Part shown: piece after piece, positions 1 through 64,000 of the stretch
Numbering within the stretch: position 1 is the stretch's first letter
How the letters are laid out: each line of letters opens with the position of its first letter
Origin: Candidatus Omnitrophota bacterium
Lineage (GTDB): Bacteria; Omnitrophota; Gorgyraeia; Zapsychrales; JANLHA01
Direction: 5' to 3'
Length of the DNA stretch: 64,000 bases
Assembly: GCA_020632535.1 (NCBI GenBank)
Contig: JACKFJ010000004.1
Span: 105,514-169,513 of the forward strand
The notes under the pieces: generated by a model
The model's database searches: none
What the model saw: the letters and a program-made list of their open reading frames with translations, nothing else
Told to the model about the DNA's origin: nothing
Translations under genes and position numbers: made by a program

Positions 1-634
1 CATAGACAAAAGTGTCGTTACGAAAGTAATACCGCAAATAGGAGCGCTGTGTTTTAAACAACACCACAAACCCGCACTTCTCAAAAAAGCTCTTTGCTGT
101 TTCGGTCATTGTTGCCGCACGAACAGCCGCAACGCCATTTTTTTGCAAATATTCACAATAAGATTGAATCAATTTTTGCCCAACACCACACCCACGAAAA
201 TCCCGCGCGATATTAATATGCAAAATCGCCGGATACTCATGCGAAAAGTCGGGCGCGTTAAATTCTCCCTTAAAATGACTTACTAATACGCCCTGCAGAA
301 ACCGAAACGTCTTTCTCTTCAAAAAAAGTCCGCGCACCAAAAGAGCCCACAAAAGACGCGGATAAATTTTAAACCACGCAACCTTGTCCATTTCCTTTTC
401 ATTCTTGGCTCCAATCAAATATCCGACAACTTTTTCATCATTGACCGCGACAAAACAAGATTCAGGTTCACTATCAGTAAAATATAACGTCAACGCGTCT
501 GCCACGATCTCGGGCTCATCAAACAAATCATCCGCCTTCTCAAGAAAGGACGTATCATAGCTAATCTTGCGCAAAGCATTGCGGTCTTGCGGCGTATATG
601 GACGAACACTAATATTTTCTCGAATCGGGCTCAC
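1..634 (-). CDS. GNAT family N-acetyltransferase (3' end runs off the window)
   Basis: Not in the ORF track because there is no stop in the window. My reverse translation from GTG at 634 reads VSPIRENISVRPYTPQDRNALRKISYDTSF...HINIARDFRGCGVGQKLIQSYCEYLQKNGVAAV. It contains the acetyl-CoA-binding R-x-x-G-x-G motif (RGCGVG). The start lies 3 nt after the upstream stop. Confidence 0.7.
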   Translation of the reverse strand, partial: MSPIRENISVRPYTPQDRNALRKISYDTSFLEKADDLFDEPEIVADALTLYFTDSEPESCFVAVNDEKVVGYLIGAKNEKEMDKVAWFKIYPRLLWALLVRGLFLKRKTFRFLQGVLVSHFKGEFNAPDFSHEYPAILHINIARDFRGCGVGQKLIQSYCEYLQKNGVAAVRAATMTETAKSFFEKCGFVVLFKTQRSYLRYYFRNDTFVY

Positions 635-636
635 TT

Positions 637-2022
637 TTACTCCAAAAGTAACACTCGCCACGCTGTTCGATCAACAGTCATTTTGCTTAAATTTGACCAC
701 GCAGAACTTAAAATAAAGTGGGGATTTTCCATGCTCGATAAAGGGAATTTGATCGTCATTTCCTTGCCATTTCTCTGCACATGCATATCTTTAATAAAAA
801 CCCTTCGCCCTTTTTCAAATACCGAAACATATTTAGAAAATGTGACTTTCAAATGATATTTTGGCATATACGAAAACGGCAAACCTCGTCGATAACCAAG
901 AAGACTGACATTAACACCCAAAAGTTTGTCATTCCATGAACGAGCCTTAAGCTTGATGTACAAATATCCCCCTTCGCGAGCATAGACCAAAGAATCAAGA
1001 ATGGGCTCGATGTGATTTTCTTGCTCAATGGGCGCGACACCGATTTTTTGTACTTCTTCACTATTTTGCCAATCAATTTTACCGTCACGATTGTCTTTAA
1101 TAATAATCGGCGGATAATCACTAAAAAGTTCATTCTTACGCGCGAATGTAAACAGATATGGCGGGTTATATTCAATCTGACTTCGGTAAAATGAAATTGC
1201 TTCACGTTTTTTTTCAACTTGCTCGGCCGTCAAATCAAAGTCAAACCAGCGCAAATCCGCATTTTGATGTTGATCCGACGGCGCTAATCGAAGATCCGGA
1301 TGAAAACCACGCGGAGTCGGCCACCCAGACTCATGGATTAGATAAGAATAAATCTCGGGAGTTGGGATTCGCTGTCCTAGATCCCACAGGGCAACTTTCA
1401 AGAAAAGATAAAACGCGCGATGATCAGGGTTATTATCCAGAGGATGAGAAACCACTATACGTGTCGGCTTAAATTCCCAAATAATTTTCTTAAGATCCCG
1501 CAGGATACTTTCACCAACATAAGGCGCCCCGACGGAAAAAGCATCATCATACGGAACATTTCGCACCCGCGTCAACAAACTTTTATACGGGATTGTCGCC
1601 GCACTCCAATATTGCATAAAAATGTTCAATGTGCCGGCATCCGGATAACCTAAAAAAACAAGATCACTGGCTGATAATCCTAAAGACTCCATCGCCGCAA
1701 TAGCCTCTTTACGTCGGACTTCCCCTAAATAAATAACACCCGCCTGCTTAAAAACTAATCGCTTTTCATAAACAATAAAAGCCCACTCATTACTGTCCCC
1801 ATTGGTTAGGTAAACAACTTTAGCGGGCAAATTACGGCTAACCGCTTCTTGCAATATGCCGCTGGCGCCGATCGCCTCGTCATCGGGATGCGGAGCTAAA
1901 ACCAAAATCCGATCAGAATCTTGCAAGGGCGGAAATTTTTCCGCGGCTAAAGTATCCGCAATAAAAACAATCCACAAGCCGACAAAAACAAAAAGGCATT
2001 TAGTCATTTGTCTTTGCAACAT
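637..2022 (-). CDS. PIG-L/LmbE family deacetylase with N-terminal signal/TM segment and a roughly 220-aa C-terminal extension of unknown function
   Basis: LVLAPHPDDEAIGASG (the PIG-L AHPDDE motif) and VSHPLDNNPDHRA are present. The N-terminus is hydrophobic (CLFVFVGLWIVFIADTLA). Confidence 0.8.
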   Translation of the reverse strand: MLQRQMTKCLFVFVGLWIVFIADTLAAEKFPPLQDSDRILVLAPHPDDEAIGASGILQEAVSRNLPAKVVYLTNGDSNEWAFIVYEKRLVFKQAGVIYLGEVRRKEAIAAMESLGLSASDLVFLGYPDAGTLNIFMQYWSAATIPYKSLLTRVRNVPYDDAFSVGAPYVGESILRDLKKIIWEFKPTRIVVSHPLDNNPDHRAFYLFLKVALWDLGQRIPTPEIYSYLIHESGWPTPRGFHPDLRLAPSDQHQNADLRWFDFDLTAEQVEKKREAISFYRSQIEYNPPYLFTFARKNELFSDYPPIIIKDNRDGKIDWQNSEEVQKIGVAPIEQENHIEPILDSLVYAREGGYLYIKLKARSWNDKLLGVNVSLLGYRRGLPFSYMPKYHLKVTFSKYVSVFEKGRRVFIKDMHVQRNGKEMTIKFPLSSMENPHFILSSAWSNLSKMTVDRTAWRVLLLE

Positions 2023-2023
2023 C

Positions 2024-2395
2024 TTATTTGAATTGCGTGACAGTAATAGCTTGATTAGTCCCTTTGAGAGTCACAACATAAAGGACAATGACTTGATCGC
2101 CTTTTTTAAGATCTGCAAATTTCAGCGGCGCGGACTTGGCAGAATACACGTTTGCTTTGGCAATGACTTCAAATTCCTTTTTACTTCCGTCGGAAGAAAT
2201 AAGCGAGATGGTTCCCTTAACACCTTTAACATCCTTAACTTCTTTTACTAAATCAATCTTGCCTTCAGAACGCTCAATGAGAGCAGCCATCTTTTTCCCT
2301 GCCGGCAAGACACCCGCAGATTTTTTAGACATTTCGGTATAGCCGACCGTCGTATAAAGCATCCCCGCTAAAACCAATACAATAATCTTTTTCAT
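2024..2395 (-). CDS. small secreted hypothetical protein
   Basis: Signal-peptide-like N-terminus (MKKIIVLVLAGMLYTTVGY). No motif recognised. Confidence 0.5.
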   Translation of the reverse strand: MKKIIVLVLAGMLYTTVGYTEMSKKSAGVLPAGKKMAALIERSEGKIDLVKEVKDVKGVKGTISLISSDGSKKEFEVIAKANVYSAKSAPLKFADLKKGDQVIVLYVVTLKGTNQAITVTQFK

Positions 2396-2429
2396 TTTGC
2401 CCTCACTCTCATTAGTTTACTAGGAAATC

Positions 2430-3080
2430 CTACCAAGAAAATTCTTCCTTCGCCGCTGCGACATGCCATTCCTTCATCGCTGGCAAAGACAACATCATTT
2501 CTTTGTACTCAGAAGCTAATCCTGTTAATTGGATCCCATAAGTTTTAAAACGATAAACAACCGGTGCATACATTGCATCCGCGATCGAAAAAGCACCAAA
2601 CAAAAACGGACCTTCGTTTTGGAAATCCCGTCGACAATCTTCCCATATTTCGACAACACGTTGAATATCGCGATCTGCGTCCTCATTGCTGGGCTTGCCG
2701 CTTAGATCCGCGGAAATATTTTGCGGAAACTGTTTTCGCAAGCCAAGAAAACCACTGTACATTTCACCCGAAACCACCCGTGCGCGCGCTCTTGAAGCGG
2801 AATCTTTTGGCCATAAAGCTTTTTGCGGAAAAATCTCGGCAACATATTCACAAATCGCCAAAGATTCCCAAACAGTGATCTTGCCATCTAACAAAACAGG
2901 CACTTTTCCAAGACGAGAATATTGCAAAACCTTCTCTCGCGAATCAGCTTGGCGAAGAGGAATCAGAATTTCCTTAAATGGAATTTCAAAATATCTTAAT
3001 AATACCCATGGCCGCAAAGACCATGAAGAATAGTTTTTATTGCCTATCACAAGGGTTAAATCCGACATGGTTTTCATCAT
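2430..3080 (-). CDS. glutathione S-transferase family protein
   Basis: N-terminal thioredoxin-like GST signature (GNKNYSSWSLRPWVLL...GKVPVL...WESLAICEY) plus a C-terminal helical domain. Confidence 0.8.
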   Translation of the reverse strand: MMKTMSDLTLVIGNKNYSSWSLRPWVLLRYFEIPFKEILIPLRQADSREKVLQYSRLGKVPVLLDGKITVWESLAICEYVAEIFPQKALWPKDSASRARARVVSGEMYSGFLGLRKQFPQNISADLSGKPSNEDADRDIQRVVEIWEDCRRDFQNEGPFLFGAFSIADAMYAPVVYRFKTYGIQLTGLASEYKEMMLSLPAMKEWHVAAAKEEFSW

Positions 3081-3143
3081 ATATAAAGCGTTATAAAAAG
3101 TAAATCATTTTCATGGCGAATTACCTTAAAAAAAATAAGGTAA

Positions 3144-3178
3144 CAAAAAAAGGCCTCGCTGATTGCTCAACGAGGCCT
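3144..3178 (-). terminator. intrinsic terminator downstream of the small acidic protein gene
   Basis: Perfect 8-bp stem, aggcctcg (3151-3158) with cgaggcct (3171-3178). An A-run lies on the plus strand, which is a U-run on the minus strand. Confidence 0.6.
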
Positions 3179-3197
3179 TTTACAAGCTACAATTATC

Positions 3198-3443
3198 TTA
3201 TAGCTGCATATCGCCAGAAATGCCAGATTCCTGCGTTACTTCAGGTGACGTTTCTTCATTCGTCATTTCTTCTTCATTACCAGCTGGTTCTTCCATATCT
3301 TCTTCAGCGTGCACGGCTGTTACACTCGGCAAAACACTGCTAAGCGTATGGGACGAAATCCCTGAACCTAAAAACAACGCTGCTGCCACAAATACAAAGA
3401 TTGTGGCCAACTTCATTTCAACTGCTCCTTTTGATACTTTCAT
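3198..3443 (-). CDS. small secreted acidic protein (hypothetical)
   Basis: Start taken at MKVSKG, preceded by aaaggagag. There is a hydrophobic signal segment (KLATIFVFVAAALFLGSG) and a Glu-rich C-terminus. The gene lies downstream of the GEMM-like leader. Confidence 0.55.
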   Translation of the reverse strand: MKVSKGAVEMKLATIFVFVAAALFLGSGISSHTLSSVLPSVTAVHAEEDMEEPAGNEEEMTNEETSPEVTQESGISGDMQL

Positions 3444-3526
3444 GCTACTCTCCTTTGGTTGATTGGTACAAAAAAAGCCCATCCACTTAATTGGGACAGG
3501 CAAATAGGGTGTGTTTTTTTCATAAA

Positions 3527-3612
3527 CTTCGCTTTCGGCAACTGACTACCATGTCCCGTGAGGGAGTTAGGCTCTTGAGTTTTGTGCCCTATCCTTTCGG
3601 ATAGTTTACCTT
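3527..3612 (-). ncRNA. candidate c-di-GMP-I (GEMM-I)-like riboswitch aptamer, variant core
   Basis: The minus strand reads GGUAAAC-UAUCC-GAAA-GGAUA-GGGCACAAAACUC...GAGCCUAAC-UCCC-UCAC-GGGA-CAUGGUAGUCAGUUGCCGAAAG. It has a 6-bp stem capped by a GAAA tetraloop, CCUAA/AUGG tetraloop-receptor-like elements, and a 3' GGUAG..GUUGCCGAA segment. This parallels the Vc2 GEMM-I layout (GGCAAACC-stem-GAAA-stem-GGGACGCAAAGCC...CCUAAA...GGUAGGUAGCGGGGUUACCGA). The core reads CACAAAAC instead of ACGCAAAGC. Confidence 0.5.
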
Positions 3613-3658
3613 TTCGTTGCAAATTTTCAAATCAAAAAGCTTATTTCTCAGCGCTTTG

Positions 3659-3687
3659 AATATACCACCCTAAAGTATCTCTGTCAA
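3659..3687 (-). promoter_or_regulatory. sigma70-like promoter for the leader and small acidic protein
   Basis: Minus strand: TTGACA (3682-3687), 17-bp spacer, TATATT (3659-3664). Confidence 0.5.
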
Positions 3688-3706
3688 TGGGCGAAACTCG
3701 TTGTGA

Positions 3707-4252
3707 CTACATGGCTCGTTTAAGCTTTATGCTCGCCTTAAATTCCTCAAACTGCTTTCCATACTCCTTAAATTTCTTCAATGCCCCAATAAACTGAATG
3801 CGCGTCAACCGATTATAGTCATCGGCAATATACAGACTCATCACAGCAATATCGGGTCTATTGTAACGAAAAAGCACCCACCTCGCCTCAAGTCCATCGA
3901 CCTGTTCAAAACCTGTGTTTAAAATATCACCATCCTCTTTTTTTAACATGTCCAAAAGCTCAGGAAAAAGGTCCTCCATAAAAAGGGCGCCTTTTTGCTT
4001 TTCAGCATAAATCGTAAAAATCGCATGCGGCATATCAGTAAAAACATCCGCATCAGGAGAAGTAAAAGTGACTTGATGCTTCTCCTTCTTCATGGTCCAG
4101 CCCTCCGGCTTTTTGACCTTAAAAGATTCCCCGCGATAAATGCTCGGATCAAATACCATGGAGCCAAACGTCTTAAACGCTACGACACCAAGAACAATAA
4201 GAATAAGCAATGTGGGCGGATTACGATTTTCCAATAAAATCCTCACTTTCAA
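3707..4252 (-). CDS. membrane-anchored hypothetical protein
   Basis: Single N-terminal TM segment (PPTLLILIVLGVVAFKTFG). No motif recognised. Confidence 0.5.
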   Translation of the reverse strand: MKVRILLENRNPPTLLILIVLGVVAFKTFGSMVFDPSIYRGESFKVKKPEGWTMKKEKHQVTFTSPDADVFTDMPHAIFTIYAEKQKGALFMEDLFPELLDMLKKEDGDILNTGFEQVDGLEARWVLFRYNRPDIAVMSLYIADDYNRLTRIQFIGALKKFKEYGKQFEEFKASIKLKRAM

Positions 4253-4271
4253 ATTTCAATAACTTAACAAA

Positions 4272-5999
4272 CTACCGTTTCACAATTTGAAAAACAGTAA
4301 ACTCCCGATCAACAATTGTCCATAAACCTTGATTATCTTGTGATTCTAAAAGTTCACTCCGAACATCTTCTTTGCTAATAACGCGACTAATGGCACGTAA
4401 AATCTGAACCTGCACATCATCATCATTTGCCGGCGTTAAAATCAAAAAAACAAAATGTGTTTTTTCTCCATCCGGTGAATTCCAATCAATACCAACCAAA
4501 GAACGGCCTAAAAGAATAATTGGTCGCTGCAAATTAGGCATACGCGCGTGCGGCAAAGCAATTCCCGCCTCAACACCCGTCCCAACAATATTTTCACGTG
4601 TTATAACAGCTTGCAAAACGTCTTCGGCGTATAAACGTCCTTCCTGCTCAGCCGCCATTTCACAAAGCTCGACAATCGCACCATTTTTATCATTAGATTT
4701 GAGATTAGCAATAATCCCACGGCGATTAAAAAATTCCAGAAAACTAACTTTTTTACGATTGTTAATTGCAAAATGAAGCCATGGGCCCAATGTGATTGAT
4801 GAAATCACAGCTCCACAGACAATCGCGGTAAAAATCGGTTCGCTGATCAACTTGTTTTCTAAAGCGACAAGGCCAACAACAATTTCCATCATGCCGCCTG
4901 TCGTATGAGCAATCGCGACAGGCAAACGATTACTGCGAGAAACAGCCGTCAGCGAAACACCAATCCACGCTCCAATAAATTTACCAAAAATCCCTAAACC
5001 CGTAAAAATCCCTACTAATAAAAAGTCAAAATTCTGTAAAAAATCAATTTTTAATCCGATCCCCGCAAAAAATAACGGAACAAAGATCGCATAAACCATT
5101 TGCGAAATCACCTGACGACTTTTTTCGGGAAGAGATCGCGCGTCACCAACCATAATACCAGCAAGAAAAAACCCAAAAATCGCGTGAATTCCTAATTTAT
5201 GCGTCAACGCTCCACACAACAATGCCAAAAGAGAAATAAAAGTCAAAGAACTTCCCGGCTCAGGCATTTTTTGAGCTCTTATTTTCTCGACAATAGAATG
5301 CGCAAATTTACGCCCAATCGTTAAAGCAACCGCAGTAAATCCTAATGTCGCGCCGAATAACATAGAAAGATTGAGCAAATTAATTTCACCTTGAACCGAC
5401 AATCCCAAAACAATCGCAAAAATCAACCAACCAAGAATGTCATTCACCGACAATGCCGACATAATCAAAGAGCCAAGGTCAGTTTTACTCATTTTTAATT
5501 CAGCCAAAGCTCGCGCAGCAATGGGCATCGCGCTAATCGAAACTACGCTCGCTAAAAACAAAAGAAAAAGGAATTTGTTATTCGAATCTGGGAAATAATG
5601 ATCCGGGAGAAATGAAAATACTACAAACGAAATGGCAATCGGAATCACAATATCAGATATAGCGATCTTGAGAACTTCAGCACGTTGACGCCAAGCGCTT
5701 AACAAATCAATTTCAAGTCCGGTTTCAAGTAAAAGATAAAACACACCGAACCAAGCGACCGTATCAAACATGGTCATTTGAACAGCATTATGAGGAAAAA
5801 TTGCAGTATGAACTTGCGGGAAGAAACGACCCAAAATTGTCGGGCCCAAAAAAATACCAACCGCAATTTCAGCGGGTAGAGCTGGCTGCTGCCACCGACG
5901 AAAAACATCTCCCAAAACCCTAGAAAGCCCCAAAAGCAAAAAAACTTGAATCAAAAATAAAAATATATTTTCTTCACTAAGATAATTCATTGAATTCAT
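4272..5999 (-). CDS. cation:proton antiporter (CPA2/Kef-like) fused to a C-terminal PTS EIIA type-2 (EIIA-Ntr-like) domain
   Basis: About 400 aa of polytopic Na_H_exchanger-like membrane domain. The C-terminal roughly 150 aa contain GTGVEAGIALPHARMPNL, the EIIA-2 active-site His motif. Confidence 0.8.
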   Translation of the reverse strand: MNSMNYLSEENIFLFLIQVFLLLGLSRVLGDVFRRWQQPALPAEIAVGIFLGPTILGRFFPQVHTAIFPHNAVQMTMFDTVAWFGVFYLLLETGLEIDLLSAWRQRAEVLKIAISDIVIPIAISFVVFSFLPDHYFPDSNNKFLFLLFLASVVSISAMPIAARALAELKMSKTDLGSLIMSALSVNDILGWLIFAIVLGLSVQGEINLLNLSMLFGATLGFTAVALTIGRKFAHSIVEKIRAQKMPEPGSSLTFISLLALLCGALTHKLGIHAIFGFFLAGIMVGDARSLPEKSRQVISQMVYAIFVPLFFAGIGLKIDFLQNFDFLLVGIFTGLGIFGKFIGAWIGVSLTAVSRSNRLPVAIAHTTGGMMEIVVGLVALENKLISEPIFTAIVCGAVISSITLGPWLHFAINNRKKVSFLEFFNRRGIIANLKSNDKNGAIVELCEMAAEQEGRLYAEDVLQAVITRENIVGTGVEAGIALPHARMPNLQRPIILLGRSLVGIDWNSPDGEKTHFVFLILTPANDDDVQVQILRAISRVISKEDVRSELLESQDNQGLWTIVDREFTVFQIVKR

Positions 6000-6024
6000 T
6001 TTCCATCTAAGTTAACTGGTCCTT

Positions 6025-6774
6025 TTACGGACTTGGAATAATGCGGGTGAGCATAAAAGAATAATCACCTGAAGGCTTTCCAGCTTCGAACATAGTCCAT
6101 TCTTGATTCATGTGATTCTCATCGATAAAAGATATTTTTAACGAATGCATATGAGTATCCACGGCTGGATCAAGAGCAGGGCTTTCCAAAAGGCTAAATT
6201 CATAAACATTGCCTTGTGGATGATCAAGTGCCATCAAGGAGCGCGTCCCAATCATACAAAAATGCGTCAGATGCAATCGATTCTTTTCTTCATAATACAC
6301 CGTAATCATTTCCTGCGGACTATCAGGAAAAATCCTCTCCAAAACCGCACTACCTCCCGCCGTAACTTCATAAGCTACGACAATTTTATCCTGCTTTTCA
6401 CCTGAGCCATTCTTCCCAACGCCTTCCCACCGGCCAGCCAACTGCTTAATACGATTAAACGCCACATGATCAGTAATTTTAATAGACGATTCCCCGGATG
6501 TCATCGGAGCAACTTCCACATCAACGTGATTGTCCGGCAAAATTTCCGCGTTAACACCTGTTGGCATCATTTCATCGTGCTTTATAAATTCTGGTTCTAA
6601 TTCAATTCCCGGAATCCATTCATCCATTGGGTCTTCCGCGCCAGATTCAACCGCTTGATTTACGATAACCTCAAGAGGGATTTGCACCGACGGGGGATTT
6701 TCCTGAGCAAAAAGAGAAACGCAAGCAACTAAAATCATCGCCAAAAATAAAAGCCCAGCCGAAAAAGTTTTCAT
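6025..6774 (-). CDS. secreted DUF1579-like protein
   Basis: Start at MKTFSAG, preceded by gaggagg, with a signal peptide. The C-terminal roughly 130 aa (GRWEGVGKNGSG...MITVYYEE...NQEWTMFEAGK) resemble the DUF1579 lipocalin-like family from memory. Confidence 0.5.
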   Translation of the reverse strand: MKTFSAGLLFLAMILVACVSLFAQENPPSVQIPLEVIVNQAVESGAEDPMDEWIPGIELEPEFIKHDEMMPTGVNAEILPDNHVDVEVAPMTSGESSIKITDHVAFNRIKQLAGRWEGVGKNGSGEKQDKIVVAYEVTAGGSAVLERIFPDSPQEMITVYYEEKNRLHLTHFCMIGTRSLMALDHPQGNVYEFSLLESPALDPAVDTHMHSLKISFIDENHMNQEWTMFEAGKPSGDYSFMLTRIIPSP

Positions 6775-6918
6775 AATGTGCCTCCTCTTCGCATTAAATT
6801 CAAAATCAGCAAAACACAACGTTAGTTTATCACGGCCTACAAAAAAGCCGACAAAATCTTTAATAAAGTTACCCTTTTAAACTTATCACGCCGGAGAAAC
6901 TAAATCACCTAACCTCTT

Positions 6919-8523
6919 TTACTTGATTTTTAAAACCATTTCTAAAATCTGATCCGCAACATTATTGGCGAGTAAAGCGTTCCCGCTAGGCGTGCAATGT
7001 CCAAAATCGCCGGCAAAACGATCGGAAAACAAATCATCATATCTGTTTCTGGTCAAAGCATCGACAAAAATTTTTTGATTATCCACAAAAGCAATGCCAA
7101 TCTCCGATGACAACATGCCAACAAGCGGTGCAAGAGGGCGATAAGGATATTGCACCGCGACTAACGGAATACGACGCTGACGGGCAAACTTCACAAGTTT
7201 TAGATAATTTTTCTGTGTTTGCGGATTGTAATATTCAGAACGTTCTTGAATTATTTTCTTTATTTCAGCAACTTTATCTGCTTTTCCTTGCGCTTCGTAG
7301 CATTTCAACAATTGATCATACATTCGATCATTGACGCTATGTAAATCTTCACGATTAAGTCGTATCGCCTCCTCAAAAGCACTCTGTGCTTGCGAATATT
7401 TCTTGTCCTCCATCAACGCATAGCCCCATTCATAATAAATCTGTGGATCATCAGCGATAATTTTGACCCCTTCACTAAAAACCTTGTCGGCCATTTCATT
7501 CTGACCAATACGACGATAACAATACGCCAGCTGAACATAGAGATCCTTAAACTTTGGATCGATATCCCGCTGCTTGGATAAGTATTTAATCGCTTCAACA
7601 TAATTCTTTTTCTCAAGAAGAATGCCTCCTAAAGCGCCATTAGCTTCAGGATACATAGGCAAGTACGTTAAAATATCACGATAAATTTTTTCCGCAGAGT
7701 TGTCATCATTTAACAACTTAAAACATTGCGCGATATGCTCTAAAGCGCGAATTTTTTCCGGCGTAGAATTAAAAACATATGATTTCTGAAAAGATTCTAA
7801 AGCTTTTTGATGCTCTGCCTGACGCTGATAATAAATCCCAAGAAGAAACCATGCCGACGCGTTCTGACTGTCCATCTTCAAAACTTTCATAATGCTATCT
7901 TTTTCTTCTTGAGGATGATTGGCACTTCGATAGAGATTGGCTTTCATCAACTCGATTTTGATTCGCGAAGCCAAATTAGACTCAACTCTTTTTTCTAATT
8001 TCGCAATTTGTTTGCGCAGAAAATCGTCTGACTGATTCGATTTCTTAGCGGTCAAATGTCGCACGATCATATCGAAAAGCTTAAAAGCCTTCGAATATCG
8101 ACTAAAACTTTCTCGCCAATTCCGTTGCGCTGGGTCTTGAGGATCATTGATCCCCATCATTGCAACGATCATTTGCGGATGATAATCATTAAAATAATTT
8201 TCCAATCGCGCCACAATCTGATCGGTCGTCGTCGCGGGAACGCCTTTATTGATCACTTTGAATTTGATTTGATTCTGACGAGAATTTAGAATTCGTTCCA
8301 ATTGACTCGGATACGAATTGGCTCCCCCAAGCGCGGTTGTGGATTCCCCGAGACAAATGATACGATACTCACGACCGGGTTCAATGCTCTTGAGGTTCGC
8401 ATTTTCCTGCAAAGTTAAAAACAACCAGCCACCAAAACGCAATCCAACTTCTAAAAGCAGCAGTGTCACTCCGATTGCGAAGAAAAAAAGCCCAATTTTT
8501 TGCTTAAATGTCGTCTTTGTCAT
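6919..8523 (-). CDS. SGNH/GDSL-like hydrolase interrupted by a TPR-repeat region
   Basis: N-terminal TM segment. SGNH block I-like IICLGESTT, block II-like NKGVPATT and block III-like MMGINDP are followed by about 230 aa of TPR-like repeats (WFLLGIYYQRQAEHQKALESFQKS...). Block V-like GDFGHCTPSGN sits at the C-terminus. Confidence 0.6.
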   Translation of the reverse strand: MTKTTFKQKIGLFFFAIGVTLLLLEVGLRFGGWLFLTLQENANLKSIEPGREYRIICLGESTTALGGANSYPSQLERILNSRQNQIKFKVINKGVPATTTDQIVARLENYFNDYHPQMIVAMMGINDPQDPAQRNWRESFSRYSKAFKLFDMIVRHLTAKKSNQSDDFLRKQIAKLEKRVESNLASRIKIELMKANLYRSANHPQEEKDSIMKVLKMDSQNASAWFLLGIYYQRQAEHQKALESFQKSYVFNSTPEKIRALEHIAQCFKLLNDDNSAEKIYRDILTYLPMYPEANGALGGILLEKKNYVEAIKYLSKQRDIDPKFKDLYVQLAYCYRRIGQNEMADKVFSEGVKIIADDPQIYYEWGYALMEDKKYSQAQSAFEEAIRLNREDLHSVNDRMYDQLLKCYEAQGKADKVAEIKKIIQERSEYYNPQTQKNYLKLVKFARQRRIPLVAVQYPYRPLAPLVGMLSSEIGIAFVDNQKIFVDALTRNRYDDLFSDRFAGDFGHCTPSGNALLANNVADQILEMVLKIK

Positions 8524-8544
8524 AAATATTGCAGTGATTATAAC

Positions 8545-9648
8545 TTATGTTAATCGCTTTTCAAAACGGCTGATGCTAAACCACAAAATGACCACCGCCA
8601 TGATCATCAGTGGAACGACTTGACCCCAAAGGTCAAAAAGACCTACCCCTTTAAGCGTCACACCACGAATAATTTGGACAAAGTATGTCAACGGAATAAA
8701 ATTACTAATGTAATAAACGAAAGCCGGCATCGTTTCACGCGGAAAAATAAATCCTGACAAAAGTATCGACGGTGATGCAAAAAACATAACAATCTGTGAG
8801 GCCTGTTGTTGATTTTCGGCAATCGTTGATGCCAAAAGTCCAATGCCTAAACAAACCGTAAGAAATAACATGGTTAATGCAAAAAGTGTAAGCGAATTTC
8901 CGCGAATTGGTACACCAAATAATAGCTGAGCCGCACCCATAATCAAAAAATACATCACAATCCCAACACACACATAGGGAATCAATTTCCCTAGAATCAA
9001 CTGATATGGCTTTATTGGCGTAACAAGTAATTGCTCAATATTGCCTCGCTCCTTCTCACGAACAATTGCCGTCGCCGTGATCATTGGAATAAATAACTGC
9101 AGCACCAACCCGACAAGTCCCGGAATCATAAAATACGAACTTTTCAAATCAGGATTGTACCAAAGCCGTGGGCGAAAATCGATCGGCGCAACCTGCGCAG
9201 TCGTCAACCCCTCTCTTTGCATAAAAGACGCAACAATCGCCTGACTTGAGCTTAACGCGACATTGGCGGGATTGGAATCCGTCCCATCGATCAAAAGCTG
9301 CAAATTCACACCGCGACTCGAAAGAACATCCTTGGTAAATCCTGAGGGAATAAGTAACCCCGCCTTAGCCTTGCCGCGATCCAGCGCTTGATAAAGCTGC
9401 GGCGCGCTCACAACATTTTCCTTAATATCAAAATACGAAGATTGCTCAAAAGACGAAATCAATCGACGGCTTAAATATGTTTGATCTTGATCCAGCACGA
9501 CAGTTGCCAAATGCTTAACATCCATATTGATCGCATATCCATAAATCAAAAGCTGAATCAAAGGCATAAGAATAATCATCCCCAGCATACGGCGGTCGCG
9601 GATAATATGAATAAATTCCTTAATAGCGATTGCTTTAATATTATTCAT
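8545..9648 (-). CDS. ABC-2 type transporter permease
   Basis: Start at MNNIKAI, preceded by ggaggtgag, with an 8-nt overlap on the ATPase gene. Six predicted TM segments and YbhR/YhhJ-like organisation. Confidence 0.8.
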   Translation of the reverse strand: MNNIKAIAIKEFIHIIRDRRMLGMIILMPLIQLLIYGYAINMDVKHLATVVLDQDQTYLSRRLISSFEQSSYFDIKENVVSAPQLYQALDRGKAKAGLLIPSGFTKDVLSSRGVNLQLLIDGTDSNPANVALSSSQAIVASFMQREGLTTAQVAPIDFRPRLWYNPDLKSSYFMIPGLVGLVLQLFIPMITATAIVREKERGNIEQLLVTPIKPYQLILGKLIPYVCVGIVMYFLIMGAAQLLFGVPIRGNSLTLFALTMLFLTVCLGIGLLASTIAENQQQASQIVMFFASPSILLSGFIFPRETMPAFVYYISNFIPLTYFVQIIRGVTLKGVGLFDLWGQVVPLMIMAVVILWFSISRFEKRLT

Positions 9649-10573
9649 TCTCACCTCCCGCGAGCGTCGCAAAAACATCTTCCAACGAGGCGGTGATGGC
9701 TTTAATCGACTTGATTTCTACACCTTCCCTTTGGGCGGCCTGCCTGATGACTGGTTCGACACCCGCGGCATCCGCAAAATTCAAATGCAAAGTCGTACCA
9801 TAAGCGGTCAAACCAATAACCTGTGGCAATTGCCCAAAAACTTGCGACGCTTTCATAAGCGGATGGCATTCAACTTCAAATAAATTGGCACTGATTTGAT
9901 TCTTAAGTTTTTCAGGTTGACCTATTTTTAAAAGTCGTCCTTTGCTAATAAAACCAATCTGGTTACAGCGTTCAGCTTCTTCCATATAATGTGTTGTCAC
10001 AAAAAGCGCTACCCCTTCGTCCGCCAACTGATACAAAATTTCCCATACCGATCGTCGAGAAACTGGATCAATCCCCGCAGTTGGTTCATCAAGAAACAAA
10101 ACTTTGGGACGATGCAAAATAGCATTGGCCAATCCCAGTTTTTGCTTCCACCCGCCGGATAATTCGCCCGCCAATTTATTGCGCCAAGGTGTTAAACCGG
10201 TGATTTTTAAAATCTCCTCAATACGTTTTTTGGCATCACTTTCATTAATACCGTAAATCCGTCCATAAAATTGCAAATTTTCCTGCACATTCAAATCCGT
10301 ATACAAGCTGAATTTCTGCGAAACATAACCGATTGAGCGCTTGATATCTTCAGAATGATGACTCACATCAAACCCAGCGACAATAGCGTCCCCGCTCGAC
10401 GGAGCAAGGATACCACATAACATACGAATCGTTGTTGTTTTCCCCGATCCATTTGCTCCCAAAAAACCAAAAATCTCCCCGTACTTAATCGAAAAATTGA
10501 TATGATCAACCGCCACAAATTTTCCGAAATTACGAGTTAGGTCATTAACCTCTATCGCGCAATCATGATTCAT
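9641..10573 (-). CDS. ABC transporter ATP-binding protein
   Basis: Walker A GANGSGKTT, signature LSGGWKQKL, Walker B VLFLDEP. Confidence 0.9.
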   Translation of the reverse strand: MNHDCAIEVNDLTRNFGKFVAVDHINFSIKYGEIFGFLGANGSGKTTTIRMLCGILAPSSGDAIVAGFDVSHHSEDIKRSIGYVSQKFSLYTDLNVQENLQFYGRIYGINESDAKKRIEEILKITGLTPWRNKLAGELSGGWKQKLGLANAILHRPKVLFLDEPTAGIDPVSRRSVWEILYQLADEGVALFVTTHYMEEAERCNQIGFISKGRLLKIGQPEKLKNQISANLFEVECHPLMKASQVFGQLPQVIGLTAYGTTLHLNFADAAGVEPVIRQAAQREGVEIKSIKAITASLEDVFATLAGGENE

Positions 10574-11256
10574 TTTTTCCCTTGAGTATTAAGCACAATA
10601 TCGGCCGCAACGCCCGGACGCAAATATTCCGGCGGCTCATTGATTGTCACTTTTACGGCAAATGTTTGGGTAATCCGTTCTTCTGCGGTTTGAACATTGC
10701 GTGGCGTAAACTCCGCGCGCGAAGCAATAAAACTCACATATCCGTCAAAAGGTTTTGCCAAACCATCAAAAGAAACCCGCGCGGGCTGGTTTAACTTTAT
10801 TGTGTTGATTACTCCTTCTGGCACGTAAATCTTAACCCAAAGATTGCTGCGATCCCCGATGACAATAACCGGCGAACCCGCCGGAACCATTTCGCCGACC
10901 TCATGAACTTTCACAAGAACAACACCGTCAATTGGAGAAACAATCCGCTGATCATCCATCGCCAAAGCCGCATGTTCCAAATCCTGCTGACTTGCTCCAC
11001 CCTGTTTAAATAATTGTTTTACACGTTCATAATCACGCTTATTCTGTTCATAGCGATCCAATACACCAATTTCGTCACCCTGACGCACTGCTTTTCCCTC
11101 ATCCGTATGAAGAGTTATTAAGCGGCCGGCGACCTTGGCACCTAGAGCATGTTCTGTCACTTCCAAAGTTCCAGAAAACTTCATTTCTCCATTATTATTG
11201 CCACAGCCAGCAATCATCAAAAAAATTGCAATTGATAACACAAATAAAGACTTCAC
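10570..11256 (-). CDS. HlyD-family periplasmic adaptor lipoprotein
   Basis: Lipobox (MIAGCGN), biotinyl-lipoyl-like and beta-barrel segments, and position in the efflux operon. Confidence 0.75.
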   Translation of the reverse strand: MKSLFVLSIAIFLMIAGCGNNNGEMKFSGTLEVTEHALGAKVAGRLITLHTDEGKAVRQGDEIGVLDRYEQNKRDYERVKQLFKQGGASQQDLEHAALAMDDQRIVSPIDGVVLVKVHEVGEMVPAGSPVIVIGDRSNLWVKIYVPEGVINTIKLNQPARVSFDGLAKPFDGYVSFIASRAEFTPRNVQTAEERITQTFAVKVTINEPPEYLRPGVAADIVLNTQGKK

Positions 11257-11291
11257 GTTTGCCTCCTGATTTTTGAGCCCTATTGCCTTGC

Positions 11292-12623
11292 TTACTTACC
11301 CTCTTGTTCAATTAATGCAAATTCTTCCACGCGGCCCAAAGAACGAGCAATATTTAATTGCGCCATAAAATAATAAGCAATGGCTTCATCTCTCTGATCT
11401 CTGGCAAAAATCACGTTCACTCGCGCCGCTGACAAATCCAAGTTGTTGCCGCTACCACTATAAAATCTTTTCTGAGCTAACTGAAACTCCTCTTGCGCGA
11501 CAGACATTTCATTTTCATTTTGTTTTAAAAACACTTCTGCCTGCGACAGAATCGCATATTGACTGGCAAGCTGTGCCCGCACTTGTCTCTCAATATTTTC
11601 TAATTGCGCTTGTGAAATTTTAACTTCGCTTTCACTTTGCTTTAATTTTGCTTGCCTTATGCCGCCTTCAAAAAACGGAATCGACGCGGCCACACCAAGT
11701 GTATACGTTTCGCTCGAATTCGATGGACTTACACCACTAGGACCATAATCTCCCGAGACAGCAACTTTGGGCCACGCGTCCCATTTGTCAATTGAACGAT
11801 CCGCTTCCTTAACTTTCAATGTTTGACGAGCCACGACAACATCCGGCTGATCATACGCGACAACAATTGGCTTTTTAGCATCAAAGGTATTTTTTAAAAG
11901 CACTTGTTCATCCCACACCAAGAGCAAATTCTCATCCTGCGGCAAAGCCAATACCGCGGCCAAATCAAGACGACGTTCTAATGCCTCTTTTTTAGCTGTC
12001 TGCCAATTGTATAAACTGCGGCTATACTGCAGTCGAGCTTTTTTCATTTCCAAAGACGAACTTGTCCCCAAATTCAAGCGTGAAAAAATAATACCCATTG
12101 CTTTTTTATCCTGATTGAGCGCGGCCTGATAAACACCCAAACTATCCTGTGCTCGTTTCGCTTCAATAAAAAGTGCCGCAACAAGAATCAAAGCATCTTC
12201 CTTGATTTTTTTCTGCTGGGCTATCGACAACAAATGCCCCTCTTTACTGGATTGAAAGCGACTCATTGCCGCCGGATCAAAAATAGTCTGAGTCAAACGA
12301 ACGCGAGCGTCATAGACATTAAACGGACCGACAAGCGGATCGCCGGGCAAAGCGATCCCCGATGACCGCAAATCACGAGTCTGACGAGTTTCAGACACCA
12401 TACCTTTTAACTGCGGCAACAGTGGCGCGGCATTTTCTTTAATGCGTGCCAAAGCTTGATTAACCCGTTCATTGGCGATGATCACGTCGACGTTTTGTGT
12501 TAAAGCTAATTCGAGGGCCTCAGATAAATTTAAATATCTCGTATTCTCTTGAGCATAACTTTGCATTCCCGCATAAAAATATATTAAATAAAATAAAATC
12601 AATACTCTAAAAAGCAGTTTCAT
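11292..12623 (-). CDS. TolC-family outer membrane efflux protein
   Basis: Signal peptide and a two-repeat OEP organisation (LSEALELALTQN...; coiled-coil repeats). Operon context supports the call. Confidence 0.8.
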   Translation of the reverse strand: MKLLFRVLILFYLIYFYAGMQSYAQENTRYLNLSEALELALTQNVDVIIANERVNQALARIKENAAPLLPQLKGMVSETRQTRDLRSSGIALPGDPLVGPFNVYDARVRLTQTIFDPAAMSRFQSSKEGHLLSIAQQKKIKEDALILVAALFIEAKRAQDSLGVYQAALNQDKKAMGIIFSRLNLGTSSSLEMKKARLQYSRSLYNWQTAKKEALERRLDLAAVLALPQDENLLLVWDEQVLLKNTFDAKKPIVVAYDQPDVVVARQTLKVKEADRSIDKWDAWPKVAVSGDYGPSGVSPSNSSETYTLGVAASIPFFEGGIRQAKLKQSESEVKISQAQLENIERQVRAQLASQYAILSQAEVFLKQNENEMSVAQEEFQLAQKRFYSGSGNNLDLSAARVNVIFARDQRDEAIAYYFMAQLNIARSLGRVEEFALIEQEGK

Positions 12624-13057
12624 TTCTCGCCCTTTAAATATGTAGTTAATTTTACAACCAAACGGAAAAAATCTTCGACATCATTTTGCTCGAGAACTTT
12701 AAGAACTTCTTCCCACCTTTGGCTCATTGCTCCCTGAAACTGTGAAATCATCATCCGCCCCTTGGAAGAAAGATCAACAACAACTTGGCGTCGATCTTCA
12801 ACATTTGCCAAGCGCGTCACATAACCTCTTTTGACCAAACGATCCACAATACCAGAAATCGTCGGCATGCTAACACGCATATTCTGAGCCAAAGTATTCA
12901 TCGAGCAGGCTCCCCGCGAATGAATGGCAACTAAAAGTAAGAATTGAGTTTGAGTCAAAGTACGCTTGACGAGAAATTCGAGCTGAACACCCTGAATAAT
13001 ACGAGGCATCAGTTGAGCAATGGCAAGACTTAGATCTCTACGGCTAACGGGTGACAC
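12620..13057 (-). CDS. MarR family transcriptional regulator
   Basis: Winged-HTH region (LTQTQFLLLVAIHSRGACSMNTLAQNMRVSMPTISGIVDRLVKRGYVTR). GTG start. It is the first gene of the efflux operon. Confidence 0.85.
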   Translation of the reverse strand: MSPVSRRDLSLAIAQLMPRIIQGVQLEFLVKRTLTQTQFLLLVAIHSRGACSMNTLAQNMRVSMPTISGIVDRLVKRGYVTRLANVEDRRQVVVDLSSKGRMMISQFQGAMSQRWEEVLKVLEQNDVEDFFRLVVKLTTYLKGEK

Positions 13058-13078
13058 TTAAGCGCTCCCCTTTTATAA

Positions 13079-13109
13079 TTTGCATATGCTAATGTTTAGC
13101 ATATGCTAA
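13079..13109. promoter_or_regulatory. putative MarR operator: two adjacent palindromic sites
   Basis: ttGCATATGCtaa (13079-13092) and TTAGCATATGCTAA (13096-13109, a perfect 14-bp palindrome) lie immediately upstream of the marR-like start. Confidence 0.55.
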
Positions 13110-13131
13110 TTAATATGTCAAGAGGGAGACA

Positions 13132-13827
13132 TCAGGATTCGCAATACAACAAAAATAGGGCAGGTTTTTTATTAATGTCTATTTTCTGTTTTTTCCACTC
13201 GGATATCGTGCAAGTCTTAATCATTTGCGTCGGAGTTGTCAGGTCAACCGCGAGACAAAGCAATGTGGATCCCTGACAATTTTGCAAAATATCCTCGAGC
13301 ACATTCTGATTTCGATACGGTGCTTCCATAAAAATCTGAGTTTGCTTCTCAGATGTCGAGCGTTTTTCAAGATCCTTGATCTTCCTGATCCGCTCTCCTC
13401 GATCCTTGGGCAAATAACCATTAAAGGCAAAATTTTGACCGCTCAAACCTGATGCCATAAGCGCCAACAAAATTGATGATGGCCCGACAAGAGCAATGAT
13501 TTCACAGCCCTGCTGATGAGCCAAGAGAACGACATCTGCACCAGGATCCGCAACGCAGGGGCACCCAGATTCAGAAATAACGCCAATATCTTGATCAACG
13601 ACCTTCATAAAATTTTTCCGTGTTTCTTCCAAAGGTGTATGTTCATTAAGCGCAAAAAAAACACATTCATCAATTTGCATCGATGGATTAATTTTCTTAA
13701 GCAATCGCCGAGCAGATTTGATTTCCTCAACGAAAAAAACGTTCAAATGCTCAATACCCAACGCCGCAGCCGACAGCAGCTGATCGTATTGTTCACTGAT
13801 TGAATTTGGAATGAGGAATATTTTCAT
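13132..13827 (-). CDS. SAM-dependent methyltransferase, tetrapyrrole-methylase fold (RsmI/YraL-like)
   Basis: GVISESGCPCVADPGADVVLLAHQQGCEIIALVGPSSILLALMASGLSGQNFAFNGYLP is typical of this fold. Start taken at MKIFLIPN. Confidence 0.7.
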   Translation of the reverse strand: MKIFLIPNSISEQYDQLLSAAALGIEHLNVFFVEEIKSARRLLKKINPSMQIDECVFFALNEHTPLEETRKNFMKVVDQDIGVISESGCPCVADPGADVVLLAHQQGCEIIALVGPSSILLALMASGLSGQNFAFNGYLPKDRGERIRKIKDLEKRSTSEKQTQIFMEAPYRNQNVLEDILQNCQGSTLLCLAVDLTTPTQMIKTCTISEWKKQKIDINKKPALFLLYCES

Positions 13828-14041
13828 AAACATACAATTCATTTCGCTTTGGTTCTTTAATGATCCAATCATTTGTTCTAAAAATATTATAATGAAGATC
13901 TTTACTACAAAAATCTTCGACACCGATTAATAATTTTGTGCTATATCCATTAATTGGTTTACCGCGCAGTATAATAAAGGTCATGATCTAAAAAAACTTA
14001 AATATTTTTATTTTTCCAACATTCCTAATGAAATAGCTCCA

Positions 14042-15271
14042 TTATCCCGGGCCATCCCCTCCTCCACTCCAACCTGGGCAGCCAGGCTGATCAGGATTAG
14101 CGACACAATCAATAGGACACCATCCACAATCTGTAGGGCAAGTCGCACATGTTTCTGCCCCATTACACACCCAGTCCGGACATCGCGGGGGAATATTATC
14201 CACTTCAGCACAATTTTTTGTGATTTTCACATCATATCCGATGGGATCATTATCAAATAATTTTCCACCATCACTAACTTGTACCCAAAGATGATGAGCA
14301 ACCACAATAAAAGACGCATAATTAGTATCTCCAGTATCATCACCATAGCCACAACATTGCCCATGAACGGGACCATTATCAACCTTATATTGAAAATTCA
14401 AATCCTCAGCCCACACCGTAACCTGAAATTGTGCTGGTGGTAAATAATAATTTGATGAATATGTTACCACTCCACCAACAGGTTTGGTGAAAGTTGAATA
14501 GTTTTTGCTGTCCTCCGTAGGCTCACATGGGTCAACATACAAACAACTGGCACCGACAACATCATAATTCGGATCGCATTGTACGCGACAACGTTTATCA
14601 GGAAAAGCGTCACATTGCCCCGTGGCGGTATACGCAACAGGAGTTAATCCAGTAAGGTCTTTATTATAGTTGGCGGGATCGCACCATGAACTATTCGCGC
14701 TGGGCGTTTCACAGTCAAAAACACAAATCGGGTTGGGTTCACAATAATATTGCGCAATCGGCACTGGGGATCCGCACATCTTTCGCATTTGCATTTGTCC
14801 ATCGGGACAACGGCCACCGGGCGCATTTATTCCTAAAATTCCGCATTGTCCGGTTGACTGCGGCGCTTCACAACACACACTTGTCGGGCTTGGATCATCA
14901 CGACACTCTGACATGGACGCAAAGACATGCATGTTAATCATATCAACTTCACATCCAAGTGGCGCGCAACTGCGCCGAAAAACTTTTTGTGTCTTAGCAC
15001 ATCCCGGAAAAGCGCTCCCATCACCACAACCAGAATCAATCAAATCCGTACAATCACACACAGGTAAATTCAAAGGGACGTCAGGAGCTTGACGAATATC
15101 TTCGCGCTGGGCATCAACCGCGCCTTCTTCAATGACTTTAAAATTGGAATTGATCCCGCGAACAACATATGGACCACCGATGAGGATTCCCGTCATGACA
15201 AAAACAGCCAAAGCCATATATTCAAGGCCGGATTGTCCTCGGTGGGATTTTGATTTTAGCAGGAAAGACAT
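14042..15271 (-). CDS. Flp/class III signal peptide protein with a large cysteine-rich extracellular domain (paralog 1)
   Basis: The N-terminus (KSKSHRG|QSGLEYMALAVFVMTGILIGG) fits the Flp G/XXXXEY prepilin motif. I count 32 Cys in 409 aa. The C-terminus is CPDWVCNGAETCATCPTDCGWCPIDCVANPDQPGCPGWSGGG. Confidence 0.7.
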   Translation of the reverse strand: MSFLLKSKSHRGQSGLEYMALAVFVMTGILIGGPYVVRGINSNFKVIEEGAVDAQREDIRQAPDVPLNLPVCDCTDLIDSGCGDGSAFPGCAKTQKVFRRSCAPLGCEVDMINMHVFASMSECRDDPSPTSVCCEAPQSTGQCGILGINAPGGRCPDGQMQMRKMCGSPVPIAQYYCEPNPICVFDCETPSANSSWCDPANYNKDLTGLTPVAYTATGQCDAFPDKRCRVQCDPNYDVVGASCLYVDPCEPTEDSKNYSTFTKPVGGVVTYSSNYYLPPAQFQVTVWAEDLNFQYKVDNGPVHGQCCGYGDDTGDTNYASFIVVAHHLWVQVSDGGKLFDNDPIGYDVKITKNCAEVDNIPPRCPDWVCNGAETCATCPTDCGWCPIDCVANPDQPGCPGWSGGGDGPG

Positions 15272-15321
15272 AGTTGAATTATAAAAGGAAGATCATTTAA
15301 AACAATGAAAACTTATCGCGA

Positions 15322-16539
15322 TCAACCCCCTCCTCCTCCACTCCAACCTGGGCAGCCGGGCTGATCAGGATTAGCGACACAATCAATAGGACACCATCCA
15401 CAATCCGTAGGGCAAGTCGTACATGTTTCTGTCCCATTACATACCCAGTCTGGACATTGCGGAGGAATAGCGTCAAAATCACCACAATTTGTTGTAACTT
15501 TCACATCATATCCAATGGAACCCGACCCAGAATGTCCCCCCTCGATAACTTGCACCCAGAGATGGCTTCCAGAAACATTAAACGAGGCATAATTGATATC
15601 ACCATTACTATCCTTATAACCGCAACATTGCCCCTGAACAGGGCCATTATCAACTTTAAACTGAAAATTCAAATCCTCAGTCCACACGGTAACTCGAAAT
15701 TGAGCTGGCGGGATATAGTAATTTGATGAATATGTCGCTGATCCGCCGGCGTTGACAGCGCTATTCGAATAATAGGCGATATCCTTAGGCTCACATGGGT
15801 CAACATACAAACAGCTAGCACCGACAACATCATAATTCGGATCGCATTGTACGCGACATCGTTTATCTGGAAAAGCATCACATTGCCCCGTGGCGGTATA
15901 TGCAACAGGAGTTACACCAGTAAGATTTTTATTATAGTTGGCAGGATCGCACCATGAACTATTCGCGCTGGGCGTTTCGCAGTCAAAAACACAAATCGGG
16001 TTGGGTTCACAATAATATTGCGCAATCGGCACTGGGGATCCGCACATCTTTCGCATTTGCATTTGTCCATCGGGACAACGGCCACCGGGCGCATTTATTC
16101 CTAAAATTCCGCATTGTCCGGTCGACTGCGGCGCTTCACAACACACACTTGTCGGGCTTGGATCATCACGGCATTCTGACATGGCCGCAAAAACATGCAT
16201 GTTAATCATATCAACTTCGCATCCAAGTGGCGCGCAACTGCGCCGAAAAACTTTTTGTGTCTTAGCACATCCCGGAAAAGCGCTCCCATCACCACAACCA
16301 GAATCAATCAAATCCGTACAATCACACACAGGTAAATTCAAAGGGACGTCAGGAGCTTGACGAATATCTTCGCGCTGGGCATCAACCGCGCCTTCTTCAA
16401 TGACTTTAAAATTGGAATTGATCCCGCGAACAACATATGGACCACCGATGAGGATTCCCGTCATGACAAAAACAGCCAAAGCCATATATTCAAGGCCGGA
16501 TTGTCCTCGGTGTGATTTTAGTTTTGGCGAGAATAACAT
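15322..16539 (-). CDS. Flp/class III signal peptide protein with a large cysteine-rich extracellular domain (paralog 2)
   Basis: Start taken at MLFSPKLKSHRGQSGLEY. The first roughly 245 aa are nearly identical to paralog 1. The next roughly 110 aa are only about two-thirds identical. The C-terminal Cys knot is conserved. Confidence 0.7.
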   Translation of the reverse strand: MLFSPKLKSHRGQSGLEYMALAVFVMTGILIGGPYVVRGINSNFKVIEEGAVDAQREDIRQAPDVPLNLPVCDCTDLIDSGCGDGSAFPGCAKTQKVFRRSCAPLGCEVDMINMHVFAAMSECRDDPSPTSVCCEAPQSTGQCGILGINAPGGRCPDGQMQMRKMCGSPVPIAQYYCEPNPICVFDCETPSANSSWCDPANYNKNLTGVTPVAYTATGQCDAFPDKRCRVQCDPNYDVVGASCLYVDPCEPKDIAYYSNSAVNAGGSATYSSNYYIPPAQFRVTVWTEDLNFQFKVDNGPVQGQCCGYKDSNGDINYASFNVSGSHLWVQVIEGGHSGSGSIGYDVKVTTNCGDFDAIPPQCPDWVCNGTETCTTCPTDCGWCPIDCVANPDQPGCPGWSGGGGG

Positions 16540-16595
16540 AGGCAAAGTATATAATAATATCAAATACTAAACAATACTTTTATAGTGAACTGTCA

Positions 16596-16635
16596 CAAAA
16601 GAGAACGTCCCGAAAATTTCTCCTCGGGACGTCTC
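16596..16635 (-). terminator. intrinsic terminator after the TM-helix-repeat gene
   Basis: Stem acgtcccga (16605-16613) with tcgggacgt (16624-16632), followed by a U-run on the minus strand. Confidence 0.6.
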
Positions 16636-16655
16636 AATTTCAAGGATCACAGACC

Positions 16656-17312
16656 TTATTTCTTGGCAAGATACTTAGCTGCTATATCCCGGCCGCCAAG
16701 GCCAAAAGCCAAAGCAAGAGCCAAGACAACACCGGTAAACCAAATATGAAACACGGTGCCGGATAATAAGAATCCGAAGCCCAATTCACTTAAGGCTACT
16801 TTAGCCGCATAAAGAAGGACAGCCCAACGGCTAATCCGTTCTAATAGTTTTGGGTTAGGCAAACCAAAAGCGGCAACGACCATATGCACGGTCAAGCCGA
16901 CAACTTTGGCAAGAATCATCCCCACAACTAATACCATAACCGCCACTAAGACGGGACTGATATATGCAACCACTTCGCCGATCACATCTGGTATCGTAGT
17001 GACGCCGACGATCCCCATCGTCACAATCACGAACATCAACGACACGACAATCCCAACCACAGCAACAATCATATGACTGATGCTATGTTTGGTTTTCCCG
17101 ACGTGAAACAGCTTCGACATTTCAAGCTTGTCCGCAACTTTATCTATATGCATTTGCTTAAACAAACGCGTTAAAACTTCATGAAGAAGTTTTGTAATCA
17201 TGTATCCTAGGAAAAGGACAATGAAAACACAGAGTATGGTGGGGACAAAACTCAACACTGTCGAAAACATCTCCTTTAATGGTGTGAAGATATACATATC
17301 GAGAGTATTCAT
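16656..17312 (-). CDS. conserved-TM-helix-repeat membrane protein (MscS N-terminal-like repeats)
   Basis: Repeated hydrophobic helix units (FVPTILCVFIVLFLGYMITKLL.., ISPVLVAVMVLVVGMILAKVVG..). RBS is aggagggg. Confidence 0.5.
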   Translation of the reverse strand: MNTLDMYIFTPLKEMFSTVLSFVPTILCVFIVLFLGYMITKLLHEVLTRLFKQMHIDKVADKLEMSKLFHVGKTKHSISHMIVAVVGIVVSLMFVIVTMGIVGVTTIPDVIGEVVAYISPVLVAVMVLVVGMILAKVVGLTVHMVVAAFGLPNPKLLERISRWAVLLYAAKVALSELGFGFLLSGTVFHIWFTGVVLALALAFGLGGRDIAAKYLAKK

Positions 17313-17355
17313 TTTTTTCCCCTCCTTTCTAATCGCATTTACTTCTACAGCTACA

Positions 17356-17400
17356 ACAAAAAAGTCCAGATCCGCTTCTATACAAAGCCAATCTGGACTT
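17356..17400 (-). terminator. leader terminator (expression platform) upstream of 16656..17312
   Basis: 9-bp stem agtccagat (17363-17371) with atctggact (17391-17399), followed by UUUUUU on the minus strand. It lies between the aptamer-like region and the RBS. Confidence 0.6.
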
Positions 17401-17419
17401 AGAATCCTTGTAAATTTTT

Positions 17420-17492
17420 CAAATGAACCGGAGCCTACCTGCGCCCCCTAAGTCGGGCTTTGCGTGCTTCTGCAACTTACCCTATAAAACCT
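17420..17492 (-). ncRNA. candidate c-di-GMP-I (GEMM-I)-like riboswitch aptamer
   Basis: The minus strand reads AUAGGGUAAGUUGCAGAAGCACGCAAAGCCCGACUUAGGGGGCGCAGGUAGGCUCCGGUUCA. It contains the GEMM-I core ACGCAAAGCC and a 3' AGGUAG..CCGGUU segment (compare Vc2 GGUAGGUAGCGGGGUUACC). It begins at the predicted TSS. Confidence 0.45.
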
Positions 17493-17498
17493 GATTGA

Positions 17499-17528
17499 AC
17501 TATACCATATTTGCAAGGCAAAGACCAA
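17499..17528 (-). promoter_or_regulatory. promoter with extended -10 for the 17.4-kb leader
   Basis: Minus strand: TTGGTC (17523-17528), 18-bp spacer, TGgTATAGT (-10 at 17499-17504). Confidence 0.4.
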
Positions 17529-17550
17529 TTTAGTTGCTTGATTATTAAAA

Positions 17551-17585
17551 TAAAAGCCCCTTGCCTGTTTAGAGACAAAGGGCTT
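17551..17585 (-). terminator. intrinsic terminator after the porin gene
   Basis: The minus strand reads aagccctttgtctctaaacaggcaaggggcuuuu, a GC-rich stem followed by a U-run. Confidence 0.6.
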
Positions 17586-17616
17586 ATTATTTCATAAGCT
17601 ATTGCTAATTATAATG

Positions 17617-18471
17617 TTAGAACGAAAAACTACTCTTAACACCACCAAAGAACTTGGATTCTTGATTACCAATATTTTTGTCCTCCAAGTCACCCATTGT
17701 GATGTTGTAACCTATTGTTGGGGTGACAGTTATACTTGAGGTAAGTGGAAGATTAACACCAAGAGTTGGCGTCAAATGTGAGCCTTGGCCGGAAAGCCAC
17801 TGCCCATCAATATAACCGTATGTCGCGCCTAGTTCCAAACTGACATCATATTCTGGAAGCAAAGGCACGCTGTGAGCAATGCTAAATGCCCAATAATTGC
17901 CGCTTTTATCAGTATTAAGGGTCTTTCCATCTTCATAATCATGGAAAAAAGTCACACTTGGACTCAAAAGTGTTGCTAAAGCTAAACTTACAGAAAATTC
18001 CTTAGATGATGTACTTCCACCGGGAAATTCGTACCACGTATGACCAGCAGAAATTGTAACAGGTTCAAAAGTGTGTGAATAAGAAATATAATAATCACTT
18101 TCCTGTGAATTTAATGTATCTGATGTTGAACCCATCGGTAAACTGCCCCAATACCCAACAGTAACGCCGTAAGAGGAAAAGCTGATCCCCGGCTGGACAA
18201 CAGGGTCAGTGTCCAAATACTGCCCACGCCAAACGTATTTATCGTAAAAATCCAAAGTCGCACTAGACGTAATCTCAATTCCCTTTTCCTTTAAAAAATC
18301 CCCGAAAAGAGTTTTTGATTCAGCGTCCTGAGCAAAACTTTTTGTGGTCACACCTAAAATGATGGTACACAAGAAAAGAAAACTTGCCAATTTTGTAAAA
18401 TTAACTCTAAACATGACTAAACCTCCTTGATGTTGAATATTAATTGATTTTACAGAGCGAGTGTCGGTCAT
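17617..18471 (-). CDS. outer-membrane beta-barrel porin (TorF/Gcw_chp TIGR02001-like)
   Basis: Signal peptide from M20 (MFRVNFTKLASFLFL...SFAQD; alternative start at 18414). LDFYDKYVWRGQYL and alternating beta-strand pattern are present. The C-terminal residue is F. Confidence 0.65.
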   Translation of the reverse strand: MTDTRSVKSINIQHQGGLVMFRVNFTKLASFLFLCTIILGVTTKSFAQDAESKTLFGDFLKEKGIEITSSATLDFYDKYVWRGQYLDTDPVVQPGISFSSYGVTVGYWGSLPMGSTSDTLNSQESDYYISYSHTFEPVTISAGHTWYEFPGGSTSSKEFSVSLALATLLSPSVTFFHDYEDGKTLNTDKSGNYWAFSIAHSVPLLPEYDVSLELGATYGYIDGQWLSGQGSHLTPTLGVNLPLTSSITVTPTIGYNITMGDLEDKNIGNQESKFFGGVKSSFSF

Positions 18472-18499
18472 TTTTTCTCCTTTCCTGTTTTAAAAAATA

Positions 18500-18537
18500 A
18501 AAAAGCCCTCGACCGAAAATATTCGATCAAGGGCGAC
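18500..18537 (-). terminator. terminator-like hairpin inside the porin 5' leader
   Basis: The minus strand reads gcccttgatcgaatattttcggtcgagggcUUUUUU. It lies between the predicted promoter (TTGACA at 18641-18646) and the RBS. Confidence 0.5.
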
Positions 18538-18612
18538 TTTGCCCAATCTGGCCGCGACATCCGCAGCTGAAAAAACTTCAATGTTTTTTCTACAAACTTC
18601 TTGTAACGCTTT

Positions 18613-18646
18613 TAATATTAGCGTGAGGATTTATTTTGTCAACAGC
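18613..18646 (-). promoter_or_regulatory. promoter for the porin leader
   Basis: Minus strand: TTGACA, 17 bp, TAATAT. Confidence 0.45.
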
Positions 18647-18663
18647 ATTTTTAAAACAGTTTC

Positions 18664-18697
18664 TTGACAAAAAGCACCTAATATATATAATTCCCTT
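18664..18697 (+). promoter_or_regulatory. promoter for the PEP-CTERM genes
   Basis: Plus strand: TTGACA (18664-18669) followed about 17 bp later by an AT-rich -10 (ATATATAAT region). Confidence 0.4.
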
Positions 18698-18739
18698 GCT
18701 TTTGCTTTATATTAACCAACATTCATAAAGGTTCGCGTC

Positions 18740-19267
18740 ATGAAAAAAATCCTTTTGGTATTTGTTCTACCGTTTGTCGTTCTATCGTTTGTCGTCGCAA
18801 AAGCCGAAGCGTTGGATTACAACACCGCATACATGGTCACTGATAATAACAGCCTCACATTGAGCGTCGACGGATCCGGTGATTATTCCTACACAACAAA
18901 TCAAACACCATGGGTTTATTTAAAACTCAAACTCAGCGAGCTTAACTTAACCGCGCCGCTAAATGTTTTGTGGAGCTGGTCGAGCTTTTCTAACACTTCT
19001 ATCAACGAAACCAAACTCGAACACATTAGTCTTGCCGGATTAAGCACAGACAAAGAAGTTTGGAGTGCCGCTCCAGAACCGTGGTGGTCAGCCAATGGCG
19101 GAACCGGCAAATGGACCGTCGATGTTGCCTGGCTTAACGCACATGGCGCCTACGGAACCAGCACAGCAAATTTTAATGTCACTCCTGAACCCCTCAGCAG
19201 CGCATTATTATTATTCGGCGGTGTTCCGTTAGCAGCCGCATTGTTACGCAAAAAGAAAACAGTATAA
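18740..19267 (+). CDS. PEP-CTERM sorting-domain secreted protein
   Basis: Signal peptide. The C-terminus (VTPEPLSSALLLFGGVPLAAALLRKKKTV) has the PEP motif, a TM segment and a basic tail. Confidence 0.85.
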   Translation: MKKILLVFVLPFVVLSFVVAKAEALDYNTAYMVTDNNSLTLSVDGSGDYSYTTNQTPWVYLKLKLSELNLTAPLNVLWSWSSFSNTSINETKLEHISLAGLSTDKEVWSAAPEPWWSANGGTGKWTVDVAWLNAHGAYGTSTANFNVTPEPLSSALLLFGGVPLAAALLRKKKTV

Positions 19268-19292
19268 AAAAAAATTTGTTCTCGTATTTAAA

Positions 19293-19328
19293 AGGGTGCT
19301 TGTCAAAAACAGGCACCCTCTTTTATTT
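19293..19328 (+). terminator. intrinsic terminator or attenuator after the first PEP-CTERM gene
   Basis: gggtgc (19294-19299) pairs with gcaccc (19313-19318), followed by cttttatttg. Confidence 0.5.
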
Positions 19329-19360
19329 GTCTAAAAAAACCACAACAAAGGAGAATCACA

Positions 19361-19951
19361 ATGCGCAAAACCATCGTAAAACTCAGTATTTTAACCATCT
19401 GCACATTTTTGCTTATTTCAGCAAAAGCTCACGCCCTCAATTATGAAACAGCGTACATGGTCAGAGATAATAACAGCCGCATTCTCAGCCTTGATGCCGC
19501 CGGTGATTACAGCTATAACGCTGGCGAAACACCTTGGGTCTATATTAAATTCCAGCTTGCCGATCTAGCGATTGACTCCCCATTGCACATGCTTTGGGTT
19601 TGGTCCTCTAACGATGATCCCGATATCACTGAATCCAAAGTACAAAGTTTTTCACTTTCAAGCCTCAACACTGACAAAGAACTTTGGAGCTCAGCTCCGC
19701 AACCGTGGTGGAATAATAACGGCGGACCCGGACAATGGCACGTAGATGTCAATTGGTTTAATGTTCACGGAACAAATGGAATCAGTTCAGCCAATTTCAC
19801 ATCTTGCCCAAGCGGTGGAATCGCCGGCAGAGTCGCACCTTGCGGACCAGTTGGCCCGGTTGTGACCCCTGAACCTTTAAGCACCACACTCTTTTTGCTT
19901 GGCGGCGTCCCGCTTCTCGCGGCAATTCGCAAAAAGCAAAAAACAGTTTAA
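19361..19951 (+). CDS. PEP-CTERM sorting-domain secreted protein (paralog)
   Basis: Shares the YxTAYMV.DNNS and PWW motifs with 18740..19267. The C-terminus is VTPEPLSTTLFLLGGVPLLAAIRKKQKTV. Confidence 0.85.
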   Translation: MRKTIVKLSILTICTFLLISAKAHALNYETAYMVRDNNSRILSLDAAGDYSYNAGETPWVYIKFQLADLAIDSPLHMLWVWSSNDDPDITESKVQSFSLSSLNTDKELWSSAPQPWWNNNGGPGQWHVDVNWFNVHGTNGISSANFTSCPSGGIAGRVAPCGPVGPVVTPEPLSTTLFLLGGVPLLAAIRKKQKTV

Positions 19952-19975
19952 TTTTGAAGCGTTAACAACTAAGAT

Positions 19976-20005
19976 AAGGGGCATGTCCCCAAGGACGTGC
20001 CCCTT
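19976..20005 (+). other. strong hairpin between the PEP-CTERM gene and the exosortase gene
   Basis: aaggggcatgtcc-ccaa-ggacgtgcccctt forms an 11-bp stem with one G-U pair. There is no U-run. Confidence 0.4.
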
Positions 20006-20030
20006 AGTTGAAATTGGGATAACACTCATT

Positions 20031-20864
20031 ATGTTCACAAAATATTTCAAACACTTTCCTACTATTTTGCCTTGGGTTCTAGTCGCAGGGCTTTACGCGC
20101 CGGTCTTTCTTGTGCTCTATCAAGAACGCTGGGAAATGGTGGATTACGGACACGCTCCATTTATTTTACCGCTCGCACTTTTTATCGTTTGGCTCAAAAG
20201 AAAACAACTCGCCACAATCGCCCAAAACTCACAGCCCAATTTTTACATTCCCGGATTTGTCCTGATTATTTTCAGCTCATTTCTCTTTACGTTCGGCTGG
20301 CGCTGGGATTATCTTTTGATTCAAACAATTTCACTCATTCCGCTTCTCGCAGGACTCATCAGTTTTCTTTACGGACCCAAAATGATACGGCCGTTGATTT
20401 TTCCAATTCTCTACCTGTTTCTTCTTGTACCACCACCAATCGGCATTTTAGATAGCATCACGCTCCCAATGCGGCATTTTGCATCCGCCGCGACCGAAGT
20501 GATTCTGCAAATCTTTCAATACCCCGTTTCACGAACCGGACTGCTCCTCTATTTAGGCGACCACGAAATCTTTCTCGGCGCGCCCTGCAGCGGCTTTCGT
20601 TCACTGATTACCATGTTTTCACTCGGACTTATTTACGTTTATTTTAATAAAGGAGCATGGACCAAAAATTTGATTCTGATTTTGGCCATTATCCCGCTTG
20701 CGCTCATCGGAAACATCATCCGCGTCATCGCAATATGTCTTCTAACATATTATTTTGGCGAGAAAGTCGGACAAGGATTTTTACATGATTTTAGCGGCAT
20801 GCTGGTTTTTCTAATCATGATTATCGGCCTCATGGGATTAGAAAAACTAATACGAAAAAAATAA
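20031..20864 (+). CDS. exosortase (EpsH/Xrt family)
   Basis: Polytopic membrane protein with the catalytic-type motifs GAPCSGFRSL (Cys), IGNIIRV (Arg) and HDFSGMLVF (His). ATG at 20031 (MFTKYFKH). Confidence 0.85.
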   Translation: MFTKYFKHFPTILPWVLVAGLYAPVFLVLYQERWEMVDYGHAPFILPLALFIVWLKRKQLATIAQNSQPNFYIPGFVLIIFSSFLFTFGWRWDYLLIQTISLIPLLAGLISFLYGPKMIRPLIFPILYLFLLVPPPIGILDSITLPMRHFASAATEVILQIFQYPVSRTGLLLYLGDHEIFLGAPCSGFRSLITMFSLGLIYVYFNKGAWTKNLILILAIIPLALIGNIIRVIAICLLTYYFGEKVGQGFLHDFSGMLVFLIMIIGLMGLEKLIRKK

Positions 20865-20867
20865 TAG

Positions 20868-20897
20868 ATTCCCGACAGAAGATTTCGGGGATGACAA
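20868..20897. repeat. single hairpin repeat unit (cccga..tcgggg family)
   Basis: attcccgacagaagatttcggggatgac is the same family as the units at 36.6, 44.5, 59.8 and 61.1 kb. Confidence 0.6.
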
Positions 20898-20921
20898 AAT
20901 CAATAGTATGACACCACTTAT

Positions 20922-21566
20922 ATGAAAAATTTACGCTTCCATATCGCATCGCTCATTTTGATCGTGACGATCATCGTTGCCTTTACTTTGCCCAAGCCCA
21001 AATATCAAGGGACATCGATTCTACAAGATCTTAATATGCCATTTACACTTGGCAATCAATGGCAAAGTGTGGATTACACCAACAATTTGAGTACAACCAA
21101 AGATGACCGATTCAATTTTCTAAGCGGCGCCTTTGCCCGCATTTACGGCACACAAGACGGCAAAAGCCTATTGTTTCTTATTCTCGACGCTGGCAACTTC
21201 CATCATCCTCAACTATGTTATGGCGGTTCAGGATTTAAAACCAAAGAATTATCGCTTACCGAATTGACAACACAAAACAAAGCAGTCAAAGTCCGCACAT
21301 TCTTAGCCAAAAAAGATTCGGGAGAAACAATTGTCGTGATGTATTGGATGGTCATCAATAAACAAAAAGTGGATTGGACCGAGCAAAAATTTGCGCAATT
21401 GTGGCATTCGCTGTTTAACAAAAAACAAGTTGGCCTGATGACACGGTTAGACATTCCTGTCTCCGAAAACAAAATTGACGACGCTGTCACACTTGGACAA
21501 AAATTTATTAAAGATTTAACGAAGAATTTGTCGAACGAAAAGCAAGAGTGGATGTTTGGTAGGTAA
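20922..21566 (+). CDS. exosortase-associated EpsI family protein
   Basis: Single N-terminal TM segment, about 210 aa, HHPQLCYGGSGF motif, and position immediately after the exosortase gene. Confidence 0.7.
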   Translation: MKNLRFHIASLILIVTIIVAFTLPKPKYQGTSILQDLNMPFTLGNQWQSVDYTNNLSTTKDDRFNFLSGAFARIYGTQDGKSLLFLILDAGNFHHPQLCYGGSGFKTKELSLTELTTQNKAVKVRTFLAKKDSGETIVVMYWMVINKQKVDWTEQKFAQLWHSLFNKKQVGLMTRLDIPVSENKIDDAVTLGQKFIKDLTKNLSNEKQEWMFGR

Positions 21567-21568
21567 TT

Positions 21569-22594
21569 TTATTGCTTTGCCCGCTTAATCATAAAATCAA
21601 TATTTTCATTTGAATTCCGAACAATGATATTTTTCTGCGGAAATTTTTTCTGCCAAACTCTAAAAATCTCATCAGCAAAGGCCTGCCCAATGCCATTTAT
21701 CTCAGTAAAATCTAAGATCAATGTTTCAAAAGATTCCAAACCACTCAAAATTCGTCGCGCTTGAGACCGAGACACATAATCCTGTCCCATCTTAAACAAA
21801 CGAACATTAACCTGTGTCTTACTAAATTCAAACGCGTCATTTGAAAAACTCCGAAAAATATCTTCTAAATGCCGCTTTGATTCAAGAGAAAGGGCAAACA
21901 TGACTTTTGTCCCTTTGACTTGAGCACAATCACTAACGACCACATCGTCAAGAACATTATCAAAAAGCACACGTTTTTGTGAACTTTTAATAATTAGACG
22001 GTCTGCCACCTTGGATGTAAAAAAAATCCCTTCCCCACTGTGCGCTTCAGGTGCAGTCGTCTGCTTACCTTTTAAAAGCTCACCGATTGCATCTAAAGCC
22101 GTAGCAAGTTTTCGCTGTCTCATAATATTATTAAAAATCCCAATCCCCTGATCTCCAACGGTAAAATGCAAACTCTGGGGCAGACGCTCAACCTTCACAT
22201 CTACCGTTTTCGACAACGAATGTTCGATCGCATTATTCAACATTTCCGTAAAAGCATAGTTAAAAATCTTTGTAATATTCGCAGGTAAGCCAAGCAAAAT
22301 CCCCGTAGAACTTTTGACCCGATCTAAAATCTTGTCCTCTTCCAATTTCTCATTCTTTAATAAAAAGTGGACTTCCAAGACACCTTTATTCACCTTATTG
22401 ATCGCATCCAATGTCGCAGGAACATACTGAGATTTGTTGGCTTTTCCAACCAGAATGATCTTACCCTCGTCAACTAATTGCCTAAACATCCGATTCAGAT
22501 AAGTACGGCTCAGGCCGGTTTTGAGAGCAATCTCGCGCACGGTCACATGTCCGTTTTTTTGTATTTTACTTAAAATCATTTCTGGAATATTCAC
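21569..22594 (-). CDS. regulator: N-terminal winged HTH + GHKL-type ATPase-like region + C-terminal STAS-like DUF4325
   Basis: HTH (VTVREIALKTGLSRTYLNRMFRQL), NNAIEHS / DQGIGIF / GEGIFF (an anti-sigma-kinase-like ATP-binding fold), and C-terminal ILDFTEINGIGQAFADEIFRVW. Confidence 0.6.
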   Translation of the reverse strand: MNIPEMILSKIQKNGHVTVREIALKTGLSRTYLNRMFRQLVDEGKIILVGKANKSQYVPATLDAINKVNKGVLEVHFLLKNEKLEEDKILDRVKSSTGILLGLPANITKIFNYAFTEMLNNAIEHSLSKTVDVKVERLPQSLHFTVGDQGIGIFNNIMRQRKLATALDAIGELLKGKQTTAPEAHSGEGIFFTSKVADRLIIKSSQKRVLFDNVLDDVVVSDCAQVKGTKVMFALSLESKRHLEDIFRSFSNDAFEFSKTQVNVRLFKMGQDYVSRSQARRILSGLESFETLILDFTEINGIGQAFADEIFRVWQKKFPQKNIIVRNSNENIDFMIKRAKQ

Positions 22595-22626
22595 AAACCC
22601 TCCTCATGTTGACAACTTAAGTATAT

Positions 22627-22731
22627 ATTAGATTTATAAAGTCGTCAACAAGTCGTCTCTAATCGGAGTGGGAAACTTATGAACAACTTGTAGACAACTT
22701 ATTAGATTTAATATGATCTAAAGTCGTCAAC
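22627..22731. promoter_or_regulatory. direct repeats upstream of the regulator gene
   Basis: ATTAGATTTA..AAAGTCGTCAAC occurs twice (22627-22649 and 22701-22731). Additional GTCGTC/ACAACTT copies lie between them. Confidence 0.35.
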
Positions 22732-22743
22732 TTAATGGGACAA

Positions 22744-24780
22744 CTATATGCGGATACGATATACAGATCCAGCGTAGCGAGAAATATATAAATATTCACC
22801 TTCAGAATCAAAAGCCACAGCCGCCGTGCCCGCGCCCGGCGGGAGATCACCAGAAATATCTTCCCATGATTTACCCGCATTGCGACTTAAGTAGATTTTT
22901 TGCGGCGCGGCATTGCCCCAATGCACCGTACTCACAACAACAATGTTAGGTTCTTTGGGGGATGTTACAATCGCGTCCGTCGCGGCAGAATCACTCGGCA
23001 AAAAGTCGCCAGCCTTTTTCCAACTGTCGCCTTGGTTTTTCGAAACATATACCGCCGGCCCTTTGCTCGCAGCCGCCGCGTACAAAGTCCCATCAGAACT
23101 CATGTGAAGATCAAAAACCCAATCACTTCTCGAAAATACTTTCTTCCAAGTCAACCCACGATCATTTGTCCGATAAATGCCACCCTTTTTTCCACACGCA
23201 GCCCAATACAACGTATTCGAATCCTTCACATCAACGACAAGACCATTATAAATTCGCAAAGAATCAGGCTGACCGGATGAGCGTTCCCATTTATAACCAC
23301 CATTTTTAGAAATAAAAAGTCCCCCGCCATCATCACCATCGATTCCCAAATACATCATGTCTGGATTTTGGGTGTCAACTGCCAAAGCTCGAGGAAGACC
23401 TTCGCCCCACATCGTATTCTTTTTAGGACGTTTTTCCGGTAAGCCATCACGCACAATTTTAAAATGCTCGCCGTCATCATCGCTCACAATAACCTGATTC
23501 ACTTGCTTGCCCCAAAGGGATGACGTCGCGATAATTTTTTTTGCCGTAGGCACAATGACACGCCACACATGCCCCGCTTGTGCATCATCATATTTATCCG
23601 ACGGGAAAAGCGCGTGATAACTCTTTCCATTGTCGGAACTTTTTAAAAGACCATTGTCCATGGTCGCAACCAACAACGAATTTTCTGTAACATTAATATC
23701 AGAACCGACGGTGTTTGGCGCGCCAATAATCTTTTCATTCCACGTCTTTCCCCCATCATCACTGCGAAAAACCCCCCACCAGTCACTGCGAAACATCACA
23801 TCCGATCCAAAATGATAACCCCTCAAAGCCGTGAGTTTACCACTGCGGTTGGCCCACGCCCGCGTTGGATTAGACAATTGATCCGTCGTAAGTGTCGCAA
23901 CCACATTGTCCCACGTTGCCCCCTCATCATTCGAAACTAGAATCTTTCCATTCCAGCTCTTATTCTCAGCCGCAAAAATTTGCGTTGTTTTTCCCTCGCT
24001 TAAGTTTAATCGAAAAATCTTTCCCGAATGCTGTCCTTTTGCTTTTTGCCATGACTGACCTTTATCCGTCGATAAAAACATTTCGCCATGCGCGGCAACA
24101 TACATATTCCTCGGATCCATTATCGAAATCGCCAAGTCAGTCACATCTTCCAAATCCGCGTTGACCGCAGACCACGTCTGAGTGGTCAAATCATATACCT
24201 GCAAACCCGACGAGCCACCGGCAAAAACTTTTGTCATCGTGTTATCAAACATAATGACCGAAAAACTCTTCTGTTGACTCTTCTCAAAAACATTCCAATT
24301 TTTCCCGCCATTGTCCGAACACATCAATTCGCCCTGACTAGTCCCCGCGCAAATGTGCAAAGGATTTAATACCGAAACTGCCAGAGGCCGATAACTTTGC
24401 GGACGCTTGAATTTAATTTTTCTAGTATTCTCCGTCGCTGACCATGACGCGCCGGCATCCCGCGAAATATAAATACCCCCGCCTGTCGCGGCATAAAGCA
24501 CATTCGAATCCGATGGAGCTATCGCCACCGCTGCTACCATCAAATTGCCGAGACCTTGCGTGACAAAATACCAATTTTCGCCAAGATCATCACTGCGCCA
24601 AATTCCGGCGACATCAGATGTCAAATAAACACGATCGCGAACATTACGATCAATCTCAATATTGGGGAAACACCCACCGCCATACCAACCAGCGAATTCC
24701 CAATGACTCGTTTTTTGCGTTTGCGCAAAAACAGTCGTTGAGATTAAGAAACTCAACAGCAATGAAAGAAAAATCTTCAT
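22744..24780 (-). CDS. secreted BNR/Asp-box repeat protein (Sortilin-Vps10 / GH74-like beta-propellers)
   Basis: Signal peptide and at least 10 Asp-box motifs of the S-x-D-x-G-x-x-W type (SDDLGENW, SRDAGASW, SDNGGKNW, STDKGQSW, SNDEGATW, SDDGGKTW, SKNGGYKW, TNDRGLTW, SKNQGDSW, SRNAGKSW). Confidence 0.8.
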   Translation of the reverse strand: MKIFLSLLLSFLISTTVFAQTQKTSHWEFAGWYGGGCFPNIEIDRNVRDRVYLTSDVAGIWRSDDLGENWYFVTQGLGNLMVAAVAIAPSDSNVLYAATGGGIYISRDAGASWSATENTRKIKFKRPQSYRPLAVSVLNPLHICAGTSQGELMCSDNGGKNWNVFEKSQQKSFSVIMFDNTMTKVFAGGSSGLQVYDLTTQTWSAVNADLEDVTDLAISIMDPRNMYVAAHGEMFLSTDKGQSWQKAKGQHSGKIFRLNLSEGKTTQIFAAENKSWNGKILVSNDEGATWDNVVATLTTDQLSNPTRAWANRSGKLTALRGYHFGSDVMFRSDWWGVFRSDDGGKTWNEKIIGAPNTVGSDINVTENSLLVATMDNGLLKSSDNGKSYHALFPSDKYDDAQAGHVWRVIVPTAKKIIATSSLWGKQVNQVIVSDDDGEHFKIVRDGLPEKRPKKNTMWGEGLPRALAVDTQNPDMMYLGIDGDDGGGLFISKNGGYKWERSSGQPDSLRIYNGLVVDVKDSNTLYWAACGKKGGIYRTNDRGLTWKKVFSRSDWVFDLHMSSDGTLYAAAASKGPAVYVSKNQGDSWKKAGDFLPSDSAATDAIVTSPKEPNIVVVSTVHWGNAAPQKIYLSRNAGKSWEDISGDLPPGAGTAAVAFDSEGEYLYISRYAGSVYRIRI

Positions 24781-25538
24781 GAATGCTTTTTTTGGGCTAG
24801 TTTTTGTTTAAAAACAATCGGGAAGAATTGCATATCATCGACCAAATACCGTCGCCACAAACGTCCGGGTTCCATGAGAACACGCCAAAACCATTCGAGG
24901 CCAATTTTTTGCATCCACCTTGGCGCACGCTTGACCATACCGGCCGCAAACTCAAAAGACGCGCCGATGCCAATCGAGATTGGCACATTATAGCGATGAC
25001 GAAAACGATAAATCCAATTTTCCTGCTTTGGCGCGCCAAGACCGACAAAAAGAATATCCGGCTTTGCTTCCTGAATCAGGTTGATGATCTTTTCATTTTC
25101 CACATCATCTTTTTCGAAACCAAAAGGCGGGCAATACGTACCGACGACCTGTAAGCCGTGATATTTTTCACACAGATTTATTGCTGAGAGTTCGGCCGCG
25201 CCGGGACGCCCTCCCATAAAGAACAAACGAAAACCTTTTTGACTGGCGACACGACAAAGAATCGGCAAAAGATCCGAGCCAGAAATTTTTTCCTTTAGCG
25301 GCGTCCCCAAAAACTTAGCCGCCCACAATAACGGAACACCATCCGCCACATTTAAAACCGATTCATCATAAGTCCGACGGAATTCGCTGTTTTTTTGCAA
25401 TTGAACAATATGATCAACATTTGGAGTAATAATATACGTCGGTTCACGCTTGGCGATCAATTCTTCACAGCGCGTCAAAAATTCCGCAAGCGTTACATTA
25501 TCAATCGGCACACCACCGATATCAATGCGAGCGCTCAT
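24777..25538 (-). CDS. WecB/TagA/CpsF family glycosyltransferase
   Basis: ITPNVDHIV, ADGVPLLWAAKFLG, FFMGGRPG and GLGAPKQENWI motifs. Start at MSARIDIGG, overlapping the upstream stop by 4 nt. Confidence 0.85.
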   Translation of the reverse strand: MSARIDIGGVPIDNVTLAEFLTRCEELIAKREPTYIITPNVDHIVQLQKNSEFRRTYDESVLNVADGVPLLWAAKFLGTPLKEKISGSDLLPILCRVASQKGFRLFFMGGRPGAAELSAINLCEKYHGLQVVGTYCPPFGFEKDDVENEKIINLIQEAKPDILFVGLGAPKQENWIYRFRHRYNVPISIGIGASFEFAAGMVKRAPRWMQKIGLEWFWRVLMEPGRLWRRYLVDDMQFFPIVFKQKLAQKKHS

Positions 25539-26422
25539 GACTTTGTTCCTTTTTGGAATATCGCGCCAGCAAAACCTTCCGTCCAAAACCAGAGGCCAAA
25601 CAAAAAGAGTGGGAGAACACGCAAAAACTTTTGCTGATACAAAACGCCATTTCTAAGGATGCGCGACGACATCCGATAAAACTTGATCAAAACAAACATC
25701 GGCAAAAAAACAAGCGGCAACACTCCCTGATAATACCATCTTGGCAAATACTCCCGACGGTAATGCAAAATATATTGACCTAACATGATTTGATTATTAC
25801 GATACGCGCTTATCGACTCACGAAAAATGTGATACGCGCGCGCCTCAGGAACAAACCAGATGGAATTCTTTTCACGCAATCGCAAGCAAAGGACAACATC
25901 TTCAGACGCGCGCAGTGCGGGAAAACCTTTGGCTTCAAAAAAGAGTTTGCGCTCGCAAAACATATTGCACGCCGGTAAAAGTCCGATTTCCCTGCGTTGT
26001 CCAAACGGCAAAGATTCATTAAACTGCAATAATAATTGCGCCCACGCCAAATTATGCTTAGCTTGTGTTTGATGAATGTCGACGGATCCGCCTCCGACGC
26101 GACAGCCATCACCATAGGCTGCCAAAACTTTTTCCAACCAATCGGGAGCCAATACAATATCAGCGTCAATAAAGCACAATATCTCTCCCTTAGCCTCTTG
26201 CGCGCCAATATTGCGGCCTTGCGCTGGGGAAGTTTTATTTTCCAAAGAAATCACGCGAATGCCATCCAAAGCGATAACACTCAAATATTTCTTAGCCATT
26301 TCATCGTCGGAAGAATCAACAATAATAATCTCAAATGCATCGACAGACTGCGCACGCAAACTCTCAATTGTTCGCGGCAGTGTTTTTAGAGAATTATAAG
26401 ACGGGATGATAAAAGAAACCAT
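25535..26422 (-). CDS. glycosyltransferase family 2
   Basis: N-terminal SFIIPSYNS...IIVDSSDD...FIDAD (GT-A DxD) and a C-terminal TM region. Confidence 0.85.
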   Translation of the reverse strand: MVSFIIPSYNSLKTLPRTIESLRAQSVDAFEIIIVDSSDDEMAKKYLSVIALDGIRVISLENKTSPAQGRNIGAQEAKGEILCFIDADIVLAPDWLEKVLAAYGDGCRVGGGSVDIHQTQAKHNLAWAQLLLQFNESLPFGQRREIGLLPACNMFCERKLFFEAKGFPALRASEDVVLCLRLREKNSIWFVPEARAYHIFRESISAYRNNQIMLGQYILHYRREYLPRWYYQGVLPLVFLPMFVLIKFYRMSSRILRNGVLYQQKFLRVLPLFLFGLWFWTEGFAGAIFQKGTKS

Positions 26423-26484
26423 GGGGTCAATTTATACACTTACACATCGATTGTCAAGCGTATCAAAAATTGGGCACCACAACC

Positions 26485-27432
26485 TTATAATTGCTCTAAA
26501 TATTGCGAAATTGTATTTAAAATTTCATCAAATGATATTTGCCCCTGATAATACAATGTTGCAGTTTTTAGGTATTCCTTCTTAAATTGATCTCTTGTCT
26601 TCATATCTTTGAGCACAAAAGCATCATGTTCAGCAATAGAAAGTTTTTGGTCTGCGGCGGGGAATCTTTTCTTCTTATGCTCAATATATTCTTGCGTTCC
26701 AATAAATTCTTGAACCGTCTGATTCTCCAAAAGGCAAGCAACATCATAATAATGTCTAATAAAATTAGCGGGGATTCTTCCCGTTTCGTGTTGCTGACGG
26801 AATTTGGTTACAATAGTTTGTAGTTTTTCTACGAGTGTATATCCCGGATGATAGCATTTTACCTGATATGCTTTATTGTCTTTGACATCCAACCCTCTTT
26901 CCTGCGCAAACTCAAGCGCCCAAGAACTGATATCCACAAAAGCATTAGGTGTCACATCATCAAAGCCAACTTCTAATAAAACGCCCTCCTTGATTCCCTC
27001 GACAACGGTAAAAGTTGGCTTGTAATAAAGTCGAATACCACCACTAAAATACTTATCATTATCAAATTCATGATCACGGACAACCCGATTGATCCCATTA
27101 ATCTTAATGTTTTCTGCCAACCAATCATAATATTGCTTACGGCTCTGGCACTGAGCAGGTTTTATTTGATTCTTTTTTGTTTTTACATCCATTTTAGCAG
27201 GTGGTTTGATACGAATATCTATATCCTCTGAAAAACGATGAATAATATTATATCCTTTGGAAAGTGATGTACCTCCCTTTAATTCGAATTCAAACCCATC
27301 GAGATGCAGACCGTATAAAACATGCATGATCCAATAATCTTTTTCCACCAAACTGCTATTTATATTCTTTTGACGCTCTACGGCTCGCAAAAGCTCTTTA
27401 AACTCAGGGTGATTGTGTAAATAATCAAGCAT
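26485..27432 (-). CDS. AbiEii/AbiGii (DUF1814) nucleotidyltransferase toxin
   Basis: EKDYWIMHVL...LKGGTSLSKGYNIIHRFSEDIDI signature. 8-nt overlap with the upstream partner gene. Confidence 0.8.
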   Translation of the reverse strand: MLDYLHNHPEFKELLRAVERQKNINSSLVEKDYWIMHVLYGLHLDGFEFELKGGTSLSKGYNIIHRFSEDIDIRIKPPAKMDVKTKKNQIKPAQCQSRKQYYDWLAENIKINGINRVVRDHEFDNDKYFSGGIRLYYKPTFTVVEGIKEGVLLEVGFDDVTPNAFVDISSWALEFAQERGLDVKDNKAYQVKCYHPGYTLVEKLQTIVTKFRQQHETGRIPANFIRHYYDVACLLENQTVQEFIGTQEYIEHKKKRFPAADQKLSIAEHDAFVLKDMKTRDQFKKEYLKTATLYYQGQISFDEILNTISQYLEQL

Positions 27433-28018
27433 GTACTAAAACTTCCTCTTGCATCCAGCTATTAAATAAACTTTTTGTCCTCTCACCCGCATAGGCATTG
27501 ACTGCACGCTTCATCTGCGGCTTATACTCTGCTAATATTTTTTCTTTAACACTTTTTAAAAGATTGTCCCTATCTTCTGCTAATTCATTCAAATTATTCA
27601 ACAAATCAACAAACAAAAACTCTTTTGAAAGTTCCCGAGGGAATTTATGTTTTAAACAAAAATCAAAAACCTTACCTCCCAGCACAAATTCTCCATGTCG
27701 CTTATGATTATAAACAACGGTTTTATTGTAAAGCTGTGTTGTTCCGACCTCTAATGAATTATAAAAGTTAGGAGACGTCAAAAGAAACTCATCACTTTTT
27801 AAGAAAGCGCGCACAAGCTTTTCATCTTCGGGGGGAACAACTCCAAAAGATGCTTTTGCAGGGCAATAGTACAACCCTTGTGACATTTTTTGCAAAGTCC
27901 CATCATCTACAAGTTCTTTTAGATGTCGATCAATCGCAGTCGACCATTGATTGAGGTCACCCCTTCGATAAACTTGACCCGGTTTTAAATGTTGTTTTAA
28001 CTCTTTTAAAGCCTTCAT
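27425..28018 (-). CDS. AbiEi-type (DUF6088-like) antitoxin
   Basis: Position and overlap with the AbiEii gene. The N-terminal segment (GQVYRRGDLNQWSTAIDRHLKELVDDGTLQKMSQGLY) resembles a winged helix. Confidence 0.6.
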   Translation of the reverse strand: MKALKELKQHLKPGQVYRRGDLNQWSTAIDRHLKELVDDGTLQKMSQGLYYCPAKASFGVVPPEDEKLVRAFLKSDEFLLTSPNFYNSLEVGTTQLYNKTVVYNHKRHGEFVLGGKVFDFCLKHKFPRELSKEFLFVDLLNNLNELAEDRDNLLKSVKEKILAEYKPQMKRAVNAYAGERTKSLFNSWMQEEVLVHA

Positions 28019-28129
28019 TTTCTTTTATCTCCCTGTTTGAAGTATAAAATATTTGGGCTTAAAATGCAAGTTTATTAATTTAGGATTCATGCAATTAGTA
28101 GGATTCGTAGATATCAATGTGTCTTGGCT

Positions 28130-28366
28130 TTTCCGTACCGTACAATCGGTACTGCCATTGCGAGGAGGCCTTTAGGCCGACGCGGCAAACTAAAAAACCC
28201 ATTGCGAGCCCGAAGGGCGCAGTTATCATTGCGAGGAGTTCCGCAGGAACGACGCGGCAATCTGTTTTGTCATTCCCGCAATCTCTTGGCGGGAATCCAT
28301 GGCACTGACAGTAACGCCTCTCATACTTCCATACTTCGCAAAAGGGTCTGTCCCCTTCTTGCGCCC
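28130..28366. repeat. cluster of dispersed hairpin (REP-like) repeat units at the left edge of the RHS island
   Basis: Units: cattgcgagGAGGCCTTTAGGCCgacgcggcaa, cattgcgaGCCCGAAGGGCgc, cattgcgaggaGTTCCGCAGGAACgacgcggcaat and gtcATTCCCGCaatctcttgGCGGGAATcc. The same modules occur at 36.5 and 44.4 kb, and inverted at 59.9 and 61.2 kb. Confidence 0.85.
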
Positions 28367-28368
28367 AA

Positions 28369-28764
28369 TTATTCTTCAAATTTAGATAATTCATTATTCA
28401 AATCAGTGCATAACCTCTCTGGATCCACAACGACACCTTTTGACACAACAGTTGGGAAAACGCCAACTCTCCTTTTGTCTTTAATCATTCCAGGAATCCA
28501 TCTATCTAACCAATCTTGCAAAATAATAAATCGAGGAGCACAATCTTTCCATTCATCGTTCGCACATAATTTTGCATATTCGCTATGCGACCAAACTGGG
28601 ATAACTTCATTCCCATTAGCATCCAAAGCTGAAACCCAACCATCTTTATTTCTTAACGCCCATACCTTTTCCGAATCCGCAACCCTTTTAATAAAATAAG
28701 AATATCTTTCTGCCCCAGCTAAATTAACAACAGATTGAATTTCATGAATACTGAGAATAGCCAT
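28369..28764 (-). CDS. DUF2750-like putative immunity protein (for displaced toxin tip CT4)
   Basis: KVWALRNKDGWV...IPVWSHSEYA...LQDWLDRWIPGMIKDKRRVGVFP matches my memory of DUF2750. The start abuts the CT4 stop. Confidence 0.6.
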   Translation of the reverse strand: MAILSIHEIQSVVNLAGAERYSYFIKRVADSEKVWALRNKDGWVSALDANGNEVIPVWSHSEYAKLCANDEWKDCAPRFIILQDWLDRWIPGMIKDKRRVGVFPTVVSKGVVVDPERLCTDLNNELSKFEE

Positions 28765-29249
28765 CTAATATCCCTCAACTTTATGTTGCAGTTTATGTAA
28801 ATCTATATCTTGCAAATCACTATGTTCATATCCATATCCTTGTTTGGCTTCTTTCCCTCGTCGATGAGCTAATTGTTTTGTCGGAGGAACTCTAATTTTT
28901 GATCTTTGTCCTCTCTCGATACTATTAATATCTTGTTTTATCCATCCTTTGTCAGATTTAGAAACATTTTTATCAGTTAATAAACTTTTCAATTTTTGTT
29001 GTTTGCCTGTACGACCGGAAATCTTACATATACCCTTCGCAACTTTTCCTCCCCCTTGTACATAACCTGCCCCTCCAGGCAAAAATGGAGTACCTAACGC
29101 GACAGAATCATATGCCAGTGATGCTCCCGTCAATAGACCGGGTTCAGTTAAAAAATAGTATAAACTCAACTGCCAAGTAACATAATCGGAAGGTGTTTCA
29201 ACGATTAACCCATACGGATCAACAAAATTGATCGGATCGCTTTCGACAT
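28765..29249 (-). pseudogene. displaced RHS C-terminal toxin tip CT4 (HNH/EndoVII-like?), severed from its core by the transposon
   Basis: Reads (V)ESDPINFVDPYGLIVETPSDYVTWQLSLYYFLTEPGLLTGAS...KGIC, identical to the main RHS protein. It then has a unique tail: ...KGWIKQDINSIERGQRSKIRVPPTKQLAHRRGKEAKQGYGYEHSDLQDIDLHKLQHK. No upstream core remains; the transposon end is at 29250. Confidence 0.7.
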
Positions 29250-29350
29250 GATACCGTCGAAGAACCCTGCATTTCCAAGTGGACGGACTTTCCGTCCTTT
29301 TTAAAAGAGCAAATTTATCACGACACAGCTATACCGTGTCTTTTAATCTC

Positions 29351-30979
29351 CTAAAATCCCATCACCACCTCCGCTTGTCCTGCAAATCCTTCCAAAACTA
29401 ACTTAATCCACCGCTTAATATTCACGGCAGCGGCAGTGAATAATGCCTGCAATTGTACTTTTGGTAATCCTCGATACTTCGCCCGTCTTAGACCGTGATA
29501 TCGTGTCAATTCTGATAACTTTCCTTCGATCGGCGGACGTAATTTCATATCTTTTTTAAATTCATCCGTTTTGTTGTAGATTTCGGCCTCCCGCAACTCC
29601 TTATTAAACATGCTTATTCCTACTGTCCGTCGCCCTTCCTCAGCTTTGGTACATTCTTTTCTCACCGGACACTTCCTGCACACGCTCATTGGAAAATGAA
29701 ATTGTTTCAACCCATGCTGATGATCTTCAAAATAGGTATTTGTCTTCACACCCTGCGGACATGTTAACGTCAGCGTTTTTTCATCATAATGAAACAAGCT
29801 TTTCGGATAAACTTTTTGAGTAGATTGATTTGCATTCCGCAACGGCGCAACCATCATTGTCGCATTATCATTTAACAGTTTTCGATGCACCCCATTCGCG
29901 TAAGCCGTGTCACCGATTAATTTCTGCGGTACAAGGCCGCTCTTCTTTTGTTCCACTATCATTTGTACTGTCGGCTCACCATCAGGGCGGTTACCGCGCA
30001 TAACATTAATGTTGGTTATAAAATGATTCTCGACAGCCTCCGTCACATTCGCCTTATACCCCACAAATCGTTTTGTGTCTGACTTACATCCATAGCGGGC
30101 ATCCTCGTCGATTGGACTTACCAATAAATCCTTCGGCTTGTCTTTATATTCCCGCTCTTCAATCTTTTCTTGTGATTCTTTGACGTTTTCCTGTAAAATT
30201 CGCTTTAACATCTCGATCCGTTTTCTCAAATCACGGCCAACATTTGCACCTTCTATTTCTTCCAAAACACATCGCGCGTCCATCACTACTTTTACCAGTT
30301 TTACTTTGCGCTTTTCAATATCTAATCGCCCCTCATCGGCCTGATTTACTTTTTCCCGTGTATATTCTGCCATATCAATCTTTCCAAGAATCTTTTCGTA
30401 AACTTTTGGCTTCTGCCCTTTAAGCGGTTTTAATATCTCACGGACACCTTTCTTAACCAGCGCAACCACCGTCGGAATCGCAATATCTGCGATCATGTGG
30501 GTCGCATCAATCCGCTGAATCTCATCGCGCTTGATTAACTCTAAATCAATTAATCGATTTAAAACTTTATCAAAGATCATCTTGCTCTGGCCATTGTCCA
30601 ATAAGCGTTTCCTAAAATCTCCCAAACTTGAATGGTCGAATGGGCGCTCGTTAAGTTTTAATCCAAGCGCGTATTTGATTTCAATATCGTACATACAAGC
30701 CCGTTCCATCTCGCGATCAGAAAGATTTTTATGAAATTGCAACAGCAAAACCATTGCTAATAATTTCGGCGAGATCGGCGGACGCCCATTGTCCTGACAA
30801 TACATCGTTTCAAAATCTAATTCATCCATCAGAGGGGAGACAATTTCTTTGAACTTACGGTAATAACTTTCGGCAGGAATCAGTTCTTCGCAGAGATACT
30901 CGGCATCATAAAACGAAGCTTGTCGTTGGGGATTTTTGAGCATTCTGAAGTCTCCTTTGCGGTTGTTTATTAGCTCCAT
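29351..30979 (-). CDS. IS1182-family-like (IS5 superfamily) DDE transposase
   Basis: N-terminal DUF772-like region (ISPKLLAMVLLLQFHKNLSDREMERACMYDIEIKYALGL). DDE candidates are RIDATHM, LIGDTAYANG and IEGKLSELTRYHGLRRAKYRG. 542 aa. Confidence 0.8.
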   Translation of the reverse strand: MELINNRKGDFRMLKNPQRQASFYDAEYLCEELIPAESYYRKFKEIVSPLMDELDFETMYCQDNGRPPISPKLLAMVLLLQFHKNLSDREMERACMYDIEIKYALGLKLNERPFDHSSLGDFRKRLLDNGQSKMIFDKVLNRLIDLELIKRDEIQRIDATHMIADIAIPTVVALVKKGVREILKPLKGQKPKVYEKILGKIDMAEYTREKVNQADEGRLDIEKRKVKLVKVVMDARCVLEEIEGANVGRDLRKRIEMLKRILQENVKESQEKIEEREYKDKPKDLLVSPIDEDARYGCKSDTKRFVGYKANVTEAVENHFITNINVMRGNRPDGEPTVQMIVEQKKSGLVPQKLIGDTAYANGVHRKLLNDNATMMVAPLRNANQSTQKVYPKSLFHYDEKTLTLTCPQGVKTNTYFEDHQHGLKQFHFPMSVCRKCPVRKECTKAEEGRRTVGISMFNKELREAEIYNKTDEFKKDMKLRPPIEGKLSELTRYHGLRRAKYRGLPKVQLQALFTAAAVNIKRWIKLVLEGFAGQAEVVMGF

Positions 30980-31018
30980 TATAACTCATTCTCCGTCGAC
31001 AAATAGGCATTTTGTGAA

Positions 31019-31255
31019 TTATTTTGTTTGCTGATTTCTTTCAAATATACCTACTACACCAATTAGAGAATCCTTGGTTAACAAATTATAATCCTCTAAA
31101 TGAACGTGTCCTTGATTGGGCTTTGCAATAAGTTTTAGAATCAAATCTGAGAGCTTTTGAAGACCTTCTTTTGTTCCATAAACACAAACCTCATTATTCT
31201 CAAATCTCAACTCTAAAGTTTTATCCTTAAAATCAGGTTTTCTAAATTCTGACAT
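31019..31255 (-). CDS. 78-aa immunity-like protein for CT2 (transposon cargo)
   Basis: Starts 12 nt after the CT2 stop, behind aagggaaag. It is small and cytoplasmic, and sits in the position of an immunity gene. Confidence 0.55.
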   Translation of the reverse strand: MSEFRKPDFKDKTLELRFENNEVCVYGTKEGLQKLSDLILKLIAKPNQGHVHLEDYNLLTKDSLIGVVGIFERNQQTK

Positions 31256-31270
31256 TTCTTTCCCTTTCTT

Positions 31271-32490
31271 TTACCACGTCCACCAGTGGGGATGTCCCCA
31301 AGGCTTTCCGTGATGAGCTTTATCCAATCTAAATCCCCATTTAAATCGTTTACTTAATATCCTAAAAATATTATTACCTTGTTTACCTATTTCAATTCCT
31401 GCATAGTCAGCCGCAATTGCTACTGCTGTTGCTCCTGCTGCTGTCCCGACGGCAATTCTTTCACCCGTTTTTTCCCATCCGCATGATCCTTCCGTATACT
31501 TCATCGGATCGCCCCAACCTGTCGGACCATTTGATCCCCACTCCGACATCGGTTGGCCGTATGGACCCGGTAATGCGCTTTCATAAAACCACCAATTAAA
31601 TTGATCTTCCCCCCAATACAATCCAAGCGGATCTATTCTATTAATAGGATCGTTGCCGGTGTAAGCGTAAAGGTTGGTTTCGGAGATAAGTTTTCCGACA
31701 CTATCAACATAACCGTATAGATCAACATCTCCCCCATCAAACCCAATCGGGTCTTTGGCGGTCCAGCGGCCGGTTGCGGGGTCGTAGTCACGAAAACCAA
31801 ATCGGACTAAACCAATATCCCGATCATGTAAACCTCCCGCAAAACCAAACGGGACAGTAAATGTCGGGGCGGTGTCAGCGAGAATGTTTCCAAATGAGTC
31901 ATAATCAATTCGTTTAACGATTGCGCCAGTTGAACTCATCACAGCACGCAATGATCCAACTTGATCATAGCTCAAATAATACGTCGCGCTGTCCTTGGTC
32001 ATCACACTCGGCATACGACTATCCGAGTACTCAAAGCGCATCAAAAGATTATCTGATCCGTCATAAACAGCTAAGAGCTGTGTTAATCCCGCCCAGAGAT
32101 ATTTTTCAATGACCGAACCGTTAATCTTCTTGGCGATACGACGACCCAAAGGATCATGGACATATTCAATCGTCCGTCCGTCGGGCAAAGAAACATTTAA
32201 CAACTCACCGCGAGATGAATAATTGTACGTCGTTATAGACGAACCATCAGTTTTACGCGATAAGAATCCATCGGCATCATATTGATACGTCACACTGCCA
32301 ACGCTTAAGAGCTGATCTTCCGCATTGTATGTCAAAGAACGCCCGGCAATGCCGCGCAGAGAGTTCATTTCATAAGTGCGCGTGCCTAACGGATTAGAAC
32401 CAGTATATCGATACTCCTCAACGAGAGCATTGTCTTTTTCAACGTGTGTCAGACGGCCAGTGGCATCGTACGTGTAAACGGTATTTGACG
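31271..32490 (-). pseudogene. 5'-truncated orphan RHS core fragment A fused in frame to transposon-borne toxin tip CT2
   Basis: The open frame from about 32497 (..NTVYTYDATGRLTHVEKDNALVEEYRYTGSNPLGTRTYEMNSLRG..) is homologous to main RHS residues from about 1985 onward. At DVDLYGYV it continues into element-encoded DSVGKLISETNLYAYTGNDPINRIDPLGL plus a roughly 115-aa tip. Confidence 0.75.
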
Positions 32491-32534
32491 AACTAAATTA
32501 GGTGTGACCCCTTTTTCTTTTCTTTGGAATTATT

Positions 32535-32837
32535 TTAGTACGACTGTATTAAGGATTTTGTTTCATAACAATCGAAGCAAATAAAGACATAAATCAATCC
32601 ACAATCCGCAAGAGAATATTCTGGACCGATAGTATCAAGTTGTGCATAAAAACTCATATCGTGCTTACAAGAATCACAAATCGGGACATCACTTTCTTGA
32701 ATAAATTCAGGTTTCCCACCAATCTTATGCCGTTTCCCTTGTATTGGATTTTCTATACTCCAATCAAATGGTTTTATCGATTTTGCCTCAGTACTATTTG
32801 GCACCAAATTAATTTTAAACTCGGGAAGTACTTTCAT
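32535..32837 (-). CDS. DUF1963/YwqG-like putative immunity protein (for CT3)
   Basis: KIGGKPEFIQESDVPICDSCKHDMSFYAQLDTIG...DCGLIYVFICFDC resembles the C-terminal signature of the YwqG family. It starts 14 nt after the CT3 stop. Confidence 0.5.
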   Translation of the reverse strand: MKVLPEFKINLVPNSTEAKSIKPFDWSIENPIQGKRHKIGGKPEFIQESDVPICDSCKHDMSFYAQLDTIGPEYSLADCGLIYVFICFDCYETKSLIQSY

Positions 32838-32851
32838 ATATAGTTCTCCTC

Positions 32852-33360
32852 TTATTTATATGATTGTATAGGCAAGCCACTTAAACCATATTCGTCCATT
32901 AATTTTCCACCAAATTGGTAAATATCCTGAGGGGTGGCGTTCGGGTTACTCTTTATAAAGTTCTCCCATCGTTCGTTCCATTTGCCGGGCATATTATTTA
33001 GTCCATTCCCGTGAACACCCTTAAGATGTGCTGTATTCTGCGGAATAGATACAGTAAATTTGTCAATATCTATACCCTTCGAGTTAAAGAATGGTTTAAA
33101 TCTTTGCGGGAATATGTGGTGTTTTGCCATTTTAGGAGCGGTAAGTAAACAAATTTTACTTGCACCTTGGGCATACCCTCCCCCACCGGGCAGAAAAGGA
33201 AGGCCTAACGCTACTGAGTCATAAGCTAACGACGCCCCAGTCAACAAACCTGGTGCAGTTGTAAAATAATAAAAACTTAACTGCCAAGTAATATAATCGG
33301 AAGGCGTCTCGAAGACTAGCCCCTCTGGATCCACCCCGTTTACCGGATCATTGAGAACAT
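32852..33360 (-). pseudogene. displaced RHS toxin tip CT3 (HHIFPQ..WN..W..F type, AHH/DUF2380-like?), severed by the transposon
   Basis: Reads (V)LNDPVNGVDPEGLVFETPSDYITWQLSFYYFTTAPGLLTGAS..., then KHHIFPQRFKPFFNSKGIDIDKFTVSIPQNTAHLKGVHG...KWNERWENF. The transposon end is at 33361. Confidence 0.7.
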
Positions 33361-33461
33361 GATACCGTCGAAGAACCCTGCATTTCCAAGTGGACGGACT
33401 TTCCGTCCTTTTTAAAAGAGCAAATTTATCACGACACAGCTATACCGTGTCTTTTAATCTC

Positions 33462-35090
33462 CTAAAATCCCATCACCACCTCCGCTTGTCCTGCAAATCC
33501 TTCCAAAACTAACTTAATCCACCGCTTAATATTCACGGCAGCGGCAGTGAATAATGCCTGCAATTGTACTTTTGGTAATCCTCGATACTTCGCCCGTCTT
33601 AGACCGTGATATCGTGTCAATTCTGATAACTTTCCTTCGATCGGCGGACGTAATTTCATATCTTTTTTAAATTCATCCGTTTTGTTGTAGATTTCGGCCT
33701 CCCGCAACTCCTTATTAAACATGCTTATTCCTACTGTCCGTCGCCCTTCCTCAGCTTTGGTACATTCTTTTCTCACCGGACACTTCCTGCACACGCTCAT
33801 TGGAAAATGAAATTGTTTCAACCCATGCTGATGATCTTCAAAATAGGTATTTGTCTTCACACCCTGCGGACATGTTAACGTCAGCGTTTTTTCATCATAA
33901 TGAAACAAGCTTTTCGGATAAACTTTTTGAGTAGATTGATTTGCATTCCGCAACGGCGCAACCATCATTGTCGCATTATCATTTAACAGTTTTCGATGCA
34001 CCCCATTCGCGTAAGCCGTGTCACCGATTAATTTCTGCGGTACAAGGCCGCTCTTCTTTTGTTCCACTATCATTTGTACTGTCGGCTCACCATCAGGGCG
34101 GTTACCGCGCATAACATTAATGTTGGTTATAAAATGATTCTCGACAGCCTCCGTCACATTCGCCTTATACCCCACAAATCGTTTTGTGTCTGACTTACAT
34201 CCATAGCGGGCATCCTCGTCGATTGGACTTACCAATAAATCCTTCGGCTTGTCTTTATATTCCCGCTCTTCAATCTTTTCTTGTGATTCTTTGACGTTTT
34301 CCTGTAAAATTCGCTTTAACATCTCGATCCGTTTTCTCAAATCACGGCCAACATTTGCACCTTCTATTTCTTCCAAAACACATCGCGCGTCCATCACTAC
34401 TTTTACCAGTTTTACTTTGCGCTTTTCAATATCTAATCGCCCCTCATCGGCCTGATTTACTTTTTCCCGTGTATATTCTGCCATATCAATCTTTCCAAGA
34501 ATCTTTTCGTAAACTTTTGGCTTCTGCCCTTTAAGCGGTTTTAATATCTCACGGACACCTTTCTTAACCAGCGCAACCACCGTCGGAATCGCAATATCTG
34601 CGATCATGTGGGTCGCATCAATCCGCTGAATCTCATCGCGCTTGATTAACTCTAAATCAATTAATCGATTTAAAACTTTATCAAAGATCATCTTGCTCTG
34701 GCCATTGTCCAATAAGCGTTTCCTAAAATCTCCCAAACTTGAATGGTCGAATGGGCGCTCGTTAAGTTTTAATCCAAGCGCGTATTTGATTTCAATATCG
34801 TACATACAAGCCCGTTCCATCTCGCGATCAGAAAGATTTTTATGAAATTGCAACAGCAAAACCATTGCTAATAATTTCGGCGAGATCGGCGGACGCCCAT
34901 TGTCCTGACAATACATCGTTTCAAAATCTAATTCATCCATCAGAGGGGAGACAATTTCTTTGAACTTACGGTAATAACTTTCGGCAGGAATCAGTTCTTC
35001 GCAGAGATACTCGGCATCATAAAACGAAGCTTGTCGTTGGGGATTTTTGAGCATTCTGAAGTCTCCTTTGCGGTTGTTTATTAGCTCCAT
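33462..35090 (-). CDS. IS1182-family-like DDE transposase (copy B)
   Basis: Identical 542-aa product to 29351..30979. Confidence 0.8.
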   Translation of the reverse strand: MELINNRKGDFRMLKNPQRQASFYDAEYLCEELIPAESYYRKFKEIVSPLMDELDFETMYCQDNGRPPISPKLLAMVLLLQFHKNLSDREMERACMYDIEIKYALGLKLNERPFDHSSLGDFRKRLLDNGQSKMIFDKVLNRLIDLELIKRDEIQRIDATHMIADIAIPTVVALVKKGVREILKPLKGQKPKVYEKILGKIDMAEYTREKVNQADEGRLDIEKRKVKLVKVVMDARCVLEEIEGANVGRDLRKRIEMLKRILQENVKESQEKIEEREYKDKPKDLLVSPIDEDARYGCKSDTKRFVGYKANVTEAVENHFITNINVMRGNRPDGEPTVQMIVEQKKSGLVPQKLIGDTAYANGVHRKLLNDNATMMVAPLRNANQSTQKVYPKSLFHYDEKTLTLTCPQGVKTNTYFEDHQHGLKQFHFPMSVCRKCPVRKECTKAEEGRRTVGISMFNKELREAEIYNKTDEFKKDMKLRPPIEGKLSELTRYHGLRRAKYRGLPKVQLQALFTAAAVNIKRWIKLVLEGFAGQAEVVMGF

Positions 35091-35129
35091 TATAACTCAT
35101 TCTCCGTCGACAAATAGGCATTTTGTGAA

Positions 35130-35366
35130 TTATTTTGTTTGCTGATTTCTTTCAAATATACCTACTACACCAATTAGAGAATCCTTGGTTAACAAATTAT
35201 AATCCTCTAAATGAACGTGTCCTTGATTGGGCTTTGCAATAAGTTTTAGAATCAAATCTGAGAGCTTTTGAAGACCTTCTTTTGTTCCATAAACACAAAC
35301 CTCATTATTCTCAAATCTCAACTCTAAAGTTTTATCCTTAAAATCAGGTTTTCTAAATTCTGACAT
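35130..35366 (-). CDS. 78-aa immunity-like protein for CT2 (copy B)
   Basis: Identical to 31019..31255. Confidence 0.55.
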   Translation of the reverse strand: MSEFRKPDFKDKTLELRFENNEVCVYGTKEGLQKLSDLILKLIAKPNQGHVHLEDYNLLTKDSLIGVVGIFERNQQTK

Positions 35367-35381
35367 TTCTTTCCCTTTCTT

Positions 35382-36498
35382 TTACCACGTCCACCAGTGG
35401 GGATGTCCCCAAGGCTTTCCGTGATGAGCTTTATCCAATCTAAATCCCCATTTAAATCGTTTACTTAATATCCTAAAAATATTATTACCTTGTTTACCTA
35501 TTTCAATTCCTGCATAGTCAGCCGCAATTGCTACTGCTGTTGCTCCTGCTGCTGTCCCGACGGCAATTCTTTCACCCGTTTTTTCCCATCCGCATGATCC
35601 TTCCGTATACTTCATCGGATCGCCCCAACCTGTCGGACCATTTGATCCCCACTCCGACATCGGTTGGCCGTATGGACCCGGTAATGCGCTTTCATAAAAC
35701 CACCAATTAAATTGATCTTCCCCCCAATACAATCCAAGCGGATCTATTCTATTAATAGGATCGTTGCCGGTGTAAGCGTAAAGGTTGGTTTCGGAGATAA
35801 GTTTTCCGACACTATCAACATAGCCATACAGATCAACATCTCCCCCATCAAAGCCGATTGGGTCTTTGGCGGTCCAGCGGCCGGTTGCGGGGTCATAGTC
35901 ACGAAAACCAAACCTGACTAAACCAACATCCCGATCATGTAAACCACCGGCAAAACCAAACGGAACACTAAATGTCGGGGCAGTATCGACAAGGATGTTT
36001 CCAAATGAGTCATAATCAATTCGTTTAACGGTTGCGCCAGTTGAACTCATCACAGCACGCAATGATCCAACTTGATCATAGCTCAAATAATACGTCGCGC
36101 TGTCCTTGGTCATCACACTCGGCATACGACTATCCGAGTACTCAAAACGCATCAAAAGATTATTTGATCCATCGTAAACAGCTAAGAGCTGAGTTAATCC
36201 GGCCCAGAGATATTTTTCAACAACGGAACCGTTAATCTTTTTAGCGATACGACGACCCAGAGGATCATGAATATATTCGATCGTCCGTCCGTCGGGTAAA
36301 GAAACCTGCAACAATTCTCCACGGGACGAATAATTGTACGTCGTTATAGACGAACCGTCAGTTTTACGCGACAAGAATCCGTCAGCATCATATTGATACG
36401 TCACACTGCCAACGCTTAAAAGCTGATCTTCCGCATTGTATGTCAGAGAACGCCCGGCAATGCCGCGCAGAGAGTTCATTTCATAAGTGCGCGTGCCT
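35382..36498 (-). pseudogene. 5'-truncated orphan RHS core fragment B fused to transposon-borne CT2
   Basis: Homology to the main RHS gene ends at 36498, where a REP cluster begins. The core part is closer to the main gene than fragment A is (for example QVSLPDGRTIEYIH, SNNLL). Confidence 0.75.
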
Positions 36499-36506
36499 TG
36501 TTAGTA

Positions 36507-36632
36507 GGCACCATTGCGAGGAGGCCTTTAGGCCGACGCGGCAAACTAAAAAACCCATTGCGAGCCCGAAGGGCGCGGCAATCTATTCCAAGTTTGTCAT
36601 CCCCGAAATCTCTTATCGGGGATCCATTTGCT
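36507..36632. repeat. REP-like hairpin cluster between the main RHS module and the orphan array
   Basis: Same modules as at 28.15 kb, minus one unit. The terminal hairpin ATCCCCGAaatctcttaTCGGGGAT covaries with ATTCCCGC..GCGGGAAT. Confidence 0.85.
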
Positions 36633-36753
36633 AAGTATTAGAAAATATCAAAGAACAAAATGACAAAAAACAAACCGACTCTCGTCGGCAATTACTTCAC
36701 TAAACAACTATAAGAAAGTAGGCGACGTCACTACTTCTCCCCTCCCCATACTT

Positions 36754-37068
36754 TTATTTTATTTCAAAATTAATTAATGTTTTGGGATATACAATTATAT
36801 AGATATTCTCATTAACCCCTCGATATGCAATCTTTGCTAGTTTTAGCAAATCTTTACTTATCAAATATTCTTCAATCTTTCTAAAAGTTCCCAACGGGTT
36901 ATCAGTTAGTATAAAGTAATTAATTTCTCCTGAACCTATATCATGCCCATCAACATCCTCATCACAAAGCATCTTATTCAAATCATTTTCAATTTCACCC
37001 AATTTTTTAAAACAAATTTCTGACTCAGGAAACTGAACAACAAATTGATATTTCATATTGTCTCCCAT
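36754..37068 (-). CDS. putative immunity protein for the main RHS toxin (CT1)
   Basis: Begins 5 nt after the RHS stop (alternative start MKYQF at 37056, behind gggag). About 100 aa and acidic, with no signal peptide. Confidence 0.55.
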   Translation of the reverse strand: MGDNMKYQFVVQFPESEICFKKLGEIENDLNKMLCDEDVDGHDIGSGEINYFILTDNPLGTFRKIEEYLISKDLLKLAKIAYRGVNENIYIIVYPKTLINFEIK

Positions 37069-37073
37069 CGTGA

Positions 37074-40000
37074 TTAGTATGGTGGAACTTTATACCCAAT
37101 TCTTTTTTGAAATTCAATATACACGCTTTGTCCTTCTTCAGGCCCTATTGGCAAATACTTATGCAGGTCACTTTCCAAACTCAACATATCCTTCTTATTC
37201 CCAGATGTTAATATTTTTAATTTTCCTCCATCTAGTTCCTTAGCAGTGTATCGACTTGCAGGATTCTTTGATATACCATATTTTAAGTGCTTCCCAGCTT
37301 TATCTAGTTTTTGATACAAGTAGACACTATCATGGGCTGTAGATTTTGTTAAATTACATATACCCTTCGCAACTTTTCCTCCCCCTTGTACATAACCTGC
37401 CCCTCCAGGCAAAAATGGAGTACCTAACGCGACAGAATCATATGCCAGTGATGCTCCCGTCAATAGACCGGGTTCAGTTAAAAAATAGTATAAACTCAAC
37501 TGCCAAGTAACATAATCGGAAGGTGTTTCAACGATTAACCCATACGGATCAACAAAATTGATCGGATCGCTTTCGACATAACCGTATAGATCAACATCTC
37601 CCCCATCAAACCCGATCGGGTCTTTGGCGGTCCAGCGGCCGGTTGCGGGGTCATAGTCACGAAAACCAAACCTGACTAAACCAACATCCCGATCATGTAA
37701 ACCTCCCGCAAAACCAAACGGAACACTAAATGCCGGAGCGGTGTCAGCGAGAATGTTTCCAAATGAGTCATAATCAATTCGTTTAACGATTGCGCCAGTT
37801 GAACTCATCACAGCACGCAATGATCCAACTTGATCATAGCTCAAATAATACGTCGCGCTGTCCTTGGTCATCACACTCGGCATACGACTATCCGAGTACT
37901 CAAAGCGCATCAAAAGATTATTTGATCCGTCATAAACAGCTAAGAGCTGAGTTAATCCCGCCCAGAGATATTTCTCAACGACCGAACCGTTAATCTTTTT
38001 GGCGATACGACGACCCAGAGGATCATGAATATATTCGATTGTCCGTCCGTCGGGTAAAGAAACCTGCAACAATTCTCCACGGGACGAATAATTGTACGTC
38101 GTTATAGACGAACCGTCAGTTTTACGCGACAAGAATCCGTCAGCATCATATTGATACGTCACACTGCCAACGCTTAAAAGCTGATCTTCCGCATTGTATG
38201 CCAAAGAACGCCCGGCAATGCCGCGCAGAGAGTTCATTTCATAAGTGCGCGTGCCTAACGGATTAGAACCAGTATATCGATACTCCTCAACGAGAGTATT
38301 GTCTTTTTCAACTTTTGTCAGACGACCCAAAGAGTCGTAAGTATAAACATAATTGGACGTAATCCCCGCGACGGTTTCACTCTTGGTTGCGATCTGACCA
38401 TTATTATTGTATGTCAGAGTCCACGAACCAGCGGCGGCGCTATTGACGGTTTGCGATTGAGTTGTCACCTCACCAAAACCATTAAACGTCCGGCCCAAGT
38501 TCAAAGCCCCACCGATCACGGCCGTCGGTAAACCATTTTGCGCGTTACGAGTAATCGAAAATATACCCGATGACGTCAATAGCCCGTCATTGTCATATCC
38601 AAAACTATTCGTTGCCCCAGCGTAAGTAAAACCGGCAATTTTAAGATCATTATTAAACGTAAAGGCAAGCGTCTGTGCCAGCGTTCCGGTGGACACGACT
38701 GTTTTTGGCAGACTGCCGTCGTAAGTGTAAGCGATCGACTCGCCGCTTTTGGTGATCGATGCCAATTGCCCTGAAGGTAAATATGTCGGATCAACATTCC
38801 CCTCCGGCGTCTGCACCTGTGTCAACTGCACGCCGGTATAAATGTTCTTAATCTTTTTGCCTGATGGGAAATTAACTTCCTTTAAACGCCGCTCTTTATC
38901 ATAAACATACTGCGTTGACAATGAAATCGGCGGAGCATAACTCGTCGGTAAGTTCACATTATTGTAAATATATCCGTGATTCTGACTCGACGGATTTGTC
39001 AGCACTGTCATATTGCCGTTTGCGTCATAATCAAAACGGACATTGGTCGTATCCGGACGATTAATGGCTTTGAGACGGCCGACGGCATCATAAGTGTAAC
39101 TTGTGCGATTGCCTCTAGGGTCAGTCACCGATTGCACATTCCCAGCCAAATCATAAATCAAAGACGTTGTCCGTGTCCCAGCGACCACAGTGTTAACTCG
39201 GCCCTTAAAGTCATAGGTATACGACGTATCGACTAACCCGGGCACACTGACCTTGGACGTCAAAAGTGTCGTGGGATCATAAACCGCAGTGACTTTCCGG
39301 CCAAGCGGAGACATGGCAGTAAAAGTCGATGTTATGGTGTCATGCGTCACCGTGGACGTCTTATTATTTAACGACGCGGTGCGAACAATGCGATCAATCT
39401 TTTGATCATTGTTTGTGTCGGTATAGGTTCGATTATAAACAACCTGTGCCTTTAATCCGGCGGGGGTTGTTATGGTAGACGTTTTAAGATATTTGAACTT
39501 GTATTTTGGATCAATATCAAAATTAAAATCTTGAACGGTCAAGTCCGGAGAGGTTACTTTGGCAATCAATTCATTGGCAGTCCGCGTAAAAATCGTCGGC
39601 TTTGTCACGCCGGACACTGAACTTGTCGCCGTCCATGTGCCGTCGGCCGAAATCTGATCCACGTAAGTGACGATGTTGCCTTCGGCGCTGGTCACGGTTG
39701 TTGTTACATCGCCGCTATTGCTTTGAATCTGCTGAGCAAACTTTTCATGCCCGCCTTCTTGGTCCTGAACATCGGTGATACGGCCGTTCGAATTGAAAGT
39801 GTGGGTGAAAAAATTGCCTTTGGGTTCCGTCTCTTTGGTTAAAAGACCCCCGGCAGAGTACTCAAACTTATAGAATTGTCCGTCCGGATAGGTTATCCGT
39901 GTTAAATGCTTGCTAGAGTCGATCGTGAGATTCGTCCGTACACCATCGGGGGAAACGATCGCAGTCGGAACCCCAGCACCGTTGCGCTCAACCGTTATTT

Positions 40001-43000
40001 TATTATTAAAAAGATCCGTCGATGATACTAATCGACCTGAAGCATCGTAATCAAATTGTTCAAGAACTTTTTGAGTGTCCAGATCGACCGTTTGTTTGTG
40101 TTTTCCATCAAGCGAGAATACATAGCCAACGCCTTCTTCAGCGAATGTCATATCCCCGGGGTCGGCGGGGGTCAAGGATATTGTGGCAGTAATTTTACGG
40201 ATACGGTGATTATGTGAATCCGCAAAATAAACATTCCCAAGATTATCAAGTGTTAACTCCTGTGGATTAGCGATCTGCGCTATAATCGCAGGATAATTAT
40301 CTCCATTATATCCAAAAACACCGTTTCCTGCGATTGTCGTAATGATGCCAGTAGCATCAATTTTACGAATCCGACTATTTTCTGAATCAGAAAAATAAAT
40401 ATTCCCAAGTTTATCAAGTTCGAGTCCGCTAGGGTGGGAAATTCCTGCCTCTGCGGCTAGGCCGCCATCTCCGCTATATTCTCGCCTGCCAGTTCCTGCA
40501 ATCAACCTAAGAATTCCTTCTGAGTCTATTTTAAAGATGCGATCACTTATTGTATCCGCAAAATAAATATTCCCATTTTCATCAGTCGCCAATCCAGAGG
40601 GATAGGTTATTGGAGTATTTACAGCTAATACCCCACTTCCTGGATAACCCCAAGACCCCTTTCCAGCAATAGTTTTGATCACACCATCGGTATCAATTTT
40701 ACGAATTCGGAAATTCTCCTTATCGAGAAAATAAATATTCCCGTTTTGATCAACCGCCACACTAGTGGGAGAATTTAACTTCGCCGCTATCGCCGGACCG
40801 CCATCTCCGCTGTATCCTCCACTGCCGTAAGCCCCAATAAATCCTGTTCCAGCAATTGTTTTAATAACACCACTTACATCTACTTTGCGTATACGATGAT
40901 TGCCAGAATCGGCAATCAAAATATTTCCATATTGATCAACCGTAATTCCCGAGGGATTATTTAATTGAGCTGCAGTGGCTGGGCCGCCATCTCCGCTGTA
41001 TCCTCCCGCACCTGTCCCAGCAAAAGTCTGAATAATTCCACTTAAATCAATTTTACGAATACGATTATTTTCCGAAATATAAATATTCCCGTTCTGATCA
41101 ACCGCCATATATACAGGGTAATTTAAATTCGCCTTATCGGCTGGGACACCATCTTCACTGTATCCACCTACACCTGTTCCCGCGACAGTTGAAATTATGT
41201 ACACACCATTGTTGTTCACAACATCGCCATTTCCCTTGTAAAGGGTACTTATATCTCGCGCGCTCATATAATGGTGATTGGATAGTGTCCACCCTTCGGC
41301 TAAACCTTCACGTGCTTGCGCTTGGTTGTATACGAGAAAACTCTGTTTTTTAGAATACATATACTCATCCCGAGCAGGAACAGCTGATTGCGAGACTCCG
41401 GGGAGACCGAATACTGCTGGTCTAACGCCCCCACCGAATGCCGAATACATCATATTGTATACAAATTCGGTCGTGATATACGCAGTGGCAGAGTTCACTC
41501 GGTGGCCTAAATGATCTAAACCATCCCAGCTGAATTCCGCAATTTGATTCGCTGATGCCGGTAAGATCTTCTCAAATGTCCGGCCAGCGATATCTACTCT
41601 AACAACGATCCTTTTGAGGGAAGGCGGAACCGTTGCGCCGCTTGCAGGAACCGTAATGATTGTTTTGTAGTCAGGAACGCGGTTGCTGGCGAAATGAAGA
41701 GTTAGACCCGTACCGGGGATAGCAATATCTTCATGGTAAATTCGGCTGCGGCAATTGACATACGAATTGACTGACTTGTCACAATCTTCGTCTTTTTTCT
41801 TTTGTTGATCCACATTGGGTGTCCCAGTCGCGTTGGGCGCGATCGCATCCGCCGAAACAAAGATCGGCCAATTGAGATCCCACGGCGTAAAATGCGTAAT
41901 ACTTGCCCGCCAAAACGTTTTGCCGGATGCATACTTGGCGGGATCATCCAAGCCCTTAACTTCGTCGGTAAAATCCCCGTTACTGTTAAGATCATTCGGC
42001 AAGCCATCATTGTCAGAATCAAGCGCATCCACGATGCCGTCGCTGTTCGTGTCCAAAAGCTTAACCACACGGCCATTATCCGACGCAACCCATTGACCGC
42101 GATCGCGGTCATAATATCCGACGGGCACAATCTCACCTACGTCAAACCCAAGAAAATTATCAACATAAAAAACAACAGGATCTTTAAATCTTACCCGATC
42201 GACACCATCGGCTTTAAGCTCGACACAATATGTAAAAGCAGATGTGGGCGGCAGGACAGCCGGCATAGACGCAGGCGTCGTAAACTCCGTGGCGCGTATG
42301 CTCAACTTTGTCAACTCAAGCATGTCATTGCCGTTTTCATCAACGGCGTACGCCTTATTGTCGCCGACAATAACAACGTTTGCCTGACGGATACCAGAAA
42401 CATCTGTCACGGGAGTGCTCTGGTGGACAATGACACTGGTGGCATCACCATTGAGCGTAACTGTTGTAGCCTTTGCATCTTCGACGAGCATCGTAACTGT
42501 TTCGACAATAGCGATGTCATTAGGGGCAACATGAACCTGCCGATGACTATCGATATAGCCTTGTTTTGTGAAAACAATATTTAATGTCCCGTTGCTGTCA
42601 ACGGGTAAAGAAAATTGACCTTTTGAATCCGTCTTCGCAGTACCGAACTTTGAATTACGATCTACGACAATTGCGACATCGGGAAGCGGCGCGTTATTTT
42701 TATCCTTAACTTCTCCGCGAACGACCGCAAAGCGCTTGATATCGTATTCTTTGACTGTTGAATCAGTTGGAATAATCTCCTTATACTGCGCGCCAAATGT
42801 TCCTTCCGGCGGTGTAATCGGAGCCCCCGTGACATAAACTGTCACCTTTTCATTAACAGAACCCAAAGATCCCGTCGCGGTGATCGTATAGGTCGTTGTA
42901 ACTTTTGGCGAAATAGTCAAAGTTCCGCTATTGGCAACTAAGCCGATCCCATTGTCTACATATAGGGAGGACGCGTTCGTGGATGTCCAGCTCAAGTTCG

Positions 43001-44243
43001 TTGATGCGTCGCTTTGAATTGTCTGTGGGTTGGCGAAAATGGTCACGGCCGGTTTTATTTCTAAAACAGATAATGTCACACTCTTGGTGTCCGTACCACC
43101 CTGTCCGATCGCGGTAACTGTATATGTTGTTGTCGTTGTCGGGGAAACTGAGATATTGCCAATTGATACAACACTACCAATGTCCGGTGTAATTGTACAG
43201 GTATCGGCATCGGTGCATTGCCAACTTAAAGTAGCTGTTTGGCCTTGAGAAATCGACGTCGGATCTATCATAATACTTGCCGTCGGTACGGAAACTTGAG
43301 AATCCGATAAAGTTGTTGCCTTTGTGACGTGCGACTTTTTGCCTTCGCCGGTTGAATTGACGGCCGCTACCGCAAAATAATACTGAGTGTCTCCCTCAAG
43401 ACCCGCAACAATATATTGCGTTACATTATCGACAACAACGGGTGTTCCAAAAACATTCGGTGATGTGCCATAATAAATTTTGTATGACGTCGCGCTGGGC
43501 ACAGCATCCCATATTAATTTGACTTGATTAATTTCGCCAACCGCCGAATGGATGTGCGGACGTCTCGGCAAAGTGAGCGCACTTTTTTCATTGGATTTAG
43601 GACTTACTCCACCCAAATTGATAGCTGATACTTTAAAATAATACGTTGTCCCGCTCTTTAGCCCTCTGACGGTGTGCGTTGTGACATTGTTGACAAGTAC
43701 AATGCGCCCAAAGCGGCCTTGCGCTGATCGAAGATAAATTTTATACCACTTTGCGCCTGTGACCGCGCTCCAATTTAATGTGGCTTGATGATTTCCACCG
43801 ATGACTGTATTTAAAACGGGAGCCGTTGCAATGTCAGGAAATGTCGTCCCACTTTTTTCTTTAGATTTTGGACTTTCTTGTTTTGAATCGATAGCTGTCA
43901 CAGCCAAATAATAAGTCGTCCCAGACTTAAGGCCGGTTAAATTAACTACAGGTACTTGCCCAACCTTGATCGAAGCTCCGTAAACACCTGATGATGTGCC
44001 GTAATACACTTTGTAGGACTTGGCACCAGATACTGGAATCCATGTCACAAGCAATTGATTGGAGCCGCCTATTACGGAAAGAATTGTTGGGGGGTTAATG
44101 ATGGAAGAAAACGCTTCTGCCGAACCGACGCCGATTTTGCCGACTGAGAAAAAAGTGGAGAATAAATAAATTAGGAGTGTAAATGACTTGATTAAGAAAA
44201 AACGCGCGCGCATGGGCTGGGTTTTGTTTTTTTGGTTCGACAT
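37074..44243 (-). CDS. teneurin-like RHS/YD-repeat polymorphic toxin (2389 aa)
   Basis: Domain order: signal/TM; four FN3-like repeats (SGTTYYLAVTAID, SGTTYYFKVSAIN, DTQYYFAVAAVN); two Ig-like repeats; a carboxypeptidase-regulatory-like domain (GEVKDKNNAPLPDVAIVVD..TDSKGQFSL); a TSP3-like Asp-rich motif (DSDNDGLPNDLNSNGD); about six NHL repeats (SGDGGPA..LN.P.G..VD..GNIY..D..N.RIRKI); a long YD-repeat shell; the RHS end motif DVDLYGYVESDPINFVDPYGL; a hydrophobic TG linker; and a roughly 80-aa tip. Confidence 0.9.
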   Translation of the reverse strand: MSNQKNKTQPMRARFFLIKSFTLLIYLFSTFFSVGKIGVGSAEAFSSIINPPTILSVIGGSNQLLVTWIPVSGAKSYKVYYGTSSGVYGASIKVGQVPVVNLTGLKSGTTYYLAVTAIDSKQESPKSKEKSGTTFPDIATAPVLNTVIGGNHQATLNWSAVTGAKWYKIYLRSAQGRFGRIVLVNNVTTHTVRGLKSGTTYYFKVSAINLGGVSPKSNEKSALTLPRRPHIHSAVGEINQVKLIWDAVPSATSYKIYYGTSPNVFGTPVVVDNVTQYIVAGLEGDTQYYFAVAAVNSTGEGKKSHVTKATTLSDSQVSVPTASIMIDPTSISQGQTATLSWQCTDADTCTITPDIGSVVSIGNISVSPTTTTTYTVTAIGQGGTDTKSVTLSVLEIKPAVTIFANPQTIQSDASTNLSWTSTNASSLYVDNGIGLVANSGTLTISPKVTTTYTITATGSLGSVNEKVTVYVTGAPITPPEGTFGAQYKEIIPTDSTVKEYDIKRFAVVRGEVKDKNNAPLPDVAIVVDRNSKFGTAKTDSKGQFSLPVDSNGTLNIVFTKQGYIDSHRQVHVAPNDIAIVETVTMLVEDAKATTVTLNGDATSVIVHQSTPVTDVSGIRQANVVIVGDNKAYAVDENGNDMLELTKLSIRATEFTTPASMPAVLPPTSAFTYCVELKADGVDRVRFKDPVVFYVDNFLGFDVGEIVPVGYYDRDRGQWVASDNGRVVKLLDTNSDGIVDALDSDNDGLPNDLNSNGDFTDEVKGLDDPAKYASGKTFWRASITHFTPWDLNWPIFVSADAIAPNATGTPNVDQQKKKDEDCDKSVNSYVNCRSRIYHEDIAIPGTGLTLHFASNRVPDYKTIITVPASGATVPPSLKRIVVRVDIAGRTFEKILPASANQIAEFSWDGLDHLGHRVNSATAYITTEFVYNMMYSAFGGGVRPAVFGLPGVSQSAVPARDEYMYSKKQSFLVYNQAQAREGLAEGWTLSNHHYMSARDISTLYKGNGDVVNNNGVYIISTVAGTGVGGYSEDGVPADKANLNYPVYMAVDQNGNIYISENNRIRKIDLSGIIQTFAGTGAGGYSGDGGPATAAQLNNPSGITVDQYGNILIADSGNHRIRKVDVSGVIKTIAGTGFIGAYGSGGYSGDGGPAIAAKLNSPTSVAVDQNGNIYFLDKENFRIRKIDTDGVIKTIAGKGSWGYPGSGVLAVNTPITYPSGLATDENGNIYFADTISDRIFKIDSEGILRLIAGTGRREYSGDGGLAAEAGISHPSGLELDKLGNIYFSDSENSRIRKIDATGIITTIAGNGVFGYNGDNYPAIIAQIANPQELTLDNLGNVYFADSHNHRIRKITATISLTPADPGDMTFAEEGVGYVFSLDGKHKQTVDLDTQKVLEQFDYDASGRLVSSTDLFNNKITVERNGAGVPTAIVSPDGVRTNLTIDSSKHLTRITYPDGQFYKFEYSAGGLLTKETEPKGNFFTHTFNSNGRITDVQDQEGGHEKFAQQIQSNSGDVTTTVTSAEGNIVTYVDQISADGTWTATSSVSGVTKPTIFTRTANELIAKVTSPDLTVQDFNFDIDPKYKFKYLKTSTITTPAGLKAQVVYNRTYTDTNNDQKIDRIVRTASLNNKTSTVTHDTITSTFTAMSPLGRKVTAVYDPTTLLTSKVSVPGLVDTSYTYDFKGRVNTVVAGTRTTSLIYDLAGNVQSVTDPRGNRTSYTYDAVGRLKAINRPDTTNVRFDYDANGNMTVLTNPSSQNHGYIYNNVNLPTSYAPPISLSTQYVYDKERRLKEVNFPSGKKIKNIYTGVQLTQVQTPEGNVDPTYLPSGQLASITKSGESIAYTYDGSLPKTVVSTGTLAQTLAFTFNNDLKIAGFTYAGATNSFGYDNDGLLTSSGIFSITRNAQNGLPTAVIGGALNLGRTFNGFGEVTTQSQTVNSAAAGSWTLTYNNNGQIATKSETVAGITSNYVYTYDSLGRLTKVEKDNTLVEEYRYTGSNPLGTRTYEMNSLRGIAGRSLAYNAEDQLLSVGSVTYQYDADGFLSRKTDGSSITTYNYSSRGELLQVSLPDGRTIEYIHDPLGRRIAKKINGSVVEKYLWAGLTQLLAVYDGSNNLLMRFEYSDSRMPSVMTKDSATYYLSYDQVGSLRAVMSSTGAIVKRIDYDSFGNILADTAPAFSVPFGFAGGLHDRDVGLVRFGFRDYDPATGRWTAKDPIGFDGGDVDLYGYVESDPINFVDPYGLIVETPSDYVTWQLSLYYFLTEPGLLTGASLAYDSVALGTPFLPGGAGYVQGGGKVAKGICNLTKSTAHDSVYLYQKLDKAGKHLKYGISKNPASRYTAKELDGGKLKILTSGNKKDMLSLESDLHKYLPIGPEEGQSVYIEFQKRIGYKVPPY

Positions 44244-44322
44244 GAAAGTTCCTTAGGTTAAAGGAGTTAGTCAAATATTGAGAAGGCAAAATACTGCTAG
44301 GGGTAGGAAACGTAATAAATGA

Positions 44323-44351
44323 AATATATCAATGGGTTGACGTTTTGTCAA
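44323..44351 (-). promoter_or_regulatory. sigma70-like promoter of the RHS gene
   Basis: Minus strand: TTGACA (44346-44351), 17 bp, TATATT (44323-44328). Confidence 0.5.
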
Positions 44352-44364
44352 TATTTATACTTGT

Positions 44365-44700
44365 ACCATTGCGAGCCCGAAGGGCGCAGTTATCATTGCG
44401 AGGAGTTCCGCAGGAACGACGCGGCAATCTGTTTTGTCATTCCCGCGACCTTTGGAAGCACCCGGTACGAGGGTGCAATCTCTTGGCGGGAATCCACAAT
44501 TTTAAATATGGATCCCCGATAAAAGCATTCGGGGATGACAAATGTGAAGCATTCGGGGATGACAAATGTGAAGCATTCGGGGATGACAAATGTGAAACAT
44601 TCGGGGATGACAAGAATGGATTGCTTCGTCGCTTCGCTCCTCGCAATGGGACTCAGTTCAGTCGCAATGAGATTTAGTTCGCTCCTCGCAATGGGATTCA
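44365..44700. repeat. REP-like hairpin cluster plus 24-bp tandem repeat at the right edge of the RHS island
   Basis: 44367-44498 repeats the 28.2-kb module in the same orientation, with a 29-bp insertion in the last hairpin loop. 44524-44612 holds about 3.7 tandem copies of agcattcggggatgacaaatgtga. gctcctcgcaatggg occurs twice. Confidence 0.85.
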
Positions 44701-44703
44701 ATT

Positions 44704-46080
44704 CTACTTTTCTAATTTGAGGGCAACCATAATTAAACCAACAAAGAACCAATAGTACCAATTAAAAACCAGATAGTAGGCAAGATTATCCGAAATGCAA
44801 ATAAGAATATATGTGGCAACATAGCTCGCAAGCAAAGCTGATAATCGCGAAACTGTTGGATCGGTGCTTTCTTTCATCCTCTGCCAAAATATCCAGAATG
44901 GCGCAAAGAGAAGCATGCAGTAACTAATCAATGCGAATATTCCCGCCTCAAACCACGTCTCCACATACACATTGTGGGCACCAAATGCTTCACCCTGATT
45001 CGAAAAATTCGCCGACAAAATTCTAAAGGATGTTAAACCATATCCATGTAAAGGCTGCTTAAAAATTGCCGGAAAAGCAGATCCCCACGCCTGTAGTCGC
45101 CACGAAAACGAATTTTCGCCTTCATAGTTCTCGACGCCTTTGGAACCCATCATCGTCATTACCCGATCCTGAACTGCCGGAGTCAAAGCCGCCAATGAAC
45201 ACAGCAAAAGTAAAATAACAATAATTTTCTTTTCCTTAAGCCAGCCATAAATGAAAAAAACCATTAAAGCACTCAACCAAGCACTGCGCGTTTTAGCCGC
45301 GACAATAAGGACCAGCATATTAGCCATGCCGACATATAACCAAAACTTGATTTTGGGAGTAATTGCAATAAATTTTGATCGCAAAACAAGAAAGTATGTT
45401 GTCACCCCTAGTAATAAATAAAAAGCCAAAATATTAGGATGGGTAAATGACCCCATGATCCGACGGCCAGAGTCAGGATTGTAATACCGTCCACCTGTGG
45501 CCATATCAATATTGGCGACGATCATCGGCAGGATAAATGAAACCATAAAAACTTTAAGCCAAAAAACAAAATCCTCTTTGCGTTTAATCAACAAAAACGG
45601 CAACATCGCCATCGCAAAATAGCTGATGTGATTTAAGTACAGCCGTATCGCTCTTAAAACAAAAGGAGAATAGAAAATACTCGGCACAATCACGATCAAA
45701 AAAATCACCCATAAGCGCAAAAAGTTTTTGGGCGCGGGTATTTGTGTTGCATTTTGAAAATACAAAAAAACAAAAATAAAGATAATCGCTAAATTAAAAA
45801 TCGCCCCAAAACCCATGCCTTGCGAGCCACCCATTCGGGTACTTTCCAACATTTGATCGAGCAGTGGCCTTAAGATGATAATAATCACCAAAGCATTGCG
45901 CGGATTAATCACCATATACACCAAAAATAATAATCCAATCGGAAATAACACTAAAAGGCGAGAATTCGAGGCTATGAGCGGAATAATATCGACAAAAATA
46001 AAACCAACACAAATACTCAGCAAAAAAGTCAAAACGATACGCATGTCAAACTTTGGCAAGATTGGCATAAATTGTCTCAA
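44704..46080 (-). CDS. O-antigen ligase / polymerase-like membrane protein (Wzy_C family)
   Basis: About 11 TM segments and a large periplasmic loop region. The start is uncertain: TTG at 46080, ATG at 46068 or ATG at 46044. Confidence 0.7.
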   Translation of the reverse strand: MRQFMPILPKFDMRIVLTFLLSICVGFIFVDIIPLIASNSRLLVLFPIGLLFLVYMVINPRNALVIIIILRPLLDQMLESTRMGGSQGMGFGAIFNLAIIFIFVFLYFQNATQIPAPKNFLRLWVIFLIVIVPSIFYSPFVLRAIRLYLNHISYFAMAMLPFLLIKRKEDFVFWLKVFMVSFILPMIVANIDMATGGRYYNPDSGRRIMGSFTHPNILAFYLLLGVTTYFLVLRSKFIAITPKIKFWLYVGMANMLVLIVAAKTRSAWLSALMVFFIYGWLKEKKIIVILLLLCSLAALTPAVQDRVMTMMGSKGVENYEGENSFSWRLQAWGSAFPAIFKQPLHGYGLTSFRILSANFSNQGEAFGAHNVYVETWFEAGIFALISYCMLLFAPFWIFWQRMKESTDPTVSRLSALLASYVATYILICISDNLAYYLVFNWYYWFFVGLIMVALKLEK

Positions 46081-47197
46081 TGTTCTTTACTGTTTTTTGA
46101 ATATCAAACTTTTCTCGGCACGTCTCATATCCCGCTTCACCTAATGAGCGCTTTAAAGCCGGATCTTTTAAAATTTTGATAATCGCGTCCCCCCAGCCCT
46201 CTTCTGTAAAAGGATCCAAGAGCACACCGTTCTCCCAGTTTTTAATAAACTCACTATTACACCCAACATCTTGAGAAATCACAACGGGAACTTTCATACT
46301 CATGGCTTCCAAAATCGCGATGGAATGAAGCTCTAAGAATGAAGGCAGTAACATAATATCGCTCACCGCTAAAAGACGGCGAATATCGGCATGAAAACCA
46401 ATAAACTTGATATGACCGGATAAATGCCGACGCTCAACATGCTCCTCATACTCCTTAAGCAATGGCCCGTCGCCGGCGATCACAAAAACGGCGTGTCGGT
46501 TTTCTTTGATAACTCTTGCCGCAATATGAAAAATGATCTCAACATTCTTTTCGGGAGCAACGCGGACGGGCGTAAAAATAATTTTGGCATCAGACCGAAT
46601 GCCCAAACGCGCAGTAATCGTAATCCTTTCGTCAGATGTAACAGCAAAAGGAAATATCGGAATGCCATTTTGCAATTCGATAACTTTATCGTCGGGATAA
46701 AACCGGCTAGCCTTTAAAAAGGCGACATTTTGCTTAGTTAAGACAATGACCTTGTCAGCAATATTCTTAAAATACTTGATAAATTTAAACTGATTATTAA
46801 AACCACGACGTCGGGCAAAATCGGCGGGATCAGAATAACGAAAATCATGCACATGCTCGACACTCTTTTTGCCAGCAAGCTTCGCCGCGACCGCGCCCCA
46901 AATATGACCGCTAAAATTATGAGTATGAACAATATCAATCTTATTCTTTAAGAGATACCGCCAGACACGAACGATAATCAGTAAAGAAGCAAAACTTTTT
47001 ACTCGATGGCTTTTTTCGGCATATTTGAACAAGCGCGCGCCTGCTTGAACAAACTCGCGCTCCAACTCCCCGCCAAAAGAATAACCCACATGCATCTCAA
47101 ACTTTTCTTTGTCCGCGGCTTGCAGAAGATTAAGCAAATTGGTCTCTGCGCCGCCGAGATTAAGGGTTTTAATAATATGTAGAACTTTGATTTTCAA
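46046..47197 (-). CDS. glycosyltransferase family 4 (GT-B)
   Basis: MKIKVLHIIKTLNLGGAE N-terminus and the C-terminal EGFGIA-type region (LELHSIAILEAMSMKVPVV). Confidence 0.85.
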   Translation of the reverse strand: MKIKVLHIIKTLNLGGAETNLLNLLQAADKEKFEMHVGYSFGGELEREFVQAGARLFKYAEKSHRVKSFASLLIIVRVWRYLLKNKIDIVHTHNFSGHIWGAVAAKLAGKKSVEHVHDFRYSDPADFARRRGFNNQFKFIKYFKNIADKVIVLTKQNVAFLKASRFYPDDKVIELQNGIPIFPFAVTSDERITITARLGIRSDAKIIFTPVRVAPEKNVEIIFHIAARVIKENRHAVFVIAGDGPLLKEYEEHVERRHLSGHIKFIGFHADIRRLLAVSDIMLLPSFLELHSIAILEAMSMKVPVVISQDVGCNSEFIKNWENGVLLDPFTEEGWGDAIIKILKDPALKRSLGEAGYETCREKFDIQKTVKNIETIYANLAKV

Positions 47198-48057
47198 TTA
47201 AACCTATTGTCTGTAAATATCTTGTTAAATTGAGCCAAAACTTTTCCTAATTCAAATTGTTCATTGGCACGAATAACAGGAATAAGATCCGTATCGACCT
47301 GCCGATACAAAAGCGCAAGTTTATCAGCGCTAAAGCCAAAATCTTTTTTATAATCATTTTGATACCCATCATCGAGCAATTTACGTTTAAACAGCTCAAC
47401 AAATTTCTTATCGTAAAAATCAAATCCCGTTCCCGCAATATGTCCCAAATCATAAAAATCACGGATCGCGGCATCCTTACGCGATATGGCGGCTTTCAAT
47501 TTTTCAGCGACAGCCTCATTAAAAGACAGTGACAAGACTTTTCCCACCGGGAACAAATCTTCGCCGGTAAAGGGGTCCTGATAAAAATGTTTGATCACAA
47601 TATAAACAGGTTTATCAAGCGGCGGTTGACGCAGAGATATTTCCAATTTAACACTGTCGTCTTTGCCGGTTAGAAGGGATGGATATTTAACTTTAAACAC
47701 GTACTGTGTGGAATTATTAAAACCCTCCCCTTCTGGCTTGTCGCTCGTTAATCCAAGAGTCTTGAGAAAAAACGGCATTTTTTCGCGAATCGGCGTAATC
47801 GCTTTTGAACGCTGCGACCGTACTGTTAAGGGCTCGCTATACGTAAAATCCAAATCTTCGCTCAAGCGATGATAATCAAGGTGCGCCTTATTAAGCAATG
47901 TTCCACCTTTAAAAACAATTTTATCGCTCAACAGCTCTTGAATACGATTAAGAATAATGGTCAGATAATAATCCTTCTCCACGATCAGGGGACGAAATTT
48001 TAATTTCATCGCAACTGCAGGAATAATACTTTTTAATTTTTCGTTATCGGTTATCAA
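47194..48057 (-). CDS. AbiEii/AbiGii (DUF1814) nucleotidyltransferase toxin
   Basis: IVEKDYYLTIIL...FKGGTLLNKAHLDYHRLSEDLDF. The start is uncertain (TTG at 48057 overlapping the antitoxin stop, or ATG at 48009). 4-nt overlap with the downstream GT4 start. Confidence 0.75.
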   Translation of the reverse strand: MITDNEKLKSIIPAVAMKLKFRPLIVEKDYYLTIILNRIQELLSDKIVFKGGTLLNKAHLDYHRLSEDLDFTYSEPLTVRSQRSKAITPIREKMPFFLKTLGLTSDKPEGEGFNNSTQYVFKVKYPSLLTGKDDSVKLEISLRQPPLDKPVYIVIKHFYQDPFTGEDLFPVGKVLSLSFNEAVAEKLKAAISRKDAAIRDFYDLGHIAGTGFDFYDKKFVELFKRKLLDDGYQNDYKKDFGFSADKLALLYRQVDTDLIPVIRANEQFELGKVLAQFNKIFTDNRFN

Positions 48058-48829
48058 TGATCTTCCACTCCTTATTAATCTTGCCTTTGCGTGATTTGTT
48101 CGTTGGGTCCAAAACAATATTGGTCTCATCGCGAGCAAAACTCTTTCGCAGTTTTTCAAGTATGACTTTTTTGCATCCGATCGTCTCCAAAAAATACCCA
48201 GCCCTTTTACGCACAGAAACAACAGGAAATTTAATAAGATACCGGATCAATTTATCAAGATCTATCTCGGCAAGATTTTCTTTAAAGACATCCTCAATAC
48301 GACTAAAAGATCCAATGGGGTTGTAGACAAAATCGACCAATGTGCGTTCCTTATCGCTAATACAAATATCCACATCTTCGATTTTAATTTTTTGGATACC
48401 AAAATACTTCTTCTGATCGATCTTTAATGCCTCATACATGACATCACCAATTTTTTTGGTTATGCTTTTCTGCAAATTAAGAACAAAAATTGTTTGCGGA
48501 ATCTGTTCCGTAAATCCCCAATATTGATACATCGTATAATACCCAATATAGTATGGCGTCTCCCCCATCCACAAAGCGGCCACCACAAATTCGTTAGGCG
48601 ACCATTGTTGATTCGGGGCTTTCATAGGGACAACCAGATACTTGCCGCGCTGGATCTGGAAAAGCCGCCCTTTGCGAGTTAATGTATCTAAAACATCCGC
48701 TGACCTTTTAGGGCTGACAAATAATCGATTGGCAAAAGCGCTCGTGATGACTTTTTGTTGTTCAAACTCTGCACGAGAAATAAGGTACACTTCATCTTTT
48801 GATAGGTTGGGATATGAATTGGCTGCCAT
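48044..48829 (-). CDS. AbiEi family antitoxin / transcriptional regulator
   Basis: N-terminal wHTH-like region (VLDTLTRKGRLFQIQRGKYLVVP), C-terminal AbiEi_4-like domain, and pairing with AbiEii. Confidence 0.7.
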   Translation of the reverse strand: MAANSYPNLSKDEVYLISRAEFEQQKVITSAFANRLFVSPKRSADVLDTLTRKGRLFQIQRGKYLVVPMKAPNQQWSPNEFVVAALWMGETPYYIGYYTMYQYWGFTEQIPQTIFVLNLQKSITKKIGDVMYEALKIDQKKYFGIQKIKIEDVDICISDKERTLVDFVYNPIGSFSRIEDVFKENLAEIDLDKLIRYLIKFPVVSVRKRAGYFLETIGCKKVILEKLRKSFARDETNIVLDPTNKSRKGKINKEWKIIDNR

Positions 48830-48941
48830 TGTATTATTTTATGTTAATTCCTTAATATGGCGAATTACGTAATAATAATACAAATATACTCCCTAGGTTT
48901 TCATTTGTCAATACTCGACTCCTATTCGCTTCAAGGCGGGA

Positions 48942-49346
48942 TCAAGGCAGTTGTTTGATTGCCCAATCGTAAAATCTCTGTGCTTGCTTGGCTATTTCCA
49001 AAGATTCCTTTTCGGTAAAACTTCTCCGCTCATAGGTTATGGCGTTCTTTTTAGCTACAATTCTCCCATAAACATTACAGTACTGCTCCATGCTATCAAT
49101 TTGTATTTTTAAAAGAATCTCTTTAGCTAATCGATGATCGTCCGCAGTGGATCTCACACCCAAATAATTGGTAGTCAAGGCATCCCCTATGGATATAGTC
49201 GAATGAACGGCTGCAACTCCCATGGTATGCCAAAGACCTGCCTCCCGCGCGACTTCTATTCCATAATAGAAGTCTGTAGCTTTTAACTTAAAATCTTTAT
49301 AGTTACTTTTTTCTACTTGTTCCGTTTTGATGAATTTAGCGGACAT
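48942..49346 (-). CDS. HEPN domain protein (toxin of a HEPN/MNT pair)
   Basis: R-x(4-6)-H motif in GVRSTADDH. About 130 aa and helical. 11-nt overlap with the MNT gene. Confidence 0.7.
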   Translation of the reverse strand: MSAKFIKTEQVEKSNYKDFKLKATDFYYGIEVAREAGLWHTMGVAAVHSTISIGDALTTNYLGVRSTADDHRLAKEILLKIQIDSMEQYCNVYGRIVAKKNAITYERRSFTEKESLEIAKQAQRFYDWAIKQLP

Positions 49347-49959
49347 ATTTTGTTAACTCCTGGCCATAAATAAGATGATGGGATGACAAAATTGATTTTA
49401 TGACGGTTAAAGACTTATCTTTCTTAAAAGAAACTAGACTTTTTACATACGGCCCTAACATAATCCCATAAACTTTCATAAGCCTAGTCCCAACTTTTTC
49501 AATTTCTTCTTCAGCGACACTGACATTCTCCTCTTTGTCAACCAAAACAAAGATATCAAAATCACTACGACTACTATCTTCTTTTTCTTGAACACTCCCG
49601 AATAATACAACTGATAAAATGTTCTTTTTAATAGTCGACGATTCGATTTCTGTCTTTATTTGCTCAATGATCTCTTCCAAAAAGGTCTTTTCATTTTGGA
49701 ATAATGGTAATAATAAGCGCTTGGTAATCCATTTTTCCTTATTGATAGAATACCCGAATGAATTGCCATGCGAATTGACAGTAACCACTCCTTCATCCAC
49801 CAAAGCGCTTAAGGCCTTATGAATCGATCTTGGTGTTATTTTTAAAAATTTTGATAATTGTCTGCCGTTTAATTCGGCCGAGTAACTGCACAGATGCCGC
49901 AGGCACTCTACTTTGACCTTGCTGTTTAATATGCTACTTAAGGGGTTATTGACTTTCAT
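49336..49959 (-). CDS. minimal nucleotidyltransferase (MNT) with an N-terminal winged HTH
   Basis: VVLFGSVQEKEDSSRSDFDIFVLV (the G-S...D-x-D pattern). The N-terminal LSKFLKITPRSIHKALSALVDEGVV looks like an HTH. Confidence 0.7.
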   Translation of the reverse strand: MKVNNPLSSILNSKVKVECLRHLCSYSAELNGRQLSKFLKITPRSIHKALSALVDEGVVTVNSHGNSFGYSINKEKWITKRLLLPLFQNEKTFLEEIIEQIKTEIESSTIKKNILSVVLFGSVQEKEDSSRSDFDIFVLVDKEENVSVAEEEIEKVGTRLMKVYGIMLGPYVKSLVSFKKDKSLTVIKSILSSHHLIYGQELTKYVR

Positions 49960-50048
49960 ATCTTCTTGTATACCTTTGTATATATGTGTTTACCTATGTA
50001 TACATAAGGATACGTCCCGCGGAGCTCTTTGTCAAATTATTTTTTTGG

Positions 50049-51221
50049 TCATTTGCTTAATTCTCCATAAAGAACTTCGTACTTTTGAGCGATATGATCA
50101 ATATCGTACTTCTCTCGCACTCCAAACGAAGCCTTTTGAAGCCGGTCTTCATCAATTTGTAATATTTTGAGAGCCTTGTCCGCGAAGTCTTTGGGATCCC
50201 GCGTATTACAGATGTCAGAAATATCCTTGTTTTGTAAAATAAAATCTGTAACACCCTCGATGCTTAAAGCGACAACGGGAATCTGAGAGGCCATCGCTTC
50301 AATCATAACTGTGCCAAACCCTTCTGCTTTGGAACAAAATAAAAAGCAATCACTGGCACGCAGGTATTCGGGAGCATTATCAATTTTGCCCAAAAAAAGC
50401 ACATTAGTCAGGTTGCGCTCTTGTAAAAAGCGCGTCAGTTCACAATAAAAAGGATTGTCATTATTATTGTTCGGGCCCGCGATAAGTAAAACCGCATTAT
50501 CAATTTGCTTACTGATTATGTCCCATGCCTGCAGAAGAAAATCATAGCCCTTACGCGACTCAACCTGCCCGATTGAAATAAAAACCTTGCTAAACTTCTG
50601 TAAGCCTAATGTCTCACGTATTTTTATCTTTTCATCCAGAGGCACAGCAAAGAATTTTTTAATATTCAAGCCGTTATCAATCAAGGCGACTTTTTCCTCT
50701 GGGATTCCAGCCTCGAGAGACATATTCTTTAAGCCATGCGAGATGGCGGCAAAACGGTTAACATATCGCAAACCACGAAAATAAAACCAGCCCAATTTTT
50801 TGCGGCGCTTGAATGTCAAAGGATCGTCAGAACCCATCAATGTTAACTTTAACACGATTTTTTTCCCGAATAACCGCAGAATCGGAAAAATAAACATTTC
50901 CAACCCGCGTACCGAGTGAAAATGGATAATATCAATATCATTTCGCGAAATTGCGTGTAGCAGAATCTTTAAAACAAAAAGTGCTTCACTGCGCTTTGAC
51001 TCGAACTTTTGCGATGTTTGCAATCGATGAACCTTAAAACCGTCATAATCTTCAATTGTGGTTTTTTCGTTCAAATTATTCGTCAAAAACTCGATTTGAT
51101 ATCCTCGGGCACGCAAAGCCTTAGCTAAAGTCACAGCTTGAACCGCCGCACCACCAAAACGCGGCGGAAAAGCCATCGACACCATGAGGATTTTGTTCTT
51201 TCCTAAAGTATTTTCTTTCAT
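50049..51221 (-). CDS. glycosyltransferase family 4
   Basis: GT-B fold with the C-terminal motif SKAEGFGTVMIEAMASQIPVV. Confidence 0.85.
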   Translation of the reverse strand: MKENTLGKNKILMVSMAFPPRFGGAAVQAVTLAKALRARGYQIEFLTNNLNEKTTIEDYDGFKVHRLQTSQKFESKRSEALFVLKILLHAISRNDIDIIHFHSVRGLEMFIFPILRLFGKKIVLKLTLMGSDDPLTFKRRKKLGWFYFRGLRYVNRFAAISHGLKNMSLEAGIPEEKVALIDNGLNIKKFFAVPLDEKIKIRETLGLQKFSKVFISIGQVESRKGYDFLLQAWDIISKQIDNAVLLIAGPNNNNDNPFYCELTRFLQERNLTNVLFLGKIDNAPEYLRASDCFLFCSKAEGFGTVMIEAMASQIPVVALSIEGVTDFILQNKDISDICNTRDPKDFADKALKILQIDEDRLQKASFGVREKYDIDHIAQKYEVLYGELSK

Positions 51222-51234
51222 GAAGTAATAACTA

Positions 51235-52110
51235 TTATCGATTTAATTTAAATAAAAGAGTGCCCCACACACTTGTGATGTTGCACAAATACGCGACGGC
51301 CCAGATTTTCCAAAGCTTCTTTTCATAACCTTGTCCCGGCGCTCTGGTGTTGATCAATCTCAATATGCTCGAAGGTTTTTGCGGTAAAAGTTTTCGTACT
51401 AATATTTCTAAACGCTGAACAAAAGATTTATTTAATTTATCCCAAACCTGCGGATAACCTTTGCCAACACGTAAAGATTTCTTTAACAACTCCCTCAAAT
51501 CTCTTGTCGGATGTCGGACTATTGCGTCGGCCGCAAAAACGATGCGTGCCCCTTTTTTTGAGGCATCTGACGTCCACTGAATATCACCACCGGATTTAAC
51601 AGGTGCAAAGAGGCCAAAATCTTTAAAAAGCTTGGCTTTAACAAAAAGATTTGCGGTTGTAGACGCGCCCATCTCTTGAATCGAAACTTGATTTTGCATA
51701 CTCATCATCGAATCATAAATCTCTGCGGCTGTTTTTTGAGGGGAAAAGAAGAACTCCACTTTTCCACCCGCCATATCGGCACCTTGACTTTGTAAAGTAG
51801 CAACACCTTGCTTTAACCATTGCTTATCCGCGATGCAGTCTGAATCGATAAAAGCCAAGATATCACCATTAGCTTGGCCAATACCTATATTACGCGCCGC
51901 ATAAGAACTCTGCACTTTATCTTCCTGCAGTAAAATAACCGGATACTTTGCAATAACATCCTTGCTTTGATCTGTTGAACCATTATCCACAAGAATGACT
52001 TCATAAAGGTCTTTTGGATAATCTTGATTCAATAAAGAATCAATCAATAAACCAATTTTATTTTGGTCGTTAAACACTGGGGCTATTATTGAAACCATTG
52101 GTAAATTCAT
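51235..52110 (-). CDS. glycosyltransferase family 2
   Basis: VSIIAPVFND...ILVDNGSTD...FIDSD. Start taken at MNLPMVS. Confidence 0.8.
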   Translation of the reverse strand: MNLPMVSIIAPVFNDQNKIGLLIDSLLNQDYPKDLYEVILVDNGSTDQSKDVIAKYPVILLQEDKVQSSYAARNIGIGQANGDILAFIDSDCIADKQWLKQGVATLQSQGADMAGGKVEFFFSPQKTAAEIYDSMMSMQNQVSIQEMGASTTANLFVKAKLFKDFGLFAPVKSGGDIQWTSDASKKGARIVFAADAIVRHPTRDLRELLKKSLRVGKGYPQVWDKLNKSFVQRLEILVRKLLPQKPSSILRLINTRAPGQGYEKKLWKIWAVAYLCNITSVWGTLLFKLNR

Positions 52111-52117
52111 AAATCCA

Positions 52118-53455
52118 TTACGCCACGCAACTGGCGATCCAATCTCCATCTTTAATTAACTTTGCTTTGCCCTGATCGATCAAGTTTTTCATATACTCAA
52201 TCCCCGGCAAATCCATAAGAATCAACTCACATCCAAAATCTAAGCCTTCAAATACAGCCGTTGAAAAAACACCAACAAGATATTTTGACTCAGCCAATAA
52301 TTGATAAAGTGGAATTTTATTGTCAGCTAAGATTTCGACATTGGGCAACTGCTTTAATTTGACCAAATGCGGGTTATGCTCCCAGCTTCCATATTCACCG
52401 GGATGAAGTTTATATTTCACTTTATATCTGGTCAATCTGTCCATATTTGCTAAAACAGCTTCTGCTAATTTGTAACCAATAGCCCCCTGCGAAATCACAA
52501 CAATTTGATCCGAAGCTTTCTTAGAATCCACAAACTTTTGACGCTCGTGATCAAAATATTTAAAGCTATAATCCGCAATATCACTATCTTTGATCGGCAG
52601 TTTACTCATACCTTTCCAAAAATCTTTCCACACCCAAAATTGAGACGGAAAATACGCAACCTCTTTATTCGTGTTTGGAAAACTATATCCCAAGTGATAA
52701 TCACTAAATGTTCCGTGCTGAAGTTCGATAGTCTCTATCTTTAAATCTTTGGCGGCCTTGATCAAGGGTGCCATCCAACCGTAATTAACGATCAAAAAAA
52801 TCTTTTTAGGCTTCTTGTTCTGTAAAACTCTCTTAAAAATCCAGGAACTAATCTGAAAGCGCGGAAGTTCGGCGCTAAACTTTTGCCGCAAATCCATACG
52901 GACATTAAAATCTTTATTGATTCTTTCATTAATGCCCTGAATCTTCTCAAGCTCATCACTGCTGAGATTAACTTTGCAAAATTTTCGATAATAATTTAGA
53001 ACAATTTCAATAATCTCAAAATGTCGTCGTGGTCCCTCTTCCTGCGTAAAAAGTCTGTTTTCAAAAGTGCGTTCATAAGCCTGATAATTGACGCCTTGCG
53101 CTTTAAACTCATCAATTAGATATCTGGTATAAATATCTACTGTCTGATTTTCAACTGTAACCTTACGGACATGCGGAAAGACTAAAACATCACGTTGCGT
53201 GTGATCCAAGAGCGGATTAAGAGTTATCAAACTATTAAACAAACGCTGCAGTTTATAACTTAAATGTGTTGGTCGATTCTCTGGCGAGGTATGAAGTGAA
53301 AAGACGCCGGTCTTCTGAGCAATTTCGTAATAAATATTCATGCGTAAGAATTGCCAAATCTTTACGCCTTGGATTTCGAAGTCGAGCAGGTCAAATTCCT
53401 TTTCCAGCTCCCATATCTTTTGGCAGATATCTTTGACCGACTGCACGTGACTCAT
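52118..53455 (-). CDS. hypothetical polysaccharide-biosynthesis protein, possibly a sialyltransferase-like GT-B enzyme
   Basis: There is no firm motif. KYKLHPGEY (HP-like) and GVFSTAVFEG (S-S/T-like) recall bacterial sialyltransferase motifs. The gene sits in an operon with NeuB/NeuA-like genes. Confidence 0.3.
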   Translation of the reverse strand: MSHVQSVKDICQKIWELEKEFDLLDFEIQGVKIWQFLRMNIYYEIAQKTGVFSLHTSPENRPTHLSYKLQRLFNSLITLNPLLDHTQRDVLVFPHVRKVTVENQTVDIYTRYLIDEFKAQGVNYQAYERTFENRLFTQEEGPRRHFEIIEIVLNYYRKFCKVNLSSDELEKIQGINERINKDFNVRMDLRQKFSAELPRFQISSWIFKRVLQNKKPKKIFLIVNYGWMAPLIKAAKDLKIETIELQHGTFSDYHLGYSFPNTNKEVAYFPSQFWVWKDFWKGMSKLPIKDSDIADYSFKYFDHERQKFVDSKKASDQIVVISQGAIGYKLAEAVLANMDRLTRYKVKYKLHPGEYGSWEHNPHLVKLKQLPNVEILADNKIPLYQLLAESKYLVGVFSTAVFEGLDFGCELILMDLPGIEYMKNLIDQGKAKLIKDGDWIASCVA

Positions 53456-54732
53456 GTTTTTGTTAATCCTAGAATCTTTTTAAATTCAAACCATGGCATA
53501 GGATAAATCCGGCGAGCATACCACCAAGTTATTGAGAAAGTGCATACATATGCAATTAAAGTAGCCTGTGCCGCCCCAATAGCTCCGTTTGCTTTAATTA
53601 AGAAATAGTTCAAAATCAAATTAATACTAGCAGCAAAAAAAGTACTAAATCCCAAGAAATTTGTTTTACCCAAATGAATTAAATAATGCGACACCATTTT
53701 GTACATGCCGTCCATCGCATAACCCAGCGCAATCCATGGAATAAATATTGCAGCTCCATGGTAACTTTCAGCTGTCATGAACCTTAAAAGAAAAATAGAA
53801 ATAGCACTCATAATTAAAGCAAAAACAACTATGCCTATCTGATATAAATACGTGAACCTAACAATTTTAAGCTTCATCTCATCTGTAATACTGTGGAATT
53901 TTTCATGAATCCATGGTGACCAAGATTTGTTAAAAGAATCTGTAACCATACCAACAATCATCCCAAATGAGTAACCTACCGCATAAATTCCGACTGCACT
54001 TTTACCTACCATTTGATCGATAAAAAACCTATCGCTAATAAAAATGATCATCATCCCTAATGTGTGAGGTATTAGCGGAAGAGAGATTTTTAAGATTTCT
54101 TTAATCTTTTTTTTGTCATAATCAAAAACAAAATATCCTTTCCTACTAATATCACAAAAACTTATTCCTCCAAAAATAAGAGCCGCGCCAAACATTGCCA
54201 AAGCTCGGCCTTCCCAATTCATTAAAAATAGTACGACTAAAATCAAGGAGAGAATCAAGTTTGTAGCCGTGTAGCTAAGTTGAAAAGCACCAAATAAGAA
54301 AACTTTGTGCTCATTACGAAGCAGAGTTTGATGAAGCTGAAAAATCATACTTAGCGATGCCATAAAAAGGATCACAAAAACCCAACTTACAGGAATCCCA
54401 GCAATAGATGCACCAAAAAACGAATAAATTATTAAGCAAATACTTCCTAACAGTGTTGAGAACGATAAAATAACCAACATGTTACTCATTAACTTTGCTA
54501 ATTCTAACTTTGAAATCTTAAAGAAATTTCGTTGAATATGTATAGGCAGGCCAGCACCAATAACAGGATTTAGAAGTGTAACAATAGCTGTAAAAATTGC
54601 TAGAGTTCCGTAATCCCTAGGCTCAAGATATCTTGTTAAAATTGGTAACAGCAAAAACGGGATTAATTTATCAAGAATACTTGTACCCAAGTACACAGAT
54701 GATGACGCAAGAAGTCTTGATTTAAATTGCAT
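53452..54732 (-). CDS. Wzx-type oligosaccharide flippase (MOP/PST family)
   Basis: 426 aa, about 12 TM segments, and position in the EPS operon. Confidence 0.75.
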   Translation of the reverse strand: MQFKSRLLASSSVYLGTSILDKLIPFLLLPILTRYLEPRDYGTLAIFTAIVTLLNPVIGAGLPIHIQRNFFKISKLELAKLMSNMLVILSFSTLLGSICLIIYSFFGASIAGIPVSWVFVILFMASLSMIFQLHQTLLRNEHKVFLFGAFQLSYTATNLILSLILVVLFLMNWEGRALAMFGAALIFGGISFCDISRKGYFVFDYDKKKIKEILKISLPLIPHTLGMMIIFISDRFFIDQMVGKSAVGIYAVGYSFGMIVGMVTDSFNKSWSPWIHEKFHSITDEMKLKIVRFTYLYQIGIVVFALIMSAISIFLLRFMTAESYHGAAIFIPWIALGYAMDGMYKMVSHYLIHLGKTNFLGFSTFFAASINLILNYFLIKANGAIGAAQATLIAYVCTFSITWWYARRIYPMPWFEFKKILGLTKT

Positions 54733-55399
54733 TATTTCTCAAACTTTCAAGTTTCTTAAGGTTATCTTCCGTAAACTCACCTTGGAATAAACTGATATTA
54801 TCTTTAATGACTTTCTTATCTAAGTCCCACCATTTAATTTCTAACAATCGTTCGATAATCTTAGGTTCAAATCGATATTTAATAATCTTAGCAGGGACTC
54901 CGACCACAATAGCATACGGAGGGACGTCTTTGGTCACGACAGCACTTGCACCAATTATTGCTCCATGACCAATTTTAATACCCGGCATTATTACAGCATT
55001 TGCCCCGATCCAAACATCATGTCCAATAACCACTTTTTGATGAGTTTGCTTGCGCTCATTAACGAAATGCCCCATATGTGGGACATACGGAAAAGCACTC
55101 ACTGTAAGATGATTATACGGATGCGTTACCGCATTAATAGTGGCATCCCAAGAAATAGAGCAAAATGAACCAATCTCAGAGTGAGTAATCTTTGTATATC
55201 TACCAATTGAAGTAAATCTGCCAACGAGACTGGATCGAATTGATCCATGATGGGCAACTCTTGCCTCTTCTGAGAAAATAGAAGCTTGAATATCTACATG
55301 ATCACCGAAGTTGCATGTGGGATGAAGTTGATTTTTAAAATCCCTAAATTTCTTGTTACGTATATTTCTTTTTATTCTTTGTATTATCCGTTGAATCAT
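54722..55399 (-). CDS. hexapeptide-repeat acetyltransferase (CatB/Vat-like)
   Basis: Left-handed beta-helix repeats (IGHDVWIGANAVIMPGIKIGHGAIIGASAVV). Start taken at MIQRIIQ. Confidence 0.75.
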   Translation of the reverse strand: MIQRIIQRIKRNIRNKKFRDFKNQLHPTCNFGDHVDIQASIFSEEARVAHHGSIRSSLVGRFTSIGRYTKITHSEIGSFCSISWDATINAVTHPYNHLTVSAFPYVPHMGHFVNERKQTHQKVVIGHDVWIGANAVIMPGIKIGHGAIIGASAVVTKDVPPYAIVVGVPAKIIKYRFEPKIIERLLEIKWWDLDKKVIKDNISLFQGEFTEDNLKKLESLRNNAI

Positions 55400-55418
55400 C
55401 TCTATTCCTCTATACGTT

Positions 55419-56576
55419 TCATGGCAATTGTTTGATAAATTCTTCCATGCGATTAAAGTGCAAATCGATGGCATTGCGGGTTTGTGAAATCCGCGGGTAC
55501 TGATTCTTAATTTCGTACTGTAAGTTTGCTACCAAATTCTCCGGCAGGGCTGAATCGGCCACAAAAGATTGAGACTGAGTTAATTTTAACTTACGCAGAA
55601 CGCGCGGCAAAAACTTTTTCGACGGTCTTTTGTACGCGTATCCATCCACAATCAACCCACCAATGACGTCTTTTAGAGCTCTCCCTCGCCCATCTTCATT
55701 CAAAAGAACGCTCGGCTTTGACCAACTGTTCATCAAAATGTGCGCGTGCACCCGATATCCGATGTGTAAATCACAATCCTTATAGTGATTGATCATGCTT
55801 TCGACACTACCGGAGATATCTACAAAATCAATATTCTGCACCCTTAACCATTCCGCAAACTGCTGATGCTTGTGCGCAAAGTCTTCTTTGCCTTTGTAAG
55901 CGTTTTGTAAAAGTTTGAGGCTAAGCGAATGGTGAAACACGACTTTTAAATTCTTATCACAAAAAAGCTCTCTTAATTTTACAATCGTCTCTTTCATGCT
56001 CTTTTCCATACCTTTATTCTCAACAAAGGACACACCCATCGAAAAAGAAACATTTTGCACTTCTGCAGGATACGCAACAGGCGCTTTGATATGTTTCAAA
56101 CTATACAGAGCCGGACAACCTGTCATGACGACGTTCTTAATGCCGTGATTCAAAAGCGAATTAAGCGTGTGATAATCGCGCACACTCGAAACATGACCTG
56201 AAGCATCAATCTTTTTTAACAACTCCAAAGTCGCATCACTTAAAGGATAATCATATGTCGCGGCCCACGAACCCTCGAGCGACTTCCAGCCTACTCCCAT
56301 CAAAATAATAGGCACCTTGATGGCGTTAAGATCTTCGGTTAAAGGATAAATTGATGGGCGCATCTTATATTGCAAAGCTGGACCTCCCGCGAGGATCAAA
56401 GCTCTTGATTCATTGATTATCTGCAGTTGCTCAGTATTTAAAGGCTTCCACGCATCATAATCAATCACAACGCGATCCGGTCGCAACGCGGTCAAAAGTT
56501 CACGCACGCGATGCTTGATCAAATAATCTCCGGCATTATTCTTGCCGCCTGTTAAGACGACATATTGGTTTTTCAT
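55419..56576 (-). CDS. polysaccharide pyruvyl transferase family protein
   Basis: VVLTGGKNNAGDYLI N-terminus, typical of the PS_pyruv_trans family. Confidence 0.7.
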   Translation of the reverse strand: MKNQYVVLTGGKNNAGDYLIKHRVRELLTALRPDRVVIDYDAWKPLNTEQLQIINESRALILAGGPALQYKMRPSIYPLTEDLNAIKVPIILMGVGWKSLEGSWAATYDYPLSDATLELLKKIDASGHVSSVRDYHTLNSLLNHGIKNVVMTGCPALYSLKHIKAPVAYPAEVQNVSFSMGVSFVENKGMEKSMKETIVKLRELFCDKNLKVVFHHSLSLKLLQNAYKGKEDFAHKHQQFAEWLRVQNIDFVDISGSVESMINHYKDCDLHIGYRVHAHILMNSWSKPSVLLNEDGRGRALKDVIGGLIVDGYAYKRPSKKFLPRVLRKLKLTQSQSFVADSALPENLVANLQYEIKNQYPRISQTRNAIDLHFNRMEEFIKQLP

Positions 56577-57634
56577 AAAAACATATCCTGCTTAATCACA
56601 TCATCTTCTTTGATATCGCAGCTGGCGGTTTTCCCGACGACGATATCAATGTCTTTGGGACTTACGCCATGCGCCGGACGTTTCCAAGTCAAGTCCTCAC
56701 GATCAATGGTCTTGCCTTTAGGGATATCCCGACTGGCAACGAGACTGCGACGCGCATTTTTGCGGGCGGGTTCTTCGGACGCTAATGCCGCAATATCAAA
56801 TGATCCCAACAATCCAAAGACACGATCCAAGTTGCGGTGCAACAGTTTTAAATCTTCGCGATCCATGGCGTGATAATGATCATTGCCAGGCAATGTCTTG
56901 TCATGCGTAAAATGTTTTTCTAAGATCACCGCGCCTAAGAGTGTCGCAACTTCGAGCGTGCGCATATCTTTAGGCAAAGTATGATCCGAATAACCGATCA
57001 TATATTGGGGGAATTCTTTTTTTAGACCCGCAATCATGCCTAGATTAGCATTGAAATCATCCGTCGGATAATTAAGAACACAATGCAGTAATGACAGCGG
57101 ATTGCCGCACGCTTTAATCCAACTGACCGCGTCCTTTATTTCGCTCAAATCCGACGCACCCGTGGACAAAATAATCGGCTTTTTAAAGCCGCACATAAAT
57201 TCAATAAACGGTTTATTGGTGATATCGGATGAGGAAATCTTAAAAACCGGCATAAGGTCATTTAAAAATTTGGCGGATTCGACATCAAACGGCGTGCTTA
57301 AGAATTCGATGCCGACTTGATCGCAGTATTTCTTTAAGTTCTCGAATTCGGGCTTCCAAAACTTATCATACTTTTTAAAAAGCTCGTGCTGACTTTTGGT
57401 AGGCTCTTTAGTAATGTCCCAATAATATGGCGAATCTTTAGACGCGATCGTGTCAGCCTTATACGTCTGAAATTTAATCGCATGCGCTCCACCCTCTTGT
57501 GCCTCGTCGATCAAGCGCTTGGCCAAATCCATTTGTCCTTCATGATTGACACCGGCCTCGGCAATGATATACGGCCGAATGATTGCGGTGGCTGATGATT
57601 TGTATTGCTTAAAGAGATCCATAATTTTCATCAT
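56573..57634 (-). CDS. N-acetylneuraminate (nonulosonate) synthase, NeuB/PseI/LegI family, with SAF domain
   Basis: PYIIAEAGVNHEGQMDLAKRLIDEA, KFQTY and SDHT motifs, plus a C-terminal SAF-like domain (RSLVASRDIPKGKTI). Confidence 0.85.
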   Translation of the reverse strand: MMKIMDLFKQYKSSATAIIRPYIIAEAGVNHEGQMDLAKRLIDEAQEGGAHAIKFQTYKADTIASKDSPYYWDITKEPTKSQHELFKKYDKFWKPEFENLKKYCDQVGIEFLSTPFDVESAKFLNDLMPVFKISSSDITNKPFIEFMCGFKKPIILSTGASDLSEIKDAVSWIKACGNPLSLLHCVLNYPTDDFNANLGMIAGLKKEFPQYMIGYSDHTLPKDMRTLEVATLLGAVILEKHFTHDKTLPGNDHYHAMDREDLKLLHRNLDRVFGLLGSFDIAALASEEPARKNARRSLVASRDIPKGKTIDREDLTWKRPAHGVSPKDIDIVVGKTASCDIKEDDVIKQDMFL

Positions 57635-59262
57635 TAGGCTCCAATTAAAGATTGAATCAAATTCAAAACACGAATCTTTCCTTCGCGAATATTGCCGGAC
57701 AGCATAAGCTCATGACTACGATAGCGAGAGTCAAAATCATCAACGAGATTCTCAAATGCTTTGAGGATTTGGGTATCGGTGACATTTTGACCTAAGCCCA
57801 AATTATTAAATCCGTATTGGGGTGACGCAAAGAAATGTGTCAGTTCGCGATCGTTCTGCGCTAACACAATCGTCGGGGTGCCGATCGTCGCGGCTTCATA
57901 AACCGTGCGGCCAGCGGACGTAAAAATAATATCAGCAGACAGCATAAAGTCCGACATGGTTTTGATATCACGGTAAATTTTCGCCTGCGGAAAATCTTTG
58001 AGTGTCTCCGTTTTCTGATATCCAAGACCGAGAACAATATCGATCTCGATTTTGCGCTCAATACAAAAAACATAAATCGCTTTGAGAACTTTAGCGGTCA
58101 AATTGCTCGGATCAACCCCACCCATCGTGATCAACACACGACGGACATCCTTAGTGACAACCTTAAATTCGGAGATCAAAAACTCATCGCGCGGACAAAA
58201 ATACAAATGACCAAAATAATGGTTCGGCTGTGTTTCGGTTTCGGGATAAAGAGCATTGATGACTAAATCCGCATGCTTGACACCGGGGCCAAGGTCTTCG
58301 AAGTTGATTAGTTTCATTCCCCAATTTTTTAAAGTATTCATATACAAAACATCTGTGTCTAAAATATCATTGATAACAATATCGGGATTAATAGCCTTGA
58401 TGTCTTCAAGGATATTGGCGGACTTTTGCATATGCACGTCGTAATTGTGCTCCTTAATCTTATCAAAGCCCAACTGGCTTTTGTTATCGACTAAAAAGAC
58501 CAAGCGATGATTCAAAATGCTGTTAGCCAGAATCAAACTGCGGTAAATATGCCCCAGCCCAATCTCATTATATCCCGACGAAACGAACAAAATCGTTTTG
58601 CGATTAAGAAGATATTCGCAAAGGTTCCAGTCTTCGTATGTATCGATGTCAATGGCTTCGTGATTGGGCAAAACATAGAGATCAACCTTGCTGCCAATGC
58701 GCTTCTTATGTGCTTTAAGAAAATCTTTACGGCAAATGACAAAAGAACCCGTCTCGGGGAAAAATGGATCGAGATACTGTCGATTGACGCGCTCCTTATA
58801 ATTAGGGACATACTTGCCGTTTTCGGTTTTCCAAGACAGATGCGCTTCTTTCTTGGCGGAGATCATGGTCTCACATTCCGGGTGCGCAATAAACTGTTCA
58901 AAAGCGGCGTCGAGGCTGGCTGTCTTTAACAACGGTGATGTCGGCTGCATCGTCACAATAAAGTCGTACGACTTGCCCAATTTAGCGCTGATGGCTTTGG
59001 ACGCGTCATAAATAACTGGGTCCAAAGTCGTTTTATCGTCAGCCAAGTTGACGTCGCGTTGATGCGTCTCTGCGCCGCATTTGCGCGCGACCATAAGGAT
59101 CTCTTCATCATCACTGGAGACAAAAACATCCGGCTTAAACTTAGAATTAAGAGCGGTCTGGATGGAATAATAAAGCAGTGGCTTGCCGGCCAATGTTCTT
59201 AAATTTTTGCGCGGAATACCTTTTGAGCCCCCGCGTGCTGGGATAACAACGAGTACATTCAT
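57634..59262 (-). CDS. fusion of an acylneuraminate cytidylyltransferase (NeuA/PseF-like) and a PseG-like glycosyltransferase-28 C-terminal domain
   Basis: N-terminus VVIPARGGSKGIPRKNL. The C-terminal half has ITMGGVDPSN...ADIIFTSAGRTVYEAATIGTPTIVL. Confidence 0.75.
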   Translation of the reverse strand: MNVLVVIPARGGSKGIPRKNLRTLAGKPLLYYSIQTALNSKFKPDVFVSSDDEEILMVARKCGAETHQRDVNLADDKTTLDPVIYDASKAISAKLGKSYDFIVTMQPTSPLLKTASLDAAFEQFIAHPECETMISAKKEAHLSWKTENGKYVPNYKERVNRQYLDPFFPETGSFVICRKDFLKAHKKRIGSKVDLYVLPNHEAIDIDTYEDWNLCEYLLNRKTILFVSSGYNEIGLGHIYRSLILANSILNHRLVFLVDNKSQLGFDKIKEHNYDVHMQKSANILEDIKAINPDIVINDILDTDVLYMNTLKNWGMKLINFEDLGPGVKHADLVINALYPETETQPNHYFGHLYFCPRDEFLISEFKVVTKDVRRVLITMGGVDPSNLTAKVLKAIYVFCIERKIEIDIVLGLGYQKTETLKDFPQAKIYRDIKTMSDFMLSADIIFTSAGRTVYEAATIGTPTIVLAQNDRELTHFFASPQYGFNNLGLGQNVTDTQILKAFENLVDDFDSRYRSHELMLSGNIREGKIRVLNLIQSLIGA

Positions 59263-59266
59263 CTGA

Positions 59267-59791
59267 TTACTTTCTCATTTTGATTAACTTGGCCGGATTG
59301 CCGCCGACGATGGCGTATTCGGGCACATCTTTGGTGACGATGGCACCGGCGGCCAAAACAGCGCCTTTACCCACATTGACACCGGGCAAAATCATAACCC
59401 GCGCGCCAATCCAGACATCATCTGCGATTGTAACAGGTTCTTCTTTTTGAAATCCCTGTTGGCACATCGCGACATCGAGACGTTCAAAATTATGATTTTG
59501 GGTCATAATAATAACTTCTTCGCCCATCATGACATCTTTGCCAATTGTGACTTTGCCTAAAATCCGTGAACGCTCGCCAATAGATGAATCATCACCAATG
59601 CTAATATTGCGTCCTGAATGAAAAAACGCGAGCGGTTCGACTCGAACATTTTTGCCGCAATAACCAAAGAGTGGTTTGCAAATAATCGATCTGATCTTTC
59701 CAAAAATAGCACAGCCGCGCAAATATGATGACGGCAAATATTGGGCGAAGCCGTAATAGAGGATCAGGCAGATGAGTCGGATGAGTTTCAT
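59267..59791 (-). CDS. hexapeptide-repeat O-acetyltransferase (WcaF/maltose acetyltransferase-like)
   Basis: True start is MKLIRLI at 59791; the upstream part of the track ORF is REP sequence. Repeats are [26 protein letters not shown]...[27 protein letters not shown]. Confidence 0.75.
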
Positions 59792-59804
59792 ATGACTTTC
59801 TTTG

Positions 59805-60000
59805 TTGAGATCCCCGATTAAAGATTTCGGGGATGACATGTTAACTGGATCCCCGATTAAAGATTTCGGGGATAACGGTTGTTTTGAGATTGCCGCGTCG
59901 TCTCTGCGAGACTCCTCGCAATGGTATTTCACTCCCTCCTCGGCTTCGCGCGGAGCTCTCATCACTCCCTCGCACATTTCGTGCTCGGTCGCAATGGTTT
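59805..60000. repeat. REP-like hairpin cluster (inverted orientation relative to the 28-kb cluster)
   Basis: gATCCCCGAttaaagattTCGGGGATgac occurs twice, followed by attgccgcgtcGTCTCtgcGAGACtcctcgcaatgg and further ..ctcgcaatgg units. Confidence 0.85.
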
Positions 60001-60023
60001 TAAAAAAATTTCGGAGATGATGG

Positions 60024-61070
60024 TTATTTGCTAAATTCTTTTTCAATCTCCTCAATTGTAGGCAAAATTGTCTTTAGTGTTTTCGGTAAAGCACGGGTAA
60101 TTTGTGTCTCCCATTGGGCGACGCCGATTGGTTTCTTAAATCCTCGCAACGCATATTCAGCAACCAACTTGTTTTTCTTTCTCACCAAAAGAAGTCCGAT
60201 GGTAGGCTTGTCACCCGTATGACGAAGAATATCATCCACCGCGCTAAGATACATATTTAATTTCCCCACATGTCCCGGATCGAATTCAACAGCCTTTAGT
60301 TCAATGACGACATAGCAACGCAGTTTCAAGTGGTAAAATAATAAATCAATATAAAAATCGCTGTCTCCCAATTCTAAATGTACCTGCCGCCCAACAAAAG
60401 CAAAACCGGAACCCAATTCAAGTAAAAACTTTTGAATATGATTTATTAACCCTTGCTCTAATTCTGCTTCTCTACGCGAATCGCCTGTCCCGAGAAAATC
60501 AAAAACATAGGGATCTTTAAATATCTGTTGCGCCATATCGGAGTCAACAGGTGGTAGGGCAGCGGAAAAATTACTGACCACTTTACCTTGCCTTTTATGC
60601 AGCTGTAAATCAATCTGTATTGCAAGGATATTTCTGCTCCACCCATGTTCTACCGTTTTACGAGCATACCAAATGCGATTCTTAGCATCATCTAACTTGT
60701 CAAGTAAAGCTACGTTATGGTACCAAGTGATTTGTGCAAGCACCTCTTGCACAATTGCTCTCTTAGGCCAAGCAGATGCGAAAGCGCGCATATATTTAAG
60801 GTTTCGGGGTGAAAAACCCTTCATATCCGGAAACAATTGACCTAAATCCATAGAAAGGCGGTCAATAACTTTTGCTCCCCATCCCTCTTCTTCCTGTTTT
60901 TTGATAATCCCTTGACCAATATCCCAATACAAATTGACCAACGCGGCATTACTGGCCAAAACTACGCGCAGACGATCTTGTTGTATGCGTTTTTTAAGGT
61001 TGGACAAAAAGACTGCATAACTTTTAGCAGAAATCTTTTGAATACCTTTTTTAATTTCTTTCATAGTCAA
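60024..61070 (-). CDS. DUF1016 (YhcG-like) PD-(D/E)XK nuclease family protein
   Basis: [34 protein letters not shown] and a C-terminal nuclease core ([18 protein letters not shown]). Confidence 0.75.
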
Positions 61071-61129
61071 CTACCTCCCAAAATACGGGGTCATTCGTAA
61101 TGGGGACAGGTAGGGTTCCTGCTAAATAT

Positions 61130-61250
61130 CAATGGATCCCCGATTAAAGATTTCGGGGATGACGGTTGTTTTGAGATTGCCGCGTCGTCTCTGCGAGACT
61201 CCTCGCAATGGTATTAAATATTTCAGGGATGACAATACTCACACTCGGTC
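61130..61250. repeat. REP-like hairpin cluster
   Basis: 61133-61217 repeats 59846-59930 almost exactly, in direct orientation. It reads ggatccccgattaaagatttcggggat.acggttgttttgagattgccgcgtcgtctctgcgagactcctcgcaatggtatt. Confidence 0.85.
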
Positions 61251-61282
61251 ATCCCAAAAGGTATTCCCTCGTATAGATATCG

Positions 61283-62884
61283 CTACACTCGGTCATATAT
61301 AAATTTTGGCAGAGCGAAGGTGCGGCGATTTAGAACTGTGCCGACAATATTAAAATTGTTTGATTGCAATGGGCCGAGAGCGGCCACAACTGCGGGACGA
61401 CGAGTTTTGGCCTCCGAAACAACGAGGATAATTCCATCCGCAAAATGTCCCATAGAAACCGTATCACGATAATTGCGCAAGTCCGCAGAATCAATGAAGA
61501 TAATTTCAAAATCTTTGCGAGCTTCCGCAATCATATCCGCCATTCTTTGTGAATCGAGCAAACTCCCATGATCAACCTGCTTATCACCGGCGGCAAGAAT
61601 CCACAAATTAGAAACAACTTCCTTACACGCCTGCGATAAAGCGATAGTGCCTGACAAAACATCAACCAATCCGGGACTAACGGAATTATCAAAATTTTTG
61701 TGCACACCGGCTTGATGATAATGGGCGTCAATGATAAGAACTTTTTTCTTAAAATCATTCGCAAGACACACGCCCAAGTTTGAAACCACCGAAGTATTAC
61801 CCTCTCCAACGTCGGGAGCGGTAAATAAAAAGACTTTGAGTCCCTTTTGATTCACGAAATATCGGATTTGGCATGCGAGTTCATGATACGCGCTCATGTA
61901 GGACACCGAAGACGTCTTTTCATCATCATCGAGAATTTTCTTCCGGCGAAATTCGCGCGGAATAACGCCAAGCAACGGAACCTGCACAAGCTTACCTAAA
62001 TCTAGCGGCGAGCGAACTGTGGGGTCTAAATATTCAAATACAAAAGCCAAACCAATCCCAAGAATTAAACTCAAAAAACCGGCTAAGGCAAAGATAATTT
62101 TCTTTGAACGACCCTCGGGACGCGTCGGTATGGATGCTTGACTAATAATTTTGACTGTGGCCGGACCGATTGCTTCGATATTATTGAGAGGTTCGCCATT
62201 TAATGTCTTGGTCATTTGATCGACGTGGCCTTTAAGCAAAGTCACCGTCGGGTGAAGATCACCGTATTTGGTTGCACTTTCAGCTAACTGTTGTTCGAGA
62301 TCAAAAATCACATATGAACGGCTGACAACATTAGCGAGCGTCGCGGCAACAAGCGGGTCAAAATCCGAAACGGATACCAACAAAAGGTTAGTCCCGCGAA
62401 TAGGTTCAACCGTCAAATTTCTTTGCAATGTATCAACCGCGCGGCGAAAAAGAACGTATTCCTTTTGTGCTGCTGACATTTTGTTCAATCGCTCATTGAT
62501 TTTTTTAACTTCACTCTCGATTTTGTTACGACGTAAAGGTGATGCGTATGACTTTTCATTGTCGAGTGGTCGTTTATCCAAATGCACAGCTCGCACGGCG
62601 CGCTCAAGAACCGGCGTGGATTTAACAATTTCGCTTTGGGTAACATTCGCTTCGCTACGGGCGGTAATATCGCGGGAATTGGGAGCCTGTGTTTCTTTTA
62701 CGGCGGAAACAAGCATCTTGACACTCGCCACATATGCTGGGGTCTGCATTTTGAGGGCAAAGGCCACTACAGCCGATACGGTCAAAATACTGACGACGAC
62801 AATCCATTTATGGCGAAAAATAATGCGCAAATAATCGCGCAGAGTAAGTTCATCATTTAAAGGACGGGGCGAGAGATTCTCCAT
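61283..62884 (-). CDS. polysaccharide chain-length determinant (Wzz) fused to a BY-kinase-like P-loop domain with degenerate Walker motifs
   Basis: N-terminal Wzz region with two TM segments. The C-terminal domain reads FTAPDVGEGNTSV where GEGK(S/T) is expected, VLIIDAHYHQ where ..DxDLR.. is expected, and IIFIDSAD. There is no C-terminal Tyr cluster. Confidence 0.7.
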   Translation of the reverse strand: MENLSPRPLNDELTLRDYLRIIFRHKWIVVVSILTVSAVVAFALKMQTPAYVASVKMLVSAVKETQAPNSRDITARSEANVTQSEIVKSTPVLERAVRAVHLDKRPLDNEKSYASPLRRNKIESEVKKINERLNKMSAAQKEYVLFRRAVDTLQRNLTVEPIRGTNLLLVSVSDFDPLVAATLANVVSRSYVIFDLEQQLAESATKYGDLHPTVTLLKGHVDQMTKTLNGEPLNNIEAIGPATVKIISQASIPTRPEGRSKKIIFALAGFLSLILGIGLAFVFEYLDPTVRSPLDLGKLVQVPLLGVIPREFRRKKILDDDEKTSSVSYMSAYHELACQIRYFVNQKGLKVFLFTAPDVGEGNTSVVSNLGVCLANDFKKKVLIIDAHYHQAGVHKNFDNSVSPGLVDVLSGTIALSQACKEVVSNLWILAAGDKQVDHGSLLDSQRMADMIAEARKDFEIIFIDSADLRNYRDTVSMGHFADGIILVVSEAKTRRPAVVAALGPLQSNNFNIVGTVLNRRTFALPKFIYDRV

Positions 62885-62904
62885 ATTTTCATGACCTCAA
62901 TAGG

Positions 62905-63558
62905 TTAAAAAACGCCTTCGGAGATGACAATAATATCTCCGTTATTAATAGCTAAGTCCGCTTGCGCGTCGCCATCCATAACATCACTGATTTTAATTTT
63001 GATAGTTTCATACCCCGCGCCCTCCGTTCGAGCACGTAAAACCTTTACGCGACTCGACGATCCAAACTTGGTAAACCCGCCCGCCATAGAAATGGCACGC
63101 AACACGGTTACTTTTTCGGGAAGATCATACGCACCGGGTCGCTGAACAGCACCATAAACAAAGAATTTGCGACTGTGTGACTCAAGAAGAGAAACCATAA
63201 CCGACGGAAATTTGAGATAACCATCCGCAAGACGTTTTTCGATGGTTTCGCGAATTTGATTAGCGGTTAACCCCGCGACAAGAACTTGACCAATAAAGGG
63301 TGCGGTAATCGTCCCGTCCGGCGAAACAGCGGCGCGTGTCGAAATTTGGTCAGGTTCTAAAATGTCAATGCCCAAAATATCTGCCGGCCCGACAGTGTAA
63401 TCCATACTCGCGGCAACTACTGGATCAGAAACAACATCCGTCATTGCCGTAGTCTTTATGCCAAGCTTCTCCGGCAGAGAACCTTGCGCGTTAGCCATTG
63501 TCGACCATCCGAATATTAAAACACTTAAACAAAATGAAATAACTTTCATCCCGCACAC
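62905..63558 (-). CDS. polysaccharide export protein (Wza-like; Poly_export + SLBB)
   Basis: Signal peptide. YTVGPADILGIDI (export motif) and an SLBB-like segment (VYGAVQRPGAYDL). Confidence 0.8.
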   Translation of the reverse strand: MCGMKVISFCLSVLIFGWSTMANAQGSLPEKLGIKTTAMTDVVSDPVVAASMDYTVGPADILGIDILEPDQISTRAAVSPDGTITAPFIGQVLVAGLTANQIRETIEKRLADGYLKFPSVMVSLLESHSRKFFVYGAVQRPGAYDLPEKVTVLRAISMAGGFTKFGSSSRVKVLRARTEGAGYETIKIKISDVMDGDAQADLAINNGDIIVISEGVF

Positions 63559-63570
63559 CCTTTCAATAGT

Positions 63571-64000
63571 CTATTTGGCTCCAACACCCAAAAGAACAAC
63601 TGGAACCGTCTTAAACAAAATCTTTAAATCCAACCCCAAAGACCAACTGTCAATGTACTCAAGATCAAGCTTAGACCATTCATTAAAATCGGTAATCTTA
63701 TTGCGGCCTCCCACCTGCCATAAGCACGTAATGCCGGGCCGCATACTCAAACGTCGTCGCTGCCAATGATCGTACTGCGCGACTTCCTGCGGAAGCGGCG
63801 GACGCGGGCCAACCAAACTCATTTCCCCTTTAAACACATTCCAGAGCTGCGGCAATTCGTCTAAACTCGTCTTTCGCAAAAACTTTCCAATTGGCGTGAC
63901 GCGGGGATCGTTGGCCATTTTAAAAGCCGGACCGGACATTTCATTGTGTTGAAGTAAATCTTCTAATTTTTTCTCAGCGTCGACAACCATCGTACGAAAT
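63571..64000 (-). CDS. undecaprenyl-phosphate sugar phosphotransferase (Bac_transf family); 5' part lies outside the window
   Basis: [24 protein letters not shown]...[16 protein letters not shown] is the classic C-terminal catalytic domain. Confidence 0.85.

What the first reader, a model, noticed from the sequence alone, without database searches (positions are those of the whole stretch)
14042..16539. Tandem 410-aa cysteine-rich proteins with Flp/class III prepilin leaders and a localised hypervariable segment
- Both proteins start with (K/S)KSHRG|QSGLEYMALAVFVMTGILIGG. This fits the Flp-type G/XXXXEY processing motif and the class III signal peptide consensus.
- Flp pilins are normally 50-80 aa. 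These proteins carry a roughly 370-aa domain with about 32 Cys by my count.
- The first roughly 245 residues of the two paralogs differ at only a handful of positions, and the DNA is nearly identical between 14560-15250 and 15830-16520.
- The next roughly 110 residues are only about two-thirds identical. The terminal CPDWVCNG.ETC.TCPTDCGWCPIDCVANPDQPGCPGWSGGG knot is conserved again.
- Inference: this pattern suggests gene conversion of the stalk plus diversification of an exposed tip, for example in a pilus-tip adhesin or a minor pilin.
- No Tad/TadV machinery is present in this window.
Basis: partly seen in the sequence, partly recalled or inferred. Interest (0 to 1): 0.6.

Follow-up and report, generated by a model that had tools for sequence, protein, structure and literature searches.

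The report
Tandem cysteine-rich modular pilin genes
Two neighbouring genes of an uncultured Omnitrophota bacterium most likely encode large pilus subunits, members of a sizeable, undescribed family that has a Flp-like pilin front end and, in relatives, often lies inside pilus-assembly gene clusters; this pair shares a front part kept nearly identical by gene conversion and carries two old, different end modules.

Summary
Two minus-strand genes, A (14042-15271, 409 aa) and B (15322-16539, 405 aa), each have 32 Cys and an identical G|QSGLEY N-terminus.

- **Mosaic pair.** Residues 21-250 are 99% identical, residues 251-365 about 63%, and the tail about 90%.
- **Not hypervariable.** dN/dS in the divergent segment is 0.27. 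A related Omnitrophota genome carries the same two segment types at 78% and 89% amino-acid identity. These are two old cassettes. The flanks are homogenised within each genome: 54 of 56 informative sites group by genome in the flanks, and 27 of 32 group by cassette type in the centre.
- **Family.** The genes belong to an unnamed family of 479 clusters at 50% identity, with no Pfam or PDB match. The N-terminus is strongly pilin-like: G/A at -1, Q+1 94%, E+5 97%, Y+6 89%, P22 100%. Ten of 30 N-termini hit Pfam Flp_Fap, and AlphaFold2 predicts a 42-residue N-terminal helix.
- **Machinery.** Family members elsewhere lie inside pilMNOPQ/pilBC-like clusters, at the head of Tad-like clusters, or beside small secretins. 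Flp-sized short forms also exist. This window, and all 10 loci of its own subclade, have no such machinery nearby.

Verdict: modular type IV filament subunits, a new variant of a known kind.

The parts
15322..16539 (-). Gene B (upstream copy), 405 aa, identical to NCBI protein H6754_06195 of a Candidatus Omnitrophica MAG. Architecture: Flp-like leader, long helix, Cys-rich module, B-type cassette, Cys knot.
14042..15271 (-). Gene A (downstream copy), 409 aa, same architecture with the A-type cassette.
16504..16539 (-). Leader peptide of B (MLFSPKLKSHRG), ending at the predicted prepilin cleavage site G|Q.
   Evidence: Cleavage is inferred.
15236..15271 (-). Leader peptide of A (MSFLLKSKSHRG), ending at the predicted cleavage site G|Q.
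   Evidence: Cleavage is inferred.
15101..15235 (-). Pilin-like alpha-1 helix of A (residues 13-57; E at +5, Y at +6, G21-P22). Equivalent in B: 16369-16503.
   Evidence: AF2 helix 15-56; logo
14537..15079 (-). Conserved Cys-rich module of A (residues about 65-245, 19 Cys invariant among the 13 closest homologues). Equivalent in B: 15805-16347. This is the unit shared by the whole family.
   Evidence: AF2 pLDDT 82-92; no PDB fold match
14146..14515 (-). A-type variable cassette (about residues 253-376), predicted all-beta.
   Evidence: low-confidence AF2
15420..15783 (-). B-type variable cassette, the orthologue of the cassette in the second gene of locus L001.
14045..14143 (-). C-terminal Cys knot (CPDWVCNG.ETC.TCPTDCGWCP...) and Gly-rich tail of A, homogenised with B. 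Equivalent in B: 15325-15417.
16546..16551 (-). TATACT hexamer 6 nt before the ATG of B. It is part of a TTTTATACTTTrrCTATG motif shared, exactly or within one or two bases, by 9 of the 19 family start regions examined, all in the window's subclade. A has TATAAT at 15278-15283. Possible -10 box of a leaderless mRNA.
   Evidence: sequence comparison. The consensus scanner did not call it. This is inference.
16604..16633 (-). Terminator-like hairpin of the upstream mechanosensitive-channel gene. It marks B as the start of a new transcription unit.
13793..13984 (-). Remnant of a membrane-protein gene: the last 52 codons of a 429-aa protein that follows the gene pair in the related genome L001. 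Two membrane-protein genes are missing here.

Best explanation
A and B are modular subunits of a type IV filament, that is, large 'modular pilins'.

**Architecture of each protein**
- A short basic leader, probably removed by a prepilin peptidase after Gly12. This would leave Gln as the first residue.
- A Flp-like hydrophobic alpha-1 helix with Glu5, Tyr6 and Pro22. This would anchor the protein in the inner membrane and then in the filament core.
- A disulfide-rich module of about 180 aa that defines an Omnitrophota family.
- A beta-rich cassette of about 120 aa.
- A small C-terminal Cys knot.

**Assembly and role**
- Assembly would be carried out by a T4P-like (PilBCMNOPQ) or Tad-like machine encoded elsewhere in the genome.
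- The C-terminal cassette is the likely ligand-binding or adhesive part.

**Evolution of the pair**
- The two genes carry two anciently diverged cassette types.
- Gene conversion keeps the assembly-competent front part and the extreme tail nearly identical within each genome.

**What is shown and what is inferred**
- Shown: the sequence features, family membership, the family's linkage to pilus machinery, and the mosaic evolutionary history.
- Inferred: cleavage, incorporation into a filament, position at the tip, and adhesion.
For: **Pilin-like N-terminus**
- Logo over 112 representatives: -1 is G (59%) or A (40%); Q+1 94%; E+5 97%; Y+6 89%; G21 95%; P22 100%. Median leader length is 10 aa.
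- Ten of 30 family N-termini hit PF04964 Flp_Fap (best E = 4.8e-5) and 2 hit Class_IIIsignal.
- The top NCBIfam hit is a class III signal peptide family, TIGR04205.
- AF2 predicts a helix at residues 15-56, followed by a confident domain at 65-245.

**Family size and shape**
- The family has 479 representative clusters at E <= 1e-3. They share profile positions of about 5-265 and have diverse C-termini.
- Short forms of about 51-60 mature residues, consisting of helix only, exist.

**Linkage to pilus machinery**
- In L076 the family gene lies between PilM_2, PilN, PilO and a secretin on one side and T2SSF, MshEN and two T2SSE genes on the other.
  - L053 shows the same layout with both the secretin and the two ATPases; L051 shows the two ATPases.
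  - L038, L039, L042/43 and L044 have the secretin at the same 2.7-2.9 kb spacing.
  - These members match the N-module HMM with E = 8e-31 to 2e-47 (L076 itself 3e-25).
- In L079 and L034 a relative heads a cluster of RcpC, secretin and a TadZ::TadA fusion.
- Of 39 dereplicated loci with at least 6 kb of flank, 15 have a secretin and 16 have a secretin or a TFF ATPase.
- Three long members carry a C-terminal Hint domain, and two or three carry a Gly_rich_2/GP38 phage-adhesin-like domain.

**Concerted evolution**
- N-module nucleotide identity is 97.4% within the window and 87-89% between genomes.
- Cassette B versus its orthologue is 86.7% identical; A versus B is 72%.
- Informative sites: 54 G versus 2 T over nt 1-729; 27 T versus 1 G over nt 757-1126; 4 G after nt 1134 (G = group by genome, T = group by cassette type).

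**Background**
- T4aP and Tad systems are common in Omnitrophota (PMC10066038).
- The Flp motif is GXXXXEY (PMC10934763).
Against: - No pilus machinery or prepilin peptidase lies in the 64-kb window.
- None of the 10 loci of the window's own subclade has a secretin or TFF ATPase within 10 kb.
- The two window proteins themselves get no Pfam or NCBIfam hit, not even for the N-terminus.
- The rest of the genome could not be searched, so the presence of a peptidase and a machine in this organism is unproven.
- The Tad-linked relatives share mainly the helix and not the whole Cys-rich module.
- The fold of the cassette could not be modelled (pLDDT 30-47), so 'adhesive' rests on analogy.
Confidence: 0.68

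Rival explanations
1. The proteins carry a class III signal peptide but are not filament subunits. A prepilin peptidase cuts them, and they then stay as surface or periplasmic binding proteins. The comparison is to archaeal sugar-binding proteins with pilin-like leaders, or to substrates and pseudopilin-like parts of a secretion system.
For: - The leader and helix features are the same as in the best explanation.
- The genes of this subclade are unlinked to any machinery.
- They lie in an exopolysaccharide and exosortase locus.
- The best NCBIfam match of family N-termini is a class III protein tied to an archaeosortase system.
Against: - Full-module family members occupy the pilin position within pilMNOPQ/pilBC clusters, where no other pilin gene is seen.
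- Helix-only short forms look like ordinary Flp-type subunits.
- The near-invariance of the whole helix (G21, P22, Y23, R26, N29) fits subunit packing better than simple anchoring.
Confidence: 0.17
2. The N-terminus is an ordinary uncleaved Sec signal-anchor. The proteins are type II membrane proteins with a disulfide-rich ectodomain, and the pilin-like motif is coincidental.
For: - There is a single N-terminal hydrophobic stretch.
- The window proteins have no direct Pfam pilin hit.
- No peptidase gene is nearby.
Against: - A charged Glu at a fixed distance from a G/A in 97% of 112 representatives is not expected for a signal-anchor, nor is Tyr at +6 or Pro at +22.
- Relatives hit Flp_Fap.
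- The family shows strong linkage to secretins and pilus ATPases.
Confidence: 0.07
3. The proteins are polymorphic toxin-like effectors. A conserved N-terminal trafficking part carries exchangeable C-terminal effector domains.
For: - C-termini differ between family members, even at orthologous positions: P0007 versus P0008.
- Three members carry Hint domains.
- The window also holds an RHS/teneurin toxin locus.
Against: - No toxin domain was found in A, B or 64 long relatives.
- No small immunity-like gene follows A or B.
- The cassettes are under purifying selection and conserved across species.
- The RHS locus is 13 kb away and unrelated in sequence.
Confidence: 0.05

Closest known systems
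Modular type IV pilins (e.g. Streptococcus sanguinis PilB and PilC; ETEC CofB), as defined by Raynaud et al. 2021, PMC8179133
   Same: - An N-terminal pilin part with a class III signal peptide is followed by one or more grafted functional modules.
- Those proteins are minor subunits thought to sit at the tip and to bind ligands.
- Here too the C-terminal modules vary widely between family members.
   Different: - Those proteins have the classical G|F/M-T-L-I-E N_methyl leader (IPR012902) and a globular pilin fold before the extra module.
- Here the leader is the Flp type, G|QxxLEY.
- The N_methyl model gave no hit.
- The pilin part is a helix only, and it is followed directly by a Cys-rich module with no PDB match.
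Flp pilins and TadE/TadF/TadG pseudopilins of Tad (type IVc) pili
   Same: - The GXXXXEY processing motif is shared (for the definition).
- Relatives hit Pfam Flp_Fap.
- Helix-only short forms of Flp size exist.
- Some relatives head clusters of RcpC, secretin and TadZ/TadA.
   Different: - A and B are 405-409 aa with 32 Cys, against 50-80 aa for Flp pilins.
- There is no TadE or Flp_Fap model hit for A or B.
- Position -1 is Ala in 40% of the family and +1 is almost always Gln.
- The full-module relatives are linked to PilMNOPQ/PilB/PilC-type genes, not Tad-type genes.
Archaeal class III signal peptide proteins (PF04021/UPF0333; EppA-type pilins with Q at +1)
   Same: - The leader is short and ends in [KR]-[GA].
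- Gln is at +1, Glu at +5, and an aliphatic residue at +9.
- Two of 30 N-termini hit Class_IIIsignal and 3 of 30 hit TIGR04205. One short form is named UPF0333 by JGI.
   Different: - The hosts are bacterial, diderm organisms with secretin-linked loci.
- The hits are weak.
- Pyroglutamate formation at Gln1 is only an inference from the archaeal case, which I recall from memory.

Membership tests
Type IV filament subunits (type IV pilins, class III signal peptide) | Short, positively charged leader ending in Gly (or Ala), followed by a hydrophobic stretch of about 20 residues with Glu at +5 | tested here: met
   A and B have KSHRG|QSGLEY.... Family logo: -1 G/A 99%, E+5 97%, R at +26 99%.
Type IV filament subunits (type IV pilins, class III signal peptide) | [quoted passage not shown] | tested here: met
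   AF2 predicts a helix at residues 15-56, with pLDDT only 50-68 in the helix. The domain that follows is confident.
Type IV filament subunits (type IV pilins, class III signal peptide) | Encoded with, or dependent on, a conserved assembly machine (ATPase, platform protein, prepilin peptidase; secretin in diderms) | tested here: inconclusive
   - Family level: met. See L076, L053, L051, L079 and L034.
- This window and its subclade: no machinery within reach.
Type IV filament subunits (type IV pilins, class III signal peptide) | Cleavage by an A24 prepilin peptidase and polymerisation into a filament | not testable with these tools
   Needs biochemistry or imaging.
Flp/Fap pilins (PF04964) of Tad pili | GXXXXEY motif at the processing site | tested here: met
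   G12-QSGL-E17-Y18 in both proteins. Motif definition from PMC10934763.
Flp/Fap pilins (PF04964) of Tad pili | Match to the Flp_Fap profile | tested here: inconclusive
   No hit for A or B, whole or N-terminus only. Ten of 30 family N-termini hit, best E = 4.8e-5, below or near the curated level.
Flp/Fap pilins (PF04964) of Tad pili | Small size (about 50-80 aa precursor) with little beyond the helix | tested here: not met
   A and B are 409 and 405 aa with a large Cys-rich part. Flp-sized short forms exist only as separate genes in relatives.
Flp/Fap pilins (PF04964) of Tad pili | Location in a tad/cpa locus with TadV, RcpC/A and TadZ/A/B/C | tested here: not met
   Absent from the window. 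Present next to distant relatives L079 and L034.
Modular pilins sensu Raynaud et al. 2021 | N-terminal IPR012902/N_methyl pilin signature plus an extra non-pilin domain | tested here: not met
   No N_methyl (PF07963) hit. The two-part architecture is present only by analogy.
Polymorphic toxins | C-terminal toxin domain and an adjacent immunity gene | tested here: not met
   No toxin family hit in A or B, nor in 64 long relatives apart from Hint in 3. No small downstream ORF between A and the rsmI-like gene other than a gene remnant.

The most novel reading that the evidence does not exclude
Omnitrophota have their own class of pilus in which a Flp- or archaeal-type helix fused to a disulfide-rich module is the main, perhaps the only, subunit built by a PilMNOPQ/PilBC-type machine. 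That would be a hybrid between Tad-type pilins and T4a-type machinery. Unlinked tandem copies such as A and B would supply interchangeable tip cassettes that set which host or prey cell, or which surface, these ultra-small and possibly predatory bacteria attach to.
Probability: 0.25. Interest if true: 0.75.

Novelty: new variant of a known kind. Interest (0 to 1): 0.55.

Why it matters
- **Gap in knowledge.** Omnitrophota are uncultured, mostly ultra-small bacteria suspected of living on other cells. Published surveys have catalogued their pilus machineries (PMC10066038), and my literature searches found no description of this subunit family.
- **What this adds.** This work defines a family of about 480 sequence clusters with no Pfam domain and no match among solved structures. 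It has a Flp-like pilin front end, a new Cys-rich module and exchangeable end modules, and it is physically linked to pilus genes in many relatives.
- **What it enables.** The family gives concrete candidates for the adhesins that mediate attachment.
- **A clean natural example.** The pair shows part-gene concerted evolution: the assembly part is homogenised while two binding cassettes are preserved.
- **Annotation.** The family could be turned into a profile so that these genes stop being annotated as 'hypothetical protein'.

Tried and rejected
- **Direct family searches.** Pfam and NCBIfam on A and B gave nothing.
- **PDB sequence searches.** Searches with the family profile and with the N-terminal profile gave nothing meaningful.
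- **Cassette structure.** A second AF2 run on the C-terminal cassette with 5 sequences gave pLDDT 47. It indicates only an all-beta composition. No fold search was run on it.
- **Cassette relatives.** The resemblance to segments of P0059 and P0080 is a visual and motif-based impression only.
- **Positive selection.** Tested and rejected: omega is 0.09-0.33 in every comparison.
- **Promoter.** The consensus promoter scan did not call the conserved TATACT element.
- **Link to the exosortase and EPS locus.** Considered because of synteny in L001, L002 and L005. Other subclade members lie in unrelated contexts, so it is kept only as a note.
- **Encoding contig.** Look-up of P0001 failed because there was no record.
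Full report
**1. What is in the sequence**

On the minus strand lie two ORFs in tandem. A is at 14042..15271 (409 aa). B is at 15322..16563, with the likely ATG at 16539 (405 aa). B is identical to the NCBI protein H6754_06195 of a Candidatus Omnitrophica MAG.

Each protein has 32 Cys. Both begin with a short basic stretch ending in Gly, followed by QSGLEYMALAVFVMTGILIGGPYVVRGIN.

A codon-based comparison gives three zones.
- aa 21-250: 99% identical, dS 0.106, dN 0.006.
- aa 251-365: 63% identical, dS 0.94, dN 0.245, omega 0.26.
- aa 366-409: 89% identical.

**2. The divergent segment is two old cassettes, not a hypervariable region**

A syntenic locus in another Omnitrophota genome (L001, MAG Kpj58rc) has the same gene pair, between the same mechanosensitive-channel and rsmI-like genes.

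Identities by region:
- The N-terminal module is more alike within a genome than between genomes. Nucleotide identity is 97.4% in the window pair and 92.5% in the L001 pair, against 87-89% between genomes.
- The central segment groups by type. B against the second L001 gene is 86.7% nt and 89% aa. A against the first L001 gene is 79% nt and 78% aa. A against B is 72% nt and 65% aa.

Counting parsimony-informative sites in the four-gene alignment:

| Region of the gene (nt) | Sites grouping by genome | Sites grouping by cassette type | Sites grouping by array position |
|---|---|---|---|
| 1-729 | 54 | 2 | 0 |
| 757-1126 | 1 | 27 | 4 |
| after 1134 | 4 | 0 | 0 |

The switches are sharp.
- They fall near codons 244-252 and 376-378.
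- This places the cassettes at about 14146-14515 (A) and 15420-15783 (B).

Selection and age:
- dS between species is about 0.55-0.66 for the N-module and 0.60-0.69 for orthologous cassettes.
- dS between paralogous cassettes is 0.82-0.86, so the two types predate the species split.
- Omega is 0.09 for B-type orthologues, 0.21 for A-type orthologues and 0.27 for paralogues. There is no sign of positive selection averaged over the segment.
- The order of the two types along the array is reversed between the two genomes.

The pattern is concerted evolution, by gene conversion, of the front part and of the extreme tail. Two distinct middle cassettes are retained.

**3. The family**

The word-indexed search found only 19 relatives, all from Omnitrophota-type sources. 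The exhaustive profile search found far more.
- It found 479 representative clusters at E <= 1e-3, and 388 at E <= 1e-10.
- The shared unit is profile positions of about 5-265: leader, helix and Cys-rich module.
- Lengths of the listed hits run from 74 to 800 aa (median 355), most of them 240-560 aa, and the C-terminal extensions are very diverse.

Conservation and annotation:
- Nineteen Cys are invariant among the 13 closest homologues.
- Fifteen Cys are invariant among the 20 sequences of alignment A2.
- No Pfam or NCBIfam model covers A or B.
- Of 64 long members, only 3 show Hint domains and 2-3 show a Gly_rich_2/GP38-type phage adhesin domain.
- Members at an orthologous position (MsrB-MsrA-gene-PFOR) carry different C-terminal modules: P0007 against P0008.
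- Genome records that hold the family are labelled Omnitrophota or 'uncultured Planctomycetales' MAGs.

**4. Is the N-terminus a pilin leader?**

Over 112 representatives, anchored on the invariant Pro:

| Position | Residue frequency |
|---|---|
| -1 | G 59%, A 40% |
| +1 | Q 94% |
| +5 | E 97% |
| +6 | Y 89% |
| +16 | G 87% |
| +21 | G 95% |
| +22 | P 100% |
| +23 | Y 98% |
| +26 | R 99% |

- The median leader is 10 residues.
- This fits the Flp motif GXXXXEY (definition in PMC10934763) and the class III signal peptide pattern.
- Scanned alone, 10 of 30 family N-termini hit PF04964 Flp_Fap (best E = 4.8e-5) and 2 hit PF04021 Class_IIIsignal. The window's own N-terminus does not hit.
- NCBIfam's best match is TIGR04205, a class III signal peptide family.
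- AlphaFold2 with the 20-sequence alignment predicts a helix at 15-56 (pLDDT 50-68). A confident domain follows at 65-245 (pLDDT 82-92). The cassette region is unmodelled, at pLDDT about 30.
- Foldseek against the PDB finds nothing.

**5. Short forms and linkage to pilus machinery**

A search with the N-terminal profile returned 43 proteins, nearly all 45-109 aa.
- They consist of the leader plus helix only, giving 51-60 mature residues. This is the size of Flp pilins.
- Complete short ORFs are seen in independent genomes: L021, L022/L023, L024, L027 and L077.

A scan of metagenome contigs gave 62 further loci. Three recurrent arrangements appear.

(a) *Inside a T4P-like cluster.*
- In L076 the family gene lies between a divergent PilM_2-PilN-PilO-(114 aa)-Secretin operon and a convergent set. 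The set comprises T2SSF, an MshEN protein and two 570-aa T2SSE ATPases (Pfam).
- The same layout, with the secretin and the two ATPases, is seen in L053; L051 shows the two ATPases.
- L038, L039, L042/43 and L044 have the secretin at the same 2.7-2.9 kb spacing.
- These members match the N-module HMM over positions 7-250 with E = 8e-31 to 2e-47 (L076 itself 3e-25).
- No classical pilin gene is seen in these clusters.

(b) *At the head of a Tad-like cluster.*
- In L079 and L034/L036 a relative heads the following cluster (Pfam).
  - a SurA-like PPIase
  - RcpC
  - a secretin with a TonB_C domain
  - a ParA/TadZ::T2SSE fusion
  - DUF192
- L086 shows the secretin and ATPase at matching positions.
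- L069, a strong full-module member, is 4.8 kb from such a cluster.
- The L079, L086 and L034 proteins share mainly the helix.

(c) *Beside a small secretin.*
- Short or long forms lie 18-2000 bp from small secretin genes.
- The loci are L027/28/82, L070, L087, L056, L052, L064, L031 and L060.

Counts:
- There are 39 dereplicated loci with at least 6 kb of flank. Of these, 15 contain a secretin and 16 contain a secretin or a TFF ATPase.
- For a gene placed at random in a genome of about 2 Mb with two or three secretin genes, I would expect a few per cent. This is my own rough estimate.
- None of the 10 loci of the window's subclade (L001-L015) shows such linkage.

The window itself holds the following.
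- an exopolysaccharide and sialic-acid-like biosynthesis region
- exosortase, EpsI and PEP-CTERM genes
- an efflux system
- two AbiE toxin-antitoxin pairs
- an RHS/teneurin toxin locus

It holds no pilus gene.

**6. Most likely mechanism**

- *Shown:* the proteins have the sequence hallmarks of type IV filament subunits. They belong to a family whose members are embedded in pilus-assembly clusters.
- *Inferred:*
  - A prepilin peptidase encoded elsewhere cuts after Gly12.
  - The helix inserts in the inner membrane.
  - A T4P-like or Tad-like machine extracts the helix into a filament.
  - The disulfide-rich module and the cassette are displayed outside the cell, probably at or near the tip because of their bulk. 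The comparison is with the modular pilins in PMC8179133.
  - The cassette binds a ligand.
- The 32 Cys fit an extracytoplasmic, disulfide-bonded protein; this rests on established knowledge of such proteins.
- Gene conversion of the helix and Cys-rich part would keep both copies compatible with the same assembly partners. Two binding specificities would be preserved alongside.
- Literature shows that T4aP and Tad systems are common in Omnitrophota (PMC10066038).

**7. Rivals**

The alternatives are:
- a class III leader used only for export or anchoring;
- a plain signal-anchor;
- a polymorphic toxin.

They are weighed in the dedicated fields. The conserved Glu5/Tyr6/Pro22 and the gene-cluster evidence speak against the last two. 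The first cannot be excluded for this unlinked subclade.

**8. Comparison with known systems and novelty**

- Functionally, the closest concept is the modular pilin.
- By leader, the closest families are Flp/TadE-type and archaeal class III proteins.
- A and B fail the size and locus criteria of Flp pilins, and they lack the N_methyl signature of classical modular pilins.
- They are best described as a new variant. It combines a Flp-type helix, an undescribed Cys-rich module and exchangeable C-terminal modules. In relatives it is linked to both PilMNOPQ-type and Tad-type machines.
- My literature searches found no description of this family.

**9. Limits**

- The remainder of this genome was not searchable.
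- The cassette fold is unknown.
- Processing and filament incorporation are untested.
- The 'leaderless mRNA' idea rests only on a TTTTATACTTTrrCTATG motif shared, exactly or within one or two bases, by 9 of the 19 start regions examined, all in the window's subclade. The promoter scanner did not score it.

Noticed in passing
window 28765-44243: A polymorphic-toxin locus.
- A 2389-aa RHS/teneurin-like protein (37074-44243).
- Two 365-aa orphan RHS C-terminal cassettes follow it (35382-36479 and 31271-32368).
- Each cassette is paired with a copy of a 542-aa DDE transposase (33462-35090 and 29351-30979).
- Small ORFs with Ntox8 (28765-29169) and DUF2380 (32852-33334) domains are also present.
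- The repeat period is 4111 nt.
   Followed up: partly
window 13793-13984; L001 12468-15057: The 63-aa ORF just downstream of gene A is the last 52 codons (81% identity) of a 429-aa multi-pass membrane protein. In the related genome, that gene and a 442-aa membrane protein follow the gene pair. Both genes are missing from the window, leaving this stub. Neither membrane protein has a Pfam hit on record.
   Followed up: partly
window 15272-15290 and 16540-16560; upstream of family genes in L001, L002, L005, L007, L008, L010, L011, L013, L014: The sequence TTTTATACTTTrrCTATG sits directly before the start codon: a TATACT/TATAAT hexamer, 6 nt, then ATG. It is shared, exactly or within one or two bases, by 9 of the 19 family start regions examined, all in the window's subclade, whose proteins are only 40-50% identical. 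No Shine-Dalgarno sequence is present. This suggests a -10 box and leaderless transcripts. The consensus scanner did not call it.
   Followed up: partly
L021 2854-3060; L022/L023 about 10001-10207; L024 10001-10204; L027 9568-9762; L077 9974-10177; proteins P0155-P0197: Flp-sized genes (51-60 mature residues) encode only the family's leader and helix. Several lie 18-1000 bp from small secretin genes of 238-346 aa. Others lie next to a Na+/H+ exchanger-EIIA gene, with a classical GFTLVE pilin gene about 1 kb away.
   Followed up: partly
L076 5861-17668; L053; L051: A compact T4P-like cluster holds pilM-N-O-(P)-secretin, pilC, two MshEN-T2SSE ATPases and two MshEN-only small proteins. Its only pilin-like gene is a Cys-rich family member of 398-539 aa. 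A conserved protein of 328-356 aa with no Pfam hit lies next to it.
   Followed up: partly
L079 9986-18003; L034 9992-17283: Tad-like clusters carry a ParA/TadZ domain fused to the TadA-type ATPase (719 aa), a secretin with a C-terminal TonB_C domain, and a SurA-like PPIase between the pilin-like gene and rcpC.
   Followed up: no
window 18740-21566: The gene pair lies beside PEP-CTERM proteins, an exosortase and EpsI, as do relatives in L001 and L002. L005 shares only the WecG and BNR genes. The best NCBIfam hit of family N-termini is TIGR04205, a class III signal peptide protein tied to archaeosortase D. Other relatives lack this context, so the link may be coincidental.
   Followed up: partly
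L002 8655-13190: A relative (P0005) is preceded by an overlapping paralogue of about 450 aa (456 aa as called in L002; 448 aa, P0012, in L003/L004). It is followed by an HxsD-like gene, a radical SAM/SPASM-type gene and an 86-aa ORF, which form a peptide-maturation-like set.
   Followed up: no
window 26485-28018 and 47194-48829: An AbiEii toxin with its AbiEi antitoxin lies at 47194-48829. A second AbiEii gene lies at 26485-27432, next to an ORF with no Pfam hit. One of the two sits inside the polysaccharide gene cluster.
   Followed up: no
window 52118-59262: The exopolysaccharide region contains a sialic-acid-type set. It comprises NeuB, a cytidylyltransferase, a polysialyltransferase-like protein, a pyruvyl transferase and acetyltransferases.
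   Followed up: no

What the first reader, a model, noticed from the sequence alone, without database searches (positions are those of the whole stretch)
29246..31710. A transposon whose cargo is a start-less RHS toxin tip and its immunity gene
- Seen in sequence: 29250..31706 is 100% identical to 33361..35817. Identity stops abruptly at both ends, where the flanking RHS sequence is only about 90% identical.
- Seen in sequence: the two ends form imperfect inverted repeats, GATACCGTCGAAGAAC and (T)GATAGTGTCGGAAAAC, with 12 of 16 positions matching. Each copy is flanked by a direct ACAT.
- Contents in the gene direction: an open frame with no start codon that runs from the element's first base (DSVGKLISETNLYAYTGNDPINRIDPLGL plus a roughly 115-aa tip ending HPHWWTW); a 78-aa gene 12 nt downstream; then a 542-aa IS1182-like DDE transposase.
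- The toxin frame can only be expressed by reading in from a host RHS gene, and in both copies it is fused in frame after ...DVDLYGYV.
- Inference: this is a mobile toxin-tip-swapping cassette. It converts whichever RHS protein it hits into a carrier of its own toxin, supplies the matching immunity gene, and displaces the resident tip. I am not aware of a described IS-borne RHS tip with this design.
Basis: partly seen in the sequence, partly recalled or inferred. Interest (0 to 1): 0.92.

Follow-up and report, generated by a model that had tools for sequence, protein, structure and literature searches.

The report
Transposon that swaps RHS toxin tips
This is a jumping gene that carries a start-less toxin domain and a likely antidote gene, and it inserts in frame at one exact spot in bacterial RHS toxin genes; the design recurs in many bacteria and offers a vehicle for how these toxins acquire new warheads.

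Summary

**In the window**
- Two 100% identical copies of a 2,456-bp element lie at 29250..31705 and 33361..35816, on the minus strand.
- Each copy has imperfect terminal inverted repeats and a 5-bp target duplication.
- Each carries, in the gene direction, a start-less RHS core end plus a 115-aa tip, a 78-aa gene and an IS1182-family transposase.
- Each interrupts an orphan RHS module between ...LYGYV and xxDPxNxVDPxGL. The intact 2,389-aa RHS gene in the same window is the matching empty site.

**Elsewhere**
- The same design is found in about 45 distinct elements from Omnitrophota, Bdellovibrionota, Geobacter and many metagenomes.
- The left repeat, GATAGTGTCGGAAAAC, is translated as DSVGK.
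- 29 of 41 insertion sites lie at the same RHS codon. Cargo tips differ almost everywhere.
- One identical copy splits a transporter gene, and removing it restores a 418-aa ORF. The tip, small gene and transposase therefore move as one unit.
- Full-length RHS proteins of 1,192-2,205 aa carry the junction signature.

**Not shown**
- Toxicity, immunity, self-cleavage and transposition activity are untested.

I found no published description. I rate it a new variant of a known kind, a passenger-carrying insertion sequence (IS), with unprecedented logic.

The parts
29250..31705 (-). Element copy 1 (2,456 bp), inserted in orphan RHS module 1
   Evidence: It is 100% identical to copy 2. The ends and duplication were located. 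The same end sequences bound about 45 related elements.
33361..35816 (-). Element copy 2 (2,456 bp), inserted in orphan RHS module 2
   Evidence: It has a perfect 5-bp duplication, ATGTT on the gene strand, at 35817..35821 and 33356..33360.
31690..31705 (-). Left terminal repeat of copy 1, GATAGTGTCGGAAAAC, translated as DSVGK (copy 2: 35801..35816)
   Evidence: The identical 16-mer forms the left end of elements in Geobacter, Omnitrophota and many metagenome contigs.
29250..29265 (-). Right terminal repeat of copy 1, + strand GATACCGTCGAAGAAC (copy 2: 33361..33376)
   Evidence: It matches the left repeat at 12 of 16 positions.
31706..31710 (-). Left copy of the 5-bp target duplication of copy 1 (gene strand ATGTT)
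29245..29249 (-). Right copy of the target duplication of copy 1 (gene strand ATGTC, one mismatch to the left copy)
   Evidence: This base lies inside a tract that is 100% identical to the main RHS gene. Gene conversion from the main gene may therefore have rewritten it.
31619..31705 (-). Cargo part 1: start-less RHS core end, DSVGKLISETNLYAYTGNDPINRIDPLGL
   Evidence: It gives a partial match to TIGR03696 (Rhs_assc_core) of 24.6 bits, below the cut-off of 32.5. DSVGK lies 19 residues before DPLGL, the same spacing as the native DPIGF...DPYGL.
31271..31618 (-). Cargo part 2: 115-aa tip (putative toxin) plus stop codon
   Evidence: It matches no Pfam or NCBIfam family. Only six homologues were found, some in native RHS ends that lack the repeat-coded unit. 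The AlphaFold2 model has pLDDT 41.6.
31019..31255 (-). 78-aa putative immunity gene (copy 2: 35130..35366)
   Evidence: It matches Pfam Imm32 with E 2.9e-5 and 24.3 bits, below the cut-off of 27. The position directly after the tip is conserved across the family. The AlphaFold2 model has pLDDT 55.
29351..30943 (-). IS1182-family DDE transposase, 530 aa (the ORF extends to 30979 for 542 aa; copy 2: 33462..35054)
   Evidence: It scores 344 bits against NCBIfam NF033551, cut-off 270. Pfam finds DUF772 and DDE_Tnp_1_6. P0001 is 100% identical at 530 aa. A TATAAT at 30983..30978 and an AAAGGAG ribosome-binding site precede the ATG at 30943.
31711..32368 (-). Orphan RHS core fragment 1, read in frame into the element (...DVDLYGYV)
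35822..36479 (-). Orphan RHS core fragment 2, read in frame into the element
28768..29244 (-). Displaced resident tip of orphan 1 (ESDPINFVDPYGL... with an Ntox8 toxin domain)
   Evidence: Pfam Ntox8, E 3.5e-21. The frame was reconstructed. The downstream gene 28369..28764 is DUF2750.
32855..33355 (-). Displaced resident tip of orphan 2 (LNDPVNGVDPEGL... with a SitA6/DUF2380-like domain)
37074..44243 (-). Full-length teneurin-like RHS gene (2,389 aa) with the unoccupied target site at 37575..37579
   Evidence: Pfam finds fn3, TTR, NHL, RHS_repeat and YD-shell domains. The empty-site sequence GGTTATGTCGAAAGCGATCC was located.

Best explanation
The block is a passenger-carrying insertion sequence of the IS1182 family that homes to the 3' end of RHS cores.

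**Shown**
- The unit is bounded by 16-bp imperfect inverted repeats and makes a 5-bp target duplication.
- Its three genes all point the same way: a start-less tip, one small ORF and the transposase.
- It inserts between the codons for NLYxYV and xNNPxNxxDPxGL.
- Because the left repeat is itself an open coding sequence (DSVGK), the host RHS frame runs straight into the element.
- It then reads through the element's own copy of the NLYxYxxNNPxNxxDPxGL motif and into the element's tip.
- The resident tip and its immunity gene are pushed downstream, behind the transposase.
- The tip, small ORF and transposase move together.

**Inferred**
- The fused RHS protein packages the new tip and releases it by self-cleavage.
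  - The element supplies the second DPxGL motif, which holds the catalytic aspartate.
  - It also supplies a DSVG unit at the native 19-residue spacing of the first motif.
- The small ORF protects the host against the new tip.
- The transposase recognises target DNA that includes the NNP codons.
- The element's own internal NLYxY|xNNP site can be hit again, which allows serial displacement.
For: **In the window**
- The empty site and the two filled sites have exact junctions.
- The transposase scores 344 bits against IS1182 model NF033551, cut-off 270.

**The unit moves as a whole**
- Three identical 2,569-bp copies occur in one 3.36-Mb contig. Two are in RHS arrays and one is in a CitMHS gene, with duplication ACACC.
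- Removing that third copy and one duplication restores a 418-aa ORF.

**The design recurs**
- It is found in Omnitrophota, Bdellovibrionota and Geobacter anodireducens.
- It is found in about 45 distinct elements in all.
- 29 of 41 sites are RHS on both sides.
- The 5-bp duplication is perfect at 14 of those 29 RHS sites and at several non-RHS sites.
- The non-RHS site has AATAACCC at the same spacing from the insertion point as the RHS NNP codons.

**The fusion is used**
- In several loci the in-frame RHS ORF upstream of the element is long, at least 1,048 aa in L059.
- Full-length RHS proteins of 1,192-2,205 aa carry the junction signature.
- Proteins and loci with two tandem repeat-coded units show repeated insertion at the internal site. 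P0138 starts with the window's own DSVGKLISETNLYAYT unit.

**The cargo looks like toxin and immunity pairs**
- Tips are nearly all different from one another.
- One tip matches Tlde1, a family I recall as a type VI secretion toxin. One other tip matches a glycine-zipper family.
- 26 of 34 small ORFs have membrane-spanning segments.

**The cleavage motif**
- Published work places the catalytic aspartate in the second of two DPLGL motifs that lie 17 residues apart (PMC8636562).
Against: - No expression, cleavage, toxicity, immunity or transposition data exist.
- Both window copies lie in orphan fragments, so neither is currently part of a full-length delivery protein.
- The window tip belongs to no known toxin family, and both structure models were too poor to use.
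- The Imm32 match is below Pfam's cut-off.
- Copy 1 has a one-base mismatch between its two duplication copies. About half of the RHS sites elsewhere also have imperfect duplications. Recombination therefore also reshapes these junctions.
- Variants whose repeat codes GTVGK or GSVGK lack the aspartate of the pseudo-first motif.
- The window comes from a metagenome-assembled genome, and I could not check reads across the repeat.
Confidence: 0.85

Rival explanations
1. An ordinary IS1182 element landed beside ordinary orphan RHS modules. The 2.46-kb identity would then be a segmental duplication, gene conversion or assembly artefact, and the tip and small gene would not be part of the mobile unit.
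For: - The two orphan modules are homologous on both sides of the block, so recombination between them is possible.
- The source is a metagenome-assembled genome.
- As I recall, canonical IS1182 elements are under 2 kb with a single ORF.
Against: - Identity ends within a few bases of the inverted repeats on both sides.
- The main RHS gene is a precise empty site.
- A related element with its tip and small gene sits inside a transporter gene, and excising it restores the ORF.
- The left repeat lies upstream of the tip in about 45 elements.
- Several contigs break within a few bases of the left repeat, as expected at the edge of a multi-copy repeat.
Confidence: 0.03
2. The element is real, but the second copy in this window arose by gene conversion or homologous recombination between the two orphan modules, not by a second transposition. 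More generally, the element would spread within RHS arrays mainly through RHS-core homology.
For: - Copy 1 has a mismatched duplication, ATGTT/ATGTC.
- Its right flank, including that duplication copy, is 100% identical to the main RHS gene for about 205 nt. This shows recent conversion in the array.
- 15 of 29 RHS sites elsewhere have imperfect duplications.
Against: - A conversion tract would have to end within 1-6 nt of the element on both sides.
- Copy 2 and many other sites have perfect duplications, and non-RHS insertions exist.
- This rival changes the history of one copy, not what the element is.
Confidence: 0.2
3. The element is a purely selfish IS that happens to prefer RHS core ends. 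Its tip would be a dragged-along, non-functional remnant, and insertion would simply inactivate the resident toxin.
For: - Many insertions are in orphan fragments.
- Most tips and small ORFs match no known family.
- A 2,016-bp derivative with only a vestigial 33-aa frame is multi-copy at non-RHS sites. The transposase therefore does not need the cargo.
Against: - Across 38 elements with intact tips the frame stays open, at 90-171 aa. The DPxG positions are invariant or nearly so.
- The tips themselves are almost all different. This is the pattern of polymorphic toxins under diversifying selection, not decay.
- One small ORF almost always follows the tip.
- Full-length RHS fusions exist.
- One tip matches Tlde1, a known toxin family as I recall.
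Confidence: 0.08

Closest known systems
C-terminal displacement of Rhs tips and orphan modules (Jackson et al. 2009, PMC2935791; Koskiniemi et al. 2014, as cited in PMC5727410)
   Same: - A new tip and immunity pair takes the 3' end of an rhs gene.
- The old tip and its immunity gene are left downstream as an orphan.
   Different: - The accepted mechanism is homologous recombination in the conserved core, and the vehicle that brings new tips in was left open.
- Here the tip arrives inside a DDE transposon with inverted repeats and a 5-bp duplication, at one fixed codon.
- No homology is needed, as the transporter-gene insertion shows.
Insertion sequences with passenger genes (transporter IS; from my own knowledge of ISfinder usage)
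   Same: One transposase gene plus non-transposition genes lie between a single pair of terminal repeats, and everything moves as one unit.
   Different: - Known passengers are complete genes.
- Here the main passenger has no start codon or promoter.
- It becomes a gene only by in-frame fusion through a translated terminal repeat.
IS1182 family, for example IS1272 (PMC5678879)
   Same: - The transposase is homologous: NF033551 is passed, and Pfam finds DUF772 and DDE_Tnp_1_6.
- Some family members are known to choose structured or specific targets.
   Different: - IS1272 replaces stem-loops and makes no duplication.
- This clade makes 5-bp duplications, targets an RHS coding motif and is about 2.2-2.95 kb with cargo.
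- The closest plasmid-borne IS1182 transposases are at most 31% identical.
H-rpt (ISAs1-family) elements in E. coli Rhs loci (from my own knowledge)
   Same: An IS-like element is habitually found just downstream of rhs core extensions.
   Different: H-rpt is not known to carry the tip within its ends or to fuse in frame with the core.
Site-specific cassette switching of protein C-termini (shufflons, phage tail-fibre invertases) and site-specific transposons such as Tn7 (from my own knowledge)
   Same: - A mobile or invertible DNA segment changes the C-terminal module of a surface or weapon protein.
- Alternatively, it inserts at one conserved site without destroying the host function.
   Different: - Those systems use serine or tyrosine recombinases on resident cassettes, or they insert outside the coding frame.
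- None delivers a foreign coding module in frame by DDE transposition.

Membership tests
IS1182 family insertion sequence | DDE transposase matching the family model | tested here: met
   NCBIfam NF033551 scores 344.1 bits against a cut-off of 270 and covers residues 23-527. Pfam finds DUF772, DDE_Tnp_1 and DDE_Tnp_1_6.
IS1182 family insertion sequence | Terminal inverted repeats at both ends of the mobile unit | tested here: met
   The window ends match at 12 of 16 positions, and a relative's ends at 13 of 16. The ends coincide with the limits of identity among multi-copy elements.
IS1182 family insertion sequence | Target-site duplication created on insertion (the family is heterogeneous, and some members make none: PMC5678879) | tested here: met
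   The duplication is 5 bp. It is perfect for window copy 2, for L002 and L004, and for 14 of 29 RHS sites.
IS1182 family insertion sequence | Simple IS layout: a single transposase ORF in about 1.3-1.95 kb (recalled from ISfinder, not checked here) | tested here: not met
   The window element is 2,456 bp with two further ORFs between the repeats. Relatives are 2.2-2.95 kb. It is therefore a passenger-carrying variant, not a canonical IS.
Passenger-carrying IS (transporter IS) | Passenger genes lie inside the terminal repeats and move with the transposase | tested here: met
   L004 carries the tip, a 110-aa gene and the transposase inside a CitMHS gene, and excision restores a 418-aa ORF. L002, L003 and L004 are identical only between the repeats.
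RHS/YD polymorphic toxin | YD-repeat shell with RHS repeats | tested here: met
   The main gene 37074..44243 contains RHS_repeat, TEN_YD-shell, NHL and fn3 domains. The orphan fragments are 87-99% identical to its 3' core in 200-nt windows.
RHS/YD polymorphic toxin | PxxxxDPxGL motif that separates the core from a variable C-terminal tip | tested here: met
   The motif is present in the main gene, in both displaced tips and in the element cargo, as NDPINRIDPLGL. The corresponding positions are invariant or nearly so across 28 element junctions.
RHS/YD polymorphic toxin | Cognate immunity gene directly downstream of the tip | tested here: inconclusive
   A 78-aa ORF lies 15 nt downstream. Its Imm32 score of 24.3 bits is below the cut-off of 27. 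The position is conserved in the family, but no functional test exists.
RHS/YD polymorphic toxin | Tip is toxic and is released by aspartyl self-cleavage | not testable with these tools
   The element carries the second DPxGL motif (PMC8636562). The tip matches no family and its model has pLDDT 41.6.
Classical Rhs C-terminal displacement by homologous recombination | The new tip enters by crossover within conserved core sequence, with no element boundaries | tested here: not met
   The boundaries are sharp, with inverted repeats and a 5-bp duplication at one fixed codon. Insertion also occurs at a non-homologous site.

The most novel reading that the evidence does not exclude
A widespread clade of IS1182-family elements would be dedicated toxin-tip delivery transposons.

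- Their left terminal repeat doubles as coding sequence that mimics the first DPxG motif of the RHS self-cleavage module.
- Their transposase recognises the DNA that encodes the RHS core end.
- Each carries a different start-less tip with its immunity gene.

They would be the long-sought vehicle that brings new tips into rhs loci. They would also be the first bacterial case of a transposon that delivers a protein domain in frame to a specific host gene family.
Probability: 0.6. Interest if true: 0.92.

Novelty: new variant of a known kind. Interest (0 to 1): 0.88.

Why it matters
- **An open question becomes testable.** Rhs and other polymorphic toxins are major weapons in bacterial competition. 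How new tips enter a genome has been open since the C-terminal displacement model (PMC2935791). That paper raised cargo on mobile elements only as one possible route, among others.
- **A concrete vehicle.**
  - This family needs no homology with the recipient.
  - It brings the likely antidote with the toxin.
  - It keeps the old immunity gene in place.
  - It can be hit again at its own internal site, which would build orphan arrays step by step.
- **New behaviour for an IS.** A terminal repeat is read as protein, and the cargo becomes a gene only after insertion.
- **Practical uses.**
  - The conserved left repeat and the DSVGK junction flag many uncharacterised toxin and immunity pairs.
  - The element suggests a natural tool for in-frame tagging of RHS carriers.

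Tried and rejected
- **Exact look-up of the 542-aa transposase** found nothing. The database holds the 530-aa form.
- **Genome scan with the single transposase** returned only three loci. An alignment-based metagenome scan was needed to get a census.
- **Junction-peptide profile searches.**
  - The word-indexed search returned only nine short proteins.
  - The 41-aa window junction alone worked.
- **Structure models were too poor to use.**
  - The tip gave pLDDT 41.6 from seven sequences.
  - The 78-aa protein gave pLDDT 55 from a single sequence.
  - No fold search was run on either.
- **Pfam on 38 tips and 34 small ORFs** named very few families.
- **Viral contigs** held no relative. Plasmids held only distant IS1182 transposases, at most 31% identical.
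- **A relic internal left repeat upstream of the transposase gene** was considered. The conserved TCGACGG...TATAAT motif there looks more like the transposase promoter, and it does not have the orientation a left repeat would have. I left this open.
- **A 4-bp duplication plus one variable element base** was rejected. Otherwise identical copies differ at that base, and it matches their right flank.
- **Eight literature searches** found no description of an IS-borne RHS tip. The library lacks most subscription journals and ISfinder/TnPedia.

Full report
**1. The observation**

A base-by-base comparison at an offset of 4,111 shows one uninterrupted identical run, 29246..31711 = 33357..35822, of 2,466 nt. 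Outside it the two regions still align but have diverged. The RHS-core side (31712..32387) is 92% identical. The other side is 72% identical for about 205 nt and then unrelated. All genes lie on the minus strand.

Read in the gene direction, the block begins GATAGTGTCGGAAAAC and ends GTTCTTCGACGGTATC. These form inverted repeats that match at 12 of 16 positions. There are three small corrections:
- The 78-aa gene starts 15 nt after the stop codon of the tip, not 12.
- The transposase most likely starts at 30943, giving 530 aa. A TATAAT and an AAAGGAG site sit upstream of that ATG, and the database copy P0001 is 530 aa.
- The target duplication is 5 bp, not 4 (section 3).

**2. The block is an insertion, and the window contains its empty site**

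Translating the three RHS 3' ends gives these readings:
- Main gene (37074..44243, 2,389 aa): ...GGDVDLYGYV|ESDPINFVDPYGLIVETPSDY...
- Orphan 1: ...GGDVDLYGYV|DSVGKLISETNLYAYTGNDPINRIDPLGL + tip ... [78-aa gene, transposase] ... HV|ESDPINFVDPYGLIVETPSDY...
- Orphan 2: the same element, followed by HV|LNDPVNGVDPEGLVFETPSDY...

At DNA level, the junction sequences are:
- Main gene: GGTT ATGTC GAAAGCGATCC, with GACAT at 37575..37579 on the + strand.
- Orphan 1: GGTT ATGTT [element] ATGTC GAAAGCGATCC.
- Orphan 2: GGCT ATGTT [element] ATGTT CTCAATGATCC.

The displaced sequences are genuine and different toxins. Orphan 1 carries Ntox8 followed by a DUF2750 gene. Orphan 2 carries a SitA6/DUF2380-like domain. 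The main gene is a teneurin-like RHS protein with fn3, TTR, NHL and YD-shell domains.

**3. The tip, small gene and transposase move as one unit**

The transposase is an IS1182-family enzyme. It scores 344 bits against NF033551, whose cut-off is 270. Its best database match comes from a Candidatus Omnitrophica metagenome-assembled genome.

A relative with a 79% identical transposase (P0014) occurs three times in one 3.36-Mb contig.
- The three loci are identical only over about 2,570 bp, and that stretch starts with the same GATAGTGTCGGAAAAC.
- Two copies sit in RHS arrays at the same codon (...NRYSYV|DSVGKP..., ...SLYEYA|DSVGKP...).
- The third sits inside a CitMHS transporter gene, with duplication ACACC. 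Deleting the element and one duplication copy restores a continuous 418-aa ORF.
- This element's tip and its 110-aa second gene are unrelated to those in the window.

This rules out the reading that an ordinary IS merely sits next to an orphan module. The base just outside GATAG differs among these identical copies and matches each copy's right flank, so the duplication is 5 bp.

**4. The design is a family trait**

The same architecture and junction appear in four further sources:
- A metagenome contig whose transposase is 89% identical (L001).
- A second Omnitrophota genome (L005).
- Two Bdellovibrionota genomes with about 50% identical transposases, where the repeat codes GTVGK (L006, L007).
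- The cultured Geobacter anodireducens SD-1 (L008). It reads RGGINLYSYV|DSVGKPPIPQTNLYQYTENNPINKTDPLGL, followed by a glycine-rich tip, with duplication ACGTT.

A metagenome scan with a transposase alignment returned 80 more loci. Scripts on all loci gave the following:
- There are 45 distinct elements of 2.0-2.95 kb.
- Nearly all have a start-less tip frame of 90-171 aa that begins at the left repeat, one small ORF, and a transposase of about 530 aa.
- Of 41 distinct sites with both flanks, 29 are RHS on both sides at the same codon and 32 on at least one side.
- The 5-bp duplication is perfect at 14 of the 29 RHS sites and at several non-RHS sites.

The junction peptide is strongly conserved: xxGGxxNLYxYV|DSVGKPxxETNLYxYTxNNPxNxIDPxGL.

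The tips are almost all different. A crude 4-mer grouping gives about 37 groups among 38 tips. One tip matches Tlde1, which I recall as a type VI secretion toxin family, and one other matches a glycine-zipper family. Of the 34 small ORFs, 26 have at least one membrane-spanning segment.

An exhaustive search with the 41-aa window junction found 175 representative proteins at E no greater than 0.001.
- 98 of the top 148 carry the junction signature.
- These include full-length RHS proteins of 1,192-2,205 aa, with the junction 50-130 residues before the C-terminus.
- In several loci the in-frame RHS ORF upstream of the element is long, at least 1,048 aa in L059.

Insertion into active, full-length genes therefore does occur, even though both window copies are in orphans.

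**5. How it most likely works**

*Shown:* the structure, the in-frame junction, the duplication, the site preference and co-mobility of the cargo.

*Inferred, target recognition at DNA level.* The transporter-gene site reads gtat ACACC cat AATAACCC. It has AAYAAYCC at exactly the spacing seen in RHS sites, for example ATGTC cac AATAATCC. The asymmetric motif would also explain the fixed orientation.

*Inferred, cleavage competence.* Rhs C-terminal cleavage follows two DPLGL-type motifs about 17 residues apart, and the catalytic aspartate is in the second (PMC8636562).
- The element carries that second motif.
- Its repeat-coded DSVGK lies 19 residues upstream, the same spacing as the native DPIGF...DPYGL.
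- Insertion thus creates a 16-residue tandem unit: DPIGFDGGDVDLYGYV / DSVGKLISETNLYAYT.
- The GTVGK and GSVGK variants lack that first aspartate, so its role is uncertain.

*Inferred, serial displacement.* The element's own NLYxY|xNNP site can itself be targeted.
- L023, L042, P0139, P0157 and P0226 have two or three tandem repeat-coded units.
- P0138 reads ...NLYGYV|DSVGKLISETNLYAYT|DSVGKGPETNLYGYTQNDPVNFIDPDG... Its first unit is identical to the window's.

*Inferred, origin by capture.* The window's tip also occurs behind a native RHS end that lacks the DSVGK unit, in P0122.

**6. Caveats**

- Nothing here shows expression, cleavage, toxicity, immunity or transposase activity.
- The window tip has no family match and only six homologues, and both structure models were unusable. 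The Imm32 score is below threshold.
- Copy 1 has a duplication mismatch, ATGTT/ATGTC. Its right flank, including that base, is 100% identical to the main gene for about 205 nt. Gene conversion from the main gene may therefore have rewritten it. Alternatively, copy 1 itself arose by conversion from copy 2, but that would need tract ends within 1-6 nt of the element on both sides.
- Imperfect duplications at about half of the RHS sites elsewhere show that recombination in the conserved core also acts on these loci.
- A 2,016-bp derivative with only a vestigial 33-aa frame transposes at non-RHS sites. The cargo is therefore not needed for mobility.

**7. Comparison with what is known, and novelty**

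By its transposase this is an IS1182-family element. By layout it is a passenger-carrying IS. It fails the simple-IS criterion of a single ORF in under 2 kb, which I recalled from ISfinder and did not check here.

Functionally it achieves Rhs C-terminal displacement, but by transposition rather than by the homologous recombination proposed in the literature. Jackson et al. raised cargo on mobile elements as one possible source of new tips, among others (PMC2935791). Recent surveys treat insertion sequences in rhs loci as disruptive.

Eight full-text searches found no description of an IS-borne, start-less RHS tip or of a translated terminal repeat. The library omits most subscription journals and the ISfinder and TnPedia notes, so prior mention cannot be excluded.

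I rate it a new variant of a known kind whose logic, in-frame domain delivery to one gene family, appears unprecedented in bacteria. Interest is 0.88.

Noticed in passing
window 28155-28227 and 36511-36583: A 73-nt GC-rich repeat, 96% identical and containing hairpins, brackets the orphan array. One copy lies just after the immunity gene of orphan 1 and the other just before the core fragment of orphan 2.
   Followed up: no
window 29041-29245 versus 37371-37575: The displaced tip of orphan 1 and the tip of the main RHS gene are 100% identical for about 205 nt, up to ...GGGKVAKGIC, and then unrelated. Different toxins therefore sit behind a shared pre-toxin linker, and the tract shows recent gene conversion in the array.
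   Followed up: partly
L062-L067 (metagenome loci), elements of 2,016 bp: This is a cargo-less derivative of the same IS clade. It keeps only a vestigial 33-aa frame, DTVGKAPGMNVYRRAADNPHQ..., and makes the duplication AAAGT. It is multi-copy and inserts in a palindromic repeat whose two flanks are reverse complements of each other.
   Followed up: partly
L023 34-130; L042 127-210; proteins P0138, P0139, P0157, P0226: Two or three tandem copies of the repeat-coded unit (for example DSVGKPLSDLNLFLYA) appear here. They are footprints of repeated insertion at the element's own internal target site.
   Followed up: partly
window 30978-31002 (copy 2: 35089-35113): A conserved motif, TTGTCGACGG-N10-TATAAT, lies upstream of the transposase start in close relatives. 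It is probably the transposase promoter. It shares TCGACGG with the right terminal repeat, so the transposase might bind it.
   Followed up: no
window 29281-29297 (copy 2: 33392-33408): A hairpin, GGACGGAAAGTCCGTCC, lies between the transposase stop codon and the right repeat and is partly conserved in L001 and L005. On the + strand it is followed by TTTTT, so it could stop transcription entering from outside.
   Followed up: no
L034 1760-4000; L073 559-1530: Related transposases lie downstream of an RHS tip and membrane-protein genes, with no recognisable left repeat. These could be truncated elements, or elements that lost or never had the left repeat.
   Followed up: no
window 40192-41168: A 168-nt periodicity in the main RHS gene corresponds to its NHL repeats. 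This is ordinary.
   Followed up: yes

What the first reader, a model, noticed from the sequence alone, without database searches (positions are those of the whole stretch)
33357..35821. Both insertions hit the same codon of the RHS core/toxin boundary, and the empty sites reconstruct perfectly
- Removing the element and one ACAT from copy B restores gat gtt gat ctg tat ggc tat gtt ctc aat gat cc.., which reads DVDLYGYVLNDPVNGVDPEGL. This is a canonical RHS terminal motif joined to tip CT3.
- Doing the same for copy A restores DVDLYGYVESDPINFVDPYGL. This is identical to the uninterrupted site in the main gene at about 37575-37590.
- The upstream flanks differ by about 10%. The downstream flanks are two different toxins (CT3 and CT4).
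- A single insertion that was later duplicated would therefore need further recombination to explain the layout. Two independent, orientation-specific, frame-preserving insertions at TAYGGYTATGT are the simplest reading.
- This implies target-site selectivity for conserved DNA encoding the RHS core end.
Basis: partly seen in the sequence, partly recalled or inferred. Interest (0 to 1): 0.85.

Follow-up and report, generated by a model that had tools for sequence, protein, structure and literature searches.

The report
Toxin-swapping transposon that targets RHS genes
The repeated 2.46-kb block is a mobile element of the IS1182 transposase family that carries its own toxin tip and immunity gene and inserts, in frame, at one codon at the end of RHS toxin genes; relatives do the same in many other bacteria, and I found no paper describing such a route to toxin exchange.

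Summary

- **Window.** Two copies of a 2,456-bp element are identical over a 2,466-nt run. They sit in two RHS gene fragments whose flanks differ by 7.6% upstream and carry different toxins downstream. Removing each copy plus one target duplication restores an intact RHS core-to-tip junction.
- **Element.** In order it holds a left inverted repeat, an RHS tip with no start codon of its own, an immunity gene, an IS1182-family DDE transposase and a right inverted repeat.
- **Target duplication.** It is 5 bp (AYGTN), not 4.
- **Relatives.** Transposases 50-89% identical were found in about 90 other public loci, from Omnitrophota, Bdellovibrionota, Geobacter and many metagenomes. They keep the same ends. 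In 39 of 54 distinct left junctions and 51 of 69 distinct right junctions they sit at the same codon, orientation and frame.
- **Cargo.** About 45 different toxin/immunity pairs are carried.
- **Proof of mobility.** One genome holds three identical copies. Two are in RHS genes. The third splits a transporter gene at a look-alike DNA site, and removing it restores that gene.
- **Not shown.** Transposition, targeting and toxicity are all inferred from sequence.
- **Literature.** I found no prior description. The accepted model for RHS tip replacement is homologous recombination.

The parts
33361..35816 (-). Element copy B, 2,456 bp, from left inverted repeat (IRL) to right inverted repeat (IRR)
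   Evidence: Identical to copy A. Ends defined by comparison with relatives and by the 5-bp duplication.
35817..35821 (-). Left copy of the target duplication of B (ATGTT on the minus strand), the last bases of the RHS codons TAT GTT
   Evidence: Read. The 5-bp length follows from L006, L007 and L008.
33356..33360 (-). Right copy of the target duplication of B (ATGTT)
35801..35816 (-). IRL of B, GATAGTGTCGGAAAAC, translated in frame as D-S-V-G-K
   Evidence: Matches with 0-2 mismatches in relatives whose transposases are only 50-89% identical. It matches the reverse complement of IRR at 12 of 16 positions.
35382..35816 (-). Element-borne RHS tip, 144 aa plus stop, with no start codon of its own. 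It reads DSVGKLISETNLYAYTGNDPINRIDPLGL followed by a toxin part.
   Evidence: No Pfam hit. The C-terminal 32 aa are shared with the L014 tip. The first 84 aa are 87% identical to the L002 tip.
35130..35366 (-). Putative immunity gene of the element, 78 aa
   Evidence: Weak Imm32 match at 24.3 bits, below the cut-off of 27. 50% identical to the small ORF that accompanies the same toxin end in L014.
33462..35054 (-). IS1182-family DDE transposase, 530 aa. An upstream ATG at 35090 would give 542 aa.
   Evidence: DUF772 plus DDE_Tnp_1_6 domains. 100% identical to P0001, which NCBI names 'IS1182 family transposase', Candidatus Omnitrophica MAG.
33361..33376 (-). IRR of B, GTTCTTCGACGGTATC on the minus strand
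35822..36479 (-). Orphan RHS core fragment B. It is fused in frame to the element tip, giving a 365-aa ORF over 35382-36479. In-frame stops lie upstream.
32852..33360 (-). Displaced tip CT3 (VLNDPVNGVDPEGL..., DUF2380-like). It is cut off from its core by copy B.
32535..32837 (-). Small ORF after CT3, a putative immunity gene
   Evidence: Only a weak DUF1963 hit.
29250..31705 (-). Element copy A, identical to B. IRR 29250-29265, transposase 29351-30943, immunity 31019-31255, tip 31271-31705, IRL 31690-31705.
31706..31710 (-). Left copy of the target duplication of A (ATGTT)
29245..29249 (-). Right copy of the target duplication of A (ATGTC). It differs from the left copy at the fifth base.
31711..32497 (-). 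Orphan RHS core fragment A
28765..29249 (-). Displaced tip CT4 (VESDPINFVDPYGL..., Ntox8). Its first 226 nt are identical to the tip of the main gene.
28369..28764 (-). Immunity gene of CT4 (DUF2750)
37074..44243 (-). Main RHS gene, 2,389 aa, uninterrupted
37564..37580 (-). The only intact, unoccupied target site in the window, TATGTCGAAAGCGATCC, at the main gene core end

Best explanation
The block is a unit transposon built on an IS1182-family insertion sequence.

**Layout, 5' to 3' on the coding strand**
1. A 16-bp left inverted repeat, GATAGTGTCGGAAAAC.
2. An open frame with no start codon. It encodes DSVGK(P), a short linker, its own RHS core-end motif NLYxY..NNPxNxxDPxGL and a small toxin.
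3. An immunity gene.
4. A DDE transposase.
5. The right inverted repeat, GTTTTCnGACGGTATC.

**Insertion (shown by sequence comparison)**
- The element inserts with a 5-bp duplication, AYGTN.
- The site is the Tyr-Val codons that close the RHS core, within TAY NNN TAY GTN | NNN AAY RAY CC.
- It always points the same way, so the host RHS frame runs through the left repeat into the element's tip.

**Consequences (inferred)**
- The resident tip and its immunity gene are pushed downstream of the right repeat and lose their translation.
- The RHS shell acquires a new toxin and the cell acquires the matching immunity gene in one step.
- This is C-terminal displacement by transposition rather than by homologous recombination.

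**In this window**
- The element inserted twice, independently, into two paralogous orphan RHS modules.
- The third site, in the main gene, is still empty.

**Shown**
- The anatomy of the element and the identity of the two copies.
- Restored empty sites.
- Conserved ends and a recurrent target in many unrelated loci.
- Mobility of the whole unit.

**Inferred**
- The transposase itself reads the roughly 17-bp asymmetric target.
- The fusions are translated, processed and toxic.
- The small ORFs confer immunity.
For: **Window**
- The two copies are identical over a 2,466-nt run with sharp boundaries. The flanks are 92.4% identical upstream and 67% downstream.
- Both empty sites reconstruct. A equals the main gene.
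- An independent assembly (Logan SRR12358676) holds the element as a separate 2,441-bp contig that stops at the duplication. This is the usual behaviour of a repeat with different flanks.
- All three instances of the target pattern in 64 kb are RHS core ends, and two are occupied.

**Transposase**
- DUF772 plus DDE_Tnp_1_6 domains.
- NCBI names the identical protein 'IS1182 family transposase'.

**Family**
- Relatives with 50-89% identical transposases keep both repeats almost unchanged.
- 39 of 54 distinct left junctions and 51 of 69 distinct right junctions are RHS core ends in the same frame and orientation.
- About 21 sites have a perfect 5-bp duplication and 10 more match at 4 of 5 positions.
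- In an approximate midpoint-rooted NJ tree the RHS association spans the whole transposase clade, and a cargo-less 2,016-bp form is nested inside it.

**Mobility of the whole unit**
- One 3.36-Mb genome has three identical 2,569-bp copies.
- Two are in RHS genes, with duplications ATGTT/ATGTT and ATGCC/ATGTC.
- One is in a CitMHS transporter gene, with ACACC/ACACC.
- Removing that copy plus one duplication restores a 418-aa ORF.

**DNA-level targeting**
- The off-target site reads TAC ACC CAT AAT AAC CC. It has the TAY and all 8 positions of the AAYRAYCC box at the right spacing.
- Other non-RHS flanks are also enriched for the box.
- L027 (three units of 48 nt) and L046 (two units of 42 nt) carry tandem left-repeat-to-pseudo-target units. 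These are the expected footprints of insertion into the element's own copy of the motif.

**Cargo**
- About 45 distinct tip and small-ORF pairs were seen.
- One tip is a Tlde1/YkuD toxin.
- Modules are shuffled between elements.

**Long hosts**
- In L062 the upstream frame is open for at least 881 aa and carries RHS repeats.
Against: - There is no experiment. Transposition, target recognition, toxicity and immunity are all inferred.
- Copy A's duplication is imperfect: ATGTT on the left and ATGTC on the right.
- About a third of the family's duplications differ at the two synonymous positions. This implies later mutation or recombination between copies.
- Only one clean non-RHS insertion with a restored gene is in hand (L008). 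The share of targeting versus selection is therefore not measured.
- Both window copies lie in orphan fragments with upstream in-frame stops, so no full-length toxin is made from them as they stand.
- Insertion lengthens the distance between the host DPIG aspartate and the DPxGL aspartate by 17 residues. Whether self-cleavage survives is unknown.
- The window's tip has no recognised toxin domain.
- Its immunity call rests on a sub-threshold Imm32 hit and on co-variation with the toxin end.
Confidence: 0.85

Rival explanations
1. The transposase has only a loose preference, about AYGT. The concentration at RHS core ends would then arise because only in-frame insertions at that codon give a useful toxin, or are harmless, and so survive.
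For: - Duplications vary: ATGTN, ACGTN, ATGCC, ACACC, TGGTC.
- Some copies lie outside RHS genes (L008, L022 and others).
- Tip frames stay open and conserved, which implies selection on the fusion product.
Against: - The one verified off-target site matches the extended motif, including all 8 positions of AAYRAYCC 4 nt downstream of the duplication. The chance of that is about 1 in 16,000 per site.
- The cargo-less relatives, which have nothing to gain from a fusion, also sit next to similar boxes (7 of 8 in L069).
- Self-insertion footprints occur at the element's own pseudo-target.
- Many insertions, including both in this window, are in short orphan fragments where no delivered toxin results.
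- Two of three copies in one genome are at RHS ends.
Confidence: 0.12
2. There was one insertion, followed by duplication of the orphan module. The two element copies were kept identical by gene conversion, while the flanks diverged or were replaced.
For: - RHS arrays do recombine. The core flanks are mosaics, and 226 nt of CT4 are identical to the main gene tip.
- The left duplication of A carries B's fifth base (T), which a conversion tract could explain.
Against: - Conversion tracts would have to stop within 0-4 bp of the element on one side and within 1-6 bp on the other.
- The displaced tips are different toxins with different immunity genes.
- At flank-like divergence about 187 differences are expected in 2,456 bp, and none is seen.
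- Dozens of independent insertions at the same codon elsewhere make a second insertion unremarkable.
Confidence: 0.04
3. This is ordinary RHS tip displacement by homologous recombination with an incoming core-fragment cassette. An unrelated IS merely sits beside the immunity gene.
For: This is the accepted model for orphan arrays (Jackson et al. 2009). IS elements are common in such loci.
Against: - The incoming block carries no core homology at its left edge.
- It begins with an inverted repeat of the sequence at its right edge and is bracketed by a 5-bp duplication.
- The sequence to its right continues the interrupted codon.
- The same block moved into a transporter gene.
Confidence: 0.02
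4. The duplication is an assembly artefact of the MAG.
For: MAG contigs can be chimeric around repeats.
Against: - Assemblers collapse repeats rather than duplicate them with different flanks.
- The flanks are coherent RHS modules.
- The same architecture recurs in about 90 independent assemblies, including a 3.36-Mb contig.
Confidence: 0.01

Closest known systems
TnSha1 (IS1272 plus sh-fabI), an IS1182-family unit transposon in staphylococci (Furi et al. 2016, PMC4923244; Wan et al. 2017, PMC5678879)
   Same: - The transposase family is the same.
- A single IS mobilises a passenger placed upstream of the transposase gene, using a left repeat beyond the passenger.
- In the window's closest relatives a block just upstream of the transposase gene resembles the inner part of the repeat. 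This recalls TnSha1's third repeat.
   Different: - TnSha1 and IS1272 target hairpins without primary-sequence specificity, delete part of the target and make no duplication.
- This family makes a 5-bp duplication and uses a primary-sequence target.
- It inserts in one orientation, into a coding sequence and in frame.
- Its left repeat is translated.
- Its transposase is only about 30% identical to the IS1182-family transposases found on sequenced plasmids.
RHS C-terminal displacement and orphan tip/immunity arrays (Jackson et al. 2009, PMC2935791; Koskiniemi et al. 2014, cited from my own knowledge)
   Same: - The outcome is the same. A new tip and immunity pair is joined at the PxxxxDPxGL boundary.
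- The old pair is left downstream as a silent module.
   Different: - The published mechanism is homologous recombination through core fragments and a hypothetical circular intermediate.
- Here the incoming module has inverted repeats, a transposase and a target duplication, and needs no core homology.
H-rpt / ISAs1-family elements inside E. coli Rhs elements (from my own knowledge; not checked here)
   Same: IS-like elements are habitually found within Rhs loci.
   Different: H-rpt lies downstream of the tip region as a separate component. It is not known to carry the tip, to insert in frame or to target the core end.
Site-specific transposons and homing elements that exploit conserved coding sequence (Tn7 at glmS; inteins and group I/II introns; from my own knowledge)
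   Same: They use a highly conserved sequence as a safe and widely available landing site. Homing elements are likewise inserted in frame in conserved motifs.
   Different: - Tn7 avoids disrupting the gene.
- Inteins and introns splice themselves out.
- This element stays in place and replaces the end of the host protein with its own domain.
Transposon-borne CDI locus of Burkholderia thailandensis (Ocasio and Cotter 2019, PMC6350997; title and abstract seen)
   Same: A polymorphic-toxin system is associated with a transposable element.
   Different: There the whole cdi locus is the cargo. Here only the toxin tip and immunity gene move, and they depend on a resident delivery gene.

Membership tests
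IS1182 family (ISfinder) | DDE transposase with an N-terminal DUF772 domain and a C-terminal DDE_Tnp_1_6 / DDE_Tnp_1 domain | tested here: met
   Pfam: DUF772 7e-20, DDE_Tnp_1_6 5e-24, DDE_Tnp_1 4e-07. NCBI names the identical protein 'IS1182 family transposase'.
IS1182 family (ISfinder) | Terminal inverted repeats bounding the element | tested here: met
   GATAGTGTCGGAAAAC against the reverse complement of GTTCTTCGACGGTATC matches at 12 of 16 positions in the window and 13 of 16 in relatives. The repeats are conserved across about 90 loci.
IS1182 family (ISfinder) | A simple IS of about 1.3-1.95 kb with the transposase as the only gene (size range from my own knowledge of ISfinder) | tested here: not met
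   Elements are 2.2-2.96 kb and carry a tip frame and a small ORF between the left repeat and the transposase gene. Only the nested L065-L070 form (2,016 bp) lacks cargo. The element is therefore a unit transposon derived from the family, not a plain IS.
TnSha1-type unit transposon (IS1272) | Passenger gene between an outer left repeat and the transposase gene, moved by one IS | tested here: met
   The whole 2,569-bp unit moved into a CitMHS gene with a 5-bp duplication.
TnSha1-type unit transposon (IS1272) | Insertion into hairpins with deletion of target sequence and no duplication | tested here: not met
   A 5-bp duplication is perfect in about 21 sites. The target is a primary-sequence motif. 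The empty sites reconstruct without loss.
RHS / YD-repeat polymorphic toxin tip with immunity gene | Variable C-terminal domain preceded by the core-end motif PxxxxDPxGL | tested here: met
   Nearly all of the roughly 45 distinct tips carry a core-end motif of the form NLYxY..NNPxNxxDPxG(L) before a variable region. A few are degenerate or truncated.
RHS / YD-repeat polymorphic toxin tip with immunity gene | Recognisable toxin domain and a cognate immunity gene immediately downstream | tested here: inconclusive
   - The window tip has no Pfam hit, and its small ORF gives Imm32 at 24.3 bits against a cut-off of 27.
- A relative's tip is Tlde1/YkuD.
- The toxin end and the small ORF co-vary between elements.
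- Many of the small ORFs are membrane proteins.
RHS / YD-repeat polymorphic toxin tip with immunity gene | Toxicity of the tip, neutralisation by the immunity protein and self-cleavage at DPxGL | not testable with these tools
   This needs expression and competition assays.
Orphan module formed by homologous recombination (Jackson model) | The incoming tip is attached to a core fragment homologous to the resident core, with no repeats or duplication at the joint | tested here: not met
   The identical block starts at the left repeat, 5 bp after the TAY codon, and carries no core DNA. It is bracketed by the duplication.

The most novel reading that the evidence does not exclude
A widespread, so far undescribed class of IS1182-derived transposons acts as self-mobilising toxin-tip and immunity cassettes.
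- They recognise the DNA that encodes the conserved end of RHS shells.
- They insert in one orientation and one frame, so that their own terminal repeat is translated as a linker.
- They thereby re-arm the host's delivery protein while bringing the matching immunity gene.

This would be a transposase-driven mechanism for the 'C-terminal displacement' seen in polymorphic toxin loci. It would also be a selfish element that uses a toxin/immunity pair and a conserved coding target to spread across phyla.
Probability: 0.6. Interest if true: 0.9.

Novelty: new variant of a known kind. Interest (0 to 1): 0.85.

Why it matters
**An alternative route to tip replacement**
- How new toxin tips arrive at polymorphic toxin genes has been explained only by homologous recombination with hypothetical circular cassettes.
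- This element offers a concrete, testable alternative: a transposon that delivers tip and immunity together, needs no homology with the resident gene, and can therefore cross between distant RHS lineages and phyla.

**A rare kind of transposon**
- It is a bacterial transposon whose insertion is designed to create a protein fusion. Its inverted repeat doubles as coding sequence.
- It appears to be a DDE transposase with an asymmetric target of about 17 bp.

**Practical uses**
- The conserved 16-bp ends and the DSVGK leader are a simple signature for mining new small antibacterial toxins and their immunity genes from metagenomes. About 45 pairs came from roughly 90 loci here.
- The targeting could be of interest for programmable in-frame tagging, if it proves to be a property of the transposase.

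Tried and rejected
**Checks that ruled something out**
- **A smaller IS bounded near the transposase gene.** A search for inverted repeats inside the block found nothing convincing. The only repeat-like block, just upstream of the transposase gene, is confined to the closest relatives. I rejected this as the mobile unit because the outer ends carry the duplication and moved together in L008.
- **A third copy in the window.** The 542-aa ORF at 57634-59262 is unrelated to the transposase.
- **A 4-bp duplication with a variable first element base.** Three identical copies in one genome have T or C before GATAG, and that base matches the fifth base of their right flank in all three.

**Searches that were unproductive**
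- An exact look-up of the 542-aa transposase found nothing, because public gene calls start at the second Met.
- A protein search with the window's tip gave only 14 short hits.
- A search with a profile of the junction peptide returned only short fragments.
- The genome-contig scan with a single protein returned only 3 loci. The metagenome scan with an alignment was far more productive.
- The plasmid collection holds only transposases about 30% identical, so no annotated close relative is available there.

**Literature**
- Eight full-text searches and a reading of Zhang et al. 2012 for transposase or transposon found no description of such an element.
- The library covers open-access papers only, so absence there is not proof of novelty.

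**Not run**
- Structure prediction of the fusion. The available alignment would have been shallow and the result would not be decisive.

Full report
**1. What is in the window**

All relevant genes lie on the minus strand.

- A 2,389-aa RHS protein is encoded at 37074-44243. It has Fn3-like and NHL-like repeats followed by the RHS shell, judged by eye from the translation.
- Its small downstream ORF lies at 36754-37068.
- Two orphan modules follow. Each consists of an RHS core fragment, then a block of 2.46 kb, then a tip that begins in the middle of the core-end motif, then a small ORF.
- The two blocks are identical over a 2,466-nt run, 29246-31711 and 33357-35822.
- Upstream core fragments are 92.4% identical to each other. 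They are 94.9% (A) and 96.0% (B) identical to the main gene.
- The sequences downstream of the blocks are 67% identical for about 230 nt and then encode unrelated toxins. These are CT3 (DUF2380-like) and CT4 (Ntox8 with a DUF2750 immunity gene).

**2. The empty sites**

On the coding strand, B reads ...GAT CTG TAT GGC TAT GTT | GATAGTGTCGG ... CGACGGTATC | ATGTT CTC AAT GAT CCG.

- Removing the block and one ATGTT gives DVDLYGYVLNDPVNGVDPEGL.
- The same operation on A gives DVDLYGYVESDPINFVDPYGL.
- The A result is the sequence of the uninterrupted main gene. The 226 nt to the right of the junction are identical to it.

Three details need correcting.

- The duplication is 5 bp (see section 4), so the element is 33361-35816 and 29250-31705.
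- Copy A's two duplication copies differ at the fifth base: ATGTT on the left, ATGTC on the right.
- Flank divergence is 7.6%, not about 10%.

**3. What the block encodes**

- From its first base the block continues the RHS frame: DSVGKLISETNLYAYTGNDPINRIDPLGL, then 115 more residues and a stop. There is no start codon of its own.
- A 78-aa ORF follows. It gives a sub-threshold Imm32 match.
- Next comes a 530-aa transposase with DUF772 and DDE_Tnp_1_6 domains. NCBI names the identical protein an IS1182-family transposase of a Candidatus Omnitrophica MAG.
- The first 16 nt (GATAGTGTCGGAAAAC) and the last 16 nt (GTTCTTCGACGGTATC) are imperfect inverted repeats, matching at 12 of 16 positions.

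**4. Relatives elsewhere**

Loci encoding transposases 50-89% identical were fetched by exact look-up, from species genomes and from metagenomes. This gave about 90 loci.

- The two terminal repeats are almost invariant across them.
- After removing duplicates, 39 of 54 left junctions follow an open RHS frame ending ..NLYxYV.
- 51 of 69 right junctions continue V.NNP.N..DP.GL.
- A few more were misclassified by my pattern, for example L003.
- Every one of these is in the same orientation and frame, although the host RHS genes differ widely in DNA sequence.
- The position counts give T-A-Y N-N-N T-A-Y G-T-N, then the element, then N-N-N A-A-Y R-A-Y C-C. Third codon positions vary freely.
- Named hosts include Omnitrophota, Bdellovibrionales and Pseudobdellovibrionaceae MAGs and Geobacter anodireducens/soli.
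- In an approximate midpoint-rooted NJ tree the RHS association covers the whole clade. A cargo-less 2,016-bp form (L065-L070) is nested within it, which suggests that it lost its cargo.
- Several hosts have upstream frames open for hundreds of residues up to the edge of the fetched DNA. In L062 this is 881 aa with nine RHS-repeat matches. The element therefore also sits in long, probably complete RHS genes.

**5. Proof that the whole unit moves, and the length of the duplication**

One 3.36-Mb contig carries three copies of a 2,569-bp relative that are identical at all positions.

| Copy | Host gene | Left / right duplication |
|---|---|---|
| L006 | RHS | ATGTT / ATGTT |
| L007 | RHS | ATGCC / ATGTC |
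| L008 | CitMHS transporter | ACACC / ACACC |

- Removing the L008 copy and one ACACC restores a 418-aa open frame across the junction.
- The base before GATAG is T, C and C in the three copies. In each case it matches the fifth base of the right flank, so it belongs to the duplication.
- Across the family, about 21 sites have a perfect 5-bp duplication and 10 match at 4 of 5 positions. The differences are mostly at the two synonymous positions. I attribute this to later mutation or to recombination between copies; this is an inference.

**6. Target recognition or selection?**

Four observations favour recognition of DNA.

- **Off-target site.** The L008 site reads GTA TAC ACC CAT AAT AAC CCT. 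It has the TAY and all eight positions of the AAYRAYCC box at the correct distance, about 1 chance in 16,000 per site. Other non-RHS flanks, including those of the cargo-less form, score high for the box far more often than background sequence.
- **Self-insertion footprints.** L027 has three exact 48-nt units and L046 has two 42-nt units. Each unit runs from the left repeat to the element's own TAT GCC / TAC GCA pseudo-target. This is what insertion of a second copy into the first, followed by recombination between the copies, would leave.
- **Orphan hosts.** Many insertions, including both in this window, are in short orphan fragments where no delivered toxin can result. These could also be former gene ends displaced later, so this point is weaker.
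- **Site occupancy.** In the window the relaxed motif occurs three times in 64 kb, always at RHS core ends, and two sites are occupied.

Selection on the fusion product must also act. The tip frames are open and keep the DPxGL motif in nearly all elements. I put the pure-selection reading at about 0.12.

**7. Cargo**

- About 45 different tip and small-ORF pairs were seen. Tips are 90-190 aa.
- Many are glycine-rich or cysteine-rich, and many are paired with small membrane proteins.
- One tip is a Tlde1/YkuD domain, a known antibacterial toxin family.
- Modules are exchanged between elements.
  - The window's tip shares its first 84 residues (87% identity) with L002, whose transposase is 89% identical. 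The toxin end and the small ORF are unrelated.
  - The window's tip shares the last 32 residues and a 50%-identical small ORF with L014, whose transposase is only 65% identical.

**8. The two copies in this window**

A single insertion followed by duplication would require conversion tracts ending within a few base pairs of both element ends. It would also require exact replacement of the displaced tip. At flank-like divergence about 187 differences would be expected in the element, and none is seen.

An independent assembly of a public run holds the element as its own contig ending at the duplication. Two insertions are therefore the best reading. This holds whether they struck orphan modules directly or struck successive ends of the main gene that were later displaced.

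The T at the fifth base of A's left duplication remains unexplained. Possible causes are a synonymous mutation, a very short conversion, or a 4-bp stagger with one donor base carried along.

**9. Comparison with what is known**

- **TnSha1.** The closest structural precedent is IS1272 (IS1182 family) moving sh-fabI with a surrogate left repeat. It targets hairpins, deletes target DNA and makes no duplication.
- **C-terminal displacement.** The closest biological precedent is C-terminal displacement in rhs genes, attributed to homologous recombination through circular intermediates.
- **Literature.** Eight full-text searches found nothing on an IS that carries RHS tips or inserts in frame at the core end. 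The library covers open-access papers only.
- **Sequenced plasmids.** IS1182-family transposases on sequenced plasmids are only about 30% identical to this clade.

**10. Verdict**

- The finding is real and its interpretation holds.
- It opens onto a large, coherent family. I rate it a new variant of a known kind: an IS-derived unit transposon and an RHS tip cassette combined into one element.
- Interest is high (0.85).
- The mechanism of target choice and the activity of the fusions remain to be tested.

Noticed in passing
window 28155-28300, 36511-36627, 44366-44620: A family of short GC-rich repeats (CCATTGCGAGCCCGAAGGGCGC..., TTTGTCATCCCCGAA...) brackets the RHS array: upstream of the main gene, after its immunity gene, and after the last orphan module. 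At 44523-44613 there is a 24-bp unit in 3.8 tandem copies. They may mark module boundaries or be a small non-autonomous element.
   Followed up: partly
window 29024-29249 versus 37354-37579: The first 226 nt of displaced tip CT4 are identical to the start of the main gene's tip. The two then diverge into different toxins. CT3 shares the same roughly 70-aa leader (ETPSDY.TWQLS...GASLAYDSVALG.PFLPGG) at lower identity. This indicates recombination breakpoints inside the tips, at a shared pre-toxin segment.
   Followed up: partly
L027 34-177; L046 127-210: Tandem copies of the left repeat plus linker up to the element's own TAYGCN pseudo-target: three exact 48-nt units in L027 and two 42-nt units in L046. 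They look like footprints of nested self-insertion followed by recombination.
   Followed up: yes
L073 1677-1714: The right and left repeats abut, separated by 6 bp (GTTTTCAGACGGCATC ACGACT GATACTGTCGG). This is a tandem pair or the junction of a circular intermediate, which would suggest copy-out/paste-in transposition.
   Followed up: partly
L065-L070: A cargo-less 2,016-bp derivative is nested in the clade. It has a 5-bp duplication (AAAGT) and is inserted in a repeated sequence (AATTGGTCCAGTGGTAAAGT ...) that appears in inverted copies on both sides of the element in L066. The short frame after its left repeat still looks like a decayed DTVGK..N.Y...NP leader.
   Followed up: partly
window 35091-35125 (and 30980-31014); L001, L002, L003, L017: A conserved block, TTTGTCGACGGAGAATGAGTTATAATGG, lies just upstream of the transposase gene. 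It has a perfect TATAAT, and its CGACGGAGAA core resembles the inner part of the terminal repeat. It could be a promoter, a transposase-binding site, or a vestige of an older left end.
   Followed up: partly
window 33392-33408 (and 29281-29297): A hairpin, GGACGGACTTTCCGTCC, followed by TTTTT on the plus strand lies about 30 nt inside the right end. It is conserved in L002 and L003. It would terminate transcription entering the element antisense from the right flank.
   Followed up: no
L001 (Logan SRR12358676): The independent contig stops 19 nt short of the left end of the element, although both window copies share that stretch. This hints at a further variant or copy in that sample that differs near the left repeat.
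   Followed up: no
L024, L032 and L081 tips: Some cargo tips have motifs suggestive of known enzymes but no Pfam hit. Examples are CCIKHDLCY (phospholipase A2-like) in L024, HSG...GGCIRT (YkuD-like) in L032 and HEYVH (metallopeptidase-like) in L081. The resemblances were judged by eye only.
   Followed up: partly
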